Part shown: in pieces, positions 1 to 64,000 of the stretch
How the letters are laid out: every line of letters begins with the position of its first letter
How positions within the stretch are numbered: the first letter of the stretch is position 1
Source: Oscillospiraceae bacterium
GTDB lineage: Bacteria > Bacillota > Clostridia > Oscillospirales > CAG-272
DNA length: 64,000 nucleotides
Assembly: GCA_015065105.1 (NCBI GenBank)
Contig: SVQZ01000003.1
Location: 35,303 to 99,302, forward strand
Direction: 5' to 3'
Notes under the pieces: generated by a model
The model's database searches: none
Told to the model about the DNA's origin: nothing
What the model saw: the letters and a program-made list of their open reading frames with translations, nothing else
Program-made: the position numbers and the translations under genes

Positions 1-219
1 ATTGCACCTTTGGGAATAATTATGGCTTTTCTTGCAAAGATGCAGCTGAAAAAGGCTCAGGAGGCTAATGAGGAGGACAAGTATTTTTCAATTACAAAGG
101 CCCTCTATCTTGCAGGTCTGATAACCGGAATTGCATATTGTGTTATATACTTGGTTTTTATTATAATTTATGTTTTGTTTATCGTATTTGTTATAGGTAT
201 GTCGTTTATGCAGATTTAA
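1..219 (+). CDS. 3' end of a hypothetical membrane protein gene entering from the left edge
   Basis: The frame is open from base 1 (IAP precedes the TTG used by the ORF track). The C-terminal ~40 aa form one long hydrophobic run (LYLAGLITGIAYCVIYLVFIIIYVLFIVFVIGM). Stop at 217-219. Confidence 0.4.
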   Translation: MAPLGIIMAFLAKMQLKKAQEANEEDKYFSITKALYLAGLITGIAYCVIYLVFIIIYVLFIVFVIGMSFMQI

Positions 220-249
220 TATCGTATTTTAATTTAATATCGTATTTTA
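214..249. repeat. 18-bp perfect tandem duplication (ATTTAATATCGTATTTTA x2) spanning the stop codon of the upstream ORF
   Basis: Read directly: 214-231 and 232-249 are identical. Confidence 0.8.
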
Positions 250-344
250 AAAAGATAACGAGGATTTACTAAACAATACCTTTATTTTAACGCTTCAGCT
301 TCGTATCCTACCTGCAATAATATTTGACTGAAAGGAAATTAACA

Positions 345-3300
345 ATGAAAAAATCGACAAGGTTGATTTCTGTCTTACTCTGTTTAGCACTTTTAGTACC
401 CGTAAACGTTTTCGGATATGCCGCAAGCGTTGTTCAGAATCCCGCCGTGAATATGCCGAGATCAACACCTGTAATAGACGGTATGATAGAGGATAACGGC
501 AATTGGTCCGAGCCTGCATATTTCAATGATGCAACCATCGGACGCTTCTGGGGATGGAATCCGCCCACCACAACGGCAGAGTTATATTTTGCTTACGATA
601 CAAGCGGAATCTATTTCGCGGCAGATATAACCGACAACGATCCTTCTAACGGTTTCGTTGTATCAAGCGGTTATGATAATATCAACCCGAGCGGTAATAC
701 AAAGCCCTATGGCTTTAACGGCGATACCATGACCCTTATGCTTGATGCCTTGGGTGTGTTTGAAAGAACGACCACCCAGACCACTCCCTGGTATAACGTG
801 AGTATATACGGAGACAATTCGGTTCACGTTTACCGTTCTCAGGTGAACGAAGGGGATATTACCTCCTCCTGTACCGCAAGCGGTATGATAAGTGATACAG
901 GCTGGCGCTTTGAGGTAAAGATCCCCTGGTCAGTGATATCTGCAGACGTTACAAAGGCGGGCAAAACCGCTTCTGTTACTAACCTTTCCAAAATTGATTC
1001 CGTTTCCCGCGCGGCTGTAATGTATATGGACAGATATAAGACCGCGAACGGTACGACCGATACGTGGGGCAGATTTATCACGGTATGCGAAAGCACTTAT
1101 GACGGAACGAACGGCTGTTATACCAACGGTGTCGTAGCAAAGGCATACGGTTTGGTTTTAAATCACGCAGACGTTCCTCACAGATGGGGAGAATGGCAGA
1201 CGACCGTTGACGCTGACTGCCTGAGTGACGGTATCAGCATTCGCTGCTGTTCGCATTGCTCCGAAACCCAGACAAAAGCCATACCTGCCCTCGGACACAG
1301 CGCAGGTGAAGCAGTAATTATCGAATCCACCTGTGTTTCCAACGGCTCTCTCACTACGTACTGTACAAGATGTAATGCCATACTTGCTCAAGAGATCTAT
1401 GAAACGAGCGGTCATAAAATGGGTGATTGGCATACGGTTACCGTTGCTACAGACACAGAAAACGGTCTTATGAGAAAGGAATGTGAATATTGCGGCTACT
1501 ATGAAGAAAAGGTCGTTCCCGCGCTTGCGGTGCCCTACGTTTATGCCGAAGGCGGTTATGACGTATTCATTACCTTAGCCGATAATATTTCAGCTATCCG
1601 TTATGCAGGCGGTGTATATACAAGCGGTTCTGATATCAAGGCTGCTCCCGACTGTGTTACTCTCAATTCCACCATTATCAAAAACAGTACCTCCAACGGT
1701 ATCTTCTCAAGGAAAATGGCAGACGGCGGGATATATACCTTCTGGATGAAAACAAATGACGGTAAGGAGTTTATCTCAACCGTAGATATTTCGGTAATGA
1801 CCCCTTTCGTTACATCAAACGGCGTTACCGTGACAGTTCATAACCTTTACGGTGTAAAGGATTTCTTTATCGCAGAGGGTGATTACAAGACCTATACCGA
1901 AATTAATCAGAATAAGATAGTCCGCGTTACCGAAACAAAGATCGCAGGCTCCCATGATTATTCATATATCGTAACGAATCCCGGCATACATACCGTATGT
2001 ATAAGATTCAACGATAGCGCAAGAGCAAATATGATCGTGCAGTTAGATCTTACCGTAACAGAGCCCGAATTTACAAATTTCGGTTTGCAGATATACTTGT
2101 CTGAGCTCGATGACGTAAAGGTAGTAAGAACAGCTTACGGTGATTATAATACTCCCGGTGAGATAAAGCGTGCCCCGGGACAGCGTTCCTTCTCGGGTAA
2201 ATCCGATCTTAAGGGTAAGAGCGAATACATGATACAGTACCGCGAAAACGGAAGGGTATCTATAGGTATTCAGTATAATAACGGTTACGTTGTAATGTAT
2301 AAATACGACGTTGCAAAGAAAGAGCCGGTATTCTATCAGCTTAAAAATACCGTTACCATAGGCAATCTCAACGATCTGCAGGTCATAAGATATGCACCGG
2401 GAAGCTATACGACCTCATCCGAGATCAAAAATGCTTCCGACTGCATTACAATAAAAAATACAGATATAACAGACGGTATTTATAAGGTTACCCTTGCTCC
2501 AGGAACATACACCTTCTGCGTTCAGTATAAGGATGAAAGCTATAACTATTACACCGTAACAGTGGACGAATATACCGCAGAAACAGTGGATATTGCAGAT
2601 ACACGTCAGCTTATGGTTGACGATTATGTGATCGATACGGAATACAGCAGCGTTTCTCTCATGCTCGAAAAGGCAGTGAAGAGGGAAGTGGTGTTCACCT
2701 TTAACAAGAGCTATGAAAACGGCGGTATTGTTTTCCCGAATATCGTTGAGATGCCCGAGGGCGGCTACAGAATGTATTATACCGCATTTTCGGGAAGAAG
2801 GCGTGTTTGTTATATCGAAAGCAAGGACGGTATTACCTGGACAAGACCTAATCTCAGATCGAATACCTTTAACGGCGATTCTTATACCAACATTGTTACA
2901 AGCGAGGTTGTAAGTCCCTCGGCACTTTACGTTTTCTATGATGAAAATGCGAAGGCTTTGCGCGGTGTTTACGGTCAGTGGGCGGACGGTATGTTCCTTG
3001 AATATACCTATAATAACGGTGACTACTTTGAATTCTGGCCTAATGAGGCAAAAATGATGGGTAAGCCTGAAGAGACGGGCGGTTGTTATTTCGATACCCT
3101 TAATACCGTATATTATGACGAGGTCAAGGGTAAGTATATCGCATACGTGCGCGGCTTCCACGTTGGTGATAACTATAATCTTACACGCGAATACGTTGAG
3201 GCAAATCCCGACAAGATAATCCGTGATATAAGATATGCCGAAAGTGATGACTGTATCAATTGGACGACCCCCACACCCCTTATATATGACGATAACAGCG

Positions 3301-3893
3301 ATCTTCAGATGTATGCAAATGCCGTAATTCCTTATTACCGCGCTCCCGAGACCTATATAGGTATGCCCACACATTTTGTATATGACGTTCCGAATAACGA
3401 AAAATGGACGGACGTTTACTTTATGTCAAGCCGTGACGGTCTTAATTGGAACAGAAGCGATTCGCCCTTCCTTGCTCCCTCTGAGGGTGAGATGTATGAA
3501 TATCCCAACGGCGGATATCCTACAGTAGGTCTTATAGAGACCTCGGAAAAGGAAATATCCTTCTTTATGGATGAATACGATGCTTCAAAGAAATGCGACG
3601 TTCTTTGCAGATATACGGTTCGTATTGACGGATTTATGTCAGCACAGGGCGAGACCCTCGTAACCAAGCCTATTACCTTCGAGGGTAACAGTCTTGAGAT
3701 AAACTATCAGGGTCAGATGAACGTTACGATTTCTGATATGCAGGGAAACAGCCTCTCTACAGGTTACTTTACAGGTGATGAGATAACTAAGGTACTTGAC
3801 CTTGATCTTACAACCTTCAGGGGTAAGGCGGTAACTCTTACCTTTGAAATGAAGAACGGGGCAAAGCTTTATTCCTTTAAGTTTAATAAATAA
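345..3893 (+). CDS. Large secreted multidomain protein: signal peptide, CBM9/DOMON-like domain, three 4-Cys repeats, four-module 'AYGEY' cassette, C-terminal beta-propeller-like domain with Asp-box motifs
   Basis: ORF 324-3893; preferred start is ATG 345 (MKKSTRLISVLLCLALLVPVNVFGYA, AAAGGA upstream). The N-terminal domain shows IDG..W, LYFAYD and ITDND motifs. 4-Cys repeats (H.WGEW...C...G....C..C) lie at ~1179-1527. The cassette at ~1530-2570 is collinear with 41830-42863. The C-terminus carries SKDGITW, SDDCINW and SRDGLNW (SxDxGxxW-like) motifs. Confidence 0.85.
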   Translation: MKKSTRLISVLLCLALLVPVNVFGYAASVVQNPAVNMPRSTPVIDGMIEDNGNWSEPAYFNDATIGRFWGWNPPTTTAELYFAYDTSGIYFAADITDNDPSNGFVVSSGYDNINPSGNTKPYGFNGDTMTLMLDALGVFERTTTQTTPWYNVSIYGDNSVHVYRSQVNEGDITSSCTASGMISDTGWRFEVKIPWSVISADVTKAGKTASVTNLSKIDSVSRAAVMYMDRYKTANGTTDTWGRFITVCESTYDGTNGCYTNGVVAKAYGLVLNHADVPHRWGEWQTTVDADCLSDGISIRCCSHCSETQTKAIPALGHSAGEAVIIESTCVSNGSLTTYCTRCNAILAQEIYETSGHKMGDWHTVTVATDTENGLMRKECEYCGYYEEKVVPALAVPYVYAEGGYDVFITLADNISAIRYAGGVYTSGSDIKAAPDCVTLNSTIIKNSTSNGIFSRKMADGGIYTFWMKTNDGKEFISTVDISVMTPFVTSNGVTVTVHNLYGVKDFFIAEGDYKTYTEINQNKIVRVTETKIAGSHDYSYIVTNPGIHTVCIRFNDSARANMIVQLDLTVTEPEFTNFGLQIYLSELDDVKVVRTAYGDYNTPGEIKRAPGQRSFSGKSDLKGKSEYMIQYRENGRVSIGIQYNNGYVVMYKYDVAKKEPVFYQLKNTVTIGNLNDLQVIRYAPGSYTTSSEIKNASDCITIKNTDITDGIYKVTLAPGTYTFCVQYKDESYNYYTVTVDEYTAETVDIADTRQLMVDDYVIDTEYSSVSLMLEKAVKREVVFTFNKSYENGGIVFPNIVEMPEGGYRMYYTAFSGRRRVCYIESKDGITWTRPNLRSNTFNGDSYTNIVTSEVVSPSALYVFYDENAKALRGVYGQWADGMFLEYTYNNGDYFEFWPNEAKMMGKPEETGGCYFDTLNTVYYDEVKGKYIAYVRGFHVGDNYNLTREYVEANPDKIIRDIRYAESDDCINWTTPTPLIYDDNSDLQMYANAVIPYYRAPETYIGMPTHFVYDVPNNEKWTDVYFMSSRDGLNWNRSDSPFLAPSEGEMYEYPNGGYPTVGLIETSEKEISFFMDEYDASKKCDVLCRYTVRIDGFMSAQGETLVTKPITFEGNSLEINYQGQMNVTISDMQGNSLSTGYFTGDEITKVLDLDLTTFRGKAVTLTFEMKNGAKLYSFKFNK

Positions 3894-3971
3894 GAGATAA
3901 CATCGAACTTTGCTCCTTTTGTTGCTGCAAACAACACAAACGAAATAGAGAATTTTTCCATACGTTAGAAT

Positions 3972-4000
3972 AAGAGTGCCTGCGGGCACTCTTATTTTTG
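3972..4000. terminator. Bidirectional rho-independent terminator between convergent genes
   Basis: AAGAGTGCC-TGCG-GGCACTCTT stem-loop followed by ATTTTTG. The A-rich left flank would serve the minus-strand gene. Confidence 0.75.
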
Positions 4001-4015
4001 CGTTTGTTATTTGTG

Positions 4016-4804
4016 TTATTGTTCCTTTGCGATACGTACTATATCTCCTACACCCTGAAGCACAACGGTAGGCTTGTAGCCGTAAACCTTTATGTTTTCG
4101 GTGGTAGAAACACCGGTTAAAACCAATACCGTTGAAAGACCGCGTTCAAGTCCTGATATTATGTCGGTATCCATTCTGTCTCCAACCATAACAGCCTCTG
4201 CCGAATGGCATCCCAAAAGCTTAAGGCCTGTATGCATCATCAGAGGATTTGGCTTGCCGCAGAAGTAAGCCTGTCTGCCCGTTGCCATCTCAATGGGAGC
4301 AACCAAAGCTCTGCAGGCGGGGGTGAAGCCGTTTTCAATAGGTGCCGAAACGTCGGAATTACAGCCAATAAGCTTTGCACCGTTAAGTACAAGATTTGTA
4401 GCCTTGGTAAGAGTATCAAGTGAATATGCCTTGCCTTCGCCCACAACAACGTAATCGGGATTTACGTCATTCATTGTGATGCCTGCGTTGTAAAGCGCAT
4501 TGAAAAGCCCCGCCTCTCCTATGGCATATACGGAACATCCGGGGGACTGCTCCTTCAAGAATGCCGCAGTAGCAAGCGCACTTGTATAGAAATGCTCTTC
4601 GGAAACGTCAAGACCGAGCCGTGCTAATTTTTGCTGAAGCTCTTTTGGAGTGGAATTACTGTTGTTGGTTAAAAACAAAAAGTCTTTGCCGGTTTCATTG
4701 AGCCAGTTGATAAAGTCTGCAGCACCGGGTAATATCTTGTTGCCATGATATATTACACCGTCCATATCGCATATAAAGCCTTTTTTACTGTTAAAATCAA
4801 TCAT
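4016..4804 (-). CDS. HAD-superfamily subfamily IIA sugar phosphatase (NagD-like)
   Basis: 262-aa ORF with N-terminal DMDGV (DxDGT/V catalytic motif), LTNNS motif II and C-terminal GDRMDTDI motif IV. Overall collinear with NagD-type phosphatases from memory. Confidence 0.8.
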   Translation of the reverse strand: MIDFNSKKGFICDMDGVIYHGNKILPGAADFINWLNETGKDFLFLTNNSNSTPKELQQKLARLGLDVSEEHFYTSALATAAFLKEQSPGCSVYAIGEAGLFNALYNAGITMNDVNPDYVVVGEGKAYSLDTLTKATNLVLNGAKLIGCNSDVSAPIENGFTPACRALVAPIEMATGRQAYFCGKPNPLMMHTGLKLLGCHSAEAVMVGDRMDTDIISGLERGLSTVLVLTGVSTTENIKVYGYKPTVVLQGVGDIVRIAKEQ

Positions 4805-4890
4805 TTCATTTCACCTCTTGAGGATATTATATCTTCTTTTGGTGAAAAATGCAATAGGGTATTAATTATTATTTATTGGGGTAAGAAAGA

Positions 4891-6162
4891 TTATTGCAAA
4901 ATATAATCACTAATACAGTCATACCAATGGACAAACTTTTCGTCATTTACAGAATAGTTTTCATTATTGGGTAGCATTTCCGACCATAGCTTTCCGTAAT
5001 GCTTATTTGCCCAATCGTTTTTGTTGAATCTACGCCATAACACAGTTCTGCCGTTTTTATCTATATAGTGTTCGGTCAGAACTCCTGAAATGAAGTATTC
5101 AATCAAACATATTGTGTCATAAGCTTTATTCTCAAATTCAATATTGTAACGTCCAACCGCATCCCTTATATTTTTTGAGGATGAAATGCTGATACTGTTT
5201 CCGGTACGTTTTATTATACCTTGTGAGGTTATATTGGTCTCGTATCCGCAGTTATCGTCACCATAGCTCCAATCTGTATCGAAAGCATCACCGTCAAGAA
5301 ATGTTGTAATTCTTTTTACTCCGTTTTTGTCGGTATAACATTCTCCGAGCCAGCGACAGTATTTGTCGGCGAGCTGTGCGTAGTAAATAGTTTGTGCGGG
5401 GGTCATACCATCGTCATTGATAGAATTAAATTCAGTCAGTATTTCCACACCTTCTATTCCGTGAATGTAGGCGGTTGATGTGACCTTTGAAGAAACCGTT
5501 TCGGCTAATTTCCTATCCGATATATAATAGGTCGCCCATTCGATTTTTTCTCCGTTTTTGGGGATGATAAACCAATTTGGCAATTCTTCAAACTTTATCG
5601 AAATCATTGGCTTATCGGTAGGTGTTATGGTATATTCGGGTAATTTATGCGGGAATTGTGTCATAACCTTTTCTCCTTTCATAGTAGCATGATGAGGATA
5701 ATTTCTTTTGAATTTTTCTCGCGCATAGTACAAGCGGCTTTTAACGGTGCCCAAGGGTATAGATAAAAGCCTCGAAATTTCATTTTGCGAAAGTCGTTCA
5801 TTGTAATAAAGGTCAAGTATTTGTTTTTCTTTAACCCCCATAGAGTCTAAGGTGTCGCAAACCATACTTTCGGTTATATCCACAGAGCTTGTCCCCAATG
5901 CTTTTTCCGAAAGAGAATCAAGAGGGATATGTGCATCTTTACTCTTTTTGCGGTAATAGTCATTTACCTTATGCTTTGATATACCTATAAGCCAGGGCTT
6001 AAAGGAATCAATATTATTTAAGGTTTTGAATTTCATAGTAGCAGTGAGACATATATCCTGTATTAAATCCTCCCGATCATGAGTGTTGTTCACTCTGAAA
6101 TTAACGTAACGCTGAAGATAAACGAAATTTTCTTGCAGCAGCTTTTCAAATTCACTTTGCAT
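4891..6162 (-). CDS. ECF-type sigma-70 factor with a ~260-aa C-terminal extension of unknown function
   Basis: AAGGAGGTGA RBS. Region 2 (DREDLIQDICLTATMKF...WLIGISKHKVNDYYRK) and region 4 HTH (LSQNEISRLLSIPLGTVKSRLYYAREKF) occupy the first ~160 aa. The remaining ~260 aa have no long hydrophobic segment. Confidence 0.8.
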   Translation of the reverse strand: MQSEFEKLLQENFVYLQRYVNFRVNNTHDREDLIQDICLTATMKFKTLNNIDSFKPWLIGISKHKVNDYYRKKSKDAHIPLDSLSEKALGTSSVDITESMVCDTLDSMGVKEKQILDLYYNERLSQNEISRLLSIPLGTVKSRLYYAREKFKRNYPHHATMKGEKVMTQFPHKLPEYTITPTDKPMISIKFEELPNWFIIPKNGEKIEWATYYISDRKLAETVSSKVTSTAYIHGIEGVEILTEFNSINDDGMTPAQTIYYAQLADKYCRWLGECYTDKNGVKRITTFLDGDAFDTDWSYGDDNCGYETNITSQGIIKRTGNSISISSSKNIRDAVGRYNIEFENKAYDTICLIEYFISGVLTEHYIDKNGRTVLWRRFNKNDWANKHYGKLWSEMLPNNENYSVNDEKFVHWYDCISDYILQ

Positions 6163-6232
6163 ATCCTCACCTCCTTACAGATAGCTTTGAAAACGTTTTC
6201 GTATAAATAGTCGAATGATAGGAGCAAAAGGT

Positions 6233-7300
6233 TCAATTATCGCTCTTTTCTTTTAGTATATTTTTTATTTTTAAAAATCCGGGCTCATCAATGATACTCT
6301 CAAAACAATTTAAACGGTCATTTAGATATCCGTAAAATGTTGTATAAATACTTCGAGTATCTTTTTTTCGGATGTCCTTTATATCCGAGGACAGGGTGTT
6401 TACCAAAAGGGAAGAATGCTTTATATTATCAAATTCTGACATTTTGTCAAAATGATAAAGCATTTTCTCCAGCTCCTCAACAGCCTGATCCTTTTCTTCC
6501 ATAACGGCGCTGTCCTGCGCCATACGAAAGCACAGCCTTCCCATACGGTCATGATCCATATAATCAAAATCGGAATCCTCATGTATTATATGGAAAATAT
6601 CATACAGCTTTTTGCATATGATATGTTTTTGACGGGGAGTATAATGACCGTTGTCAAGGTATGCCAAGCTGTTCGCATATAGAAACATATTATTGCATAT
6701 TTCTTTAAAGTATTTCTGACAATGAAGGATCATTTCTTTGCCGTCTAAAATATGAATAAAAAGATCTTTGTTTGAGGGTATCATTCCTGCATATCTTAAT
6801 GCTTCACTGTGGTTATTGTTTTCTTCATGGGTCAAGCACATCCATCTGATCGCATGATAACGCTTGTCAGGGTCGTTGCTTGATATCAATCTTTCTCCAA
6901 GGTCAACAATTTCATTATAACATTCATTTTCCCGTGTTATCTTTAAGACCCTCATGAGCTGATACATCACAGTCTCATCATTAGGGTATTTTTTTATCAT
7001 AGACCTGCAAAGCTCTAACCTTTCTTCATTTTTACCCTGATTATACAAAGCGTCGCATTCTTTTTCGAAATCATTGATTTCCTTTGCACGTTTGCTTTTG
7101 GCAATATCAATTTCAAGCAGTATGTCTGCGCTTACCTCAAATATATTTGCTAAAGTCGGTAGTTGTGAAATATCGGGGGCGGTACGGTTGCACTCCCATT
7201 GGGAAATCGTACTCGCAGAGACACAAAGCATATCCGCAAGCTGCTCCTGTGTATAATGTTTCTCGTGTCTTAAATTCCTTATTACTGTTCCGATCGACAT
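6233..7300 (-). CDS. XRE-family HTH regulator with helical-repeat (TPR-like) C-terminal domain, paralog 1
   Basis: GGAGG RBS. N-terminal HTH (TQEQLADMLCVSASTISQWECNRTAPDISQLPTLANIFEVSADILL). The C-terminal ~280 aa are rich in helical repeat-like sequence. Confidence 0.8.
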   Translation of the reverse strand: MSIGTVIRNLRHEKHYTQEQLADMLCVSASTISQWECNRTAPDISQLPTLANIFEVSADILLEIDIAKSKRAKEINDFEKECDALYNQGKNEERLELCRSMIKKYPNDETVMYQLMRVLKITRENECYNEIVDLGERLISSNDPDKRYHAIRWMCLTHEENNNHSEALRYAGMIPSNKDLFIHILDGKEMILHCQKYFKEICNNMFLYANSLAYLDNGHYTPRQKHIICKKLYDIFHIIHEDSDFDYMDHDRMGRLCFRMAQDSAVMEEKDQAVEELEKMLYHFDKMSEFDNIKHSSLLVNTLSSDIKDIRKKDTRSIYTTFYGYLNDRLNCFESIIDEPGFLKIKNILKEKSDN

Positions 7301-7417
7301 GGTAGCCTCCGTTTTTTGATTTTCAAAAGCACTTTTGTGATTATATTATACCTTGGATATATCAATTTTGCCATATAATATTTTGATATTTTAATATAAG
7401 CGGTGCTTATTATTAAA

Positions 7418-7618
7418 CTACGGCGGTGAATAGGCTTTGAATAGCAAATTGCAGTTTGTAACCTTATAGGGAAGTCCGTTAATATTTCCCGATACCATAA
7501 CAGAGTTCTTGTTTTGATAGAACCTGACGTCACCGAACAACTGCGGTGCCTCCTTGCCGCCGCGTATCAAAGCAATCGCATGAGGATATGTACCCCGTCT
7601 TTTCATAGTTATCACCAC
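7418..7618 (-). pseudogene. Possible N-terminal remnant of a Cu/Zn-superoxide-dismutase-like gene
   Basis: The 66-aa ORF contains AIALIRGGKEAPQLFGDVRFYQNKNSVMVSGNINGLP. This resembles the first beta-strands of clostridial SodC-like proteins from memory. The metal-binding FHIHE region is absent and the ORF stops early. Confidence 0.3.
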
Positions 7619-7699
7619 TATACAGTATATGTAAGGCTATGCTTTTAGCAATAACAGTAAAATCACTGTATTGGTGAAAAAAACTCTCTGAACGTGATA

Positions 7700-7728
7700 T
7701 TGTAATTTTGATTTTAACATGATAAAAT
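7700..7728 (+). promoter_or_regulatory. Sigma-A-type promoter candidate for the 7798 regulator gene
   Basis: TTGTAA (7700-7705), 17-nt spacer, TAAAAT (7723-7728), with TG at 7720-7721 one base upstream (extended -10). Confidence 0.4.
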
Positions 7729-7797
7729 ATATTCAGAAAGAAGCGCTGCTTTCAATATAGGGTTTGAATGCTCACCCTAAAATGAGAGGAGTTTTTT

Positions 7798-8883
7798 ATG
7801 AAACTGAATATTGGTGAGAATATAAAAAGAATGAGAAGGGAAAGGGAAATAACCCAAGAGGAATTTGCTGAGATACTGGGTGTCTCATGTCAGTCTGTTT
7901 CCCGTTGGGAAAAGGGGATATGCTATCCCGATATAGAGCTGATCCCCACTATTGCTGCATTTTTCGGTATATCGGCGGATAAGCTGATGGGAATAGACGA
8001 ATCCGCCGAAAAAAGTGCAGTTGACAGATATTTAAGTGATTTCCGGGCGGCTGTATCTATGGGTAATATTGATGAATGCATTCGTATTGCCCGAATGGGA
8101 GTCGCAGAGTTTCCGAATAATTACACGCTATTAAACAAGCTGATGTATGCTCTCTTTTTATCGGGAAGTGATGATGCCGATATCCCGGATTGGGAAGAGA
8201 ATAAGAAAAAATACGATGCGGAGATAATTGCTATCGGTGAGCGTATTATTAAATATTGCAATGATACCGAAACCAAATACGAGGCAACCGAGCGTCTTGC
8301 CTTTCATCATTGTGAAATGGGCAGAAGGGATATGGGACGAAGTATCTATGAAACACTTCCTTCAATAACGTATTGTAGAGAAAGCGGGATATGGTGGGCT
8401 CTGTCCGAGGAGGAAAAGCTGTCCCATACAAGGATGTATATTCATAGAGCATATTATATCTTATTTGATGCGATATACAGATTGAAGGGGTTGCTTCCAT
8501 TTGAGGATTCTGTCAGGGTTATCGATAAATTAAAGGCTCTTGATGAGCTTATATATGACGGCAAGGGTGCTAACCTTACATGGAGTGCGGCAAGACTGCC
8601 CTTTTACCGTGCAACTTACCTTATAAAATCAAATCGCTTTGATGAAGCGATAGAGGAGTTGAAAGTATCTGCCGAAATGGCGATAGCCTTTGATAACCGA
8701 CCCGATGAAATAAAGGTGTCATCTCTTCTGCTCGGAGAAAGTACACGAAGCAAAAACGACTTTGAAACTGCGGATTCAAGGCCCTTGTGTGAAATTTTAA
8801 GAGATTCATGGTTGAGTGATAAAAGCTTTGATCCGATAAGAAATAGGAAAGAATTTAAAGAGATTGTGGAAAGATTAGCATAA
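7798..8883 (+). CDS. XRE-family HTH regulator with helical-repeat C-terminal domain, paralog 2
   Basis: GAGGAG RBS. HTH is ITQEEFAEILGVSCQSVSRWEKGICYPDIELIPTIAAFFGISADKLMG. Confidence 0.85.
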   Translation: MKLNIGENIKRMRREREITQEEFAEILGVSCQSVSRWEKGICYPDIELIPTIAAFFGISADKLMGIDESAEKSAVDRYLSDFRAAVSMGNIDECIRIARMGVAEFPNNYTLLNKLMYALFLSGSDDADIPDWEENKKKYDAEIIAIGERIIKYCNDTETKYEATERLAFHHCEMGRRDMGRSIYETLPSITYCRESGIWWALSEEEKLSHTRMYIHRAYYILFDAIYRLKGLLPFEDSVRVIDKLKALDELIYDGKGANLTWSAARLPFYRATYLIKSNRFDEAIEELKVSAEMAIAFDNRPDEIKVSSLLLGESTRSKNDFETADSRPLCEILRDSWLSDKSFDPIRNRKEFKEIVERLA

Positions 8884-8913
8884 AATATGCCCCGCAACTG
8901 CGGGGCATATTTT
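8882..8913. terminator. Perfect 14-bp-stem palindromic bidirectional terminator that overlaps both convergent stop codons
   Basis: AAAATATGCCCCGC-AACT-GCGGGGCATATTTT. Two bases of the plus-gene TAA (8881-8883) lie in the left arm, and two bases of the minus-gene stop (8912-8914) lie in the right arm. Confidence 0.8.
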
Positions 8914-10072
8914 ATACTTGTGTTTTTTCTACCCATTCATTCCAACGGGGATCTGCTTTGATTTCTTTTTCCACTTGACTATGATCCGGATGGCACCACA
9001 TAGGCCAATCTGCAGGTAAGCTTTTGGCAATGCTTTTTGATATGCCTGTTTCATATTTTACAAAAGAAACAAGGGGTGCGGTAAAATAATGTTCTTTTCC
9101 GTCACATATTTTTTCCAATGCTCTTGCGTGCTTTAAGCTTTCGTCAAGGGATATAAAGGCATCGTCATGGTATCCCCGCTCCCATTGAACTCTTGAAAGG
9201 TAAAGATACAATTCTATAAGATCACCATGATACTTTCCCATGTTTCCGTCGTCACATATTAAATAAAATAAAGAAATTGCACCCTTGATCTTTTCAATCG
9301 GCATATCACTTTCAAAATTATGTTTGTTTGTGATCAAACCATAAACAAGCTGTGCGGCAAACTGTCTTGCAGTTTTTAAAAGAAAATCTCCTATGTATTT
9401 TGCTTCCTCTTTACCGTCTGAGGCAGCAACGAGAAGCAGTTCTCTGCAGTTTTTCAGCTCGGGCGCTTTTTTAGCATATTCAATGGCTTTGTCATGCTCG
9501 CCCATATTTCTGTAAAGCGAAACAAGAATACTTATTGCTTTTGTAATTGTTGAGTTGTCGGCGGCATTATTAACGAGATATTCACAGAGCTTGATCGATT
9601 CTTTCCAATATTCATTTGATCTGTGAATATCATAATTATGCCTGATAAACCCTTCTTCATCATAATATAACCATTCCTTATACCGTCTCCATCCCGCTTC
9701 CGAAAGGGTATCAGCCAAGGTTATAAGTAACCGTTCGTTTTGTGGGAACTCAGCTAACCCTTCTCGCATGATGGTAATACATTCCTCAACCCATTCATCA
9801 TCGCTCCGCGATTTAATACCGAATGATTCAATTTTATTGATGATAACATCAATTTTGCTTTCTCTGTCGTTATGATATCCAAATAATTCATCAATGGTAA
9901 TTCCAAAGTAATTAGCAATAGACGGGATAAGCTCCATATCGGGATAAGCTCCGTTTGCCTCCCATCTGGAAACAGCCTGAGACGTTACTCCTATTGCATC
10001 TGCAAGAGCTTCTTGGGTGCGTTTGTCACGTTTGCGTAATTCCTTTATTTTATCTGCTATTGTAAGTTTCAT
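8912..10072 (-). CDS. XRE-family HTH regulator with helical-repeat C-terminal domain, paralog 3
   Basis: GGAGG RBS. HTH is RTQEALADAIGVTSQAVSRWEANGAYPDMELIPSIANYFGITIDELFGY. Collinear with paralog 4 along its whole length. Confidence 0.85.
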   Translation of the reverse strand: MKLTIADKIKELRKRDKRTQEALADAIGVTSQAVSRWEANGAYPDMELIPSIANYFGITIDELFGYHNDRESKIDVIINKIESFGIKSRSDDEWVEECITIMREGLAEFPQNERLLITLADTLSEAGWRRYKEWLYYDEEGFIRHNYDIHRSNEYWKESIKLCEYLVNNAADNSTITKAISILVSLYRNMGEHDKAIEYAKKAPELKNCRELLLVAASDGKEEAKYIGDFLLKTARQFAAQLVYGLITNKHNFESDMPIEKIKGAISLFYLICDDGNMGKYHGDLIELYLYLSRVQWERGYHDDAFISLDESLKHARALEKICDGKEHYFTAPLVSFVKYETGISKSIAKSLPADWPMWCHPDHSQVEKEIKADPRWNEWVEKTQV

Positions 10073-10180
10073 AAAATAACCTCCGTAATTAATATCACCG
10101 GTGTGATTATATTATAGCTTACTGAATAAATAAATTCAATTATCAATTAGTTGTTTTAAATCCAAGTATCCCTTGGATCA

Positions 10181-10209
10181 AAAGTAAATGTCCCGCACAT
10201 AGCGGGACA
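10181..10209 (-). terminator. Rho-independent terminator of the 10214-11383 gene
   Basis: TGTCCCGC-ACATA-GCGGGACA stem-loop. On the minus strand it is followed by TTTACTTT. Confidence 0.6.
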
Positions 10210-10213
10210 AGGA

Positions 10214-11383
10214 TCATTCAAAGCATTCTGCAAATTTGGGATTTTTGCGGATTTCATCGAGAACGTCACTCCTGAAGAATTTAAGGGTTTTGTTCCAAAA
10301 ATCGTCCATATCAACAGGGGAAAGCTCTCCTTTGGCTATAGGGTTTAAATTGGCAACCAACGGTGCTGAGTAAACGTATTCTCCGTCATTATATATGCGT
10401 ACAGATTCTTTGTAATGATCAAAAACTTTGTTGAAATAACCGAGAATGGTTTCCATACTGCCATTGTTGTTCATTTCATATTTTGTTAAATCCAAATATA
10501 AATGTCCGATTTCACCATGATAGCCTCCGCATTTTCCGTCAATAAAAATTGTTTCATAAAGCTTTATGAGGGATAAAACAACATTTTTACCGTATTCAGT
10601 GGAAGATATGTCAGGTCTTAATGCTATAGATTCACATATAGAAAACTGAAGGTTTGTAAGCAAAGCCAATATTCTTTCGTCTTGGTATCTTGCTTTTTCA
10701 TCGCCAACGGTTGCCATAGGTAAAAGAAGTTCTTTGCATATAACAATAGTGTCCTGTTCGTTTGCTAACTTTTTAGCCTTATCGTATTCTCCCATTCTGC
10801 AGTAAAGGGGTGTAAGTTGACGTATAGCTATGCTGCGATCTTCTGCATTTGGATTAGATCTGAGTGCTTTTTCGTAAACTTGAACTGCTTCCTGCCAGTA
10901 AATGTTTTTTGAATTGTATTCTACATTGTCTTCAATATTTCCCGTTACGTCATTCTTGTGTCCTTTTGCTCCGAATTTGTTCCAACCCCACATAAGAAGT
11001 GCTTGAGCTAATTTCAAAAGGATTTTGGGCTCGCCGGGAAATTCCTCTGAAGCTAAACGAAGCATATTAATGCATTCTTCAAATTCATCGGGTAAGCAGC
11101 CTTGGTACATGGTAAATCCCTGTTTTGTAATTATATCGCTTGCTTTGGTAAGAATGTTTTTGATTTTATTTTCTCTGTCATTATTGTAACCGAAAAGCTC
11201 GTCGATGCTTACGTTAAAATAATTTGCTATGGCAGGGATGATCTCTATGTCAGGATAACATCCGCCCGATTCCCAACGGGAAACAGCCTGGTTTGTTACT
11301 CCGATGGCAAGGGCAAGATCCTCTTGCTTTCGTCCGTCACGCTTACGTAATTCCTTAATTTTATTTCCAAGAGTAAGGTTCAT
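10214..11383 (-). CDS. XRE-family HTH regulator with helical-repeat C-terminal domain, paralog 4
   Basis: GGAGG RBS. HTH is RKQEDLALAIGVTNQAVSRWESGGCYPDIEIIPAIANYFNVSIDELFGY. Confidence 0.85.
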   Translation of the reverse strand: MNLTLGNKIKELRKRDGRKQEDLALAIGVTNQAVSRWESGGCYPDIEIIPAIANYFNVSIDELFGYNNDRENKIKNILTKASDIITKQGFTMYQGCLPDEFEECINMLRLASEEFPGEPKILLKLAQALLMWGWNKFGAKGHKNDVTGNIEDNVEYNSKNIYWQEAVQVYEKALRSNPNAEDRSIAIRQLTPLYCRMGEYDKAKKLANEQDTIVICKELLLPMATVGDEKARYQDERILALLTNLQFSICESIALRPDISSTEYGKNVVLSLIKLYETIFIDGKCGGYHGEIGHLYLDLTKYEMNNNGSMETILGYFNKVFDHYKESVRIYNDGEYVYSAPLVANLNPIAKGELSPVDMDDFWNKTLKFFRSDVLDEIRKNPKFAECFE

Positions 11384-11610
11384 AATATCCTCCGAAAAAT
11401 ATATTCACCGGTGTGATCATATTATATCCTATATATTAAGCAATTTCAATTATCAATTTGTTGTTTGGCAATCAACAGGAGATTGAATTAAGAGAAAAAT
11501 TAACTGAATTTATAAGAACACTTCACTAATTTGATAAATTGTGATATAATGAATTAAATAATGAGCGACGATTTATTAAAATTAATTTCAGTTAAAACGG
11601 AGGAAACATA

Positions 11611-12930
11611 ATGCAGGAGATTAAATGTCCTAATTGCGGCGAGGTCTTTCAGGTAGATGAATCAAGTTACGATTCTATAGTCAAGCAGGTAAGAGACAAG
11701 GAATTTACAAAGGAGATTGCAGAGCGCGAAATTCATTATGCCAACGAAAAGGAAAATGCCGTTAAGCTTGCAAAAGCAGAGAGCGCCGAAGAGCTTGCAA
11801 GGGAGATTTCCAAAAAGGATGCCGAAATTTCAGCATTGCAGACAAAGCTGAAATCGGAGGAGGACAATAAGAAGAGTGCAGTAATTGAAGCTCTTGCGGA
11901 AAAGGAAAAAGAACTGTCAGCCAAGAGTGAAGAAATAGTAAAGCTTAAATCACAAATTGATTCTCTTGAGGCGGCGAAAAAATTAGCGGTAAATGAGGAT
12001 GATGATCGTATAGGTACCCTTGGAAGTTATAATGAATTATACAATACCTTATATAAAAAATATTCAAAAACTCATGATGTTCTTTTTTATTCCTACGATT
12101 GGCGAATGCCTTCGATAGACAATGCAAAGCTACTTGATGAGCTCGTTGATAATGAAGGCTACACCGACGTCTCTTTTATATGCCATAGCATGGGAGGAAT
12201 AGCTGCTGCACAATATTTAACACTGAGCGAGGATAATGTTGGGTCAACAGAAAAAGTTATAACAATAGGGACTCCTTTTGGCGGTTCCGCAAAGGCTCTA
12301 ATGGTGTTACAGGACGGCAGATATTTTAACTTCGCTGTAATGAAGAAGAACGTTCGCGAACTTGCATTAAATATCTCGGCGATATACGAGCTCTTGCCAA
12401 CCGAATATGCAGTTAATGCTTCCGGCGGTTATATCGTCAACAACGGGAAAATCTTTAATTTCGAGGAAAGCGTTGAATTTATTAAGGATCATGCACGTTT
12501 TGAAAAGGATAAAGATTCAAACGGAACAAATAAAACACTTTATCAAAACGCCCTTAAATCCCAATCTTCTCTTATAAGCGAAAAAGGACATATTATTGCT
12601 GACGATAGAATCGACGTATATATGATAGCAGGTTTTAATAACGAAACCGTAAAGAAAATCGTCGAAACCGATTATCTTTTTTCTGATACCGAAAGTACGT
12701 ATTTTGGAGACGGTACCGTTAGTTGCGAAAGTGCTGTTTTTTATAACGGTGAATTGTTTGATAACCCTGTATATTTCGTTGACGGTGTTGATCATAGAGC
12801 TCTCGTAAAGGATGAATCTACTCTTGAACTTATAAACTTATTGATAGATATGGGTGATGATATAAGTGAAAAAGAGTATGATAATAAAAAGATAGTGAAA
12901 TATGAGGATATAGATTTAAAAGAAGAATAA
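11611..12930 (+). CDS. Chimeric-looking protein: DUF2130-like zinc-ribbon plus coiled coil fused to an LCAT/PGAP1-like alpha/beta-hydrolase (lipase) domain
   Basis: GGAGG RBS. The N-terminus MQEIKCPNCGEVFQVDESSYDSIVKQVRDKEF plus ~100 aa of E/K-rich coiled coil matches DUF2130 N-termini from memory. From about aa 128 come YSYDWR and the nucleophile elbow FICHSMGG. Confidence 0.8.
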   Translation: MQEIKCPNCGEVFQVDESSYDSIVKQVRDKEFTKEIAEREIHYANEKENAVKLAKAESAEELAREISKKDAEISALQTKLKSEEDNKKSAVIEALAEKEKELSAKSEEIVKLKSQIDSLEAAKKLAVNEDDDRIGTLGSYNELYNTLYKKYSKTHDVLFYSYDWRMPSIDNAKLLDELVDNEGYTDVSFICHSMGGIAAAQYLTLSEDNVGSTEKVITIGTPFGGSAKALMVLQDGRYFNFAVMKKNVRELALNISAIYELLPTEYAVNASGGYIVNNGKIFNFEESVEFIKDHARFEKDKDSNGTNKTLYQNALKSQSSLISEKGHIIADDRIDVYMIAGFNNETVKKIVETDYLFSDTESTYFGDGTVSCESAVFYNGELFDNPVYFVDGVDHRALVKDESTLELINLLIDMGDDISEKEYDNKKIVKYEDIDLKEE

Positions 12931-12940
12931 GGAGGAAAAC

Positions 12941-14257
12941 ATGAAAAAATATATTGCATTAATTTCTATATTTTTTGTTTTAAGCACTTTTCTTACCTCA
13001 TGTAAAATTGAAGACAAGCCTGCGGTTAATTCTCTTGATTCTGCGGTGTTAGATAACGAAACTGATGAAGCAAATAAGATCGAGGATCTTATGTTTGATG
13101 ATGTTTCTGTTGAATTTCAAAATAATAATGATTATCTGCCCTTTGGAATAAATGATGAGATGAACGAGCTGATCAAAAATTATTTTGTAAGTTATTATAA
13201 ATCGCTCGGATCGCTTGAGGATCATGATATGTCCGATTATTTTACAAAGGACAGCGATTACCAAGCTTGTATTGTAAATGAAATGATTTCTTATCAGAAT
13301 GGAATCAGAAAAAACTTTACATATGATATGCAGTATAAAAAAGCGAGTGTCGGTGTTACTTACAGATCTCTTATTGAACTCGAAGACGGTTATAAGATAT
13401 ATCTTTGTGAAAATAATGCAATGAGCTTCAACTACATACAGAATATTACTTCGTATACCAGCGATGTTGAGCATTATTTTACACTTATAGAGGAAGACGG
13501 AAAATATCTTTTAACCGAGCATTCTGAAATAAGCGGAGTTTATGAGCTTATAAAGAGTAGCTTTGATAAATATACAAGTGATCTTTACGATTATAATACC
13601 GAAGAGATATTCGGTATAGTAAAGGACTATTTTGTTTCAGTAACAACAAAAGAACTAGATGCAGTAAATAAACAAAGGGAAGAGTATAACAGCTCTCCCG
13701 AGAATTATCAGACCGAGCTTTACGCTGATAATGAATATGATGTTGATGCTGCACTTGAATATTCATATGAATGGGCAGGGAAGACTGAAGCGAAAAGAAA
13801 TCCTAATTTCGGTGTTTATGACATCTACGGCGGTAACTGCAACAATTTCACGTCCCAATGTCTTTTTGCAGGCGGAATACCAATGGACCTTCAAGGGGTT
13901 CAATGGAAATGGTACGGAGAAAGCGTTAATTCTAACGGAGGAGCTTACGGAAGAAGTCCCAGCTGGGCGGAATGTGATTATTTCTATGCTTACTGTACAG
14001 AAAACGAAGGCTACGGTCTTGTTTGTGACTATTCCTCAAATATTTACAGCGGACGCCCCGGGGATCTTATTCAGTATATAGTTGACGAGACCGATGCTGT
14101 ACACACGGTTATCATTACAAAGGTAATATATGATTCGGATGGTAATGTTGTTGATTATCTTATAAATTCAAATACAACTGATAAGGTTGACAGTCCTATG
14201 AGTGCGTATGGATATACTAATTTCAGATTAATTAAAATAATTGGATGGAATAATTAA
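12941..14257 (+). CDS. Lipoprotein with C-terminal putative amidase (Amidase_6-like) domain
   Basis: AAGGAGG RBS. Signal peptide with lipobox LTSC. The C-terminal GGNCNNFTSQCLFAGGIPMD and GDLIQY...HTVIITKV motifs are typical of the putative-amidase domain, from memory. Confidence 0.75.
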   Translation: MKKYIALISIFFVLSTFLTSCKIEDKPAVNSLDSAVLDNETDEANKIEDLMFDDVSVEFQNNNDYLPFGINDEMNELIKNYFVSYYKSLGSLEDHDMSDYFTKDSDYQACIVNEMISYQNGIRKNFTYDMQYKKASVGVTYRSLIELEDGYKIYLCENNAMSFNYIQNITSYTSDVEHYFTLIEEDGKYLLTEHSEISGVYELIKSSFDKYTSDLYDYNTEEIFGIVKDYFVSVTTKELDAVNKQREEYNSSPENYQTELYADNEYDVDAALEYSYEWAGKTEAKRNPNFGVYDIYGGNCNNFTSQCLFAGGIPMDLQGVQWKWYGESVNSNGGAYGRSPSWAECDYFYAYCTENEGYGLVCDYSSNIYSGRPGDLIQYIVDETDAVHTVIITKVIYDSDGNVVDYLINSNTTDKVDSPMSAYGYTNFRLIKIIGWNN

Positions 14258-14278
14258 GGAGTTAAAAATTCACTCCTT

Positions 14279-14800
14279 TCAGACTGTCGAAAAAGTCGGT
14301 CGGACGTGTGAAACTAAAATATTAAGAAGTTAAACACTCCTACCAACAAACACCTGAGAAATAATTTATAAATCTCCCAATATAATTGAATAAGCATTCA
14401 AAAGTGGCATAAACGTCGAGTTTATGCCACTTTTTCACACTTTTCAGTGAAAAGGAGCTCTACCTTACTTAGTAAGCCTACGTCCCCTTTTCACGAAAAC
14501 CTACGCTTCCTTTTTCGAAGCCTGACAGACTGTCGAAAAAGTCGGTCGGACGTGTGAAACTAAAATATTAAGAAGTTAAACACTCCTACCAACAAACACC
14601 TGAGAAATAATTTATAAATCTCCCAATATAATTGAATAAGCATTCAAAAGTGGCATAAACGTCGAGTTTATGCCACTTTTTCACACTTTTCCGTGAAAAG
14701 GAGCTCTACCTTACTTGGTAAGCCTATGTCCCCTTTTCACGAAAACCTACGCTTCCTTTTTCGAAGCCTGACAGCGTGTCGATACTTTATCGACACGATC
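14279..14800 (+). mobile_element. Structured non-coding repeat element (MITE-like): one 3'-truncated copy (246 bp) plus one full copy (~275 bp) head-to-tail, flanked by a duplicated terminator hairpin
   Basis: 246-bp period (AGACTGTCGA at 14281 and 14527; GTGGCATAAAC at 14404 and 14650). Flanks TAAGGAGT(T/G)AAAAATTCACTCCTT at 14255-14278 and 14801-14824. An inverted homolog lies at 55081-55354. There is no ORF. Confidence 0.65.
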
Positions 14801-14827
14801 TAAGGAGTGAAAAATTCACTCCTTTTC

Positions 14828-15352
14828 TTATATAAAATCTTTTTTAATATGATCAATTGCACCCTTTTCAAGTCTTGAAACTTGGGCTTGAGAAATGCCA
14901 ATCTCTTCTGCGATCTCCATTTGGGTTTTGCCTTGGTAAAAACGCATTGCTATAATAGATTTTTCTCTTTCGTTCAATTTCTTTATCGCCTCGTTTAACG
15001 CAATACCCTCAAGCCAGCTTTCGTCGTTTGAACTGTTATCGCTGATTTGATCCATAACGTATAATGAGTCACCTGCAGATCCGTCATTGTATACCGGTTC
15101 GAATAATGATACCGGATCAACTATTGCCTCAAGCGCGTTTGTGACGCGTTCCTTTGTAGCATCTATTTCGTTATCTTTCAAATATTTCACAATATCGTCT
15201 ATATTAGGTTCTTTATCCATTCTTTTTGATAACTCGTCCTTTGCCCAAAGGGCATGATAAGCAAGATCCCGGATACTTCTGCTGACTCTGATCATGTTAT
15301 TGTCTCTCAAATATCTTCTGACCTCGCCTATTATCATTGGAACGATATGAGA
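14828..15352 (-). pseudogene. sigG: 5'-truncated SigG/SigF-clade sporulation sigma factor gene (regions 2.4-4 only)
   Basis: VPMIIGEVRRYLRDNNMIRVSRSIRD, DPVSLFEPVYNDG..LYVMDQISD and FYQGKTQMEIAEEIGISQAQVSRLEK closely match B. subtilis SigG from memory. About 70 N-terminal residues (regions 1.2-2.3) are missing. Similarity ends near 15345-15365, where an AT-rich insert begins. Confidence 0.7.
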
Positions 15353-15382
15353 AAGTAGAAATTCTAAAAAGGAGTTTCTACA

Positions 15383-15934
15383 ATGACCAGAAAACAAGCA
15401 TTACAGAGCGTTATTTCTGCAGTATCAAACAATCCTAAATATGCTGAAGAAATTCGTATTCTACAGGAAATCAGTGATGAGCTACCTCTTATCCATTGGT
15501 CTGATAGCTCAATTAGAGACACGGTTGAACAGTTTATTGTTGATAATGGTAGAGTACCAACTACATCTGATTTCAAGAAAAAAGGAATGCCACCGCATCC
15601 GGTTATCAAGCAGAAATACAAGATCACATTAGGTGAATGGTTGGAGAAATACTATCCTGTTCGAAAACCTACATATGAAGAATTAAAAGAGAAATATACA
15701 AACCTATTTGTTGAGGATTATAAGAGAATTAAACCAAAAAGTCAATATGAATTTAATAAGTTTAAAAGTCGTGGAACTAAAGGATGGCAAACTGTTGCAA
15801 AATATTATGAAGTAAAGTCATGGAGAAATTTAATAAAGAAATTGGATTTACCATTATATTTTGATATGGCTCGAGATCATAAACCAGTACAATTGAAAGT
15901 TAATTTCCATTTAGATTATGATTTTCATGATTAA
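15383..15934 (+). CDS. Hypothetical protein with two repeats resembling homing-endonuclease-associated (HNH_repeat-type) helical modules; probably from a mobile element
   Basis: AAAGGAG RBS. The repeats are IRDTVEQFIVDNGRVPTTSDFKKKGMPPHPVIKQKYKITLGEWLEKYY and a second around KSRGTKGWQTVAKYYEVKSWRNLIKKLDL. The region is visibly more AT-rich than its flanks. Confidence 0.55.
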   Translation: MTRKQALQSVISAVSNNPKYAEEIRILQEISDELPLIHWSDSSIRDTVEQFIVDNGRVPTTSDFKKKGMPPHPVIKQKYKITLGEWLEKYYPVRKPTYEELKEKYTNLFVEDYKRIKPKSQYEFNKFKSRGTKGWQTVAKYYEVKSWRNLIKKLDLPLYFDMARDHKPVQLKVNFHLDYDFHD

Positions 15935-15954
15935 CACAGTATTTAATCTTATTT

Positions 15955-15987
15955 ACAGCACCTCTTGTGGGGTGCTGTTTTATTTAT
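15955..15987 (+). terminator. Rho-independent terminator
   Basis: ACAGCACC-TCTTGTGG-GGTGCTGT followed by TTTATTTAT. Confidence 0.7.
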
Positions 15988-16142
15988 ATAAAAATGATAT
16001 GGTGAAATATTTTTTAATTATGTATCCTTCATCCTTAATGTAAAGGGACATTAAGGACTATATCGTCATATTATTTAATTTTGTTTATAAAAATCGGACA
16101 TCAGTCCGAATTGTTGTCCCTATAAGAGAAAGGACAGCAAAA

Positions 16143-16436
16143 ATGGCACGTATAATTAAAAAGAATATGCAACAGAGTATCTCTGATGATGAACAAGTTT
16201 GGATTACAAGGATGGGTTTCCTTGTTGAAATACAGTCGTCATCTGTCAGAGGGAAGGGTGGTAAGATTAAAAAGATTGATAAAGAACACTTTGTCGATAC
16301 TGACACAGGTGAGGTGAAGAAATTTAAGAAGCACAGCAAATCTTCTCGAAAAGAGAATTATAATTCTATATATAAGACACTCCGTACTGCACTCTACGGT
16401 TATATGATGGTGATATATTGGTGCGAGCGAAAATAA
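16143..16436 (+). CDS. Small basic hypothetical protein in the AT-rich insert, possibly an N-terminal fragment of a mobile-element replication-type protein
   Basis: 97-aa ORF. The motif VDTDTGEVKKFKK..SRKENYNSIYKTLRTAL weakly recalls N-termini of plasmid/ICE replication proteins. This is from memory only and is unverified. Confidence 0.3.
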   Translation: MARIIKKNMQQSISDDEQVWITRMGFLVEIQSSSVRGKGGKIKKIDKEHFVDTDTGEVKKFKKHSKSSRKENYNSIYKTLRTALYGYMMVIYWCERK

Positions 16437-16540
16437 AAACACAGACATGAATTGAGTTTTCAGCGCAAAAATGATAGGATAGTATTATGCATTTTACTCT
16501 GAATTCGCTGCCACCTTCAGACAGACTTAAGAAAATAATA

Positions 16541-16569
16541 ATCCCTTTACGAATGCTTCGTAAAGGGAT
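16541..16569 (-). terminator. Rho-independent terminator of the 16574-17359 gene
   Basis: ATCCCTTTACGAA-TGC-TTCGTAAAGGGAT (13-bp stem). On the minus strand it is followed by TATTATTTTC. Confidence 0.75.
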
Positions 16570-16573
16570 TCTG

Positions 16574-17359
16574 TTATTCTGTTAAATAATCCTCGGTCAT
16601 ATAATCGGTGAAATTAGATACCAGATATTTAAGCACTCCTTCGCCGTCTTCTGGCATACTTTCGCTTGAAAGAGTGATGTATTCACCGTAATAATAGAAG
16701 TTGAGTTCTATGGATTTTCCTTTAAGGCTGTCATATTCTTCAAGGTTATTCCAGCTCGAAAGGTCGGTGATGTCGTTATAAGAGCAGAGGCTATCATAGG
16801 GAAAACGGGGAATTGTATAGACCTCTGTACTGCCGTCCTCTTTTAATACGGTCATACAATGCTCTGTGTTGGATACGGTAGTTACGTTCAGCCCGAAAAC
16901 AGTATTCCCCTCGGGCGTATGGGTGGTCTCAACATAGGAGAAGATCTCGGATCCGTAGGGCAGATCCACGGGCGTAGGCACATATTCCATAGAATTCTTA
17001 GATTCACAAGTCAGCTCCACGTCATGGTCAGGCATTGTAAATTCAATGGTATAACCCTTGAAATCGCTGTAACCCGAGCTGTTTATACGTTCACCGTCAA
17101 GGTAAAAGGTATAATCGGTGTCGGTTGCAACCATTGGAAAGTATACTCTTACGGTCTGACCTGCTTTATACGAGCTTTTAACATTTTCAAATAAACCTTC
17201 AGGATATATTACTTTATATTCTTTCTTGTTTTGAGTTTCTGTGATTGATTTTTCCGGAGCAGAAGGTTCGATTTTACGATTATTGCAAGCTGTTAAAAAT
17301 ACAAGCGTTGAAATAAGGAACAGTACAATTAATGTAATAATGAATATTTTTCCTACCAT
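16574..17359 (-). CDS. Hypothetical lipoprotein
   Basis: The ORF track starts at GTG 17368. ATG 17359 is preferred because GAGGTG lies 6 nt upstream. Signal peptide with lipobox LTAC. Confidence 0.7.
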   Translation of the reverse strand: MVGKIFIITLIVLFLISTLVFLTACNNRKIEPSAPEKSITETQNKKEYKVIYPEGLFENVKSSYKAGQTVRVYFPMVATDTDYTFYLDGERINSSGYSDFKGYTIEFTMPDHDVELTCESKNSMEYVPTPVDLPYGSEIFSYVETTHTPEGNTVFGLNVTTVSNTEHCMTVLKEDGSTEVYTIPRFPYDSLCSYNDITDLSSWNNLEEYDSLKGKSIELNFYYYGEYITLSSESMPEDGEGVLKYLVSNFTDYMTEDYLTE

Positions 17360-17511
17360 TTTCATCACCTCAAATTATTTATACCATATATAAAAAAACA
17401 AATCAATACTTTGTTTTTTGTAAATAAAAAGAATTCTTCTGTAAACAGTAGAAAAAATATTAATTATATGTTATAATATTTCAAAACGATATATGTTAAG
17501 GAGGTGTAGAA

Positions 17512-18807
17512 ATGTCATTGGCATACGGAATTATAGCACTTATATCCCTATGTATGGTTGGAGCTTGTGTTATAGCCGACAAAAAGCGTGACGTATGGTT
17601 GATACTTGTTTTTGTTTCGGTGTCGGTATGTAATCTCGGGTATTTTATGTTGTCGATTTCTCAGGATCTCGGTTCAGCTCTCAATTCCAACAGGCTGGCA
17701 TACCTGGGAAGTGTATTTCTGCCCTTTTTTATGCTGATGATGGTTCTGCGCTTCTGCAATATAAGACGGAGAAAAGCACTGACGGTATCCCTTGTGGTAT
17801 TAGGGATCCTTATGCTGGGTATTACTACCACTCCGGGTATACTGCCTATATATTACAGCACGGTTGATATCGAATTCGTTAATGGTACCACAAAGCTGGT
17901 CCGTGAATACGGACCTCTGCATCTGTTGTATTACGTATATCTGTTCGGATATATGATCTCAATGGTTTTGGTGACCTTTTATGCCATCATAAAGAAAAAG
18001 ATCGGATCACGTATACATACCGCTTTGCTTCTGTGTACGGTTTTCTGTAATATTTTCATCTGGCTCATAGAGCAGTTTTTGCCCAGAGGCTTTGAATGGC
18101 TTTCGGTGTCCTATATATTGACCGAGTGCCTGATACTGGCAATTTATCGTTCTATGCAACGTCAGGGTCTTATGACAAGCGATGTCAGAGCACGATCATA
18201 TCAGATCAATATATTGCTGGCTGTTTTTTTGCTTTTATTTGCGAACTTTGTTCGTGTGATCACTATGAATACCTCTGCCATAATGTATGTGGTATCTCAC
18301 ATGGTTATCATAACGATATATCTTGGAATTCTTGTGTTCTGGGGTATATCCGTATATGATCGTATAATAAGCAAATCTTTACGGCGTTATCTTGTGACTC
18401 TCGTTGGGTTGATGATGCTGTGGATGCTTATGAGAACACTCAGACATACCGTATTTCATTATGTATTTCCCGTTGGACAGTGGTGTTGGTATGCTTTCTA
18501 TATTTCTATGATACTGATACCTCAGCTCTGTTTGTTTGCTGCAATGCATATAGGAAAGCCAGAGGGGTACAGACTGTCGAAAAAATGGTATTTAATGTAT
18601 ATTCCCTCAGCTTTGCTGATAGTTGGTATTTTAACAAATGACCTTCACCAGTGGGCGTTCTGTTTCCACGAGGGCTATGAAGCGGGGTGGGACACGTATC
18701 AAAGAAGATTTTTGTACTATGCCGCAGTGGTGTGGATATTCTTCTGCATAGTTATGATGATAGTGCAGATATTAAAGCGTTGCCGTATCCCAGAACGCAT
18801 AAAGTAA
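17512..18807 (+). CDS. Polytopic membrane protein (~12 TM), N-terminal part resembling the 7TM sensor module of histidine kinases
   Basis: AAGGAGG RBS. The 431-aa product is almost entirely hydrophobic helices. The stop at 18805-18807 lies 5 nt before the next in-cluster ORF, which is in another frame. Confidence 0.75.
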   Translation: MSLAYGIIALISLCMVGACVIADKKRDVWLILVFVSVSVCNLGYFMLSISQDLGSALNSNRLAYLGSVFLPFFMLMMVLRFCNIRRRKALTVSLVVLGILMLGITTTPGILPIYYSTVDIEFVNGTTKLVREYGPLHLLYYVYLFGYMISMVLVTFYAIIKKKIGSRIHTALLLCTVFCNIFIWLIEQFLPRGFEWLSVSYILTECLILAIYRSMQRQGLMTSDVRARSYQINILLAVFLLLFANFVRVITMNTSAIMYVVSHMVIITIYLGILVFWGISVYDRIISKSLRRYLVTLVGLMMLWMLMRTLRHTVFHYVFPVGQWCWYAFYISMILIPQLCLFAAMHIGKPEGYRLSKKWYLMYIPSALLIVGILTNDLHQWAFCFHEGYEAGWDTYQRRFLYYAAVVWIFFCIVMMIVQILKRCRIPERIK

Positions 18808-18812
18808 TTTGG

Positions 18813-19832
18813 ATGCCTGTTGCAATGCTTGGCATAGGTGTTCTATATTCAATTCTATATGCTGTAGATACCTCGTTGTTCGGCTTTATCGAGATGACAG
18901 CAGCTCTCTGCTTTACGGTCGTTGCTATATGGGAGAGCTGTATCAAAACAGGGCTTGTCCCCTCTAACTCGCACTATGATGAACTATTGAAACATTCCGG
19001 GCTCGGTGTTGCGGTGGTGGATAACGATTATACCGTTCATTACCGTTCCGAGGATGCTCTTGAGATTAGCATCGAACAGATAAAAGCGACAGAGGAAGGT
19101 CCGGTTATGCTGGATACAGGTATACGTTTGTCGAGTTCCGCCATCCGCGGCGGATACACCCTGTGGCAGGAGGACCTGTCAGAGTTGCTTGAAATTCTTG
19201 ACGAGCTGAACGAATTACGCGTCGAGCTTGAGGGCTCGAATGCCGTTTCTATTCAAAATTATCAGATGGACAAGCAGATCCGTGTGCTTGCAGAGAAGAA
19301 CCGTCTTCACGACGAGCTCCATAAGCAGACCTCCCATCAAATCAATCTGCTCAACGACTGGCTGCAAGGTATTATAAACGCTTCTGATGTAAGGGAGAAA
19401 AAAGAACTTCTGCGCCGTGTTGTTGTGGTAGGTACTTATCTCAAGCGTCGTAATAACCTTATCCTTGTCAACGAGCAGGACGGTATGATAAGAGAAGAGG
19501 AGCTCGAACTCAGCTTCAAGGAAATGATGAAGAGTCTGCAGGTAGCGGGTATTAACTGTGCCTGTGTAGTTGGCTTTGAATGTGATCTATCCTCCGATGT
19601 TGCTATGAAGTTCTTTGATTTCTACGAATACGTGATAGAAAAATCTTTTGATGGATTAAACAATCTTTTAGCGAGATTTTTCTGCCGTGATAATTGCTTC
19701 TACGCCTGCATTGATGCGGTGTGTACTATGGACCTGACAAGGCTTTGTACAGATGAAATATCAGTCAGCGTGGTAGATGAAAATTACTATACACTTTCCT
19801 TAAAGACAGAGGGAGGTGCAGAAAATTGTTAA
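18813..19832 (+). CDS. Membrane-anchored histidine-kinase-like protein with H-box-like motif but degenerate ATPase domain
   Basis: ATG 18813 (MPVAMLGIGV...) has no clear RBS. Two TM helices, a coiled coil and RLHDELHKQTSHQI, comparable to the RVHDEMGRYL H-box of the next gene. No N-box or G-box is recognisable. It may be the frameshifted C-terminus of 17512-18807. Confidence 0.55.
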   Translation: MPVAMLGIGVLYSILYAVDTSLFGFIEMTAALCFTVVAIWESCIKTGLVPSNSHYDELLKHSGLGVAVVDNDYTVHYRSEDALEISIEQIKATEEGPVMLDTGIRLSSSAIRGGYTLWQEDLSELLEILDELNELRVELEGSNAVSIQNYQMDKQIRVLAEKNRLHDELHKQTSHQINLLNDWLQGIINASDVREKKELLRRVVVVGTYLKRRNNLILVNEQDGMIREEELELSFKEMMKSLQVAGINCACVVGFECDLSSDVAMKFFDFYEYVIEKSFDGLNNLLARFFCRDNCFYACIDAVCTMDLTRLCTDEISVSVVDENYYTLSLKTEGGAENC

Positions 19833-21103
19833 GCTGCTTTTATAATTCCGGAACGGTTATACAGATCATTTTATTGATACTCAGTCAGATCACCATAATT
19901 ACTCTTACGGCAAGTGTTGTTCTTCTGTTCCACCGTAGGTGTAAGCAATATAAGCAGGCAATTCTTTGTGTTTTGTTTTTGATCAATGCGCTTTCCTATA
20001 CATTGATGCAGATAGACAGCCGTATTACCGGTGGAGAGGAAGGACTGCATATACCGATTCCGTATTTGGTATTTCTCCTTGTGACGGTTGCTTCGCTGGT
20101 ACTTGATATCCTGATACTGTTTAGTGAAACGGCCAACAGAAGGACAATTGGTAATTCGTCCATCAAAGAATCCTTTGACAACCTGCCTACCGGAGTATGC
20201 TTCTTCAATGAAGCTGGGTTGCCTGTGCTCTGTAATTCCGCAATGTACAGATTCAGCTTTGATGTGCGCGGAAGAGATGTACAGGTTATCACCGATTTGG
20301 ATGACTGTCTTGATGATAGCTTTATACCGATAGATAGCGTTAAGAAGGAAGGCAGGGTGTTCATACTTCCAAACGGCAAGGCCCGGCACTTGGAAAAGCG
20401 TATCTTTGTTCACGATGACGGTGTTCGGTATACTCAGTATATAGCTGCTGACGTAACCGATCTACACAAAAAACGTATTGAACTTATAGAAGAAAACGAG
20501 GAACTACGCAAGGTTCAGCTTGACTTAAAGAAGCTATCTGCAAATGTGGTGGCGGTCACAAGAGAAGAGGAGATACTGAATACCAAGATGCGCGTTCACG
20601 ATGAGATGGGACGATATCTTATTGCAGCACGAAAGTCTCTGCGAGAGGACACAGTTGAAAGTATAACTGACAGTATGGCAGAATCATGGCAACGTGCTGT
20701 GTCGATGCTGAAATATAACAACGATACTCCGGACGAGGATATGCTTTCGCAGATAATAAAGACCTGCGAGGTAGTGAAACTTGAATTTAAACAAACGGGT
20801 CAATTGCCTGAGCAGGAGGATGTTGCTTATATCCTTACCTGTGCCGTACGTGAATGTGTGACCAATGCAGTACGCTATGCAGGTGCAGATAAACTCTATG
20901 CAGAATTCATCGAGGGTGATGGAGATGCGACCGTTGTTGTTACCAATAGCGGGATCCCCCCTGAACGTGAGATAATAGAGGGGGGAGGACTCTCCACCCT
21001 GCGAAATCGTGTTGAACGTGCGGGCGGCTGTATGAAGGTACAATCGTTCCCATGCTTCAAATTGACCGTTACGATACCGAAGGGAAAGGAGGTTACATTA
21101 TGA
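19826..21103 (+). CDS. Sensor histidine kinase (HisKA_3-like H-box, HATPase_c)
   Basis: TTG start with GGGAGGTG 7 nt upstream. Three TM helices and a PAS-like segment. H-box RVHDEMGRYL, N-box RECVTNAVRYAGA, and VTNSG...GGGLSTLRNRVERAGG. Confidence 0.8.
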   Translation: MLSCFYNSGTVIQIILLILSQITIITLTASVVLLFHRRCKQYKQAILCVLFLINALSYTLMQIDSRITGGEEGLHIPIPYLVFLLVTVASLVLDILILFSETANRRTIGNSSIKESFDNLPTGVCFFNEAGLPVLCNSAMYRFSFDVRGRDVQVITDLDDCLDDSFIPIDSVKKEGRVFILPNGKARHLEKRIFVHDDGVRYTQYIAADVTDLHKKRIELIEENEELRKVQLDLKKLSANVVAVTREEEILNTKMRVHDEMGRYLIAARKSLREDTVESITDSMAESWQRAVSMLKYNNDTPDEDMLSQIIKTCEVVKLEFKQTGQLPEQEDVAYILTCAVRECVTNAVRYAGADKLYAEFIEGDGDATVVVTNSGIPPEREIIEGGGLSTLRNRVERAGGCMKVQSFPCFKLTVTIPKGKEVTL

Positions 21104-21750
21104 TACGTGTTCTGATAGTAGAGGACCAAAAGATGGCTCAGGAAAATATGGAGGCCATCATACGTTCTAGCGAAGGCTATACTCATGAAGGAACTATATC
21201 AAATGCGGCTGATACAGAGTTGTTCTGTATGCATCGTTTGGTTGACCTTATTCTTATGGATGTTTGTACTGCCCGTGATGAAAGCGGTATAGATGCCTGT
21301 GCCGTGATAAAAAAGAAATTCCCTAAAATTAAAATAATCATAGTCACCTCGATGGCTGAGCATACCTTTATAGAAAAGGCGAAGTCAGCCATGGCTGACA
21401 GCTTTTGGTACAAGGATGCAAGCCGTGGTGAGCTTCTTGGCGTTATGGACAGAACTATGGCAGGTGAACATATTTTTCCCGATAAAACTCCTGAGGTCAG
21501 ACTGGGTCTTACCACAAGCTATGAGCTTACACATTCCGAGCTTGACGTGTTGCGTGCGCTTATGCAGAGTACGGGTGATGAAGACGCGGCGGAAATGCTT
21601 GGATGTACCAAGGCAAATATCCGTTGGCACTTGGGTAAAATACTTGACAAAACAGGATACCGTACCCGTATGGAGCTGCTTATAGCAGTAGCTCAGAAAA
21701 ACCTTATTATAGTTACTCCCGACAAGGCATTGGACGAGGATAATTATTAA
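21100..21750 (+). CDS. Response regulator, LuxR/NarL-type HTH output
   Basis: AAGGAGG RBS and ATGA overlap with the kinase stop. REC motifs are VLIVEDQ, DLILMDV, IIIVTS and WYKD. The C-terminal HTH is LTHSELDVLRALMQ...AAEMLGCTKANIRWHLGKIL. Confidence 0.9.
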   Translation: MIRVLIVEDQKMAQENMEAIIRSSEGYTHEGTISNAADTELFCMHRLVDLILMDVCTARDESGIDACAVIKKKFPKIKIIIVTSMAEHTFIEKAKSAMADSFWYKDASRGELLGVMDRTMAGEHIFPDKTPEVRLGLTTSYELTHSELDVLRALMQSTGDEDAAEMLGCTKANIRWHLGKILDKTGYRTRMELLIAVAQKNLIIVTPDKALDEDNY

Positions 21751-21763
21751 TTGAATTGCCGTT

Positions 21764-21801
21764 ACAGCTTCCCGAAAAAAGCCGGGAGGCTGTTTTGTTT
21801 G
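21764..21801 (+). terminator. Rho-independent terminator after the response regulator
   Basis: ACAGCTTCCCG-AAAAAAGC-CGGGAGGCTGT followed by TTTGTTTG. Confidence 0.75.
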
Positions 21802-21933
21802 TTGCGAAAATGTTAAGCAAATCTTAAAATACTATTACTTTTGATAGTGACTAATTTTTTATTGTATTTATAATTTAATATAGTATGATAAATTAGGTTT
21901 ATTGTATATTTTCTGATGAAAGAAGGTGATACT

Positions 21934-22317
21934 ATGAGGCGAATTGTAATTAATATGCAAAATATACTGTTTGGCAATGCTATTTCAGAAACGCTGCGTA
22001 AATCCGGTAACGAGTTGGATACTTATATCGTAGATACTCCCGATAAAGTCGTAGATGATTGCAAGTGGATGAATCCGTATGCTTTGCTGATGGAGGTTAC
22101 AGGCTATACCCCCTGGAAGCTGTGTGAAAGGATGAAGATCCGTGATGCGGTAAAGGCATTGCATCCCGAATGTAAGATTGTCCTCATTGTTGACGAAAAT
22201 GTAGAAAAGACGGTTGCCAAGCAGATCAAGCAGACAAAGAAGGAAGGTCTCATAGATCAGTTTATATACGGTTCGATTTCTGCTTCATATCTCGCGGATA
22301 TCGTGGATAGTTTGTGA
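21934..22317 (+). CDS. Stand-alone receiver-like (pseudo-receiver) protein lacking the phospho-acceptor Asp
   Basis: Preferred start is ATG 21934 (GAAGGTGA upstream). A beta-alpha pattern like REC, but with IVINMQN in place of the DD pocket and ALLMEVTG in place of LLMDV. Confidence 0.55.
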   Translation: MRRIVINMQNILFGNAISETLRKSGNELDTYIVDTPDKVVDDCKWMNPYALLMEVTGYTPWKLCERMKIRDAVKALHPECKIVLIVDENVEKTVAKQIKQTKKEGLIDQFIYGSISASYLADIVDSL

Positions 22318-22803
22318 AAGATAGGTATGATATGAATTTACAACAGAAAAAACAGTTGAGCTGTTCGCAGATATACTCTCACAATCCCTTCACGGCTAAA
22401 GTATCATAGTGATGGAATTGTGGGAAAAAGGGTACTCTTTATAACTGACAGTAACGAAAGCTTTGTGGTATCCTTTAAAGAGGGTGTACAGCCTGTTGAT
22501 ATGATGGCAGATAGCTGCGGTGGTGTGTTTCTACGGTAAGCTTTAAATGCTGTAAGGACGGAAAATATATCCATCAGAGACGTACAAACGTTCCTTTGGA
22601 GGGTAAAAGTTTTTTCCTTTTTTCATATTGAGTTTTAGGATGACATTGGGCGGACGTTTTATCTTCCCGGTCAGACGACTGCGAATGCCGACTTTAATTG
22701 GAACGATGGTGTAGAGCCTGTCGTTGTAGATATAATGAAAAACCTCTCTATCCGAATACAGTAAATTTGACACAATTATATATAACTCAAAAGGAGAAGA
22801 AAA

Positions 22804-25800
22804 ATGAAAAGATTTTTATCTTTTACGCTTATGTTGACTATGTTGCTTCAGTTCTTGCCTGTTGTGTCAGGTGCTGTATTTCCCTTTGTGGATGTAGCAC
22901 CCGATGCATATTATGCAAGTGCGGTTGAGTGGGCTGTTGAAAAGGGCATTACATCAGGTACATCAGCTACCACCTTCTCACCCAAGATGGTGTGTACACG
23001 TTCACAGGCGGTTCAGTTCCTCTGGAATGCAGCAGGAAATCCCGAGCCTACAACAACCAACAATCTCTTTAAGGATGTTAAGTCTAATGCATGGTACTAT
23101 AAGGCGGTTCTCTGGGCGGTAGAAAACGGTATTACCAACGGTACATCCGCTACAACCTTTGCTCCCGATATGAAGTGCAGCCGTTCTCAGATAGTTACCC
23201 TACTTTGGAGAACTATGGGCTCTCCCGAGATCACGGCCGATAATCCCTTCAGCGATGTTCCCTCAAATGCATATTATCTTAAGCCTGTTCTTTGGGCGGT
23301 AGAGAAGGGAATAACATCAGGTACGGGAGGAAGTAAATTCAGTCCTCTCATGTCCTGTAGCCGTTCCCAGATAGTTACATTCCTCTACCGTTGCTTCAAG
23401 GAGGAAACTCCTCTTCCCCATGAGCACAGCTTTGGCGAATGGGAGATAGAGACTCCCGCAACCTGTAACGCTGAGGGTAAGGAAATAAGAAAATGCTCAG
23501 GCTGTGATGAAACCGAGAGCAGAGCTATTCCGAAAGTAACAGAACACAGCTACGGTGAATGGAGTGTCACTACTCCCGCAGACTGCTACAACGAAGGTGT
23601 AGAAACGCGTAAGTGTACGACCTGTGATGAAACCGAAACAAAAACAATAGAAAAAACAACTCATAAATGGAGTGCGGCTTGGATGATCAGCATTCCTCCC
23701 ACCTGTACAACCGAGGGTACTGAGATCAAGACCTGCAGCTATTGTACAGACGTAAGAAGCCGTGCTGTTGCGGCGACAGGGCATGCATGGGGAGGATGGA
23801 CAGTTACCACTCCCGCTACAGAAAGCTCTGACGGTGTAGAAACAAGAGTATGCGGTAACTGCGGTGAGACCGAAACGAGATCCATTCCTTCATTGGCTCC
23901 CGCACTTGTTATTACAACACAGCCCGCAGATACAAACGCCACACCCGGTGAAATAGTAAAATTCAAGGTTGTTGTATCAGAAGGAACTGTTCCCTATACA
24001 TATCAGTGGCAGTACAAGATCAAGGGCGGAGATTTTGAGAATATCGAAGCTGCCTTTACTTGGGCATACGGTGAGAATAAGAAAAATCTTGAAATAACCG
24101 TTGATTCGGATCAGATTCTTTACGAAAGAGTATTCCGCTGTGTTATCACAGATGCAGCCGGCAAAACTGTTACATCAAACGAAGCGGGTATAGCCGTAAC
24201 CTATGATAAGCTCGTTGTTACTATTCAGCCTAACGATGCAGTATTAGAGTCGGGTCAGATGGCTGTATTTACCGCAATGGCAGGTAACGGTATAGCCCCC
24301 ATATCTGTTAAATGGCAGTATAAGATCGGTGATGACGGTGCATGGACAGATTTTACCGAGTCTGATAACACCTGGGCGCAAGGCTATGATACATGGGATC
24401 TTATAATTGATCCTGCAACTGCCGGATCAGAAAACGATTACCGTTTCCGTTGTGTATTTACCGACTATACAGGTGATACCGTAACAACAAAGGAAGTCAA
24501 ATGTTCTGTATATAAGCATCTTAGCATAAAAACACAGCCCGAAGAAAGTAACTATGTTACGGATGGTGACAGTGTTACATTAACCGTAGCGGTTACGGAC
24601 GGACTTCCTTCATATTATTATCGGTGGTATTTCCGTATGGACGGTATGCCGATATTTGCTGAAATAACAGAAGCAGACAGTTGGGCAAGCGGTTGCAATT
24701 CATCTGATCTCAATATAACTCCTACGCAGGACATGCTGGACAGCAATCTCCGTGTTTACTGTAAGATAAGCGATGAATACGGAGACGAGGTTGACAGTAA
24801 TGTTTGTTATGTGATCAGGAGACTTGAGATAACCTACCACACCGAAGAAATGTACGCAGAGGATGGAGATCTTGTGACCTTTTCTGTAGGTGTAGTCGGT
24901 GGCGTAAAGGACTATACTTATCAGTGGTTTATGGTAAGTGATATTGAATCTGCCGCTCCTGTAAGCGAAAAGGAAACGAAATCATTACAAAATCATGATT
25001 TTACTACATATCTTTTTGCCGATGATTTTAACTATAATGCAAAATATTACTGTGTAATTGAGGATAGTACAGGTTATAAAGTAACCACACCCTATATTTT
25101 GGTCAAAGAAAATCCTTCAATTAGTATTAAAACTCAGCCGAGTAATGCAAACGGTGTTCTTGTCGGTGAAGAAGTAACCTTTAGGACCGTAGTTTTCGGC
25201 GGTACTGCTCCTTATATATATCAGTGGCAGGCGTTGGTAGGTAAGAATTATATAGACATAACAACTGCAGGTAACGGTGACTTTGGTCCGATTTACAGCG
25301 GCTATAATACCGATACACTTGCTGTGGTCTGCTCAGGAAAGGCTTTCTTTGAAACCCAATTCCGTTGTGTCATTACCGATGCCAAGGGAAAGAGTGTTAC
25401 CACCAAAGCGGTTAAGATGACAGCATCCCCCATGAGTATAGCCTCATATACTACTGAGATCGAGGCATACCCCGGTGATATGGCAACGTTCAGCGTTTCG
25501 GTCAACGGCGGTATCGGTCCCTATAGCTATCAGCTTCAGGTGAAATATGACGGAACAAGCTTCACTGATTACGATTCTCCCATACTCACATACGGTAACG
25601 GATATTTTAACAAAGAAATTACGGCTGTAATGCTTGAAAATAACGTTGAATTCCGTTGTGTTGTTACAGATGTAACAGGTGCGAGCGTGACCACAGGAAA
25701 CATTAATATTATTGAAATAGAGCCCCTTGTTATAACATCTCAGACACCAAGTGATATAGGTATTGATACAAATTCAACATTGTATCTTTCTGTTAGTGTG

Positions 25801-26613
25801 AGCGGCGGACTTGAACCCTATACCTACCGTTGGTTATACAAGAATGATGCAATGACCTATGAGAGCGAGGTTGGAACAAATAATGCTCTCTGTCAGGTGA
25901 CTACCTCAGAGATCGACTGTCAATATCACGGATATTACAGATGTATAATTACCGATGCCAAGGGTCATGTTGTCGAGAGTGATCCCATTTATTTCAACTT
26001 TGCTCTGCATGTAAGAAAGCAGACCGAATCGGTAACCGTAAACGTAGGCGAAAAAGCCTTCTTCTCGGTTACGGCTTGCGGAGGCGTAGCACCTTACCGT
26101 TATTCCTGGGAGGTGTATAACGCTAAAACAAATCGTTGGGAGGATGTAAGCTCGGCAATGTCAGGCAGAACAACAGGTTACAGCTCGTCTATTATGAGCT
26201 TCAACTTAGCCTCTTCGGATTGCGGAACGTTTACTAAATTCCGTTGCTATATAAAAGACAGCAGAGGTATCGATATTATAAGCGAAGATATCCCCCTTAA
26301 AGTTCCGTTTAGTATTGCTTCTCAGCCTAAAAACGTTGTTGCTGTAAAGGGCTCTAACTTTACCTTCAAAGGTCTTGAAGTAGTGGGCGGTGAAGGAACG
26401 CTCAAATACACATGGCAATATGCTTATACCCGTGATAACCCAAGCAGTTTTAGCAACTGTTTTCTTTCACCTGCATATTTTAAAGGCTATGATACAAACG
26501 AACTTACCGTATATTTTAATTCAGGGTTTGAAAAAGGAACCTTCCGCTGTAAGATCGAAGACGAAGTAGGAAACGTCATTTATTCAGATTACGTGTACGT
26601 AAATCTACCCTGA
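22804..26613 (+). CDS. Giant cell-surface protein: signal peptide, 3 SLH domains, 4 four-Cys repeats, 9 Ig-like repeats
   Basis: AAGGAG RBS. Three SLH repeats (F.DV....YY..AV.WAVEKGITSG....F.P...C(T/S)RSQ.V.FLW). Four 4-Cys repeats at ~23419-23895. Nine ~90-aa repeats, each with (P)Y.Y.W and (F/Y)(R/Y)C.I.D motifs. Confidence 0.9.
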   Translation: MKRFLSFTLMLTMLLQFLPVVSGAVFPFVDVAPDAYYASAVEWAVEKGITSGTSATTFSPKMVCTRSQAVQFLWNAAGNPEPTTTNNLFKDVKSNAWYYKAVLWAVENGITNGTSATTFAPDMKCSRSQIVTLLWRTMGSPEITADNPFSDVPSNAYYLKPVLWAVEKGITSGTGGSKFSPLMSCSRSQIVTFLYRCFKEETPLPHEHSFGEWEIETPATCNAEGKEIRKCSGCDETESRAIPKVTEHSYGEWSVTTPADCYNEGVETRKCTTCDETETKTIEKTTHKWSAAWMISIPPTCTTEGTEIKTCSYCTDVRSRAVAATGHAWGGWTVTTPATESSDGVETRVCGNCGETETRSIPSLAPALVITTQPADTNATPGEIVKFKVVVSEGTVPYTYQWQYKIKGGDFENIEAAFTWAYGENKKNLEITVDSDQILYERVFRCVITDAAGKTVTSNEAGIAVTYDKLVVTIQPNDAVLESGQMAVFTAMAGNGIAPISVKWQYKIGDDGAWTDFTESDNTWAQGYDTWDLIIDPATAGSENDYRFRCVFTDYTGDTVTTKEVKCSVYKHLSIKTQPEESNYVTDGDSVTLTVAVTDGLPSYYYRWYFRMDGMPIFAEITEADSWASGCNSSDLNITPTQDMLDSNLRVYCKISDEYGDEVDSNVCYVIRRLEITYHTEEMYAEDGDLVTFSVGVVGGVKDYTYQWFMVSDIESAAPVSEKETKSLQNHDFTTYLFADDFNYNAKYYCVIEDSTGYKVTTPYILVKENPSISIKTQPSNANGVLVGEEVTFRTVVFGGTAPYIYQWQALVGKNYIDITTAGNGDFGPIYSGYNTDTLAVVCSGKAFFETQFRCVITDAKGKSVTTKAVKMTASPMSIASYTTEIEAYPGDMATFSVSVNGGIGPYSYQLQVKYDGTSFTDYDSPILTYGNGYFNKEITAVMLENNVEFRCVVTDVTGASVTTGNINIIEIEPLVITSQTPSDIGIDTNSTLYLSVSVSGGLEPYTYRWLYKNDAMTYESEVGTNNALCQVTTSEIDCQYHGYYRCIITDAKGHVVESDPIYFNFALHVRKQTESVTVNVGEKAFFSVTACGGVAPYRYSWEVYNAKTNRWEDVSSAMSGRTTGYSSSIMSFNLASSDCGTFTKFRCYIKDSRGIDIISEDIPLKVPFSIASQPKNVVAVKGSNFTFKGLEVVGGEGTLKYTWQYAYTRDNPSSFSNCFLSPAYFKGYDTNELTVYFNSGFEKGTFRCKIEDEVGNVIYSDYVYVNLP

Positions 26614-26658
26614 TATCAAACAATTAAAAAATATAAACTTAAAGTTAGGAGAAAAATT

Positions 26659-27420
26659 ATGGCAAAACATAATTGCGCTATCTGCGGGGCAGAAGTAGGA
26701 CTTTTAGCTCAGCAGAAATTAGCAGACGGTAATTTTATCTGCCGTAAGGTATGTGCAAAAAAATGTTTAAAGCATTTTGACCTTATTCCTGCAACCTTGG
26801 ATGACGTAAAGGCTCATATTGAGCAAATTGAATACGGAACCAAGGTATGGGAGCAGATATTTGTTCCACTGCAAAAAACAAAGAATAAGGAAGAAAAATT
26901 GAGAGGTTTTGGGCAGTATGACGCCCTTGTGGTTTCCCCCTCTACAGGTCTCGTGGCTATAACTCAGGATGACTATAAGTTCTTCATCTTCGGCAAGACC
27001 ACCCGCGCGGTGGTGTTCCGTCTTGCAGATCTTTACCGCTATGATTACGAAACCGAGGTAAGTAAGGATTCCGAGGGCAAGGAGGTAACCAAGCATTTTG
27101 CACACCTTACCTTCAATAATACCGTAGGACTCTTTGATTTCCGTATGCCTTGCTCTGATAAGCTTGATTTTGAGAGTATGGAAAAGTATCTTAACAACTG
27201 TTTCGGTATTCAGAAAACACTCAAGAATTCCATCAACAATGCAAAGCGTCAGATGGATGCTATCAAGGCTGTTGCAGGTGCAGTTAAAGAAGCTGCTACA
27301 GGCGGAAATAATCTTGAGGAAAAGGGAAGTGCCGCAATAGATGCAGTAAACGCAAATATATACGGTGACAGAACCGAGTGGATCAAGAAGGCTGACGCAG
27401 CCCTTGCCACCGTAAAATAA
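26659..27420 (+). CDS. Hypothetical protein with N-terminal DUF4428-like zinc ribbon
   Basis: AGGAG RBS. N-terminus is NCAICGAEVGLLAQQKLADGNFICRKVC. Confidence 0.7.
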   Translation: MAKHNCAICGAEVGLLAQQKLADGNFICRKVCAKKCLKHFDLIPATLDDVKAHIEQIEYGTKVWEQIFVPLQKTKNKEEKLRGFGQYDALVVSPSTGLVAITQDDYKFFIFGKTTRAVVFRLADLYRYDYETEVSKDSEGKEVTKHFAHLTFNNTVGLFDFRMPCSDKLDFESMEKYLNNCFGIQKTLKNSINNAKRQMDAIKAVAGAVKEAATGGNNLEEKGSAAIDAVNANIYGDRTEWIKKADAALATVK

Positions 27421-27539
27421 GCAAACAAGAGTTTGCACCCTAAATGCATTTTGTGATCTGTAGATCACACGAGAGGTACAACGAAAGGCGATACCCTCAT
27501 AAATCGTTAAAATTCTTATGTATAAAATAGGAGGAAAAA

Positions 27540-30146
27540 ATGTTTAAGAGAATTTTAAGTATGCTGCTTTGTCTTCTGACACTCTGCGGCTTGATCCCCA
27601 TGATGGCGTTTGGTTCTACTGCTGCAGCAGAAGCTGTTTCAAGCGACATCAAGATCTCAAACTTCAATCTTACCACAAAATCAATGACCGAGCCTAAGAT
27701 AGATAAAGGCGAGGGCATGTTCTATGACTTCACCTATATCACTATTGACGGTGTTAAGTACTACCCCGGCGATCAGTTCCCCGCAGGCGCGCTTAAAGTA
27801 GGTGACTACAGAACTGTTACCATCCAGTTTACCCCCATCTCGGGCTGTTACTTTGTTACCGAGAGCGACGGTACGTCCTATGCAGGTAAGGTAACTATCG
27901 GTAACCAGGAACTTACCGCTTACGTTAACAGCAGCGGTATCCTTAAGGTAATGTTCCGTATGTACATAAACAGCCCCGACATTACAAGCAACATAACCTT
28001 TACCGGTGTTGAGGCTCCTGTTAACGGCGGTGATGCTAACCTGACAGGTAAGGGTAAGTTTTCTCACTCCGCTCTCAATATCACAATGGTAGATTACGCA
28101 TTCAGACTTCCCGGTAAGAATCAGTGGTACTTCTATACCGAGGATAAGCTTGATTCAAGCTTCAGCTATGAAAAATTTGCTCTTTGCGTAATGTACGAGG
28201 TGGATCCTGCATATAACATCACAGGATTTGTTAGCAAGATTACCTGGAACGGTAAGGGAGTTGACGCTTATGCGCCCTTAACTAACGGTAAGGGCTATGC
28301 GATATACTTCTACTGTGATATCGCCGACGAGCTTACACAGGTAACCATCACCGATATCGAGCCCCCCGTACACGGTGCTACACCCGACAGAACCGGTACT
28401 GCCCCCAAGGGTATCGAGATCACAAAGATACAGTATATCAAGGCAAGCGACCGTTCCGGCGAGTATGAAGGCACCTTTGATGCAATTAAGCACGTAGGTA
28501 AAGACTATATCGAGCTTGGTATTGAGATCAGAGCTATAGACGGCTATACCTTTAATCCTAAGTATCTTAAAGTATTTTGTAACGGTATGACCAGCACAGT
28601 TTATGTCAACCGCGGCGACGGTAAGTATGTATTCGTATTTCCTTTGACCATAGCTCAGAAGCACGTTGATATGGTACATGTTACCAATATTGATCCCGCA
28701 GTTGACGGTGCAACTCCCGACAGAGAGGGTACCGTTAAGGAAAGCGATATGGTTGAGCTTACCAAGGTCCAGTATGTTATGATGAGCGACCGTTCCGGCG
28801 AGTATATGGGCAAGTTTGATGCTAAAAAGCACGTTGGCAAGGATGCCATCGAGCTTGGTATTGAGCTTAAGGCTAAGCCCGGTTATGTTATCGACAACGC
28901 TACCGTCGTAAATGTAAACGGTGACTTCAGCTCCGTTCTTGTAAAGCGCGATGAGGGTCGTATCGTATACATAATTCCCGATCTTGTTATCGAAGAGAGA
29001 TTTAAAAATCCCTTTACCGATGTTAAGGAAAGTGATTGGTATTACTCCTCCGTACTTTGGGCCGTACAGAACGGTATCACCAGCGGTACAACTGCTACAA
29101 CCTTCTCACCCCAAATGGTATGTACACGTTCCCAGGCTGTTCAGTTCCTTTGGAACGCGGCGGGAAATCCCGAGCCTACCACCACAAAAAATCCCTTCAC
29201 CGATGTTAAATCCGACGCATGGTACTATAAAGCAGTTCTCTGGGCAGTAGAGAAGGGTATAACAAACGGTACATCCGCTACGACCTTTGCTCCCGATATG
29301 AAGTGCAGTCGTTCACAGATCGTAACATTCCTCTGGAACGCGCAAGGTAAGCCTACTGTTGAAGCAACTAATCCCTTCACCGACGTTAAGGCTAAGGATT
29401 GGTTCTACAATTCTGTAATGTGGGCTGTTGAAAACGGTATCACCACAGGTACATCCGCTACAACCTTCGCTCCCGTTATGAAGTGCAGCCGTTCACAGAT
29501 CGTTACATTCATTTGCAGAAGCTATTCGGATGCAGAATTTGCGATCATCAGCCAGCCTGTCAACTATCAGATGGAATCCTCACAGGAGGATGCAACCTTT
29601 ACAGTAAGAGTTGCCGGCGGCACTGCACCCTATACCTATACATGGTATGTGTTGAAGGATAACGATGAGTATACCGAGGTTCATAAGACTGCGGCAGGTA
29701 AATACACCTTCTCCTATGAGTTCAGTGATTATGACTTTGAGCTTTATCGTAATATCAGTGTTTACTGTGTTATCAGTGATGTGCACGGTCAGTCTCTTAA
29801 GACCGTTTATGTCACCGTAATTTCAAAGGATGGCTCTAATGCTTCTTCTCCCCTTACAATAATCACTCAGCCTAAGAACTATCAGATGCAATCCTCTCAG
29901 GAGGACGCAGCATTTGCAGTAAGTGTAAGTGGCGGTGTAGCCCCTTATACCTACACATGGTATGTATTTAAGGACGGCGGCGAAGAGAGCTTTGTTAATA
30001 CAACTACCGCAGTAGCTGACACCTTTAAGTATAATTTCAGCGACTATGACTTCGAGCAGTTCCGTGACATATACGTTTGGTGTGTAATTAAGGACGCTGC
30101 AGGTCAGACATTACAGACAAATTATGTATATGCATTACAAAAATAA
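27540..30146 (+). CDS. Cell-surface protein: signal peptide, repeated beta-rich modules, 3 SLH domains, 2 Ig-like repeats
   Basis: AGGAGG RBS. Two ~110-aa internal repeats (ITDIEPPVHGATPDRTGT... and VTNIDPAVDGATPDREGT...). The SLH triplet is near-identical to that of 22804-26613. The two C-terminal repeats carry APYTYTWYV and YCVISD / WCVIKD. Confidence 0.9.
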   Translation: MFKRILSMLLCLLTLCGLIPMMAFGSTAAAEAVSSDIKISNFNLTTKSMTEPKIDKGEGMFYDFTYITIDGVKYYPGDQFPAGALKVGDYRTVTIQFTPISGCYFVTESDGTSYAGKVTIGNQELTAYVNSSGILKVMFRMYINSPDITSNITFTGVEAPVNGGDANLTGKGKFSHSALNITMVDYAFRLPGKNQWYFYTEDKLDSSFSYEKFALCVMYEVDPAYNITGFVSKITWNGKGVDAYAPLTNGKGYAIYFYCDIADELTQVTITDIEPPVHGATPDRTGTAPKGIEITKIQYIKASDRSGEYEGTFDAIKHVGKDYIELGIEIRAIDGYTFNPKYLKVFCNGMTSTVYVNRGDGKYVFVFPLTIAQKHVDMVHVTNIDPAVDGATPDREGTVKESDMVELTKVQYVMMSDRSGEYMGKFDAKKHVGKDAIELGIELKAKPGYVIDNATVVNVNGDFSSVLVKRDEGRIVYIIPDLVIEERFKNPFTDVKESDWYYSSVLWAVQNGITSGTTATTFSPQMVCTRSQAVQFLWNAAGNPEPTTTKNPFTDVKSDAWYYKAVLWAVEKGITNGTSATTFAPDMKCSRSQIVTFLWNAQGKPTVEATNPFTDVKAKDWFYNSVMWAVENGITTGTSATTFAPVMKCSRSQIVTFICRSYSDAEFAIISQPVNYQMESSQEDATFTVRVAGGTAPYTYTWYVLKDNDEYTEVHKTAAGKYTFSYEFSDYDFELYRNISVYCVISDVHGQSLKTVYVTVISKDGSNASSPLTIITQPKNYQMQSSQEDAAFAVSVSGGVAPYTYTWYVFKDGGEESFVNTTTAVADTFKYNFSDYDFEQFRDIYVWCVIKDAAGQTLQTNYVYALQK

Positions 30147-30263
30147 ATTTAAATTATAAATTGTAATAAATAATAATGAAGAAATTATTGTAGATATCTA
30201 CAGCCCTCCGTATAGCTATTGAAGTTTAATAAGATAAATCACAAGACTAAGAAAGTTGTTTTG

Positions 30264-30319
30264 CGGTAACATGATATATGCAAGCACATAATCATACATA
30301 AATGTATATCATGTTACCG
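30264..30319. promoter_or_regulatory. 15-bp perfect inverted repeat upstream of the Cys-rich lipoprotein gene
   Basis: CGGTAACATGATATA (30264-30278) and TATATCATGTTACCG (30305-30319), separated by 26 nt and ending 48 nt before ATG 30368. Confidence 0.5.
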
Positions 30320-30367
30320 TATAACATGAAAAATATTTTATTGCCAAAATGGCAGAAAGGTAAAAAA

Positions 30368-30925
30368 ATGAAAAAATTATTAGCACTCTTACTCGTAATC
30401 GCAATGGTATTCACCCTTGCAGCATGTGGCGGCGCCGCAGATAAGAAGGACGCCAAGGACGACAAGAAGGACGAGAAGAAGGAAGACAAGAAGGAAGAAA
30501 AGCTTTCTCCTGCAGAAGAAAAGACGTTAGAAGTATATGGTGAATTCCTCAAAGATATGGGTCTTGACGGCTATTGCTACAGCTGTGGCGAAAATAGCGA
30601 CCGCGTAATTTGTGCTGACTGCGGTAAGACCGACAAGTGTGATGACTGTGATGCAGATCTTGCTGATGACGAGTACTTCGTATGTGCTGACTGTCTTTCG
30701 ATTTATGAGTCTATGAACAACGTTGATGAGGACGCTGTTGAAGACGCAGCAGAAGACATTACAGAAGATGTATGCCTTGATTGTGGTGCAGCTCTCTCCG
30801 AAGATGACTGGTTCTACTGTGCAGACTGTAAGGCAGCTGCTGAGGAAGAAGAATCCACCTGTTGGGGATGCGGCAAGGTTCTCGCTGAAGACGAGCTCTT
30901 CTACTGCGCAGACTGCAACGCATAA
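30368..30925 (+). CDS. Acidic Cys-rich lipoprotein with repeated CxxC pairs (zinc-ribbon-like), paralog A
   Basis: Start ATG 30368 (MKKLLALLLVIAMVFTLAACGG, lipobox LAAC). It has a K/D/E-rich linker. Repeated CxxC pairs then follow (YCYSCG...CADCGKTDKCDDCD...FVCADCL, CLDCG...YCADC, CWGCG...YCADC). Confidence 0.8.
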   Translation: MKKLLALLLVIAMVFTLAACGGAADKKDAKDDKKDEKKEDKKEEKLSPAEEKTLEVYGEFLKDMGLDGYCYSCGENSDRVICADCGKTDKCDDCDADLADDEYFVCADCLSIYESMNNVDEDAVEDAAEDITEDVCLDCGAALSEDDWFYCADCKAAAEEEESTCWGCGKVLAEDELFYCADCNA

Positions 30926-30994
30926 AACCATCATTTAAGTCTTTTTATTCTTAAAAACTATTCCGAAAGGGAGAAAATTATTAACCAATAACTT

Positions 30995-31054
30995 ATACCG
31001 GGCGGATATCCGCCCTGGTATATGAAAGCCAATCGATTCGATTGGTTTTCATAT
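30995..31054 (+). terminator. Two consecutive hairpins downstream of the Cys-rich lipoprotein gene
   Basis: ATACCGGGCGGA-TA-TCCGCCCTGGTAT, then ATATGAAAGCCAATCGA..TCGATTGGTTTTCATAT followed by ACTATTTT. The same two-hairpin layout occurs at 36350-36408. Confidence 0.6.
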
Positions 31055-31156
31055 ACTATTTTAAGTGGAGAATGACTGTGAAAAAGATTGAATATATGAC
31101 TAAGCCTTCTTGTAATTTAATCTACAACGATATTAGGAATTACAACATAGATTAAA

Positions 31157-32473
31157 ATGTTAAAAAAAGATTATCAACGTATATTCTCATATATTACAAG
31201 CGGATTTGTTGTGTTATTAATGACATTTTTGCTTATATGCTCCGAATATGGGACGATATTCGCCACTAAAGTAACATTCTTCTACATAATATGCGGCGGA
31301 TATGTAGCGCTTATACTTCTTCTTTGTTTAGAATCTTTGCTTGTCGGAATGATCAAGCCGAGAGATGTGCTGAAGATATTTGCTCCAAGCTCGTTGCTCC
31401 AGATATTTATGCTTTTCTATCTCGGCTTTACCCTTATATCGGCATTTCTTTCCGAATACCCGACTGTATGGACAGGCCTTGAGCGTAAAGAGGGCTTTGG
31501 AACCATTGCAATCTATGTTTTGTGTTTCTACTTTGTTGCAAGATTCATAAGAGCGCAGAAATGGATGATATATTTTTTCGGTGCATTTGTTACGATATTC
31601 GGTGTAATATCGGTAATTCAGTTTTGCGGGATTTCATTTCTTTATCCCAAGGGAATGAACTATTACGATGCTTATACCAAGTATTCAAGTGCACATATCG
31701 GAACGCTCGGTAACGTGGATTTCGCGGCGGCATTTCTTGCTCTTGCTATTCCCATATTTTTGGTCTATATAGTAAAGGCTGAAGAAAAACAGCGTTTTTA
31801 TCTTCTTGTTCCGTTACTCTTATCCTTGGGTGTTATGCTTAAAATATGGGTGCTTTCAGGTATTATCGGTATCCTTGCCATATTTGCTGTAACGATACCT
31901 CCTGCATTCAGCTTTAAACGTAAGGGCATTATTATCTATTGGTCGGTATTTGTCTTTTTTATGCTTATCGGACTTGCAACAATCTATTTTGTTCGGTTGG
32001 ACGGCGGATTATTCGGAGAGCTTCACAATATACTTCACGGAAATATTTCGGAAAGCTTCGGTACGGGACGATTATATATCTGGCACCAGGTGCTTTCAAG
32101 AATTCCCGATAATCTTTTCTTCGGTACAGGCCCCGATACCATGTTATATGCAAATATTGAGCCTTTTTACCGAACCGACCCTGTGTATGGCGGGATAATC
32201 GCGCTTATAGAATCGGCTCACAACGAATATCTTAATATACTTTTTCATCAAGGTATTTTCGCTTTTCTTTCCTATGTCTGTGCGGTAATGACCGTTGTAA
32301 TACAATTCTTTAAAAATGCATCAAAAAGCAGAGAAGTGCTGATACTCGGAGCAGCTCTGATAGGTTATCTTGTATGCGCATTCTTCGGCATAAGTACACT
32401 TGCCACAGCACCGTTCTTCTGGGTATGTCTCGGCTTTTTCGATAAATATTCAAATAAGGAGAAAATCAAATGA
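31157..32473 (+). CDS. Wzy_C / O-antigen-ligase-like polytopic membrane protein
   Basis: 438 aa and about 11 TM helices. A periplasmic-loop-type motif (ESAHNEYLNILFHQGIFAF, i.e. H-N-x-Y-L) is typical of the O-antigen ligase/polymerase family. The stop overlaps the next ATG (ATGA at 32470-32473). Confidence 0.75.
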   Translation: MLKKDYQRIFSYITSGFVVLLMTFLLICSEYGTIFATKVTFFYIICGGYVALILLLCLESLLVGMIKPRDVLKIFAPSSLLQIFMLFYLGFTLISAFLSEYPTVWTGLERKEGFGTIAIYVLCFYFVARFIRAQKWMIYFFGAFVTIFGVISVIQFCGISFLYPKGMNYYDAYTKYSSAHIGTLGNVDFAAAFLALAIPIFLVYIVKAEEKQRFYLLVPLLLSLGVMLKIWVLSGIIGILAIFAVTIPPAFSFKRKGIIIYWSVFVFFMLIGLATIYFVRLDGGLFGELHNILHGNISESFGTGRLYIWHQVLSRIPDNLFFGTGPDTMLYANIEPFYRTDPVYGGIIALIESAHNEYLNILFHQGIFAFLSYVCAVMTVVIQFFKNASKSREVLILGAALIGYLVCAFFGISTLATAPFFWVCLGFFDKYSNKEKIK

Positions 32474-35001
32474 AAAGATCACTGATACGTCTTTTAAGTC
32501 TTAATCTTATGATAGTGCTTATCTTTACCATGATTGCGCCAACAGTATTTTCCGCAATAGATATAAGCACAAGAACCCGTATATATGAGGGTATTTCTAC
32601 AGGTAACAACAATTATTTCCAACCTGAGATCAGTGGCTTCTATATAATTACTATAGCAACCTTTGAGCTTTATGTATACGATGTTGCTACAGAGGAAACG
32701 CTGCCCGAAATCGGGTACGCTTCCGAGCGTTCCGATTTCGATGATCAGGTAAACGGGATATTTTATCTTGAAGCTGGCAAGCAGTACGTTACAAGCAGAC
32801 CTTACGGTAAAACTGCTATAGAAAAGACAGGTACTACCGTTACCTCAGCCGATCTTTCAGAGGTAGGCTTATATATCTTCAAGCCTTCTAAGAACTGTAA
32901 TGTGTACGGTTATAATGTGAATATTTACGATTCAGATTTTAGCTCCGTTTCGTCGGAGGGCAGAGTGTATTCACTTACCAAAAATAACGTGTATTATATA
33001 AACATAATGCCGGCGCTTAAAACATGGGGCGATGATAAATGGGCTTCGGGCTTTACCAAATTACTTAACGGTAACGAAACCTTCATTTACAGAGAGAATA
33101 ACGGAGAGATAGATATATACGATTATTTAGGTACAGAGGATAATATTGAGATTCCTAATCGTATTGACAATAAGGCTGTAACGGGAATCAGATCTTCGGC
33201 ATTTTACGGTCTTGATGTTAACAGCATTATCCTTCCCGATACCCTTAAGACTATCCATGACTATGGCTTCGATTTAATAGATAATATTAATTTCCTCGGC
33301 ATTCCGGATTCTCTTACCTCTATAGGAAGCGACGCTATAGATACCTCTGATATACATCATATATTCTATGAGGGGAGTCAAAGTAAGTTTAAGGATATAA
33401 ACGAGGACGGCTATATATATGCTACCTGTCATTACGATTGTTACTACTACTTTGAAGGATTTGTTTACGAATATGATACCGAATACTGCAATAAGATCAA
33501 GTATAACTGTGACTTGTGCAGCGCTTATTATACCAGAAACTTCAGCAACGGAACAAAGCATGATATGGAGGTAAAGAACGTTCTCTTAGAGGCAACCTGT
33601 TCAACTCCCGGTTATGTTTACGGCGAGTGTAAGCTCTGTGATGCAGGCTTCGACTATGAGACCTATGCAGATCACAAGTATATAGATTATAAGAGTAATA
33701 ACGATGCTACCTGCTCAACAAATTGTACCGAAACCGGCTACTGTAAGTACTGCGGTACGGGTGATACAAGAGAAATTCCTGACTCTAAGCTCGCTCATTC
33801 CTTCACATCCAAGGATTCGGGCGTGATGGCGGCTGAGGCAACCTGTAAGTCTAAACAGCAGAACTACGTTCAGTGCGATAAGTGTGGTGAAGTTTCCGAT
33901 ACCAAAACAGTGGAGATAGGTAAATTTGTTCCCCATGTATATGAGAATTATGTAAGTAACAATAATCCCACCTGCTCTACAAACTGTACCGAGACAGGAC
34001 ACTGTAAGTGGTGCGGAAAAGCACATACACAGTCTATTCCCGGCACTAAGACTCCTCACTCCTATACAAATAAGGCTTCGGATCAGATAGCTACCGCTGC
34101 TACCTGTACCAAGAAGCAGACAAATTATGTTCAGTGTGATAACTGTACCTCGGTTACAAAGAAGATGACGGTTGAGGTTGAGATTATTCTTGAACATAAT
34201 TACGGAGAGTATACAAACAACAATGATGCAACCTGTGAAAAGGATGCCACCCAAACCGCAACCTGTAAGGACTGCGGATACAAGAATACTGTTACAGTAA
34301 AAGATACTGCACTTGGTCACACCGAAGGTGAGTGGGTGATAACAAAGAAGGCGGAAAACGGTATTGACGGTGAAAAGACACTTTTCTGTACGATATGTAA
34401 TAAGGTTCTTGACACCGAAGTTATAAAGGCTGTTGTATTTCCTGACTGTCCCATTCCTTCTGCTCCTGACAAGAAATGGTATTCAGAGGGTGTATATTAC
34501 TGTGCAGACAGAGGATATATTACCGGTACTGATAAGGGAAGTTTCAATCCTGACGGTAAGCTTACCCGTGAGCAGTTTGTAGTTATTCTTGCAAGAGTTG
34601 CGGATGCGGATCTCAGCGGTTATACCTATAGCAAGTTTACAGATGTTAAGGCTGATCAGTGGTATGGTAAGTCGGTAATCTGGGCTAACGAAAGTGGTTT
34701 TGTAAACGGTGTAGGAGATGGAAGCAAATTCGGTGTCGGTCAGGATATGACCCGTGAACAGCTTGCCACAATGTTTTTCAGATATGCAGCAGAAAACGGT
34801 GTAAGTGTTGATGGCAGAGCGGACCTTTCGGAATATATTGACGTAGCATCTATAGGCTCATGGGCTAAGGAGGCTTGCGCATGGGCTGTTGATGCAGGAC
34901 TTATAGGTTCCACCAGAACTGATTCAAAGCAGCTTTCTCCCCGTATGTCTGTTACAAGAGCTCAGGCAGCTAAGATATTCATGAGTTACGATAATATATA
35001 A
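32470..35001 (+). CDS. Cell-surface protein: signal peptide, unknown N-domain, BspA-type LRR segment, ~7 four-Cys repeats, 3 C-terminal SLH domains
   Basis: LRR_5-like IEIPNRIDNKAVTGIRSSAFYGL...ILPDTLKTIHDYGF. 4-Cys repeats at ~33548-34425. The C-terminal SLH triplet (LTREQFVVILAR, MTREQLATMFFR, VTRAQAAKIF) is paralogous to that of 50816-52474. Confidence 0.9.
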   Translation: MKRSLIRLLSLNLMIVLIFTMIAPTVFSAIDISTRTRIYEGISTGNNNYFQPEISGFYIITIATFELYVYDVATEETLPEIGYASERSDFDDQVNGIFYLEAGKQYVTSRPYGKTAIEKTGTTVTSADLSEVGLYIFKPSKNCNVYGYNVNIYDSDFSSVSSEGRVYSLTKNNVYYINIMPALKTWGDDKWASGFTKLLNGNETFIYRENNGEIDIYDYLGTEDNIEIPNRIDNKAVTGIRSSAFYGLDVNSIILPDTLKTIHDYGFDLIDNINFLGIPDSLTSIGSDAIDTSDIHHIFYEGSQSKFKDINEDGYIYATCHYDCYYYFEGFVYEYDTEYCNKIKYNCDLCSAYYTRNFSNGTKHDMEVKNVLLEATCSTPGYVYGECKLCDAGFDYETYADHKYIDYKSNNDATCSTNCTETGYCKYCGTGDTREIPDSKLAHSFTSKDSGVMAAEATCKSKQQNYVQCDKCGEVSDTKTVEIGKFVPHVYENYVSNNNPTCSTNCTETGHCKWCGKAHTQSIPGTKTPHSYTNKASDQIATAATCTKKQTNYVQCDNCTSVTKKMTVEVEIILEHNYGEYTNNNDATCEKDATQTATCKDCGYKNTVTVKDTALGHTEGEWVITKKAENGIDGEKTLFCTICNKVLDTEVIKAVVFPDCPIPSAPDKKWYSEGVYYCADRGYITGTDKGSFNPDGKLTREQFVVILARVADADLSGYTYSKFTDVKADQWYGKSVIWANESGFVNGVGDGSKFGVGQDMTREQLATMFFRYAAENGVSVDGRADLSEYIDVASIGSWAKEACAWAVDAGLIGSTRTDSKQLSPRMSVTRAQAAKIFMSYDNI

Positions 35002-35040
35002 TTTTTTATATAACCATTAAATTATGAAAAGGAGAAAAAG

Positions 35041-35559
35041 ATGAACACCAAACGTATTTTGAGCTTTTTGCTTGTATTTGTGATGTTATTAGGTATTATA
35101 CCCGTAACGGCATTTGCTACAGAATAAGCTCCCGAACCCGAAGCTTCCAAGTATGAGCCTGTAAGTGCAACTATTGGTGACTGCGTTATCGCATTTGACG
35201 GTGCCGAGTTTGTAGATTTCTTCGGTGACGGTTATACCAGACTCCATGTTTACTATACCTTTACAAACAATGCAACAGAAGAAAAGTCTGCAAGTCAGAA
35301 GGTATTTGTACAGGCTAAGGCCGGCGATGCGAACGTAAGTGAATCTTCATATTACGGTGATAATGTTCCTGAAGAGAACGGTAAGGAATATACCAATATT
35401 GCGCCCGGTGAGAGTGTTCGTTGTATGGCTATATTAGATTATGACGGAACAACCGCAGACAGCATTCAGGTTACCATTATGGATCTCTACCATCAGGCAT
35501 AAGAAAAGATTGAACTTGATATCGCAGCTGCCGATCTTCCCATTATCTTTGTAGAATAA
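35041..35559 (+). pseudogene. Secreted DUF4352/DUF5067-like protein gene interrupted by two in-frame TAA codons
   Basis: The RBS and first 28 codons are near-identical to the 5' end of 37617-42866. An in-frame TAA at 35125-35127 replaces the paralog's GAA. A second in-frame TAA lies at 35500-35502 and the final TAA at 35557-35559. The frame otherwise reads a coherent beta-rich domain (YYTFTNNATEEKSASQKVFVQAK). Confidence 0.6.
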
Positions 35560-35628
35560 AACATATAGTTTATAGTTAAGCGATGCTTGATTAAATAAGT
35601 ATTTTTTTAAAAAGAAAGGAAAAACATT

Positions 35629-36339
35629 ATGAAAAAACTTTTAGCTATTATGCTTGCTGCAGGAATGCTTCTTAGCTTTGCAGCTTGCGGCGGAACCGAG
35701 GAAAAGAAGGACGACCAGACCACAAAAGCAGATAAAACCGAAACAGAGCTTGCTCCTGCTGAACAGAAGGCCTTGGATGTGTTCGGAGAATTCTGTTCAT
35801 CTATGGGTCTTGACGGTTATTGCTATAACTGTGGTGCCGAGGGAGACCGTGCGATCTGTGTTGATTGCGGTAAAACCGACAAGTGTGAGGATTGTGATGC
35901 TGAGCTTGCCGATGACGAGTATTACGTATGCGCTGACTGTCTCAGTATTTATGAATCCTTGAACGGTGGCTCAGAGGATGACGGTGATGACGCTGTGATC
36001 GATGACGGTGACGAGGATGACAATGCTTGTGACCTCTGCGGTTCAGAGCTTTCCGAAGATGATCTCTACTACTGTGCAGACTGCGTTAACAGAACAACCT
36101 GCTATTACTGCGGCGAGGACCTTGGTGACGAGTTTATGTACCATGAAGCTTGCTGGGATGAGAATTTCTATTCTTATACCGATACCGCTTGCACCGTATG
36201 CGGTAATGCATTAGGTGAATTGTCCTTCCTCTACTGTGATGAATGCTACAATAGAGATACCTGCTACTACTGTGGCGAGGCTATTGACAAGGATAACTAC
36301 GAGACAGCATATCACTTTGATTGTTGGATGGCAGCATAA
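35629..36339 (+). CDS. Acidic Cys-rich lipoprotein with repeated CxxC pairs, paralog B
   Basis: Lipobox FAAC. The GLDGYCYNCGAEGDRAICVDCGKTDKCEDCDAELADDEYYVCADCLSIYES block is nearly identical in pattern to paralog A. It has extra CxxC repeats at the C-terminus. Confidence 0.8.
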   Translation: MKKLLAIMLAAGMLLSFAACGGTEEKKDDQTTKADKTETELAPAEQKALDVFGEFCSSMGLDGYCYNCGAEGDRAICVDCGKTDKCEDCDAELADDEYYVCADCLSIYESLNGGSEDDGDDAVIDDGDEDDNACDLCGSELSEDDLYYCADCVNRTTCYYCGEDLGDEFMYHEACWDENFYSYTDTACTVCGNALGELSFLYCDECYNRDTCYYCGEAIDKDNYETAYHFDCWMAA

Positions 36340-36349
36340 GATCAATATA

Positions 36350-36408
36350 CAGGGCTGTTTTCAGCCCTGATATATGAAAGCCGATTTGAACGATCGGCTT
36401 TCATATAT
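36350..36408 (+). terminator. Two consecutive hairpins downstream of Cys-rich lipoprotein paralog B
   Basis: CAGGGCTG-TTTT-CAGCCCTG, then ATATATGAAAGCCGAT-TTGAAC-GATCGGCTTTCATATAT. The second hairpin shares its outer TATGAAAGCC/GG(C/T)TTTCATA arms with 31020-31054, with compensating inner changes. Confidence 0.6.
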
Positions 36409-36487
36409 TAAGTTTAATTGTTGTATATGATAATGTGTGACGATGTATTTGATGATAACGGTAAGGAAAAATATAGGTGGAATTTTG

Positions 36488-37561
36488 ATGAAACGAATAC
36501 TTTTATTACTTATTTCATTACTTCTTTGTGTAACTTTTTGCTGTTGTGGAGGTGCTAAGAACGGCACCGAGCTAACGGACAGCTCAAAGGATACAGAAAA
36601 AGGAGCTGAATCGGAGGAAATATCAAAGGACACAGAGGCAGATCTCAAAGCATCGGATGACCCTGTAACAGAGCCCGACGATCCTTCGCTTAACAGCTTC
36701 CGTCAGTCTATGGTGGGCACAACAGAGCTTTTTGCTGTGGCATGTATCGGATATACCGACACTATGGACGGTGTTGATCCTATACTGTGGATGAAGGAAA
36801 AAGTTCCGAATCTCTGCGATGATTTGCCCTTTATGACCACTATCACCGAGGAGAATATTGTCGGCGGTGATTTCGGTGAGCTTTATTGCATAGTACCTGC
36901 AAATCAGGATGTTACCATTACGGTCCGCTCTATTGAATTTGACGGTAACGATGTAGAAGAGCTTTACGTAGGAGAATCGGGCGAGCCTATGCTTCTGTTC
37001 TGTAACAAGGGCGGATATACACCCGATGTTGAGGTTAGCGTTACCGCAGAGGACGGCAGCAATGCTGTCTGGTATCCCGAGCGTGACAGCAGCTTCCACC
37101 TTGCGGATGCCTATGATCTTGACGGTGTGGACGTAATGAAGGATTTTACCCCCTATAGCGAGCTTGCCGAGGATGAATACGAATATTACCTCAACGAAGC
37201 AGGCTTCTGGACCGTTCCCGAGACACAGGAGCTTACAGATACCTCCTGGGAAACAACAGAATACTGTGAGGACGGCACAGTTAAGGTGTATTATCTTGAT
37301 ATCTTTGCCGATACGGTAAACATCACCTGGAATGACGGTATTGACGAGGAATTTCACAGCTTTACCGCACTCTGGTCGCTTAAGGATGTTGACGGTATAA
37401 CCGTGATGGAGCTGAATCTCGGAAATCTTGACGGAATCAGAAGCTATCCCCTGCTTATCACTACAGAGGGTAATCTGATATACTTCTCTCAGGATTTTGT
37501 TAACGATGATATACGTGATTACGAAAAAGTTTCAAGAGTAATGGAACGTGCCTACGGATAA
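36488..37561 (+). CDS. Acidic secreted/lipoprotein-like hypothetical protein
   Basis: Preferred start is ATG 36488 (AGGTGG upstream; MKRILLLLISLLLCVTFCCCGG). No recognisable domain. Confidence 0.7.
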   Translation: MKRILLLLISLLLCVTFCCCGGAKNGTELTDSSKDTEKGAESEEISKDTEADLKASDDPVTEPDDPSLNSFRQSMVGTTELFAVACIGYTDTMDGVDPILWMKEKVPNLCDDLPFMTTITEENIVGGDFGELYCIVPANQDVTITVRSIEFDGNDVEELYVGESGEPMLLFCNKGGYTPDVEVSVTAEDGSNAVWYPERDSSFHLADAYDLDGVDVMKDFTPYSELAEDEYEYYLNEAGFWTVPETQELTDTSWETTEYCEDGTVKVYYLDIFADTVNITWNDGIDEEFHSFTALWSLKDVDGITVMELNLGNLDGIRSYPLLITTEGNLIYFSQDFVNDDIRDYEKVSRVMERAYG

Positions 37562-37616
37562 TTTTGCAGGTTCGTTTAATTAAATAATAATAATAAATAA
37601 AGAAAAGGAGAAAATC

Positions 37617-40600
37617 ATGAAAACAAAACGTATTTTGAGCTTTTTGCTTGTATTTGTGATGTTAGTAGGTATTATACCCGTAACAGCATTTGCTACAGAA
37701 GAAGCTCCCGAGGGAACCCTTGAGATAATGGACCCCCGAACCGGACAATTCGTTGATTCTATCGAGGTAATACCCGGTGTGACTCAATCGGTCAATGTCT
37801 ATTTTGTTGACGTGAGTGGTATGCGTACCAAGCTTCTTCCAAATCAGGTTTCGTGGAGTGTAGCTGATTCCGAGCTTGCAACGGTCAGCAACAACAGGAT
37901 CGAAGCAATGATGGAGGGTGTTACCACCATTACTGCGATGTACAACGATGCGAGCGGTAATAGCTATTCAAAGGTTATCGATCTGTATATAGGTGACGGT
38001 TATACAGATATTCGTATCTTTGATGAGGATATGAACGATATCACGTTTACCGATATCACTCTTAAGGTTGGAGATACAATGAGTATCTCAGGCAAGGTGA
38101 CAAAGAAATTCGGTGAAACTGTGGTTGAGGTAACCGACAATCTGTTCTGGTATTCCGACAGCAGTGCGGTCAGCTTTAATAACGGTGTGATAACTGCTGA
38201 AATGGCAGGCAATGCTATGGTCAATTTATGTTACACCGCAAATGACGGCTCAAGTCTTGAGGCAAGCATATTTGTGACTGTAGAAGAAGCGGGAAAAGAA
38301 ACATTTATTTCTACAGTTAATGTAAAGGACGTCTCTCTTACCGGTGCAGGACAGCTCCCCGACTATGATGCAACAGTTGAGGGTGAGGGTTATTCTCTCT
38401 TTACACCCGACAATCTTGATATTTCCAAGTATATCAAGAACGGTATAGCATGGTATGACGTTACCTTTGGCATGTACCTTATCCCCGATGTAGATGTTCT
38501 TACAGAGGATCACGTTTATTCTGTACGTTCATTCATTATAGCGGAGGACGGTTATTATCTTGATCTGTACAGTACTAAGTTTCTCTTCAACGGTGTAGAG
38601 CGCTCCAACTTAGGTTCGGTTGACGGCTATGATAAAACCAAGGCTGTTATTATGTACACCAACAAGGTTTTCACAGTAGATGACATTAAGAATGAAAAGG
38701 TTGAATCTGTTGGCTTTGAACTTGATCAGCCTGTTTTAGGCAGACATCCCGACTTTACTGCGGAAAGTAATTTCCCCAACGAATCCTATGTTGATACCCC
38801 TGCATATACCTCCGGTTATACTAACGGTATTATGTGGTATGATAATACCGCAAAGAAGATCCTGACCGAGGACGACGTATTTGAGGACGGTCACAGCTAT
38901 TCTTTGAGTCTTGTATTTATTGCAAAGGACGGTCGTGAATTTGTTCTTAATACAGACGGTACTCCAAAGCTTTCGGTTATTTCGAATTATCTATATGATT
39001 TCACATCACTCAAGCTCGGAAATCTTGATAGCAAGGAATTCGTTCTTGTAACATGTAATAATATAACTCCCTATAAGGAGCATACTGTTACTGTTACCAA
39101 CGGTAATGCCGTAGACGAGAACAATTATATAGTACGTAAGGCGGCATACGGAGATATTGTTAAACTTATCGCATTCCCTCCCTATCCTTACTATACATTT
39201 AATGGTTGGAAGTGTATCTCCGGAGATATGTATTTCTTTGAACCCGAAAACAGTACTACAGAATTTATCATGTGTGACAGCGACGTTCAGGTAGAGGCTG
39301 TTTTTGAAAACGAAAATACGGTAATCGAGGACGTCGAGATTATTGGTATAGACACCCCCGTCATCGGCAGACCTGCCGATTTTGAGGCAACTGTACCCGC
39401 AGACGTAAATTATTATATCGGTATACCCTCTGAAGACTATTATTTCTTCCATAACGGAATCAGATGGTATGACAGGACTGCCAACTGTGACCTTCTTCCC
39501 GGTGATTGCTTCGTTGAGGGTCACGAGTACGATCTCTTTGTCGGTGTCATTGCAGAGGACGGCTATGTATTGGCGGTAAATGAGGTTGGACAGTCTGCCG
39601 TAGATATCTATTTCAGCGGATTTGATCCTTATTTGGTTTCCTTCGCAACCGAACCTAAATACGAATATCTGTGTGTCAGAACTCCTCTCGAAGCACCCGT
39701 AACTCCTGCTCCTCTGTTTGCCGTAAATATCGAGAACGGTAAGGCATATAACAAAGCAGGTGAGGAGATTAGTTATGCTGCTGCAGGAGACATAGTAACA
39801 GTTAAATACGAGGATTCTCTCGGTCTCGGAAGAGCGTTTGTAAATTGGGTGAGTGATGATGTTACATTCAACAACGTATACGCTTCCGAAATAAGATTCG
39901 AAATGCCCGACCGTGATGTGACGGTAACTGCCGTTGCAAAGAATATTGAGATACTTTACATTCCCACACGCCTTGACGAGCCTGTGGTGGGCAGACATCC
40001 TGATTACGATATGTTTATTCATTCGAACTACGGATTTACAGCGGATGCACCCGAGGAATTTATCTACTTCTATAACGGCATCGCATGGGTAGATGCTACA
40101 GAGGACAGATACATGACTACCGATGAGGTGTTTGTTGAGGGACATGAGTACTACCCCATAATCGGTCTTAAAGCTAAGGAGGGCTACAGCTTTGCACAGC
40201 CTGCATCCCGTATAGATATCTATAATAACTTGACCGATGAGGTATTGGCAGGCGGATTCCATAATCATTCCGAGGAGGATTTCCTCTGTGTCAGCTTCGG
40301 TGATATTAATGATCTCTGGACCATCACTCCCAAGCCCCAATACACAATTACAGTTATTAACGGTGAGTCCTTCACAGCGGCAGGCTTTGATACCGTTACC
40401 GCTGCTGCAGGTGAGACCATTATTCTTCAGGCTATTGATGAATCGGGCGTTCAGACCTTTAAGAAGTGGAAGGCGGTAAGCGGCTGTAGTGACAGTAATT
40501 TTGCTTCCACAGACTATGCACGTACCACCTTCACTATGCCTGCAAGCGATATCGTTGTTGAGGCGGTATATCAGCCCTGTGCGATATACAGTATCAATCT

Positions 40601-42866
40601 TGAAATAAGTGATTATAACTGCTATAACACCGCTGAAAATCTTAATTTCAAGGTGAATACCGCGGGTGTGTGCACAGTACGCGATACTAATACCGATCTT
40701 GAGTATACAATCTATGACGATAAAATGGGTGCACCCAATAAACCGTATTACGGCGCTCTTGTTGCAGGCAGATTCTGGCTCAGAGCAGAGCTTGAGGCAG
40801 ATAACGGCTATAGCTTTGAAGGTCTCGGATCGTATATGATCGAGTTACATCTTGATGACAAAATATACTACGCAAGCATTCAGGAACAGAGCGCCGATAA
40901 GCTTGTTGTTTACTTTGATCTCGGAGAGGTACCCTCGCCCGATGTTTACAGTGTATATACCGACAAGGCAATTGCATCCCTCTATGGTCAAGATTGCTAT
41001 TATGCACCCGTAGGGGCAAAGGTTTATTTATATCCTGTTGCACCGAGCGATGAAGCGATCTTCGCAGGCTGGGAGGTTGAATTCGGTAACGTAGAGATCC
41101 TCACAGACGAAGACGGTATAAGCTACTTTATCATGCCTGAGGAAAGTGTTTATGTCAAGGCTAAGTTTAACGGACCCATCACCACGATTTATATCGGAAG
41201 CTTCGACAGACCCGTTGCAGGTGAAAAGCCGGACTATGACCTCTCTATCGAAAGCGAAGGCTGCATCTTCTTTGATAACGGTAATTGGGCAGCTGTTAAC
41301 GGTGTCATATGGTTAATTGATCATGATAACGGTATTTCAGAAAAGCTTGATCCCGAAACCGCTGTATTTGAGCCCGGAAAAACCTATTCCGTAAGCATCC
41401 TTCTTGAGGCAGAGGAGGGTTACTGGTTCTCACAGAATGAAGAGGGCGGATATTTTGTAGATGCATATCTTGACGGAACATATTGTTGGACTGCTCAGAT
41501 AGGATTGGATTCATATAAGTATATGAGCATCTCCTGTCAGTTTACTATTCCCGCGGTGTATAATATTACAGTTGAGGGCGGTAATGCTTATGCGCCCAGA
41601 AGTAATAACACTCCTACAGGAAACGGTGTCCCCGTAACCAGCGCACAGGAAGGTGAATATATCAACGTTGTTGCCGACGAGGCTCCCTTGGGCAGAGTAT
41701 TCGATCATTGGGAAATCGTTAGCGGATCTGTCAAGATAGCAGAAGAGGACCTTCTTTATGATAATTTCTCCTTCCTTATGCCCGATGAAGATGTTGTTAT
41801 CCGTGCAGTGTTCGTATACACACACGGTGATCCCGAGGTTGCGGTAGAAGGATATAACGTTCAGGTAAGCCATGCTTCCGATCTTACATATATCAGATAT
41901 GCACTCGGTGAATACAAGACTGCAGGCGAGATCAAAAATGCTGCAGACTGTGTAACTCTTAATTCCAAGAAAATTGCAGAGTATACCGCGAACGACGTTT
42001 GCACAATCAATATGGCAGACGGTGGATTATACAGCTTCTGGCTTAAGACTGCAGACGGCAGGGAATACATCCTTTATGCAGACCTCACCACAATGGAGCA
42101 GTATCTTACATCATACGGTGTAACCTTAACTGTGCATAATCTCTATGGTGTCAGAGACTTCTTTATAGCAAAGGGCGATTATGATACATATGCAGATATT
42201 AAGGCGAATTATATTGTAAACGTAACCTCTGCAAAGATTAACGGCGCTCATGATTATTCCTATATCCTTTCCGAGCCCGGCTTCTATACCGTATATATCA
42301 GATATACCGATTCCACAAGACCTGCAACCGTTCTTAAAACAACCCTTGAGGTAACAGAGCCTTACTTTGTAGAGAACGGACTTCAGCTTACTGTGGGTAA
42401 TCTTGACGATATCAAGGTCATCCGTACCGCATACGGTGAATATACTACCGCAGGTGAAGTAAAACGTGCAGCGGGCGCAAGAGCTTTTTCCGGTAAGGAT
42501 GTTCTGAAGGGTAAGGATGAATACACCATCCAATACCGTGAAAACGGTATTGTAACTGTAGCAGTTGTTTATAATAACGGCTATACAGTAATGTATTATT
42601 ATGATGTACAGCAGAAGGTTCCCGAATTCACTCAGAAGGGAAATGTTATCAGCTTCTTCGAGCTTGATGATCTGAAGCTTATCAGATATGCCGAGGGTGA
42701 ATATGTAACCTCCAAGGAAATCAAGAATGCCAAGGGCTCAAAGGTTGTAAAGCCTGAGGATCTTAACTACGGCTTCTTCCAGATCGAGCTTAATCCCGGA
42801 ACATATACATTCTGTGTTCAGTATAATGAGGAAAGCTACAACTATTATATAGTTACCATTGAATGA
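37617..42866 (+). CDS. Giant (1749 aa) secreted protein: Big_2-like domains, five alternating pairs of an unnamed 'PD' module and an InlB-B-repeat-like module, C-terminal four-module 'AYGEY' cassette
   Basis: AAGGAG RBS and signal peptide. Two Big_2-like segments (VSWSVADSELATVSNN.., WYSDSSAVSFNNGVITA). Five modules of the type P(V/L).G..PD(Y/F)...NGI.W.D.....F.EGH.Y alternate with modules of the type Y.(I/V).V.NG......AG..V.......F..W......(V/I).A.(F/Y). The C-terminal ~345 aa are collinear with 1530-2570. Confidence 0.9.
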   Translation: MKTKRILSFLLVFVMLVGIIPVTAFATEEAPEGTLEIMDPRTGQFVDSIEVIPGVTQSVNVYFVDVSGMRTKLLPNQVSWSVADSELATVSNNRIEAMMEGVTTITAMYNDASGNSYSKVIDLYIGDGYTDIRIFDEDMNDITFTDITLKVGDTMSISGKVTKKFGETVVEVTDNLFWYSDSSAVSFNNGVITAEMAGNAMVNLCYTANDGSSLEASIFVTVEEAGKETFISTVNVKDVSLTGAGQLPDYDATVEGEGYSLFTPDNLDISKYIKNGIAWYDVTFGMYLIPDVDVLTEDHVYSVRSFIIAEDGYYLDLYSTKFLFNGVERSNLGSVDGYDKTKAVIMYTNKVFTVDDIKNEKVESVGFELDQPVLGRHPDFTAESNFPNESYVDTPAYTSGYTNGIMWYDNTAKKILTEDDVFEDGHSYSLSLVFIAKDGREFVLNTDGTPKLSVISNYLYDFTSLKLGNLDSKEFVLVTCNNITPYKEHTVTVTNGNAVDENNYIVRKAAYGDIVKLIAFPPYPYYTFNGWKCISGDMYFFEPENSTTEFIMCDSDVQVEAVFENENTVIEDVEIIGIDTPVIGRPADFEATVPADVNYYIGIPSEDYYFFHNGIRWYDRTANCDLLPGDCFVEGHEYDLFVGVIAEDGYVLAVNEVGQSAVDIYFSGFDPYLVSFATEPKYEYLCVRTPLEAPVTPAPLFAVNIENGKAYNKAGEEISYAAAGDIVTVKYEDSLGLGRAFVNWVSDDVTFNNVYASEIRFEMPDRDVTVTAVAKNIEILYIPTRLDEPVVGRHPDYDMFIHSNYGFTADAPEEFIYFYNGIAWVDATEDRYMTTDEVFVEGHEYYPIIGLKAKEGYSFAQPASRIDIYNNLTDEVLAGGFHNHSEEDFLCVSFGDINDLWTITPKPQYTITVINGESFTAAGFDTVTAAAGETIILQAIDESGVQTFKKWKAVSGCSDSNFASTDYARTTFTMPASDIVVEAVYQPCAIYSINLEISDYNCYNTAENLNFKVNTAGVCTVRDTNTDLEYTIYDDKMGAPNKPYYGALVAGRFWLRAELEADNGYSFEGLGSYMIELHLDDKIYYASIQEQSADKLVVYFDLGEVPSPDVYSVYTDKAIASLYGQDCYYAPVGAKVYLYPVAPSDEAIFAGWEVEFGNVEILTDEDGISYFIMPEESVYVKAKFNGPITTIYIGSFDRPVAGEKPDYDLSIESEGCIFFDNGNWAAVNGVIWLIDHDNGISEKLDPETAVFEPGKTYSVSILLEAEEGYWFSQNEEGGYFVDAYLDGTYCWTAQIGLDSYKYMSISCQFTIPAVYNITVEGGNAYAPRSNNTPTGNGVPVTSAQEGEYINVVADEAPLGRVFDHWEIVSGSVKIAEEDLLYDNFSFLMPDEDVVIRAVFVYTHGDPEVAVEGYNVQVSHASDLTYIRYALGEYKTAGEIKNAADCVTLNSKKIAEYTANDVCTINMADGGLYSFWLKTADGREYILYADLTTMEQYLTSYGVTLTVHNLYGVRDFFIAKGDYDTYADIKANYIVNVTSAKINGAHDYSYILSEPGFYTVYIRYTDSTRPATVLKTTLEVTEPYFVENGLQLTVGNLDDIKVIRTAYGEYTTAGEVKRAAGARAFSGKDVLKGKDEYTIQYRENGIVTVAVVYNNGYTVMYYYDVQQKVPEFTQKGNVISFFELDDLKLIRYAEGEYVTSKEIKNAKGSKVVKPEDLNYGFFQIELNPGTYTFCVQYNEESYNYYIVTIE

Positions 42867-42890
42867 TAAACAGTAGAATAGTATAAACAA

Positions 42891-42930
42891 CTCCCCTCGT
42901 TGCAAATTGCGCCGAGGGGAGCTTTTGTGT
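42891..42930 (+). terminator. Rho-independent terminator of the giant gene
   Basis: CTCCCCTCG-13-nt loop-CGAGGGGAG followed by CTTTTGTGT. Confidence 0.75.
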
Positions 42931-43288
42931 ATTAAAGAATGAAAATCAATATAACCGTAACGAACCCCACGCAAAAACAGAGAAGTGTATTTTACGAAAA
43001 CACGCTGCAAACGCGTAGAAAAAAACGTTCATTTTATGTGGGTTTACCCTTGTAAAACGGGCGAAAAGCGTAAAAGCGTAATTTTAGCAAATAATATAAG
43101 AAAACACACACAGCCTATGACGGTACTTGTCAAAAGCTGTGTGTGCTTGTTTTAGCCTTAATTTCCTTACTTTTTGTAAACTTGTTTGGCTATGGTTTTA
43201 CTTGCCATAACAAAGCGATACACCGCCTGGCAAGTAAAGCTTGCCTAAGCGGTGTAGCTGTGGATTTTATCCACTACTTGATATTGAA

Positions 43289-43637
43289 TGGTGGATCCGA
43301 GGGGAATCGAACCCCTGTCCGAAAACATATTCATTGTGCTTTCTACGGGTGTAGTTTGTTTTAAAGTTTCCCTGCAGCCTTTAAGCAAACAAAATCGGAT
43401 ACAGGTAGTTTCTTAATTCATGAGCGTTACAGAAACAACTTACGCTTCACGTTCACCACTAAAATGACACCCGCGGGAAGCCGTGGTACTCAACCGTTGG
43501 ATGGGCGCACTTAGGCAGCCTGAGCTACGAGATTATCGTTAGCGTTTAATTTTAAAAGTGTGCAGCTGTTTAAAGAGTTACTGCATCTCTACCCGCTTAC
43601 CCAACTTCAACATCCCCGTCGAAACCTTTACGGACCC
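43289..43637 (-). ncRNA. ssrA: tmRNA (transfer-messenger RNA)
   Basis: The minus-strand 5' end GGGTCCGTAAAGGTTTCGACGGGG pairs with the 3' end GGTTCGATTCCCCTCGGATCCACCA. This gives an acceptor stem with the G3:U wobble and an encoded CCA. The internal tag reading frame is GCT AAC GAT AAT CTC GTA GCT CAG GCT GCC TAA (ANDNLVAQAA*, 43511-43543). smpB lies 1.2 kb away. Confidence 0.92.
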
Positions 43638-43723
43638 ATATATGCGATGCTTTGCATCGCAGTGAATAGTGAAAAGTGAAGAGTGAAGAGTTGTGGTTGA
43701 AAACCGTACAGCGGTTTTCTTCT

Positions 43724-44569
43724 TTAGAATTCCTCGTTTAAGAAGTCAATTGCGTCCTTTGTCCAGCGTTCGGGCTTCTTGGGCTGGGGAGTATCGGGAA
43801 ACTCTGTCTGCTTATCGCATACAGAAAGACCGTGAGGCCCCTTAGGATATACGTGCAATTCATAAGGAATTTTGAGTTTTGCAAGTTCTGTACAGAGATA
43901 AAGTGAGTTAAGAGAGGGAACACCCTCATCTCCTGCCGTATGCCATACAAAGGAGGTAGGGAAGTCTTTGGTTATTCTTCTTTCAAGGGAGAAGAAGTCA
44001 ACGTCCTCGTCACTTAACTTATCCTTGCCCAAAAGATTCTTTATGCTGGGGCGGTGGCCGTCATGAGTTGCCGTTATAACGGGATAGCCAAGCACCATCT
44101 TATTGGGCTTATAGCTTTCGGGATCGCCCATCGCTTCCTTAACGAAATCCTCGTTCCAGAATGCACCGCAGCTTGCCGCCAAATGACCACCTGCGGAGAA
44201 TCCGCACACAGCGATATTGTCTGTATCAACATGCCACTGCTTGGCATTCGCTCTTATCATCTTAATTGCAGAATAAACCTCAAAGAGAGCTTTGGGGAAC
44301 ACTGCGGGAACAACCGAATATTTAAGAACAAATACGTTGAAGCCTGCGGATAAGAACTTGAATGCCACGGGATCGTGCTCACGGTATGAGGTCATGGCAT
44401 AAGCTCCGCCGGGAAGGATAAGAACAGAGATCTTCTTTCTGTCAAGCCCCATTTCCTCGCCGCAGCTGTCGCCTGCGATATAACATTCAAGCTGTGGCTT
44501 ATATTCGGATGCATCATTTAAGTTTAATGCCTTATAATCGATGTCTAAATCTAAAAATTTATGTTCCAT
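43724..44569 (-). CDS. Alpha/beta-hydrolase fold esterase/lipase
   Basis: Preferred start is ATG 44569 (AAGGGTGA upstream), because ATG 44593 lies inside the upstream gene. LPGGAY oxyanion region, nucleophile elbow GFSAGGHLA, and a C-terminal HVYP.GPHG histidine motif. Confidence 0.8.
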   Translation of the reverse strand: MEHKFLDLDIDYKALNLNDASEYKPQLECYIAGDSCGEEMGLDRKKISVLILPGGAYAMTSYREHDPVAFKFLSAGFNVFVLKYSVVPAVFPKALFEVYSAIKMIRANAKQWHVDTDNIAVCGFSAGGHLAASCGAFWNEDFVKEAMGDPESYKPNKMVLGYPVITATHDGHRPSIKNLLGKDKLSDEDVDFFSLERRITKDFPTSFVWHTAGDEGVPSLNSLYLCTELAKLKIPYELHVYPKGPHGLSVCDKQTEFPDTPQPKKPERWTKDAIDFLNEEF

Positions 44570-44579
44570 ATTGTCACCC

Positions 44580-44810
44580 TTAATTGTCTTCATCTAACTC
44601 ATCGATTCGGTCTTCCACCTCAGCTATGAGATCTTGAAGTTCTACGTATTTATCTTCCCATTCCTCATATTTATCCGAATTTTCGTCAGGTTCATTTTCT
44701 TCGAGGTCAAACATTTGATCCTCTAATTCGTCAAGATAATTTTCCAATTCTTCTATAGACATATTGTCAATATCGGGAATATTATTTGAATAGTGAAGTT
44801 CTATTATCAT
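44580..44810 (-). CDS. Small highly acidic coiled-coil hypothetical protein
   Basis: Preferred start is ATG 44810 (GAGGA upstream), immediately after the smpB stop. The 76-aa product is dominated by D/E heptads (EELENYLDELEDQMFDLEENEPDE...). Confidence 0.5.
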   Translation of the reverse strand: MIIELHYSNNIPDIDNMSIEELENYLDELEDQMFDLEENEPDENSDKYEEWEDKYVELQDLIAEVEDRIDELDEDN

Positions 44811-44820
44811 ATCAGAATCC

Positions 44821-45303
44821 TCAATAATGCTGTTTTTGCTTGAAGCTCTGTGCGATCTCACGTTCAGCCTGCTTTTTCTGCAGGGATTCGCGCTTGTCAT
44901 AAAGCTTTTTACCCTGGCAAAGACCTATTTCCATTTTAACTCTTGAGCCCTTGAAGTAAAGGGAAAGGGGAACAAGGGTAAGTCCCTTTTGCGAAACCTG
45001 ACCGAAAAGGCGGTTTATTTCCTTTTTATGCATTAAGAGCTTTTTTTCTCTTAAGGGGTCTTTATTAAAAATATTACCCTGTTCATAGGGGGAGATATGC
45101 ACTCCCGAGGCGAAGATCTCGCCCTTGTATATATGGCAGTAGCTATCCTTCAGATTGACTCCTCCTCGGCGAAGAGATTTAACCTCTGTGCCGAAAAGCT
45201 CAATGCCTGCCTCAAAGCTTTCAAGAACAAAAAAGTCATGGCGTGCCTTTTTGTTCACTGCTATTGATTTGATATTATCATTGTTTGCCAAAAAGCACAC
45301 CAC
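44821..45303 (-). CDS. smpB: SsrA-binding protein SmpB
   Basis: IAVNKKARHDFFVLESFEAGIELFGTEVKSLR..., GVHISPYEQGN and KKLLMHKKEI are canonical SmpB motifs. It is adjacent to ssrA. Confidence 0.93.
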   Translation of the reverse strand: MVCFLANNDNIKSIAVNKKARHDFFVLESFEAGIELFGTEVKSLRRGGVNLKDSYCHIYKGEIFASGVHISPYEQGNIFNKDPLREKKLLMHKKEINRLFGQVSQKGLTLVPLSLYFKGSRVKMEIGLCQGKKLYDKRESLQKKQAEREIAQSFKQKQHY

Positions 45304-45467
45304 CTTTCAGCGGCAAGTTGCCGCACCCGATTTTGCTCCGCCTTTACTGTTATATTCGATGTACAGTTACACGAGGCGGAAAATTTCCTTATACGTAAAG
45401 AGTAAGATAGGGAGAGTAAAAATACTCTCCCAATAATATAGCACAAATTAAGCTGTTTGTCAACCGA

Positions 45468-46835
45468 TCAACGATCGTCAATTTTCGTATATTCTCTCGG
45501 TTCACCGACACCCATATAACCGGGACGGATTATTTTATCTGCATTAATCAGACCCTCTATACGGTGTGCGCTCCAGCCTACTATTCTTGCGATAGCAAAA
45601 ATGGGGGTAAGAAGCTCTGCGGGAATATTGAGCATAGAATAAACGAATCCGCTGAAGAAGTCAACGTTGGGGCTTACACCCTTATAGATCTTACGCTTTT
45701 CGGAGATCAGGCGTGTACCTATCTTTGCAACGTTCTTGTAAAGGGCGTATTCCTTGTCTCTGCCTTTTTCGGCACTTAAGTCCTTAACGCACCTTTCAAG
45801 AATACAGGCTCTGGGGTCGGATATCGAATATACCGCATGACCCATACCGTATATAAGACCGCTGCGGTCAAAGGCTCTCTTTTCGAGAATTGCCGTAAGG
45901 TATTGCGCGATCTGCTCCTCGTCCTCCCAATCCTTAACGTTTTCCTTAATGTCATTGAACATACGTACGACCTTGATATTCGCACCGCCGTGCTTGGGAC
46001 CCTTAAGGGAGCCGAGTGCCGCCGCAATTGCAGAATATGTATCTGTGCCCGAAGAGGAAACAACGTGTGTTGTGAAGGTTGAGTTGTTACCGCCGCCGTG
46101 CTCTGCATGAAGAACCAAAGCAAGGTCGAGTATCTTTGCTTCAAGATCGGTATAGGAGCTGTCCGGGCGAAGCATATGGAGAATATTCTCCGCAGTGGAA
46201 AGATCCTCTCTCGGAGGGTGGATGAAAAGGCTTTCGCCTTCATGGTAATACTTTGAGGAAAGATAACCGTAAACGCTCCAAACGGGGAAGAGCGCGATAA
46301 GCTGTAAGCTCTGGCGCAGTACGTTGGGAATGGCGATATTATCCGCCATATCGTCATATGCATACATGGTAAGCACACATCTTGCAAGGGTATTCATTGT
46401 ATCCTTTGCGGGAGCCTTAAGGATGATGTCGCGCACGAAGCTTGTGGGAAGTGTACGGAAGCCTGCAAGAAGCTCGTTGAATTCCTTCAATTCCTCTCTT
46501 GTCGGTAATTTGCCGAGTAAAAGAAGATATGCTGTTTCCTCAAAGCCGAAGCGGTCTTCCTTTAAAAAGCCGTCGGTCAACTCATATATATCGTATCCGC
46601 GGTATTTGAGAATACCGTCGCAGGGAATTCTTTCTCCGTTTTCTTCGTTAAAGGAAATAATATCGGATATTTCGGTAAGTCCTGTTAAAACACCCTTGCC
46701 GCTCGTATCTCTTAAACCAACGTTGACCGAATATTTCGCATAAAGCTCTTTTTCTATGTGGTTGTTCTGAGCGCATTCCTGTGCTAATTCAAAAATCTTT
46801 GGCGGGGTTTCGGTATATGGATTTCTTGTGCTCAT
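45468..46835 (-). CDS. Citrate synthase (citrate/2-methylcitrate synthase family)
   Basis: AAGGAGG RBS; 455 aa. Motifs: LHAEHGGGNNSTFT, GSLKGPKHGGAN, GMGHAVY and NVDFFSG (family active-site signatures). Confidence 0.9.
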   Translation of the reverse strand: MSTRNPYTETPPKIFELAQECAQNNHIEKELYAKYSVNVGLRDTSGKGVLTGLTEISDIISFNEENGERIPCDGILKYRGYDIYELTDGFLKEDRFGFEETAYLLLLGKLPTREELKEFNELLAGFRTLPTSFVRDIILKAPAKDTMNTLARCVLTMYAYDDMADNIAIPNVLRQSLQLIALFPVWSVYGYLSSKYYHEGESLFIHPPREDLSTAENILHMLRPDSSYTDLEAKILDLALVLHAEHGGGNNSTFTTHVVSSSGTDTYSAIAAALGSLKGPKHGGANIKVVRMFNDIKENVKDWEDEEQIAQYLTAILEKRAFDRSGLIYGMGHAVYSISDPRACILERCVKDLSAEKGRDKEYALYKNVAKIGTRLISEKRKIYKGVSPNVDFFSGFVYSMLNIPAELLTPIFAIARIVGWSAHRIEGLINADKIIRPGYMGVGEPREYTKIDDR

Positions 46836-46938
46836 AGCAGCCTCCTTGATATATTAATAATTTATTATACCATGAATTTTCAATTTAGGCAATAATTTTT
46901 TTAAAAATTATTATTATATAATATTCATAATATCTTAA

Positions 46939-46967
46939 TTGACAATAAAATTATGGTTTGCTATAAT
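46939..46967 (+). promoter_or_regulatory. Consensus sigma-A promoter for the ABC exporter operon
   Basis: TTGACA (46939-46944), 17-nt spacer, TATAAT (46962-46967), 65 nt upstream of ATG 47032. Confidence 0.65.
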
Positions 46968-47031
46968 TTTACTATAATATTTTAAATTTAACATCAATTG
47001 AATTGAAAGAATTTCAGAAAGGAGAAACAAT

Positions 47032-48786
47032 ATGCTGAAAAGACTTTCAAAATGTATCCGCGAATACATGAAATATACGGCAGCCACACCGATCCTTGTT
47101 ACGCTTGAAGTAATAATGGAAGTATTGATGCCCCTTATCATGGCGCAGATGATAGACAAGGGAATCGGTACCGATGATAAGCCGGGCAGTATGAAAATGA
47201 TTTTTATATACGGAGGGTTGCTGCTTCTTTGTGCGCTTCTGTCCATGGTGTTCGGAGGTCTTGCAGGTAAAACTGCGGCAACTGCATCCTGCGGATTTGC
47301 AAAGAATCTGCGTCAGGATATGTTCTATAGGATACAGAATTTTTCATTCTCGAACATTGATCGCTTTTCCACCGCAGGCTTGGTTACTCGTTTAACAACA
47401 GATGTAACCAACGTTCAAATGGCGTTCCAGATGCTTACAAGAATGACCTTCCGTGCACCCGTTATGCTCGTGACCGCTCTTATAGCGGCGTTCTCACTTA
47501 ACGTAAGACTTTCGCTTATCTATCTTTGCGTTACCCCCGTTCTCTTCGGAGGTCTGCTTCTTATCATAAAGTTTGCACACCCCATCTTCACCCGTGTTTT
47601 TAAGACCTATGACAAGTTAAACGGTGCCGTAGGTGAAAACTTAAGCGGTGTAAGGGTTGTAAAGAGCTTTAACCGTGAGGACTACGAAACAAAAAAATTC
47701 AAGGGAATATCCGGCGGTATATTCAGTGACTTCGTAAAGGCGGAAAAGCTTATTGCGTTTAACTTCCCCTTAATGAATATCTGTATGTACACCTGCGTTA
47801 TCCTTATCTCCTGGTTTGGTGCGAAGTTTATCGTAGCTTCGGGCAATACCGACTTTACCACAGGTATGCTTACCAGCTTTTTCACCTACAATATGCAGAT
47901 ACTTTTCTCTCTAATGATGATATCTGTAGTATTCGTAATGATGACCATTTCCCGCGCCTCTGCTGAGAGAATATACGAGGTATTTCAGGAGGAAAGCGAT
48001 ATAGTAAATCCCGACAACCCCGTAACAGAGGTTGAAAACGGTGATATCAGCTTTGAAAATGTTTCCTTCGGTTATTCGAGGAACGCTTCAAAGAAATGCC
48101 TTGATAATATTAACGTTACTATCAAATCGGGTGAAACGGTTGGTATTTTAGGCGCCACGGGTTCTGCAAAATCCACCTTCGTGTCCCTTATCCCACGTCT
48201 TTATGACGCAGGAGAGGGTGTTGTTAAGGTTGCGGGCAGAGACGTTCGCGAATACGATATAGAAGCATTGCGCGACAGCGTTGCAATGGTGCTTCAGAAG
48301 AACGTTCTCTTTTCCGGTACTATCAAGGAAAATCTCCGCTGGGGTAATGCGGATGCAACCGATGAAGAGATAAAGCGTGTCTGCCGTCTTGCACAGGCTG
48401 ACGGCTTTATAGAAGCCTTTCCCGATAAGTACGATACCTATATCGAGCAGGGAGGTACAAACGTTTCGGGAGGACAAAAGCAGAGACTTTGTATTGCAAG
48501 AGCTCTTCTTAAAAAGCCAAAGATACTTATTCTCGACGATTCCACAAGTGCTGTTGACACAAAGACCGATGCTCTTATCCGTCAGGCATTTGCTGAGGAG
48601 ATACCCGATACAACAAAGATAATCATAGCACAGCGTGTAAGCTCTGTTATGGATGCCGATAAGATCATAGTAATGGATGACGGTAAGATAGCCTCCATGG
48701 GTACCCATGAGGAGCTTTTGGAAAATGAGCCTATCTACCGTGAGGTATATGAATCCCAGGTGAAGGGAGGAGAAGAAAATGAGTAA
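47032..48786 (+). CDS. ABC exporter, fused permease/ATPase subunit 1 (heterodimeric multidrug-type)
   Basis: Six-TM domain followed by Walker A GATGSAKST, signature VSGGQKQR and Walker B ILILDDSTSAVD. Confidence 0.9.
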   Translation: MLKRLSKCIREYMKYTAATPILVTLEVIMEVLMPLIMAQMIDKGIGTDDKPGSMKMIFIYGGLLLLCALLSMVFGGLAGKTAATASCGFAKNLRQDMFYRIQNFSFSNIDRFSTAGLVTRLTTDVTNVQMAFQMLTRMTFRAPVMLVTALIAAFSLNVRLSLIYLCVTPVLFGGLLLIIKFAHPIFTRVFKTYDKLNGAVGENLSGVRVVKSFNREDYETKKFKGISGGIFSDFVKAEKLIAFNFPLMNICMYTCVILISWFGAKFIVASGNTDFTTGMLTSFFTYNMQILFSLMMISVVFVMMTISRASAERIYEVFQEESDIVNPDNPVTEVENGDISFENVSFGYSRNASKKCLDNINVTIKSGETVGILGATGSAKSTFVSLIPRLYDAGEGVVKVAGRDVREYDIEALRDSVAMVLQKNVLFSGTIKENLRWGNADATDEEIKRVCRLAQADGFIEAFPDKYDTYIEQGGTNVSGGQKQRLCIARALLKKPKILILDDSTSAVDTKTDALIRQAFAEEIPDTTKIIIAQRVSSVMDADKIIVMDDGKIASMGTHEELLENEPIYREVYESQVKGGEENE

Positions 48787-50695
48787 AAAGCCCGAAATGA
48801 AAAGACCTCCAAAGCCTGCGTTTAATAAGGGTACTGTCAAAAGATTGCTGACCTATTTCAAGCCCTACAGATTTCGTCTTGCCTTTGTGGTGTTCTGTAT
48901 AATCGCAACCTCTTTAACCCAGGTTTCCACGTCTATCTATCTTCAGATACTTATAGACGATAATATCACACCCCTTCTCAAAATGGAGAACCCTGTGTAC
49001 TCAGGTCTTATAAAGACACTTCTTGTGATGGCGTGTATATATGCCGTGGGAGTGTTCTGCGGATATATGTATAACCGCCTTATGGCTATTATCTCACAGA
49101 ATATCCTAAAGGATATCCGTGATGAGATGTTCGCTCATATGCAGACCCTTCCCATCAAGTATTTTGACACTCATTCCCATGGCGACGTAATGAGCTATTA
49201 TACCAACGATACCGATACTCTTCGCCAGATGCTCTCCCAGAGCATTCCCAATATCATATCATCGGTTATGAGCATTGTTGCGGTATTCTTTGCAATGGTA
49301 TATCAGAGCGTTTGGCTTACTCTTATCGTTTTATTGTTTGTTGTTCTCGTTCTTGCAATAGTCAAGAGGATAGCAGGGAACAGCGGTAAGTATTTTGCAC
49401 GTCAGCAGGCTTCTATTGCCGAGGTGAACGGTTACGTTGAGGAAATGATGAACGGACAGAAGGTAATAAAAGTCTTCTGCCACGAGGATGCAACAAAGGA
49501 AGAGTTTGACCGTAAAAACGAAGAGCTCTGCCACAACGCAACCAATGCACATATCTTTGCAAATATTCTGATGCCCATAACAAACAATTTAGGCTTTGTG
49601 CTCTACGTGTTATTGTCTGTTATCGGCGGTCTCATGGTGCTTTACGGTGTAACTAACGTAGGACTTGGCGGTATAGGTATTCTTACCGTTGGTACAATAG
49701 CATCCTTCCTTCAGCTCTCCCGCAGCTTTGTTAACCCCATTGCACAGGTTTCACAGCAGTTCAACTCTATCATCATGGCACTTGCGGGTGCTAACAGGAT
49801 CTTCGAGCTTCTTGACCAGGAGCCCGAGGAGGATCACGGCTACGTTACTCTCGTTAATGCCAAGTACGGCGAAAACGGCGAGCTTATCGAATGTGAGGAG
49901 AAAACTCATATCTGGGCTTGGAAGCATCCCCATTCGGACGGAAGCGTTACCTACACCGAGCTTCGCGGTGAGGTAAGAATGTTTGACGTTGACTTTGCTT
50001 ACGTTGAGGGCAAGACCGTTCTTCATGACGTAACTCTCTATGCTGAGCCCGGTCAGAAGGTAGCATTCGTCGGTGCTACAGGCGCAGGTAAGACAACTAT
50101 TACAAATCTTATCAATCGCTTCTATGATATCGCAGACGGAAAGATAAGGTATGACGGTATCAATATCAATAAAATTAAGAAGCAGGATCTCCGCCGTTCC
50201 CTCGGTGTTGTGCTTCAGGACGTAAACCTCTTTACGGGTACGGTTATGGAAAATATCCGCTACGGTAAATTAGATGCAACCGATGAGGAATGTATTGCGG
50301 CGGCAAAACTCGCAAATGCAGACTCCTTTATCCGTATGCTTCCCGAGGGCTATAACACCGTTTTAAAGGGTGACGGCAGCGGCCTTTCCCAGGGTCAGCG
50401 TCAGCTTATCTCTATAGCAAGGGCCGCAGTTGCAGATCCTCCCGTTATGATACTTGACGAGGCTACGTCATCTATTGATACACGTACCGAGGCAATAGTT
50501 CAACGCGGTATGGATCGGTTGATGGAGGGCAGAACGGTATTCGTTATCGCTCACCGCCTTTCAACCGTTAAAAACTCTGACGTTATTATGGTTCTCGACC
50601 ACGGACGTATAATTGAACGCGGAAGCCATGATAAGCTAATAGAAGAAAAGGGAACATACTATCAGCTTTATACAGGAGCGTTTGAGCTTGAATAA
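48779..50695 (+). CDS. ABC exporter, fused permease/ATPase subunit 2
   Basis: 8-nt overlap with subunit 1. Walker A GATGAGKTT, signature LSQGQRQL and Walker B VMILDEATSSID. Confidence 0.9.
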   Translation: MSKKPEMKRPPKPAFNKGTVKRLLTYFKPYRFRLAFVVFCIIATSLTQVSTSIYLQILIDDNITPLLKMENPVYSGLIKTLLVMACIYAVGVFCGYMYNRLMAIISQNILKDIRDEMFAHMQTLPIKYFDTHSHGDVMSYYTNDTDTLRQMLSQSIPNIISSVMSIVAVFFAMVYQSVWLTLIVLLFVVLVLAIVKRIAGNSGKYFARQQASIAEVNGYVEEMMNGQKVIKVFCHEDATKEEFDRKNEELCHNATNAHIFANILMPITNNLGFVLYVLLSVIGGLMVLYGVTNVGLGGIGILTVGTIASFLQLSRSFVNPIAQVSQQFNSIIMALAGANRIFELLDQEPEEDHGYVTLVNAKYGENGELIECEEKTHIWAWKHPHSDGSVTYTELRGEVRMFDVDFAYVEGKTVLHDVTLYAEPGQKVAFVGATGAGKTTITNLINRFYDIADGKIRYDGININKIKKQDLRRSLGVVLQDVNLFTGTVMENIRYGKLDATDEECIAAAKLANADSFIRMLPEGYNTVLKGDGSGLSQGQRQLISIARAAVADPPVMILDEATSSIDTRTEAIVQRGMDRLMEGRTVFVIAHRLSTVKNSDVIMVLDHGRIIERGSHDKLIEEKGTYYQLYTGAFELE

Positions 50696-50722
50696 AAAAC
50701 TGCCTTCGGGCAGTTTTTTCTT
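50694..50722 (+). terminator. Rho-independent terminator
   Basis: AAAAAACTGCC-TTCG-GGCAGTTTTTT, then CTT. Confidence 0.85.
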
Positions 50723-50815
50723 TGAAATATATAATAAAAGCGAACTGATAGACCGTTTACAATCAGCAAGAGTTATGCTATAATATGTTATGATATGAAT
50801 TTTACGGAGGTAATT

Positions 50816-52474
50816 ATGAAAACTATAAAGAAGATATTTTCCGTTGTTTTGATTCTATTAATTCTGTCTCTTACAGGACTTATTATTGATGCAAAAGAAT
50901 CTGAAGATATGTTTTGTAACAGAGCAGGTGATTCTGTTGGGTGCGGTGAGAATTTAACCTGGAGTTATGAGAATGGAGTTCTGACAATATCCGGTGAGGG
51001 AAATATGATCGATTTCTCTGATGTAAATGAAACTCCCTGGTATCCTTATATCAACAGCATTGTAAGAATTGTTATTGAAAGCGGAGTAAAGGGTATCGGC
51101 AGCCATGCCTTTAGTAATGCTGCTGATTTGGAAATCGTTGATTTTTGTGATACACTTACCTATTCCGGGTTAAACGCTTTCAAAAACTGCGATAATATCA
51201 AAAAAATCAATGTTCCCGATGTTGCATCCTGGTGCAGAATAAAATTTACAAACGTATATTCCACGCCTACCGTATATACACCAAACATATATGTAAACAA
51301 TGAAGCTCTGATAGATGTTATCATCCCTGAAGGAATAACTGAAATTTCAGACTACGCTTTTTTTGATTGCTATAAGATCGAGAGTGTCATCATACCCAAC
51401 GGTGTTGTTAACATCGGTCGATCTGCATTTTTCTCGTGTACAAGACTGGCAAGCGTAACTATTCCCGATACTCTTGTAAGTATAAAAGGAGGCGGATTTG
51501 CTGATTGTGATTCATTGGAACGAATTACACTTAAAAATAATGTTAAAAATATAGAAAGTACCGCCTTGCGATCAGAAAAACTGACGGTTTATTGTTATGA
51601 GGGCTCCTACGTTGATTCCTATTGTACTAAATTTTCGGTTCCTGTAGAATATATACCCTGTGATCATAAGTTTACAAATTACATATACGATGATAATACT
51701 ACTTGTACAAACGACGGAACAAAGACCGCATACTGTGATAACGGTTGCGGTATGCAGGATACCGTTATCTTGGAGGGCAGCGCTTTAGGTCATATTTACG
51801 GCGATTGGATAATAATTGATGAGCCTACCTACGATCGTGAAGGTTATAAAATTCAAAATTGTACGGTATGCCAAAAGCTTTTGAATACCGAAAAGATTCC
51901 CAAGCTTATATACGAAGGCTTTCCGGATGTATGGAAGGGCTCATGGTATTATGACGGTGTTGAATTTTGCTTCAAGAGAGGTTATATTATCGGAACAGAC
52001 AGAGGGACCTTTGAGCCTAACGGTGTTCTGACGAGAGAACAGCTTGTTGTGATACTTGCGAGATTTGCAGGCGCAAATTTAAGCGAATATACCGTAAGCA
52101 GCTTTGAGGACGTGGAAGAAGGCTCATGGTATAGTACGGCGGTTAATTGGGCAAGCGAAATCGGTATTGTCAAAGGTATGGGTAACGGTAAATTCGGTGT
52201 TGGTAACCCTCTTTCCCGTGAACAGCTTGCTGTGATCCTTTACAGGTATGCAGAATTGCAAGGTTTAAATGTTAGCGAAAAAGCAAATCTTTCCTATTGT
52301 TCTGATGCAAAAAGGATAAGTGAATGGGCACTTGATGCTTGCGCGTGGGTAATAAAAGCAGGTATATTGGGTTCTACAAGTGAAAAGTACAATTATTTCT
52401 CACCGCAAATGACCGTAAGCCGTGCCCAGGCCGCTAAGGTGTTTATCAGCTTTTACGCATACAGTTTAAAATAA
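50816..52474 (+). CDS. Cell-surface protein: signal peptide, BspA-type LRRs, two 4-Cys repeats, 3 C-terminal SLH domains
   Basis: Preferred start is ATG 50816 (GGAGG upstream). LRR_5-like repeats (IESGVKGIGSHAFSN, IPEGITEISDYAFFDC, IPNGVVNIGRSAFFSC). 4-Cys repeats at ~51660-51900. The SLH triplet is paralogous to that of 32470-35001. Confidence 0.9.
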   Translation: MKTIKKIFSVVLILLILSLTGLIIDAKESEDMFCNRAGDSVGCGENLTWSYENGVLTISGEGNMIDFSDVNETPWYPYINSIVRIVIESGVKGIGSHAFSNAADLEIVDFCDTLTYSGLNAFKNCDNIKKINVPDVASWCRIKFTNVYSTPTVYTPNIYVNNEALIDVIIPEGITEISDYAFFDCYKIESVIIPNGVVNIGRSAFFSCTRLASVTIPDTLVSIKGGGFADCDSLERITLKNNVKNIESTALRSEKLTVYCYEGSYVDSYCTKFSVPVEYIPCDHKFTNYIYDDNTTCTNDGTKTAYCDNGCGMQDTVILEGSALGHIYGDWIIIDEPTYDREGYKIQNCTVCQKLLNTEKIPKLIYEGFPDVWKGSWYYDGVEFCFKRGYIIGTDRGTFEPNGVLTREQLVVILARFAGANLSEYTVSSFEDVEEGSWYSTAVNWASEIGIVKGMGNGKFGVGNPLSREQLAVILYRYAELQGLNVSEKANLSYCSDAKRISEWALDACAWVIKAGILGSTSEKYNYFSPQMTVSRAQAAKVFISFYAYSLK

Positions 52475-52664
52475 TATAGCGCAGTTATTAACCGAACCGA
52501 AGGGTTGGATCATAGGATCCGACCTTTTGGTATCGGATTTTTTTCTTTTTCTGTTTTATAAAGTGTTAAATATTTAAATAATATACTCATATTAAATAAA
52601 TACTTGTTGATTTTTGAAATATATTATGGTAAACTGTTAAAAATTAATTTAATGGAGTAACCTT

Positions 52665-61793: not shown

Positions 61794-63143
61794 ATGGCAT
61801 ATACCTTCAGAGGCGGTGCTCATGTACCCGAGCATAAGAATACCGCTTCAATAAAAATACGAACGATGCCTGCACCAAAAATGCTGTCTATACCCCTTTC
61901 ACAGCATATCGGTGCTCCCTGTACTCCCACCATTAAGGTAGGAGATACAGTAGATAAATATCAGGTTATAGGAGATTTTGAAAAGGGACTCGGCTGTCCC
62001 GTTCATTCCTCTGTTTCGGGCAAGGTAGTATCTATGGAAGAGATCCGCAACCCCATGGGCAACGTTGTTACCCATATCGTCATTGAAAATGACGGTGAGG
62101 AGCGCGTTTTCCCCGGCATCAAGCCCTATGAAAAGAGCTTTGATGAAATCACTGCCGATGATCTTATAGATATTACCAAGAGGGCAGGGATCTCGGGCAT
62201 GGGCGGTGCCACCTTCCCGACCCATGCGAAAATTTCCTCTGCGCTCGGTAAGGTTGACAGACTTATCATAAACTGTGCGGAGTGTGAGCCCTATATTACC
62301 GCAAACCACCGTCTTATGCTTGAATTCCCCGATGATATCATAGGCGGTGTAAAGATCCTTTTAAAGGTATTCGGTCTTCGTGACGGCGATATAGCTATTG
62401 AGGATAACAAGCCTGATGCAATAAAGCTGTTCCGCGAAAAAACAGCGGAAAGCGACATTATAAACGTTAAGGTCATGAAAACAAAGTATCCTCAGGGTGA
62501 CGAGCGTCAGCTCATCTATGCTCTTACAGGCCGTCAGATACCTTCGGGCAAATTGCCTGCTGACGTTGGATGTGTTGTTTTCAACGCAGAGACCTGTGCA
62601 GCTATATACAGAGCCTTCGCTCAGGGTATCCCGCTGACGTCGAGAATCGTTACTATCGACGGCGACTGTATCAAGGAGCCCTGCTCGGTTCTCTGTAAGA
62701 TAGGTACACCCATTTCCCATATTGTTGAGCATCTGGGCGGTTTTGCAAAGGAGCCTCACACCGTGGTAAACGGCGGTCCGATGATGGGTGCGGCACTGTG
62801 GGATATAAATGCTCCCGTAACCAAGGGAACCTCGGCAATACTTGTATTCTCGAAAGACGTATATCCGGAATTTCATGAGGAGTATAGCTGTATCCGTTGC
62901 GGAAGATGTGTTAATTCCTGTCAGATGGGACTCATGCCCAATTATATTGCAATGTTTGCAGGAAAGAGAGATTATTCTCTTTGCGAAAAATACGACGTGC
63001 TTTCCTGTGTTGAGTGCGGTGCCTGTACCTACGTTTGTCCCGGCAACGTGCCGATAACACAGCTGAACCGTGTTGCAAAAGCAAAAATAATCGAAAAACG
63101 CCGCAATGAGGCGGCAAAGGAGGCGGCAAAGAATGACAAGTGA
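61794..63143 (+). CDS. rnfC: Rnf electron-transport complex subunit C
   Basis: N-terminus FRGGAHVPEHKNT, NADH/FMN-type GMGGATFPTH, and two ferredoxin motifs (CIRCGRCVNSCQMGLMP and CVECGACTYVCPGNVP). Followed by rnfD. Confidence 0.92.
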   Translation: MAYTFRGGAHVPEHKNTASIKIRTMPAPKMLSIPLSQHIGAPCTPTIKVGDTVDKYQVIGDFEKGLGCPVHSSVSGKVVSMEEIRNPMGNVVTHIVIENDGEERVFPGIKPYEKSFDEITADDLIDITKRAGISGMGGATFPTHAKISSALGKVDRLIINCAECEPYITANHRLMLEFPDDIIGGVKILLKVFGLRDGDIAIEDNKPDAIKLFREKTAESDIINVKVMKTKYPQGDERQLIYALTGRQIPSGKLPADVGCVVFNAETCAAIYRAFAQGIPLTSRIVTIDGDCIKEPCSVLCKIGTPISHIVEHLGGFAKEPHTVVNGGPMMGAALWDINAPVTKGTSAILVFSKDVYPEFHEEYSCIRCGRCVNSCQMGLMPNYIAMFAGKRDYSLCEKYDVLSCVECGACTYVCPGNVPITQLNRVAKAKIIEKRRNEAAKEAAKNDK

Positions 63144-64000
63144 TAATAAATTACTTTCCGTTTCACCCTCTCCCCATATAAAGCATCCCGATAATACAAA
63201 AAGCATTATGCTTGACGTTCTTATCGCAATGCTGCCCGCTCTTATCTGGTCGGTTTACGTTTTCGGATGGCGCTCGCTTTCTATCGTTGTTATATGCGTT
63301 GCCTCCTGTATAGCTTTTGAGTATTTCTATCAGAAGCTTATGAAAAAGCGTATAACCGCAGGAGACCTTTCAGCGGCTGTAACAGGTGTGCTTCTCGCAT
63401 ATAACCTTCCCGTAAGCGTACCCTTCTGGGTGCCTGTTATCGGTGCATTTTTTGCAATAGTTGTTGTAAAACAGCTTTTCGGAGGTATCGGAAAGAATAT
63501 TATGAATCCCGCGCTGGCTGCAAGAGTATTCCTCTTCTGTGCATGGCCCTCGATCCTCGGTAATGACGCGTATTTCGCCCCCTTTACCAAAATGTCTCCC
63601 TTAGCGGTATCGGTAAAGGGTCTTGACACCGTTGCGGGAGCAACACCCCTTGCATCCTTTAAAACAGGCGGTATTTCCGATTATTCGATTTTTGATATGT
63701 TTATCGGCAGGATCCCCGGTTGTATAGGTGAGGTCAGCGCAATGCTCCTTATCCTCGGAGGTATATATCTTATGGTGCGCCGTGTTATAACATGGCATAT
63801 TCCTCTTTCCTACATAGGAACGGTCGCACTTGTTTCCTTCCTCTTCCCAAAGGTTGAATCTGTTCATGCCTTTGAGTTTATGGCAATGGAGGTATTTTCG
63901 GGTGCGCTTATGTTAGGTGCAATTTACATGGCGACCGACTATGCAACCTCTCCCGTATCTCCGAAGGGAAGAATTATCTACGGTATCGGATGCGGTGCAA
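63133..64000 (+). CDS. rnfD: Rnf complex subunit D (5' part; runs off the right edge)
   Basis: Absent from the ORF track because there is no stop in the window. ATG 63133 overlaps the rnfC stop. Hand translation gives MTSDNKLLSVSPSPHIKHPDNTKSIMLDVLIALLPALIW...GDLSAAVTGVLLAYNLP...KQLFGGIGKNIMNPALAARVF, which are classic RnfD motifs. Confidence 0.88.
   Translation, partial: MTSDNKLLSVSPSPHIKHPDNTKSIMLDVLIAMLPALIWSVYVFGWRSLSIVVICVASCIAFEYFYQKLMKKRITAGDLSAAVTGVLLAYNLPVSVPFWVPVIGAFFAIVVVKQLFGGIGKNIMNPALAARVFLFCAWPSILGNDAYFAPFTKMSPLAVSVKGLDTVAGATPLASFKTGGISDYSIFDMFIGRIPGCIGEVSAMLLILGGIYLMVRRVITWHIPLSYIGTVALVSFLFPKVESVHAFEFMAMEVFSGALMLGAIYMATDYATSPVSPKGRIIYGIGCGA

Follow-up and report, generated by a model that had tools for sequence, protein, structure and literature searches.

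In the 64,000-nucleotide stretch of DNA analysed here (the window), an Amidase_6 gene (12941-14257, identified with Pfam) and a convergent sigma-70-like gene, with its stop at 14828, are separated by a 570-bp intergenic stretch in which the longest open frame is 55 codons. This stretch harbors a 521-bp insert (14280-14800) composed of two complete 245-bp units, a single A after each, and a 29-nt terminal palindrome. The insert lies between two copies of a 25-nt hairpin, TAAGGAGT[T/G]AAAAATTCACTCCTTT, which was absent from the rest of the window (chance expectation, 0 matches). The first hairpin overlaps the TAA stop codon of the Amidase_6 gene upstream, and the second faces the sigma-70-like gene. 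The features are listed below; the units are assigned to the strand that corresponds to the coding strand of the parent insertion sequence (IS).

14255-14279, + strand: first copy of the target-site duplication, a 25-nt terminator-like hairpin, TAAGGAGTTAAAAATTCACTCCTTT
14280-14524, - strand: unit 1, element core of 245 bp, CAGACTGTCGA...GAAGCCTG, with its own terminal inverted repeats
14400-14434, strand not assigned: central hairpin of unit 1, with its counterpart in unit 2 at 14646-14680
14525 and 14771: single A spacers
14526-14770, - strand: unit 2, element core, with three substitutions relative to unit 1
14772-14800, - strand: terminal palindrome, CAGCGTGTCGATACTTTATCGACACGATC, in which the terminal repeat occurs twice, the copies facing each other
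14801-14825, + strand: second copy of the target-site duplication, a terminator-like hairpin, TAAGGAGTGAAAAATTCACTCCTTT

Tandem Repeats Finder reported one array at 14280-14782 (period 246, 2.0 copies, 98% matches, no indels). Comparison of 14280-14525 with 14526-14771 revealed exactly three substitutions (14446 A/C, 14471 A/G and 14481 C/T), the units being 98.8% identical. The 246-bp period, the three substitutions and the anchor positions given in an initial annotation of this DNA were thus reproduced by the repeat search, the unit comparison and the coordinates. Its description of 1.9 copies of an element of about 275 bp, however, has to be replaced by the two complete 245-bp units, each with its A, plus the palindrome at 14772-14800. 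The annotation was right that the insert lacks an ORF and is flanked by a hairpin on each side, but the length of 522 bp is corrected to 521 bp, the hairpins occupy 14255-14279 and 14801-14825, and the first of them includes the upstream stop codon.

A second copy of the element, also noticed in the initial annotation and confirmed here, is located at 55 kb. It is a single unit (55081-55353) in reverse orientation relative to the 14-kb copy, shows 77% identity to the 14-kb units and is bracketed by two identical 35-nt hairpins, whose sequence is unlike that of the 14-kb hairpin.

55046-55080, + strand: first copy of the target-site duplication, a 35-nt hairpin, AGCAAAATAAGAGGCAGAATGCCTCTTATTTTGCT, overlapping the end of the gene at 52665-55055
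55081-55110, + strand: terminal palindrome, CAGCTTGTCGATAAACTTATCGACAAGCTG
55111-55353, + strand: single core unit, ending ...CGACAGTCTG at 55353
55354-55388, + strand: second copy of the target-site duplication, a 35-nt hairpin facing the convergent gene at 55379-57967

The window contains a further tandem array with a repeated terminator at 61167-61613.

An exact match to a 21-mer of the element end located the element at 77 loci in nine metagenome-assembled genomes (MAGs) of animal-gut Clostridia, and the contigs of several metagenomes end inside it. Standard copies are 272-276 bp long, with variants up to 436 bp. In fecal_MAG_474, five or six copies do not differ in their first 85 nt. Each standard copy (about 275 bp) comprises a 30-bp terminal palindrome, a non-coding body of about 245 bp, which is structured and has its own terminal inverted repeats, and a 34-nt right end, CAGACTGTCGAAAAAGTCGGTCGGACGTGTGAAA. 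The terminal inverted repeats match at 15 of 16 positions (CAGACTGTCGAAAAAG versus CAGACT-TCGAAAAAG), and the outermost 11-13 nt of the element recur inside the terminal palindrome. At gathering thresholds, Rfam models detected only a tmRNA and two tRNAs in the whole window. A blastn search of plasmid and phage collections with the element yielded only chance matches, and exact-pattern scans of viral contigs detected neither the end 21-mer nor the terminal palindrome. The sole match in a scan of metagenome contigs was a chance one inside a gene, the collection evidently not including these samples. The element end sequence found no match in the literature.

This distribution bears on the possibility that the tandem block arose by local duplication, through replication slippage or unequal crossing-over between pre-existing hairpins, rather than by insertion of a mobile element. 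In its favor, the two units lie next to each other and share 98.8% identity, slippage-type tandem duplications are common, and the array at 61167-61613 likewise carries a repeated terminator. However, the element is also present as a single unit in the 55-kb copy and, across nine genomes, at dozens of unrelated loci, bracketed each time by copies of a different hairpin. Slippage may account for the second unit, but not for the element or for the bracketing hairpins, and we regard a purely local origin as extremely unlikely.

The association with hairpins was found throughout the family. In 75 of the 77 distinct flanks, compared with 3.6% of random positions, the element is separated by 0-3 nt from the end of a stem of at least 7 bp; in 53 of them the distance is 0 nt. 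Among 26 complete copies, 18 show a direct duplication of an entire hairpin of 20-35 bp, which differs from locus to locus. The lengths observed (20, 23, 24, 25, 26, 27, 28, 29, 30, 32 and 35 bp) track the length of the hairpin. Two further complete copies have the same hairpin on both sides with the loop flipped. The remaining six have unrelated hairpins on the two sides; copies lacking duplicated flanks, which the initial annotation had named as evidence against insertion into a hairpin, do therefore occur, and for at least one of them (L037/L079) the mismatch is explained by recombination between copies or by chimeric assembly. Only one hairpin is present at element-free orthologous sites of other species (L074, L048, L009 and L088). 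Such empty sites were found across species only; within the same species, all contigs with identical flanking proteins carry the element or break in it. The 18 loci with different whole-hairpin duplications, the 75 hairpin-adjacent flanks and the single hairpins at element-free sites support the initial proposal that the bracketing hairpins are a target-site duplication spanning exactly one hairpin. Since the length of the duplication follows that of the hairpin, the simplest interpretation is that the target is attacked at the base of a hairpin or cruciform that has been extruded.

The initial annotation knew of no described family with this signature. The ends of the element, however, match those of the IS1182 family. 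Anchored at the terminus, they show 14/20 identity to an Anoxybacillus element and 13/20 to ISBce1 (14 of 20,000 shuffles were as good, p about 7e-4). The first 11 nt are identical to those of a Paenibacillus larvae element of 1554 bp, which ends CAGACTGTCGACAAAGTCC...CAATCTG and whose transposase scores 471 bits on NCBIfam NF033551 (cut-off 270) and also matches DUF772, DDE_Tnp_1 and DDE_Tnp_1_6. In Bacillus licheniformis, the left end of the related element (CAGCTTGTCGAC...GATCGACAAGCT) and the palindrome at 55081-55110 have identical arms, and the right end of the B. licheniformis element matches that of the gut element at 19 of 25 positions. The terminal palindrome is thus the counterpart of the left-end palindrome in the autonomous IS1182-family relatives. 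Whole-hairpin duplications of 23-27 bp flank all four autonomous copies examined: two of P. larvae (L149 and L150; 24 and 23 bp), one of Caloramator sp. E03 (L151; 24 bp) and one of B. licheniformis (L152; 27 bp). ISfinder lists duplications of 0-60 bp for the IS1182 family, whose preference for palindromic or stem-loop targets and variable duplication length the gut element shares.

[quoted passage not shown] The element is short and non-coding, has terminal inverted repeats, is dispersed in multiple copies with target-site duplications and has ends in common with autonomous IS. As a family of MITEs it is new, but it belongs to a known kind of element. Membership of a larger annotated IS, which the initial annotation had counted as a contrary outcome, thus holds in part, the element being a derivative of that family. 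The transposase by which the IS1182 family is defined (NF033551; DUF772 with DDE_Tnp_1 and DDE_Tnp_1_6) is present in the relatives L149-L152 but not in the element. With two IS1182 transposases as queries, tblastn gave no match in the window, nor in the MAG loci (about 620 kb). Because of this result and the lack of an ORF, we consider the element only a non-autonomous derivative and not an IS. The search for a trans-acting transposase or recombinase proposed in the initial annotation did not reveal a partner with identical ends: the window and the MAG loci had none, and genome, metagenome and viral scans returned MITE copies or nothing. Close-homologue searches with ISClbu1 and with the P. 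larvae transposase did not reach the gut lineage, pRE25 carries no IS1182 copy, and the multi-copy proteins near element copies were only orthologues and one IS3 element. The nearest autonomous relatives belong to Bacillales and Caloramator rather than Oscillospiraceae and have only the terminal 20-45 nt in common with the MITE.

IS110/IS1111 elements and integrons use palindromic sites, and in the gut family a 75-nt segment, flanked on both sides by conserved structured parts, varies strongly from copy to copy. On these grounds, the enzyme could be envisaged as a recombinase that is RNA-guided or site-specific, like those of IS110 (bridge RNA) or integrons (attC), with the element being guided to its target hairpin by the variable region. 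The longest word common to the variable region and its own target, however, averaged 6.04, compared with 5.80 for the targets of other copies, indicating no excess, and the variable region was not complementary to the target. Target duplications of 20-35 bp are not a feature of such systems, and the ends of the element match a DDE transposon family instead. Therefore, a recombinase of this type appears highly improbable.

The autonomous subgroup (L149-L152) shares with the MITE the termini CAG(A/C)(C/T)TGTCGA...CTG, a terminal palindrome formed by the repeat and an inward inverted copy, and insertion at terminator-like hairpins beside gene ends with duplication of the whole hairpin. Its members, 1.5 kb in length, code for a transposase of about 490 aa, whereas the MITE has no ORF, a structured body of 245 bp and an extra internal inverted repeat. 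They also belong to a different order, the MITE being found in Oscillospirales-type gut MAGs, and the similarity is limited to the ends.

Targets chosen by structure have been described for IS1272 and TnSha1 of staphylococci, which are members of the IS1182 family; these targets are stem-loops of 21-38 bp with stems of 7-13 bp, often confirmed terminators, without sequence consensus (PMC5678879, PMC4923244). Like the gut element, these IS can carry extra tandem copies of the terminal repeat (IS1272L, and three repeats in TnSha1). In contrast to the MITE, which duplicates the stem-loop intact, they delete or replace it and leave no duplication (PMC5678879, PMC4923244). The outcome seen in the MITE corresponds to pathway b of the model of PMC5678879, where whole-stem-loop duplication was offered only as a possible outcome. 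ISClbu1, an IS1182-family element of Clostridium butyricum, has terminal palindromes at both ends and palindromic targets, with several copies between convergent genes, as does the gut element; one of its copies is inserted at an internal hairpin of another (L098). Its flanks, however, are inverted repeats of each other, so that the palindrome is split by the IS rather than duplicated. The IS1182 family therefore has no uniform outcome: in another subgroup, that of ISClbu1, the palindromic target is split, and IS1272 removes it.

Unusually long duplications also occur in the IS1202 family, in which the length is fixed by subgroup at 5-6, 15-17 or 27-28 bp, and the text of the preprint says nothing of palindromes or hairpins as targets (bioRxiv 10.1101/2022.12.17.520857). 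The 27-28 bp subgroup resembles the MITE in this respect, but we rejected this family, as the length of the MITE duplications (20-35 bp) depends on the hairpin and the transposase family differs. Palindrome-associated elements derived from IS200/IS605, which insert 3' of a conserved tetra- or pentanucleotide without target-site duplication, are ruled out by the long duplications and by the bases abutting the element ends, which vary among copies. Classical bacterial MITEs (Correia, RUP, Nezha and Chunjie) are, like the present element, small, non-coding, multi-copy and intergenic, with terminal inverted repeats, strongly folding transcripts and an origin from IS ends. Chunjie, however, has a short fixed duplication of 9 bp, and no whole-hairpin duplications are found among the MITEs reviewed in PMC10969869.

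For the MITE, we propose that an IS1182-type DDE transposase supplied in trans would mobilise the element. This enzyme may select its target by shape and not by sequence, the target being a palindrome of 20-35 bp and usually a bidirectional terminator between two genes. The two target positions would come close only with the palindrome extruded as a hairpin or cruciform, and the exact phosphates attacked would presumably lie at its base. Repair of the two single-stranded gaps would then copy the whole hairpin and leave the element between two complete terminators. As each neighbouring gene retains a terminator, the insertion is probably nearly harmless. The extra unit of the 14-kb copy may represent a secondary event. 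A core unit could have inserted, via its internal repeat, at the palindromic junction beside the terminal palindrome; the second unit has an A on either side. Alternatively, slippage or unequal exchange between the three similar repeat termini may have produced it.

The structure of the body raises a different possibility, namely that the element is primarily a folded single strand of nucleic acid, whether an RNA gene or an ssDNA transposition intermediate. The enzyme would recognise its fold rather than duplex terminal repeats, and the hairpin target would likewise be single-stranded, for example at a replication fork. On the strand equivalent to the IS coding strand, the consensus fold has -97.8 kcal/mol and 72 pairs, 19 of them with compensatory changes, whereas the opposite strand folds more weakly (-53.1 kcal/mol, 53 pairs). 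Covariation within the family is strongest in the stem of the central hairpin (14400-14434 in unit 1). G.U-type pairs strongly favor the IS-coding-equivalent strand (155 cells versus 9 on the predicted structure of that strand), but the predicted structure of each strand is biased to its own G.U pairs. Single copies of the element fold with z = -9.1; palindromic DNA, however, folds well both ways, and the opposite strand gave z = -9.05. Optional internal modules occupy fixed positions in the element and resemble the expansion domains of structured RNAs, but no promoter-like site lies within the element and no Rfam family matched it even at permissive E-values (best score 20.8 bits against a threshold of 115). 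Single-strand insertion alone leaves the target duplication unexplained, and part of the fold may be a remnant 5' leader of a lost transposase gene. Considering both sides, we judge this possibility quite unlikely.

The strand-asymmetric, covariation-supported structure of the body nevertheless counts against the MITE explanation in one respect, as simple binding of a transposase to duplex ends does not explain it. The IS1182 subgroup and its MITEs might work via structured single strands at both donor and target, with the conserved, strand-asymmetric fold that pairs the two element ends serving as a transposition substrate or cis-acting RNA, and with the transposase acting as a junction- or hairpin-specific nuclease-ligase instead of a classical duplex-binding DDE enzyme. 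We consider this unlikely. If it were true, duplication, splitting or deletion of the stem-loop would reflect which hairpin foot is attacked.

Published evidence that IS1182-family elements recognise the shape of DNA over its sequence concerns IS1272, which destroys its target hairpin. The MITE family and its autonomous relatives add dozens of natural insertions that have duplicated an entire hairpin. The duplication length, tracking that of the stem-loop, amounts to a natural experiment that argues for two strand transfers at the base of an extruded structure. These insertions also illustrate a safe-harbour strategy, in which a bidirectional terminator is entered and regenerated on both sides and both neighbouring genes are still terminated. 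Short-read assemblies of gut Clostridia break at these elements, and standard MITE and IS finders, which expect duplications of 2-14 bp, would miss them. A search of the 620 kb of loci for other elements that duplicate hairpins picked up only the window's tRNA array and, at one locus (L017), a dispersed palindrome.

The intergenic stretch between the Amidase_6 and sigma-70-like genes contains one tandem array only, with a period of 246, 2.0 copies, 98% matches and zero indels, and no open frame longer than 55 codons was found there. Three positions differ between the two units. The hairpin TAAGGAGT[T/G]AAAAATTCACTCCTTT is located on both sides of the array (14255-14279 and 14801-14825) and is absent elsewhere in the window, the chance expectation being none. 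A second copy of the element is bracketed by two identical copies of a 35-nt hairpin, different from the one at 14 kb. The initial annotation had described a tandem repeat between duplicated hairpins at 14 kb and a similar copy at 55 kb; the array, the hairpin coordinates and the 55-kb flanks confirmed this description. Both insertions are located between convergent genes, each of which keeps a terminator-like hairpin.

12941-14257, + strand: Amidase_6 gene, left neighbour of the 14-kb array
14828-15397, - strand: sigma-70-like gene, convergent neighbour on the other side of the 14-kb array
55081-55353, inverted: second element copy, single unit, 77% identical to the 14-kb copy

Comparison of element copies revealed a core of 245 bp with its own terminal inverted repeats (CAGACTGTCGAAAAAG vs the reverse complement of CTTTTTCGA-AGTCTG, 15/16). 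Separated from the core by 0-3 nt is a terminal palindrome of 29-30 nt (consensus CAGCGTGTCGATAGGTTTATCGACACGCTG), which consists of the outermost 13 nt of the repeat in two copies face to face. The order is core-A-core-A-palindrome at 14 kb and palindrome-core at 55 kb. At the non-palindrome end, 34 nt are identical between both window copies. Behind this conserved end lies a highly variable stretch of ~75 nt; the rest of the element is conserved and includes several covarying stems. Longer variants of 321-436 bp (loci L006, L030, L058, L064, L020, L024, L054, L027, L068 and L073) carry optional structured modules of ~112, 47 and 70 nt at fixed body positions, each module being present in several genomes. 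The element end also has an exact 15-mer match (CAGACTGTCGAAAAA) at 18570-18584, within ORF 17512-18807. The rest of the element is absent there; therefore, this match is probably a chance occurrence.

When species-representative genomes were scanned once with a 21-mer of the conserved end, 77 loci emerged in 9 MAGs. These MAGs originate from the guts of goat, buffalo and other animals, and their labels are Clostridia, Eubacteriales, Oscillospiraceae or Acutalibacteraceae. Many of the loci are found at the ends of contigs, and metagenome contigs that cover the window's own locus stop within the element, as is expected of a multi-copy repeat. In another species, an amidase orthologue with 79% protein identity is followed by its own different hairpin and then by the element with a one-base end variant. 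Therefore, the family is wider than the exact 21-mer pattern.

Of 77 distinct flanks, 75 had a hairpin (stem of at least 7 bp) that ended at a distance of 0-3 nt from the element; the distance was 0 nt in 53 of these. The rate of hairpin adjacency was 3.6% at random positions of the same loci. One of the two remaining flanks is the internal unit of the window tandem. Both flanks were available for 26 complete copies. In 18 of these, a direct duplication of 20-35 bp, distinct at each locus, comprised the entire hairpin. Its length follows that of the palindrome and is not a constant number; some duplications (L016 and L047) extend one unpaired base beyond the stem on either side. Two further copies (L006 and L040) had the same hairpin with the loop inverted. 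In these two, the stems are identical and the loops are reverse-complemented (e.g. TGTGAA vs TTCACA), by either post-insertion inversion or duplication templated from the other strand. In the other 6 of the 26, the hairpin on one side was unrelated to that on the other. For at least one of them, exchange between copies or a chimeric assembly is the explanation, since L037 has on its right the flank that L079 has on its left. Locus L082, which represents the 55046-55388 copy in a variant strain, is bordered by the 35-nt hairpin on one side only; on the other side it has a different hairpin and, after it, a TrmO gene, which points to rearrangement between two copies. Single hairpins without the element were found at orthologous positions in other species (L074 vs L029, L048 vs L045, L009 vs L022), and an amidase orthologue with 66% identity has a single terminator and lacks the element. 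All empty sites recovered were from other species, none from the same species.

The element showed no match to an Rfam family and no similarity in plasmid, phage and viral-contig collections. As a test for a relationship, we read the ends of annotated IS1182-family elements, fetched via a conserved C-terminal motif. They share the terminus (G/C)AG-N-CTG-N-C...AAAAG, and the firmicute members have a terminal palindrome made of the repeat and an inward inverted copy. Anchored at the terminus, the MITE end was identical at 14/20 positions to an Anoxybacillus element and at 13/20 to ISBce1; 14 of 20,000 shuffles reached 14. A profile of five transposases uncovered 45 family members in viral contigs. 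One of them, L149, is a 1554-bp element assigned to Paenibacillus larvae by an identical protein, with the ends CAGACTGTCGACAAAGTCC[TGTCGACAGTCT]...GGGACTTTGTCTTCAATCTG. Its transposase scored 471 bits on NF033551 "IS1182 family transposase" (cut-off 270) and matched the domains DUF772, DDE_Tnp_1 and DDE_Tnp_1_6. L149 is flanked by a direct duplication of a whole 24-bp hairpin, GAGCCATGCCTTTTGGCATAGCTC. The hairpin duplications are 23 bp at a second P. larvae copy, 24 bp in a Caloramator element and 27 bp in a Bacillus licheniformis element, so that all four autonomous copies examined duplicate the whole hairpin. The arms of the palindrome at 55081-55110 recur in the left end of the B. licheniformis element (CAGCTTGTCGAC...GATCGACAAGCT), and the right end of this element is identical to the conserved MITE end at 19/25 positions. 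On these matches, the MITE retains two parts of such an IS, the palindrome of the left end and the right end. Its palindrome-to-conserved-end strand is the equivalent of the transposase-coding strand, and the conserved GGAG of the variable region may be a remnant of a ribosome-binding site. Neither the window nor ~620 kb of MAG loci contained an IS1182 transposase, and no autonomous element with ends identical to those of the MITE was found. The earlier claim that no described family has this signature was wrong, as the ends and whole-hairpin duplications match IS1182-family elements; the element is a MITE family not described before, but of a known kind, derived from the IS1182 family. In the P. 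larvae elements (L149 1420-2901 and L150), the transposase frame crosses the right terminal repeat into the duplicated hairpin, and the protein C-terminus therefore varies with the insertion site.

IS1272 and TnSha1, IS1182-family elements of staphylococci, use 21-38-bp stem-loops as insertion sites, many of them confirmed terminators, and delete the target stem-loop (PMC5678879, PMC4923244). In one pathway of the IS1272 authors' model, the 5' feet of the stems are attacked, and the complete stem-loop would be duplicated as a result (PMC5678879, PMC4923244). At the MITE targets, the two attacked positions would be 20-35 bp apart in B-form DNA but would meet where an extruded cruciform or hairpin has its base, and gap repair would then regenerate the hairpin on both sides of the element. 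We infer this kind of attack for the MITE; the initial annotation proposed it, and it is also pathway b of the IS1272 model. The part of that proposal concerning target duplication spanning a structure is borne out by the flanks. The outcome at the target hairpin is not uniform within the family: IS1272 removes the stem-loop, and at ISClbu1 copies the palindrome is split and its two arms flank the element, whereas the MITE duplicates the hairpin. The MITE family offers a large natural data set on shape-directed target choice, which is little understood.

The MITE body is more than a spacer. The consensus fold of the coding-equivalent strand has 72 pairs, 19 compensatory changes and an energy of -97.8 kcal/mol, compared with -53.1 kcal/mol for the opposite strand, and one-sided changes tend to preserve G.U pairs on the former. 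For a single copy, both strands folded far better than shuffles (z ~ -9). This predicted fold could be a transposase-leader relic, could act in cis as RNA or could indicate a single-stranded intermediate. No guide-like match of the variable region to the target was found.

The second 14-kb unit has a single A on each side, and the terminal palindrome comes after it, not before. This fits insertion of a core, with the internal inverted repeat as its end, at the palindromic junction beside the terminal palindrome. It also fits slippage or unequal exchange among the three similar repeat termini. The former has parallels in the extra end repeats reported for IS1272L and in an ISClbu1 copy (L098) inserted at the foot of another copy's internal 5'-leader hairpin, which generated a head-to-tail pair. 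The units diverge by 1.2%; therefore, the event was not very recent, or the donor was another copy.

Other repeats adjoin hairpins or MITE copies. At 61167-61613, immediately past the second tRNA gene of the window, a 196-bp tandem array contains three copies of a 55-nt block, made up of the final 18 nt of the tRNA and a long terminator hairpin, and, between them, two copies of a 141-nt insert with a complement of the tRNA T-arm (GGGGGAATCGAACCC). Here too a terminator is repeated, as at the MITE sites, but the ends are different, without CAG...CTG. Just past its final terminator (61614-61681) lies TAGGAAATTGCTCTGTTTCGTGTGAGTTGTT.... Sequence related to it is found after the central hairpin in three truncated MITE copies of MAG SIG691 (L013, L026 and L034), with tandem repetition in L013; this may be a second repeat family located after hairpins. 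Three diverged MITE copies of the same MAG (L021, L061 and L067) share an identical sequence (CGTATAATATAGTCAGTAG...) that breaks them all at one internal position, and their contigs stop ~90 nt further along. This suggests a recently active second element targeting the MITE. In L017 (236-569), the palindrome ATAGTGGTATTTTACCACTAT occurs four times beside a MITE copy at irregular spacing (86-115 bp) and looks like a REP-type dispersed palindrome, not a CRISPR array.

Follow-up and report, generated by a model that had tools for sequence, protein, structure and literature searches.

A probable IS1182-family MITE flanked by duplicated terminator hairpins in gut and rumen Clostridia, with a covarying, strand-asymmetric interior

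The window analyzed here, a 64,000-nt stretch of DNA from an Oscillospiraceae bacterium, contains three copies of an element of ~273 bp, namely a tandem pair at 14280-14800 (copies A1 and A2, site A) and an inverted copy at 55081-55353 (copy C, site C). Both sites are intergenic spacers between two convergent genes (Table 1). The left hairpin of site A directly follows the stop codon of an amidase-like gene (12941-14257), and the right one lies just beyond the 3' end of a convergent sigma-factor gene (14828-15397, minus strand). In order, the element consists of the left end (IRL), an AT-rich variable segment, a terminator-like hairpin (P4), a long stem (P2) enclosing an inner hairpin (P3), an internal right repeat (IRR'), one spacer nucleotide and a terminal palindrome (P0). 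The IRL is 34 nt long and invariant within the family of the window element; one identical 34-mer opens A1, A2 and C.

Table 1. Coordinates of the element copies, their parts and the flanking host hairpins (window positions)
Feature	Position	Strand	Description
Copy A1	14280-14525	+	Core, IRL to IRR'; without the terminal palindrome
Covariance-model match on A1	14387-14532	-	133.7 bits
Copy A2	14526-14800	+	Complete element; IRL CAGACTGTCGAAAAAGTCGGTCGGACGTGTGAAA at 14526-14559
Covariance-model match on A2	14633-14800	-	161 bits
P4 of A2, terminator-like hairpin	14646-14680	-	AAAAGTGGCATAAAC-GTCGA-GTTTATGCCACTTTT; in A1 at 14400-14434
P2 enclosing P3, A2	14690-14745	-	Long stem with inner hairpin; in A1 at 14444-14499
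P0 of A2, terminal palindrome	14772-14797	.	CAGCGTGTCGATA-CTT-TATCGACACG; IRL-like tip and right-end tip
Copy C	55081-55353	-	Complete 273-bp element
Covariance-model match on copy C	55081-55247	+	177.7 bits
P0 of copy C	55081-55110		Read on the window + strand
P2/P3 of copy C	about 55135-55193		Read on the window + strand
P4 of copy C	55200-55234		Read on the window + strand; followed by the AT-rich variable region
IRL of copy C	55320-55353		Read on the window + strand; follows the AT-rich variable region
Site A host terminator hairpin, left copy	14255-14279	.	TAAGGAGTTAAAAATTCACTCCTTT; one mismatch to 14801-14825
Site A host terminator hairpin, right copy	14801-14825	.	TAAGGAGTGAAAAATTCACTCCTTT; terminator-like site called at 14802-14824
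Site C terminator hairpin, first copy	55046-55080	.	AGCAAAATAAGAGGCAGAATGCCTCTTATTTTGCT; overlaps the end of gene 52665-55055
Site C terminator hairpin, second copy	55354-55388	.	Overlaps the end of the convergent glycoside-hydrolase gene 55379-57967(-)

Re-reading of both regions recovered every hairpin and motif that a first-pass annotation of the window had listed. The tandem copies A1 and A2 repeat a 246-bp unit with 98% identity. Between the 14.5-kb and the 55-kb copies, identity is 79-81% in the alignable blocks, and the sequence between the conserved blocks, which had been described as diverged, has indeed done so in the AT-rich stretch. The covariation reported for the internal hairpin is present, GTGGCATAAAC/GTTTATGCCAC (14404-14430) being replaced by GCGGTGTAAAC/GTTTACACCGC (55204-55231) with three positions altered on both arms and pairing kept, and so is the one covarying pair of the terminal hairpin, CGTGTCGATA-CTT-TATCGACACG (14775-14797) vs. 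CAGCTTGTCGATA-AGTT-TATCGACAAGCTG (55081-55110). The motif CAGnnTGTCGA occurs seven times in the window (14280, 14526, 14772, 55081 and 18570, and on the minus strand at 55100 and 55343), as compared to 0.25 occurrences expected, a count reached in none of 100 shuffles; the tandem junction at 14526 falls exactly on it, as had been noted. The seventh motif, CAGACTGTCGAAAAAA at 18570, is situated within a membrane-protein ORF with no further element sequence around it and was therefore treated as chance.

Each of the two loci is bracketed by two copies of a host terminator hairpin. At site A, the repeats have the consensus TAAGGAGT[T/G]AAAAATTCACTCCTTT and enclose the A1-A2 pair as a whole, and at site C, the repeats flanking copy C are 35 nt long and 100% identical. 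These host-hairpin duplications were absent from the first-pass annotation, and they are the most informative feature.

An exact-match scan with GTCGGTCGGACGTGTGAAA, covering one genome per species, returned 41 loci, 39 of which were true copies. All 39 came from MAGs of gut or rumen origin that carry the label Clostridia, Oscillospiraceae or Eubacteriales, about 7 MAGs in total; many of the copies lie at contig ends. Such dispersal with different flanks is the pattern expected of transposition, and the mobility proposed earlier is borne out by near-identical copies at many different positions in several Clostridia MAGs from gut and rumen, also with different flanks inside one MAG (e.g., RGIG1815). 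A metagenome scan with the outer 19-mer AGACTGTCGAAAAAGTCGG yielded 53 loci. Several other families of ~230-290 bp were recognized, with the first 20 nt in common and diverged interiors; most of them keep the architecture together with hairpin-sized flanking repeats (L066, L070, L082, L100, L103, and L106). The flanking repeat of L098 has diverged, and a further related family (L057, L060, and L078) has different hairpins on its two sides. The tandem of site A was also seen in other samples of the host species (L114 and L115). No similar DNA was found in plasmid collections and no match to the element-specific 19-mer in viral contigs, which gave 12 matches to a degenerate terminal-palindrome pattern, these being pattern matches only.

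The flanks of 16 complete copies were analyzed, i.e., 14 in MAG loci, copy C of the window and the internally deleted L026. Fifteen of these copies are flanked by a repeat of 20-35 bp that is specific to the locus and matches a terminator-like stem-loop. The repeat lengths were 22, 25, 32, 24, 28, 26, 30, 24, 20, 26, 24, 24, 30, and 35 bp, and the fifteenth repeat (L002) has its left copy cut by the contig end. The whole repeat is a perfect palindrome in 11 copies, including the A-run and the T-run, and in the remaining copies the repeat extends beyond the stem by 1-2 nt (up to 6 nt in L016) on one side or on both. Twelve repeats are direct with 0-1 mismatch. For L001 and L016, the loop of the flanking hairpin is inverted between the two copies, which simple staggered-cut repair does not predict. 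The exception among the 16 is L040, with unrelated hairpins on its two sides.

No sequence was common to any two insertion sites of the complete copies examined, and 15 of the 22 insertions with two called neighbours are hosted by convergent-gene spacers. There was no orientation bias relative to the neighbouring genes, the insertions in tandem-gene contexts being split 4 vs. 3. Since the repeats are stem-loops specific to each locus, have no common sequence and sit in convergent-gene spacers, the target is a structure, the bidirectional terminator, and the duplication equals the target stem-loop. [quoted passage not shown] Empty sites were searched for in other samples of the same species, and none was found. 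Two other systems were considered for the choice of target and rejected. A guide-RNA-like variable region complementary to the target is at odds with the finding of the same variable region at unrelated hairpins, and a class C group II intron, which targets terminators too, gave no intron RNA match and offers no reason for a duplication.

The ends of the element were compared with those of known insertion sequences. The CAGnnTGTCGA motifs had been taken for the functional ends of the element, and this assignment could be upheld. The outer 19-mer is the exact left terminus of a 1800-bp IS (L101), the left end of which, GAGACTGTCGAAAAAGTCGG, matches the element at 19 of its first 20 nt and differs at the variable first base; its right end reads ...CTTTTTCGACAATCTC, and the right end of the Desulfobacterales IS (L101 and L107-L109) is ...TTTTTCGACAATCTC. 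The left ends of three further copies (L107-L109) are identical to the element over 16 nt. The 502-aa ORF of L101 scores 286 bits against the NCBIfam equivalog NF033551 'IS1182 family transposase' (cutoff 270), contains the domains DUF772, DDE_Tnp_1 and DDE_Tnp_1_6, and aligns over its full length to plasmid genes annotated as IS1182 family. A common tip was also found in the autonomous IS1272 (TCAGGCTGGGACATAAA) and, at both ends, in an IS1182-like element on a human-gut scaffold (AGGCTGTCTCAAA), the AGRCTG tip being alike in these two and the element. The inverted tips of the element itself (CAGACTGTCGA vs. rc(TCGACACGCTG)) are terminal inverted repeats as expected of an IS1182-family derivative.

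Neither the 64-kb window nor the 8-kb Clostridia MAG loci examined contained an autonomous IS1182-family copy with these ends. The only autonomous element with an identical tip was the Desulfobacterales IS (L101 and L107-L109), and the close homologues of its transposase all came from that clade. It resembles the element in the left-end tip and in a transposase that passes the IS1182 equivalog cutoff (L101), but belongs to another phylum, has an unrelated interior without the structured module, and has duplicated 3 bp (CCA), which at one site lie within the loop of a small palindrome, rather than a whole hairpin.

The element is thus very probably a transposase-less MITE of an IS1182-family DDE insertion sequence, which inserts at terminator hairpins and duplicates them and the interior of which folds. 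The assignment to this family, with a stem-loop-duplicating outcome, is based on the match of the ends together with the known behaviour of IS1272 and TnSha1. [quoted passage not shown] Like the element, these two systems from Staphylococcus are DDE transposons of the IS1182 family with a related tip (TCAGGCTG... vs. CAGACTG/CAGGCTG), and they target a stem-loop or terminator immediately downstream of genes in both orientations. The differences are that IS1272 is autonomous, 1.9 kb long and replaces or deletes the hairpin, whereas the element is 273 bp long, gene-less and duplicates the entire hairpin; IS1272 also lacks the P2-P3-P4 module, and its ends, as read here, lack the terminal tip-tip palindrome. 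While IS1272 and TnSha1 are the only documented cases, with deletion of the hairpin, the present family is the other predicted outcome, represented by dozens of natural insertions.

In the proposed mechanism, a transposase supplied in trans would recognize the CAGRCTGTCGA-type terminal inverted repeats; the cognate gene of the IS1182 family is expected between the ends CAGACTGTCGAAAAAGTCGG... and ...TATCGACACGCTG. Insertion would take place where the DNA forms a stem-loop or cruciform, in the typical case at the bidirectional terminator of two convergent genes, with the two strands attacked at the two feet of the stem, and gap repair would then duplicate the whole hairpin, so that each of the neighbouring genes retains a complete terminator. 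This would plausibly represent a low-cost insertion strategy, in which convergent genes sharing one bidirectional terminator each gain their own copy. With cuts at the two stem feet, the length of the duplication equals that of the hairpin (20-35 bp) and provides a direct read-out of the cut positions, which bears on how IS1182-family transposases recognize DNA shape rather than sequence.

Long flanking repeats are also known from the IS1202 family, which was considered as the parent. It is similar in its unusually long duplications (24-29 bp) and in the ISAba32 subgroup, which targets palindromic XerCD sites. Its ends start with TGT (Ta/gT at the left end of the IS1202 subgroup) as opposed to CAGRCTG in the element, the transposase is related to IS481/IS3, and the duplications fall into fixed classes (5-6, 15-18, and 24-29 bp), unlike the 20-35 bp of the element, which follow the size of the hairpin. 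The IS1202 family was rejected on the end sequence. Palindromic elements derived from IS200/IS605 were rejected as well. That group has no terminal inverted repeats or target duplication, carries subterminal hairpins and inserts 3' of a fixed tetra- or pentanucleotide; in contrast, terminal inverted repeats and long duplications are present here, and there is no fixed flanking oligonucleotide.

The first-pass annotation had offered another reading of the ends, in which the two CAGnnTGTCGA motifs recombine, through a circle junction or as in attC-like sites; the catalyst would be a tyrosine or serine recombinase. This reading is in keeping with a motif that is directly repeated, once at the left end and once where the right palindrome starts, with the tandem junction on the motif, with a terminal palindrome that resembles a recombinase core site, and with an IRR'-N-IRL junction resembling the reactive junctions of (IS)2 dimers. 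The element also shares with integron attC sites an imperfect palindrome, a folded single strand and strand asymmetry. Site-specific recombination would recreate a fixed core, whereas the sites found here are structural hairpins without common sequence, each of them duplicated in full, and the motifs are the terminal inverted repeats of IS1182-family DDE transposons. The window regions examined contain no integrase gene or integron context and the neighbouring ORFs no recombinase. By eye, no conserved core or crossover site and none of the defining attC features were seen in the copies, and no cassette context is present. As the target duplications are hairpin-length and differ at every locus, the data indicate transposition into stem-loops and not recombination at a fixed site, and we give the attC-like reading hardly any weight.

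The right end of the element is composite. The internal right repeat IRR' (...CCTTCCTTTTTCGAAGYCTG) is an inverted copy of the IRL and is followed by one spacer nucleotide and the 26-30-nt palindrome P0, one arm of which is an IRL-like tip (CAGCGTGTCGATA) and the other the true right tip (TATCGACACGCTG). This architecture explains the direct repeat of CAGnnTGTCGA at both ends, which the first-pass annotation had correctly recorded. In the tandem, A1 ends exactly at IRR' and A2 begins one nucleotide later, giving an array of core, core and palindrome with IRR'-A-IRL junctions. Since the enzyme targets palindromes and P0 is a palindrome, the simplest and most likely origin of the tandem would be that a second copy landed on the P0 of a resident copy and replaced it, which would be the stem-loop-replacing outcome of the IS1272 type. 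Unequal exchange between two CAGnnTGTCGA motifs is an alternative that is compatible with the array. The right tip of A2 is atypical, with CGACACGATC in place of CGACACGCTG, which shows some imprecision. The left end of IS1272L is tandemly duplicated (PMC5678879; PMC4923244), and the window tandem is similar to it in having duplicated end sequences.

The interior was studied in an alignment of 20 copies, 15 from the window family and 5 from a second family, in the orientation opposite to that of the first-pass annotation. RNAalifold predicted a fold with compensatory double changes in 27 of 71 pairs. It comprised the terminal palindrome P0, a pairing of IRR' with the left end, the 13-14-bp stem P2, the 5-bp hairpin P3 inside P2, a 6-bp long-range stem termed S1 (GUGUGA/UCACAC, replaced by GCAAGC/GCUUGC in the second family) and the 15-bp terminator-like hairpin P4. 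In a covariation test on a 176-column core with P0, P2, P3, and P4 as named helices, standard pairs were present in 99.6% of 935 cells vs. 86.5% in shuffles, cell counts that overstate the number of independent events because copies within one MAG are close relatives. Changes on both sides were seen in 20 of 47 pairs, with 8/14 in helix 2 (P2), 2/6 in helix 3 (P3), and 8/15 in helix 4 (P4), and none of 500 shuffles reached any of the five measures. When partners were slid by 1-3 columns, pairing fell to 39-47%. The covariation seen between two copies thus holds strongly in the larger alignment, in agreement with the earlier view of an element whose base pairing is under selection, as opposed to a gene fragment in decay. 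Small ORFs in the variable region were discounted, as by eye their start codons are not conserved between copies.

Two small hairpins of the first-pass annotation, CTTTTC-nnn-GAAAAG and TTTTC-AC-GAAAA, exist as sequences and are not the conserved pairings. In the 20 copies, the GAAAAG block pairs with a distal CTTTTC block in P2, and subfamilies such as L002 and L003 retain P2 in an altered sequence but no longer have the small hairpins; the latter are alternative local pairings of P2 blocks. The fold of a third family (L100, L103, and L106) keeps P0 and P4, with P2- and P3-like pairings recognizable by eye. A covariance model (R1) detected the module in all copies and did not detect it in the L101 IS or IS1272, two autonomous elements of the IS1182 family. 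The module is therefore not a general feature of IS1182 ends, and is either specific to the Clostridia lineage or a passenger.

Several observations distinguish the two strands. The reverse strand of the element accounts for 27 combinations of column and G·U pair type vs. 3 on the forward strand, and a fixed U·G in P2 (columns 62/114) is UG in 14 of 20 copies. The energy of the alignment fold is -92.8 kcal/mol for the reverse and -65.3 kcal/mol for the forward strand, and when the core of each copy is folded singly, the reverse strand is the more stable one in all 20 copies, with a mean difference of 17 kcal/mol. This indicates that the folded strand is the complement of the strand with the IRL at its 5' end. 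A small RNA ending at the internal hairpin and T-run on the plus strand of the 14.5-kb copy, as suggested by the first-pass annotation, is not supported by the G·U asymmetry, which points to the opposite strand. On the reverse strand, a U-run comes after P4 in each of the three families (by eye, and weakly in family 1).

It could be argued that the pairing is a by-product, in which palindromes are maintained by hairpin-templated repair or gene conversion and subfamilies differ by descent, without selection on the interior. Cell counts are inflated by the recent origin and relatedness of the copies in any one genome, and template switching can homogenize palindromes; the loop flips of L001 and L016 show that such processes occur. 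Yet across the subfamilies and the two diverged families, many different compensated sequences are found in P2, whose arms are separated by ~30 nt, and in the lower part of the P4 stem, and template switching is expected neither to produce the 27:3 bias of G·U pairs to one strand nor to preserve the fixed U·G in P2. We therefore regard this explanation as very unlikely.

The compensatory changes would instead reflect selection on the folding of one strand, which is probably an RNA extending from the right end to P4. Such an RNA may provide the element with its own terminator or insulator, or may act in cis in transposition or regulation. DNA hairpins tolerate G·T better than any other mismatch, and a G·T-tolerant single-stranded DNA would explain the asymmetry equally well. 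The reverse strand may accordingly be single-stranded DNA during transposition and fold for recognition or processing by the transposase, with P0, P2/P3, P4 and the IRL/IRR' pairing mirroring the preference of the enzyme for hairpin or cruciform targets; we consider this possible, if somewhat unlikely. It would fit with a transposase family that acts on DNA stem-loops (PMC5678879; PMC4923244), and with the element ending in a hairpin-forming palindrome of its own tips. A MITE is, moreover, selected mainly through its ability to transpose, and a search for sigma-70-like promoters inside the element gave none above background. To our knowledge, however, no single-stranded intermediate has been described for DDE enzymes of the IS4/IS5/IS1182 type. 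The form of P4 with its U-run on the reverse strand, which is that of an intrinsic terminator in three families by eye, is not needed by a DNA fold, and the module is missing from the two autonomous IS1182-family elements.

With the RNA reading, P2-P3-P4 might represent an undescribed structured RNA of ~130-170 nt, encoded on the reverse strand and spread by the MITE to terminators of gut and rumen Clostridia, a proposal that we put forward only tentatively and consider unlikely as it stands. In Rfam 15, no family reached its gathering score on the element, the best sub-threshold matches being at chance level with E of 0.1 or worse; the only Rfam matches in the window were a tmRNA and two tRNAs. 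If the proposal is true, the RNA could be an insulator or terminator that is portable and works in both directions, or else be required, in cis or in trans, by the transposition machinery. In the latter case, a DDE transposon would need a structured RNA in addition to recognizing DNA structure.

Other bacterial MITEs with transcribed copies or effects on transcripts, such as Correia, ERIC and RUP, are likewise short, non-autonomous, intergenic and RNA-foldable elements with terminal inverted repeats. They have 2-bp or other short duplications and pair essentially via their terminal repeats, whereas the internal stems of the present element covary independently of its terminal repeats and its duplication is hairpin-sized. 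It is unusual for a MITE that diverged families show a covariation which is RNA-like and specific to one strand, and if the strand is transcribed, the element would be a mobile structured RNA.

These 273-bp repeats also break and mis-join Oscillospiraceae metagenome assemblies. One locus (L116) holds copy C with a different right flank, and its chimeric flanks, as well as those of L040, result either from recombination between copies or from an assembly mis-join.

Directly 3' of a tRNA gene, the window carries a second repeated structure that is distinct from the main element, the ~273-bp IS1182-family MITE: a 141-nt segment present in two tandem copies. A 55-nt direct repeat, composed of the tRNA 3' end and a long palindromic terminator, occurs three times and borders both copies on either side. 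Within the 141-nt insert, the tRNA T-arm is found again in inverted orientation (GGGGGAATCGAACCC). The tandem plus duplicated terminator gives this segment the look of the main element, but it is without the CAGACTGTCGA ends. No relatives of the segment were found among all fetched loci. The tmRNA gene and the two tRNA genes of the window are ordinary.

A 44-nt stretch (TTTGTAGGAAATTGCTCTGTTTCGTGTGAGTTGTT...) was observed after the post-tRNA terminator. It recurs with 84% identity in L011, a MAG locus with a truncated copy of the main element, where it comes after the P4 hairpin of that copy. This stretch may be the end of another hairpin-seeking repeat.

Coordinates of features in the window and of their counterparts in other loci
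Feature	Sequence	Position	Strand	Score (bits)
Membrane-protein ORF	window	17512-18807		
Left-end-like match	window	18570-18585		
tmRNA gene	window	43289-43637	-	159
Copy C of the main element	window	55081-55353	-	
Copy C counterpart	L116	4917-5189		
Two tRNA genes	window	61028-61181		
tRNA gene upstream of 141-nt tandem segment	window	61110-61181		
Tandem of the 141-nt segment with its 55-nt repeats	window	61167-61613		
44-nt stretch	window	61601-61644		
44-nt stretch, recurrence	L011	about 2556-2599		

In L116, another sample of the window species, the counterpart of copy C has the same upstream gene and terminator. On its far flank a different hairpin (AGAGGATTTTCGCTGTATAAAGCGAAAATCCTCT) is followed by trmO, where the window has a glycoside-hydrolase gene. 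Either two copies have undergone rearrangement with each other, or the metagenome is mis-joined at the repeat. Chimeric flanks of this kind were also seen in L040, a further MAG locus.

Several element copies in the MAG loci were irregular. About 110 nt of additional sequence (GAACAGATACGTGCCGCCAGTGGCGG...) is inserted within the P2/P3 region of the copies in L001 (copy at 4899-5285), L005, L038 and L039, a nested insertion of ~50 nt was found in the copy of L009, and the copy of L026 is internally deleted, having neither the variable region nor P4. L025 and L031 represent the same site in two MAGs, at which a degenerate copy is split by a palindromic tandem-repeat array (repeat GATTGTGGYTTCAGCCCACAATCT, period about 47). 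A CRISPR array was considered for these repeats and rejected because the spacers resemble each other.

The autonomous IS1182-family IS of Desulfobacterales (L101, 1-30 and 1795-1830; L107-L109) have a 3-bp flanking repeat, CCA. At one site, CCA forms the loop between the arms of an inverted repeat of 7 bp (TGATATCT-CCA / CCA-AGATATCA), and the duplication matches the pathway that the published model calls ‘loop-only duplication’.

A left-end-like match in the window (CAGACTGTCGAAAAAA), which agrees with the left end of the element at 15 of its first 16 nt, has no further element sequence nearby. It sits within a membrane-protein ORF and was treated as a chance match.

Follow-up and report, generated by a model that had tools for sequence, protein, structure and literature searches.

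The sporulation gene sigG is cut short in the DNA analysed here, a 64-kb stretch of an Oscillospiraceae genome (the window), and the break coincides with the attR junction left by a large-serine-recombinase (LSR) element. We consider it probable that the fragment is the attR-side half of sigG, that an LSR element integrated at the CC with which the Pro96 codon begins and was later mostly lost by deletion, and that a young pseudogene is what is left. In this scenario an LSR-bearing mobile element would have entered at the CC by site-specific recombination, and the sigG site would serve as attB for many related phages and phage-like elements of Clostridia. Integration parts region 2 from regions 3 and 4, therefore neither piece yields a working sigma factor. 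Most of the element would then have been lost, presumably together with its integrase end and the 5′ half of sigG, and a deletion with one end in the replication-initiator (rep) gene, at ~16391, would have fused a stump of ~1.05 kb to the chromosome. Deprived of both a partner site and a recombinase, the gene could not be rebuilt, hence the young pseudogene.

The fragment belongs to an ORF called at 14828-15397 (-) in the window. A tblastn search with B. subtilis SigG aligned residues 93-257 to window positions 15352-14837 with 59% identity (E 9e-63), and found no other match below E 0.1 in the 64 kb. Pfam matched regions 3 and 4 in the ORF and gave no match for region 2 (PF04542), residues 1-95 being missing. 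The first-pass annotation of this DNA had thus been right to describe a 5′-truncated SigG gene set against AT-rich foreign DNA, but ~95 N-terminal residues are absent rather than ~70. The remaining half spans the rest of region 2.4 together with regions 3 and 4, with neither a usable start codon nor a region 2. An intact relative (protein P0001, locus L001) is 89% identical to it in amino acids and 78.5% in nucleotides, and an 89% match is to a protein named SigG by NCBI. Over regions 2.4 to 4 the fragment resembles SigG more closely than SigF, SigE or SigK. By homology, the ORF is an ortholog of SigG, the forespore sporulation sigma factor.

The surroundings of the gene point the same way. 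In L001-L003 an intact sigG is followed by an Amidase_6 gene and then an LCAT-like hydrolase gene, in the order seen in the window (Table 1), and the window and the intact locus share 75% nucleotide identity across 2.3 kb. Because of this synteny we identify the fragment as the native sigG locus and not as a paralog. The annotation had left the choice between a dead paralog and a broken sole copy, and had proposed a comparison with relatives; that comparison decides for the broken ortholog.

Table 1. Coordinates of the split sigG gene, its attachment sites, the element stump and the neighbouring genes (positions in the window).
Feature	Position	Strand	Remarks
LCAT-like hydrolase gene	11611-12930	(+)	native neighbour downstream of sigG
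Amidase_6 gene	12941-14257	(+)	native neighbour downstream of sigG
sigG 3′ half	14828..15340	(-)	codons Pro96 to Ile265 and stop
Inferred crossover dinucleotide	15339..15340	(-)	CC, bases 1-2 of the Pro96 codon, from comparison of attL, attR and attB
Element-side half-site (P arm) of attR	15341..15359	+	AACGATATGAGAAAGTAGA; 19/19 mirror of the L016 arm
Predicted attL of the window-type element			TATGCAGTTCCAACGATATGAGAAAGTAG
Rebuilt attB in sigG			...TATGCAGTTCCAATGATAATAGGCGAG...
Element stump	15341 to ~16391		~1.05 kb; P arm, 183-aa gene and first 83 codons of rep
183-aa gene	15383..15934	(+)	RBS 15368-15374, terminator 15955-15978; reads away from sigG
Truncated rolling-circle replication-initiator gene	16143..16436	(+)	residues 1-83 match the Rep N-terminus
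Stump/chromosome joint	16392..16573	.	Rep homology ends; GC rises from 32% to 42%; terminator 16540-16570
Lipoprotein gene	16574-17368	(-)	bidirectional terminator 16540-16570

The junction itself has the architecture of an attachment site. DNA similarity to the intact ortholog ends at 15343, close to the earlier estimate of 15345-15365. The seven nucleotides GTTCCAA (15337-15343) are common to the gene and the element arm. An AAAGGAG ribosome-binding site thought to overlie the breakpoint does exist, but it lies beside it, ~30 nt from the crossover. On another contig, L016, a sigG 5′ half and an LSR gene adjoin the partner arm, and the window arm is the exact reverse-complement counterpart of that arm. 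The probability of a chance match of a 19-nt arm at a fixed position is ~4e-12. Together the two arms predict an attP of the window type, TCTACTTTCTCATATCGTT-CC-AACGATATGAGAAAGTAGA, which is a perfect 40-nt palindrome (19+2+19) around the non-palindromic CC. When the L016 5′ half is joined to the window 3′ half at this dinucleotide, the result is a gap-free SigG ORF of 265 aa, 89% identical to P0001 and collinear with it, the two halves stemming from different samples, such that L016 represents the type of partner and not the partner in this genome. The L016 half is 77.7% identical to L001 in nucleotides, so near to the 78.5% of the window half that both can be assigned to the same lineage.

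The counterparts of these parts are missing from the window, as had been noticed in the first pass: no recombinase gene was found in the 64 kb, no second copy of the 19-nt arm (up to 3 mismatches) in the window, and no 5′ half of sigG in the window or a 10-kb extension. In IMG/VR we found neither a free attP of the window type nor a match to the L016 integrase. The arm has seven chance matches in GTDB species-representative genomes, none beside sigG, and a metagenome scan with the reconstructed SigG returned only intact genes from more distant species. A window devoid of recombinase and repeat pair is also what would be expected if an unrelated deletion or insertion had happened to end in sigG. 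That said, the same break dinucleotide occurs in ~100 other clusters and the arm mirrors an LSR-linked attL arm exactly, which makes such random pseudogenisation extremely unlikely.

Elsewhere, 98 or more protein clusters and ~40 IMG/VR proviruses have this codon of sigG split likewise. The 3′ fragments from 11 or more further clusters (64-73% identity) start at (V)PMIIGE without exception, and among the 120 best short N-terminal matches, 98 end in ...STYAVP followed by a tail that is not SigG. The VP codon boundary is common to all 3′ and 5′ stumps, and the tails at the junctions are short, unrelated sequences that vary with the type of element. The attB site falls in the highly conserved KFSTYA-VP-MIIGE of region 2.3/2.4. 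The first-pass annotation had read the truncation with no site-specific mechanism in mind, a view that does not fit a junction recurring in many elements and many species. It had also allowed that conserved short forms starting near this position would speak for a genuine short SigG. Such forms do exist, and their common start reflects the one att site at which all these genes were cut, not a short SigG with a function.

The possibility that the short product of regions 3 and 4 is functional, for example as a decoy for anti-sigma factors, draws on how common these forms are and on the intact ORF in the window. However, the N-terminal extensions are unrelated to each other and follow the element type, junk-tailed 5′ stumps occur as their counterparts, and neither a start codon nor an RBS is conserved, hence we regard this as very unlikely. 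A split intein, a trans-splicing intron and a two-piece sigma factor were likewise considered and rejected: the tails are short and element-dependent, and the cut falls inside the region 2.3/2.4 helix. LSR genes and palindromic arms account for the sigG junctions.

The LSR genes are frequently found at the junctions. In L008-L011, L016, L244-L249 and 14 of the 27 IMG/VR attL loci, a gene with Resolvase, Recombinase and Zn_ribbon domains is separated from the junction by 25-75 nt, and in L107-L110 such a gene adjoins attR. Both halves of sigG are contained in a 56.6 kb prophage (IMGVR_UViG_3300045988_092089), in direct orientation if L156 is stored forward from contig base 1. The 26-nt attP predicted for this prophage is present, exactly, in 25 free phage contigs, where it adjoins an LSR gene and has no sigG flanks. 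In the literature we came upon no account of sigG as a site of phage attachment. The serine-integrase phages that insert there form a widespread family, apparently one not yet described.

The foreign DNA next to the window fragment matches such elements, but only over a short distance. The GC content of 15341-16440 is 32.3%, whereas the left flank has 38-39% and the right flank 42%, so the segment is visibly AT-rich, as the first reading had it. Inside the P arm the series of genes opens with the 183-aa gene, and the same holds in true phages: homologs in L119/L252 and L251 (26-27% identity, E 6.6e-14 and 1e-16) have the same position and orientation. L119 bears tail genes, and L251 has large unannotated ORFs at the corresponding position. 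The homing-endonuclease-type repeats attributed to this gene are matched only below threshold: the Pfam HNH_repeat match (E 0.011, 16.5 bits) stays under the cut-off of 26. A small basic ORF had also been reported; it is real and turns out to be a truncated replication-initiator gene, so the foreign segment has itself been cut, at ~16391. A PHROG match identifies it as a rolling-circle initiator. Its 36 homologs, many of them 280-390 aa long, align with it over their first ~80 residues only, and the pairwise Rep alignment ends at residue 83 (window ~16391), a full Rep having ~300 aa. The catalytic domain REP_ORF2-G2P (PF23343), which occupies residues 95-199 of P0363, P0365, P0374 and P0378, is missing from the window gene. 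A search of GenBank phages with the 183-aa and 97-aa proteins gave no match.

To the right of the stump lie two-component systems, SLH proteins, citrate synthase, glutamate dehydrogenase, ABC transporters and an rnfCDGEAB operon. The surface-protein region there differs between strains (L012 vs L013). This DNA has no phage or LSR matches and does not resemble the 10 kb nearest the integrase in related elements, and its tetranucleotide usage and GC agree with the host flank and differ from the stump. Gene content and composition thus indicate that ordinary chromosome resumes beyond the stump. It could be argued that the whole region is instead the inside of one intact element of more than 58 kb, with host-like cargo and with the integrase and 5′ half past the window, given that IMG/VR contigs with sigG-integrated elements range from 26 to 157 kb and that the surface-protein region is strain-variable. 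The cargo of such an element would have to hold citrate synthase, the Rnf complex, glutamate dehydrogenase and ABC transporters; with this, the host-like composition, the lack of similarity to related elements and a rep truncated at the boundary, we judge this reading improbable.

The coding quality of the fragment bears on how long ago the gene was lost. It has no frameshift or internal stop, and its differences are mostly synonymous (synonymous to non-synonymous 76:17, similar to 41:11 in the 5′ half). Any inactivation must therefore be recent, or else the fragment is still under selection. Gene callers choose an internal Met, giving a protein of 155 aa (P0002) that is found on at least 24 contigs with identical context in all. 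Just one 5′ half matches it, P0121, and this lies on a single 2-kb contig. P0152/L008, of comparable abundance and with an LSR gene alongside, was tried as a 5′ partner and rejected: its 5′ half is only 69% identical to L001 in nucleotides, compared with 78% for the window, and its N-terminus falls in the P0078/P0033 clade, whose C-termini are 64-69% identical to the window.

These observations give some room to a live split gene, in which the element or the chromosome was rearranged but the genome still has both halves, an LSR gene and a directionality factor, separated by more than 58 kb, and recombination during sporulation rebuilds sigG by excision or by a large inversion, as a skin-like developmental switch acting in the forespore. 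The undamaged frame and apparent purifying selection, an arrangement fixed over many samples, an intact P arm, and halves that adjoin core genes elsewhere (L007, and L017-L019 next to an intact spoVA operon) are all as such a switch would have them. However, the element stops in a cut rep gene with none of its genes beyond, excision would remove citrate synthase and the Rnf operon, which would be lethal to a germ-line cell, and a matching 5′ half was not recovered from the 24 or more contigs and samples with the arrangement. Nor did we see a full-length SigG more than 89% identical among ~5.8 billion proteins, and GC skew keeps its sign across the stump/chromosome joint, although this last is a weak argument. 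We therefore find a live switch rather unlikely. The inversion form, attractive because core genes adjoin the halves in L007 and L017, is not supported in the window: rep is truncated, the GC skew unflipped and the partner half lacking.

We thus return to integration followed by decay, with sigG most likely irreversibly dead in the window organism. The rearrangement was presumably a deletion and not some other event. The 5′ half is probably absent from this genome, as judged indirectly from its rarity in the protein collection, and sporulation would have been lost.

Comparison with known systems helps to place this case. The skin element in sigK (SpoIVCA in B. subtilis, skinCd in C. difficile) is also a prophage-like LSR element that splits a sporulation sigma gene, with the LSR at one end and the ORF restored by precise recombination, and degenerate, non-infectious versions are known. 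It differs in two respects. sigK works in the mother cell, which is terminally differentiated (PMC4191935, PMC5025042), thus excision there is free for the germ line, whereas sigG is forespore-specific (PMC4191935) and the forespore is the next generation; sigG is therefore not a mother-cell target like those of the skin class. Furthermore, skin can be excised, and the window, with neither recombinase end nor 5′ half, allows no excision. The smaller or degenerate elements gin, vfbin, vrin and yin in gerE, spoVFB, spoVR and yabG (PMC5595907, PMC10747680) also sit in mother-cell genes, and they keep both halves and a recombinase, of which the window stump keeps neither.

SPbeta in spsM (SprA/SprB) is an active temperate LSR phage with its attB inside a sporulation gene. 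Its free-phage and integrated forms (PMC4191935, PMC5499854) parallel the 25 free attP genomes of one sigG phage. The target spsM, a polysaccharide gene of the mother cell, has a shared core of 16 bp, in contrast to the ~7-bp shared core around the CC in sigG. No directionality factor of the sigG elements was identified. Active lysogeny has reportedly been seen with Listeria phi10403S in comK and with S. pyogenes SpyCIM1 at mutL. The latter is also covered in a review (PMC13492144). In both types of system a prophage sits in a regulatory gene of a surviving cell line and reversible excision could act as a switch; the sigG case has no evidence of reversible excision, and the host process is sporulation. 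In E. coli, e14 and phage 21 leave a fragment of icd at the prophage end and bring a replacement 3′ end, such that icd stays intact. A phage-supplied replacement half of this kind is rejected for sigG, whose 5′ stumps run into stop codons and which is thus really interrupted.

The sporulation genes in which interrupting elements have been described to date (sigK, spsM, spoVFB, spoVR, gerE, yabG) all belong to the mother cell, where excision leaves the lineage unaffected, and a common phage site in sigG would depart from this rule. We tentatively propose, with somewhat less than even confidence, that in Clostridia sigG is a dedicated and widely used attachment site for a diverse family of temperate phages and phage-like elements with serine integrases, that it forms a germ-line phage switch, and that decayed junctions are a recurrent route to the loss of sporulation. 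If this is true, intact lysogens could complete a spore only once the prophage had left sigG in the forespore, and otherwise sporulation would be blocked; either outcome would be a phage-controlled germ-line switch, unlike the described mother-cell cases. Does the phage excise in the forespore as an episome, are spores cured, or is host dormancy prevented? The window, L007 and L017 would then mark a phage-driven route by which Oscillospirales of guts and digesters lose sporulation for good, and integration followed by decay would offer a concrete mechanism for such loss in anaerobic Firmicutes. For the window itself the result is modest, namely one young pseudogene.

Annotators of metagenomes should be warned that 'short SigG' proteins of ~100 and ~168 aa are products of att junctions and no new types of sigma factor. 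L053, which was considered as a sigG with an insertion, proved to be a sigE tail followed by sigG. Finally, an Rfam search over 14100-16700 matched no family, and the terminator hairpin downstream of sigG occurs twice (14255-14279 and 14801-14825), flanking two tandem units of 246 nt.

The first-pass annotation had described a 5′-truncated SigG-type gene beside an AT-rich foreign insert, and this anatomy of the locus is correct. The truncation is real, because a tblastn search with Bacillus subtilis SigG matches the window only from residue 93 (positions 15352-14837, 59% identity, E 9e-63) and Pfam detects sigma-70 regions 3 and 4 in the ORF, with region 2 absent. The missing part amounts to about 95 residues; the first estimate was ~70. 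The same search gives no second SigG match below E 0.1 in the 64-kb window, and the 5′ half, already reported as missing from the window, is also absent from the 10 kb beyond. The AT-rich segment is borne out as well: GC is 32% at 15341-16440, 38-39% on its left and 42% on its right.

Coordinates of the interrupted sigG locus and of a viral contig that carries both halves of the gene
Feature	Sequence	Position	Strand	Remark
LCAT-like gene	window	11611-12930		order as after intact sigG in L001-L003
Amidase_6 gene	window	12941-14257		order as after intact sigG in L001-L003
SigG 3′ fragment ORF	window	14828-15397	-	matches SigG from residue 93 to C-terminus only
183-aa ORF	window	15383-15934		first gene inside the arm
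Second stump ORF	window	16143-16436		matches first ~80 residues of a 280-390-aa family
Bidirectional terminator	window	16540-16570		beyond truncated rep
sigG 3′ half (L111)	IMGVR_UViG_3300045988_092089	56,131-56,601	+	
sigG 5′ half (L156)	IMGVR_UViG_3300045988_092089	near base 298		assuming L156 is stored forward from base 1

Among the best 120 matches, the closest full-length protein to the fragment is P0001 (265 aa, 89% identity), which is named SigG by NCBI and comes from a Ruminococcaceae genome assembled from a metagenome. On the contigs that encode it (L001-L003), an Amidase_6 gene and then an LCAT-like gene come after sigG. In the window this stretch shares 75% DNA identity with the relative over 2.3 kb, and DNA similarity to L001 runs from the sigG stop codon to 15343, where it ends abruptly. 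Except for generic SLH-domain matches, the window has no counterpart of the 10-kb stretch that precedes the intact ortholog. Judging by this comparison, the fragment is the native sigG gene and no paralog; the earlier suggestion of a dead paralog is at odds with a gene order that is the same as at the intact ortholog.

The same cut is found in many species. Among the 120 best matches to the fragment are a dozen from other species, 155-198 aa long and 64-73% identical, every one of which starts at (V)PMIIGE and, where extended upstream, continues into unrelated sequence. Matches to the first 94 residues of P0001 are nearly all short proteins: 98 of the best 120 consist of SigG residues 1-96 ending ...KFSTYAVP, a few non-SigG residues and a stop, and the 20 others that bear the motif are ordinary genes ended by contig ends. 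The stump tails are of a few recurrent types (MIIE.., MN[IV]P.. and T[IT]VP..), which shows that elements of one type share conserved DNA immediately inside the junction.

At several such stumps (L008-L011) a 532-aa gene with Resolvase, Recombinase and Zn_ribbon_recom domains lies on the opposite strand within ~25 nt, with ArdC, methylase and restriction-modification genes beyond it. This layout recurs on L016, a 2-kb contig whose 5′ stump (P0121) is 88% identical to P0001. Here the 19 nt after the CC of the Pro96 codon are AACGATATGAGAAAGTAGA, and the same string occupies 15341-15359 of the window, on the opposite strand relative to sigG, a match that we consider decisive. The window holds no second copy of this arm. 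Combined, the two arms give an element site (attP) of TCTACTTTCTCATATCGTT-CC-AACGATATGAGAAAGTAGA, a perfect 19-bp inverted repeat flanking a non-palindromic dinucleotide, as is standard for serine-integrase sites. The L016 5′ half and the window 3′ half are of the same lineage, since their nucleotide identities to L001 are 77.7% and 78.5%, respectively. Joined at the CC, they form a 265-aa ORF that can be aligned with P0001 over the full length at 89% identity and with no gaps. The ratio of synonymous to non-synonymous differences is high in both halves (5′, 41:11; 3′, 76:17). The abundant stump P0152 (L008) was rejected as a partner, being only 69% identical and from another clade. The 5′-truncated gene thus stands, and the break is the scar of a site-specific integration rather than a random truncation; we regard its origin at an attachment site as almost certain.

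The wider pattern that the window exposes, and the interesting part of this work, is sigG as a common attachment site for phages. In IMG/VR, 15 viral contigs carry SigG residues 94-264 only, mostly at a contig end, and ~27 further contigs carry only residues 1-96 and a junk tail. A large serine recombinase (LSR) gene lies 25-75 nt inside the left junction (attL) in 14 of these 27; at L107-L110 it adjoins the right junction (attR) instead. One contig of 56,612 bp, IMGVR_UViG_3300045988_092089, has both halves. If its locus L156 runs forward from base 1, an assumption on which the search output is silent, the halves lie in direct orientation around a prophage of ~55.8 kb. The attP predicted from both junctions is the 26-mer CCTATTGCCACTCCGATAACAATAGG, and exact copies of it are present in 25 further viral contigs (7-62 kb, most of them 50-62 kb). 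These copies lie at varied positions along the contigs, in all cases adjoin the LSR gene and have no sigG flanks. The contigs are free phage genomes, and with them attP × attB integration into sigG is demonstrated for this family. The integrase closest to that of L016 (P0243, 86% identity) occurs without any amino-acid difference next to sigG 5′ sequences that are clearly distinct at three loci (L244-L246), which indicates recent independent integrations. The attL arms at these three loci differ in their first bases (CCAATGG and CCAACGG), pointing to attP polymorphism or to some flexibility in where the crossover takes place.

Two further viral contigs deserve mention. A free phage with a sigG-type attP encodes, ~8.5 kb from that site, a sigma-70-like protein (L238, 11258-11728) that shares 31-33% identity with SigG in regions 2 and 4 and may be related to reported phage-borne sporulation-like sigma factors. 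The 156.7-kb IMGVR_UViG_3300045988_120125 (L251, L199) starts inside a P arm, followed by a gene of the 183-aa family, and has a sigG 5′ stump with an LSR gene as well; should these two loci be its ends, it would be an unusually large element.

The architecture matches that of skin/SpoIVCA in sigK and SPbeta/SprA in spsM, where an LSR element lies within a sporulation gene and rejoining is precise. [quoted passage not shown] In contrast, sigG is forespore-specific. This literature leaves sigG unmentioned or names it only in other contexts, and we found no report of it as an interrupted gene or attachment site in the full-text literature, a search that leaves most subscription journals outside and is no proof of novelty.

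Only a stump of the element remains in the window. Its first gene has homologs (26-27% identity, E 6.6e-14 and 1e-16) in matching position and orientation at L119/L252, on a contig that also has tape-measure and tail-fibre genes, and another at the start of L251, a contig beginning inside the matching arm. For the homing-endonuclease-type repeats earlier assigned to this gene, the Pfam HNH_repeat match is sub-threshold (E 0.011). Full-length relatives of the second ORF have a rolling-circle Rep domain (PF23343) at residues 95-199; the pairwise alignment ends at residue 83, around position 16391, so the element's rep gene has been cut. To the right of the terminator are a lipoprotein gene, two-component systems, SLH surface proteins and an O-antigen ligase, then citrate synthase, ABC transporters, a GntR regulator and rnfCDGEAB, with glutamate dehydrogenase just past the window edge. 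Tetranucleotide usage here is host-like, with no similarity to phage families, LSR genes or the integrase-proximal 10 kb of related elements. The simplest reading is a deletion that would have one end within rep and the other in upstream chromosome, removing the integrase end of the element together with the sigG 5′ half.

The 3′ fragment (P0002) is found on at least 24 contigs from many samples, with the same neighbours in all placements listed. Among the matches listed, P0121 is the only 5′ stump of the matching lineage, on a single contig from another project, and no full-length SigG is closer than 89% to the fragment. A scan of a species-representative genome collection for the arm gave chance matches only. 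We lean towards the window sigG being a dead relic, beyond repair.

Other loci look like further decayed junctions. In L007, 110 bp separate the sigG 3′ half from a melibiase gene and the holB-rsmI cluster. In L017-L019, from a human-gut species, the 5′ half has an intact spoVA operon upstream of it, and a single 267-aa gene lies between it and rsmB-fmt-def-priA. Only some 0.1-1 kb of non-host DNA is left at these junctions (L007 9980-10090, L017 10300-11150), which would be relics or else point to a rearrangement mechanism. Because these sigG halves adjoin core genes, a programmed inversion model was considered; it has no support anywhere in the window, and the GC skew is positive on both sides of the joint between element and chromosome, without any sign that an inversion took place recently.

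Two tandem 246-nt units (14275-14520 and 14521-14766, 98% identical) lie directly downstream of the sigG fragment, flanked by two copies of a 25-nt terminator hairpin (14255-14825). A single unit is present in strains L005 and L006, and the relative L001 lacks it; the window has a further, third copy, 77% identical and on the other strand (55086-55354), which keeps a 15-bp hairpin through compensatory changes. The repeat has no Rfam match and could represent a structured RNA or a small mobile repeat. At 4891-11383, a 423-aa protein that combines sigma-70 regions 2 and 4 with a long extension at the C-terminus is encoded beside four paralogous XRE-type HTH regulators of 355-389 aa, two of which (8912-11383) have indications of TPR-like tails; none of these genes is present at the corresponding place in the relative with intact sigG. 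Surface proteins with SLH, Ig, LRR and SprB-repeat domains are dense at 22804-35001 and 50795-55055, together with O-antigen-ligase-like genes, and the region upstream of rnfC varies between strains, with polysaccharide genes in L012 versus GntR-ABC genes in L013.
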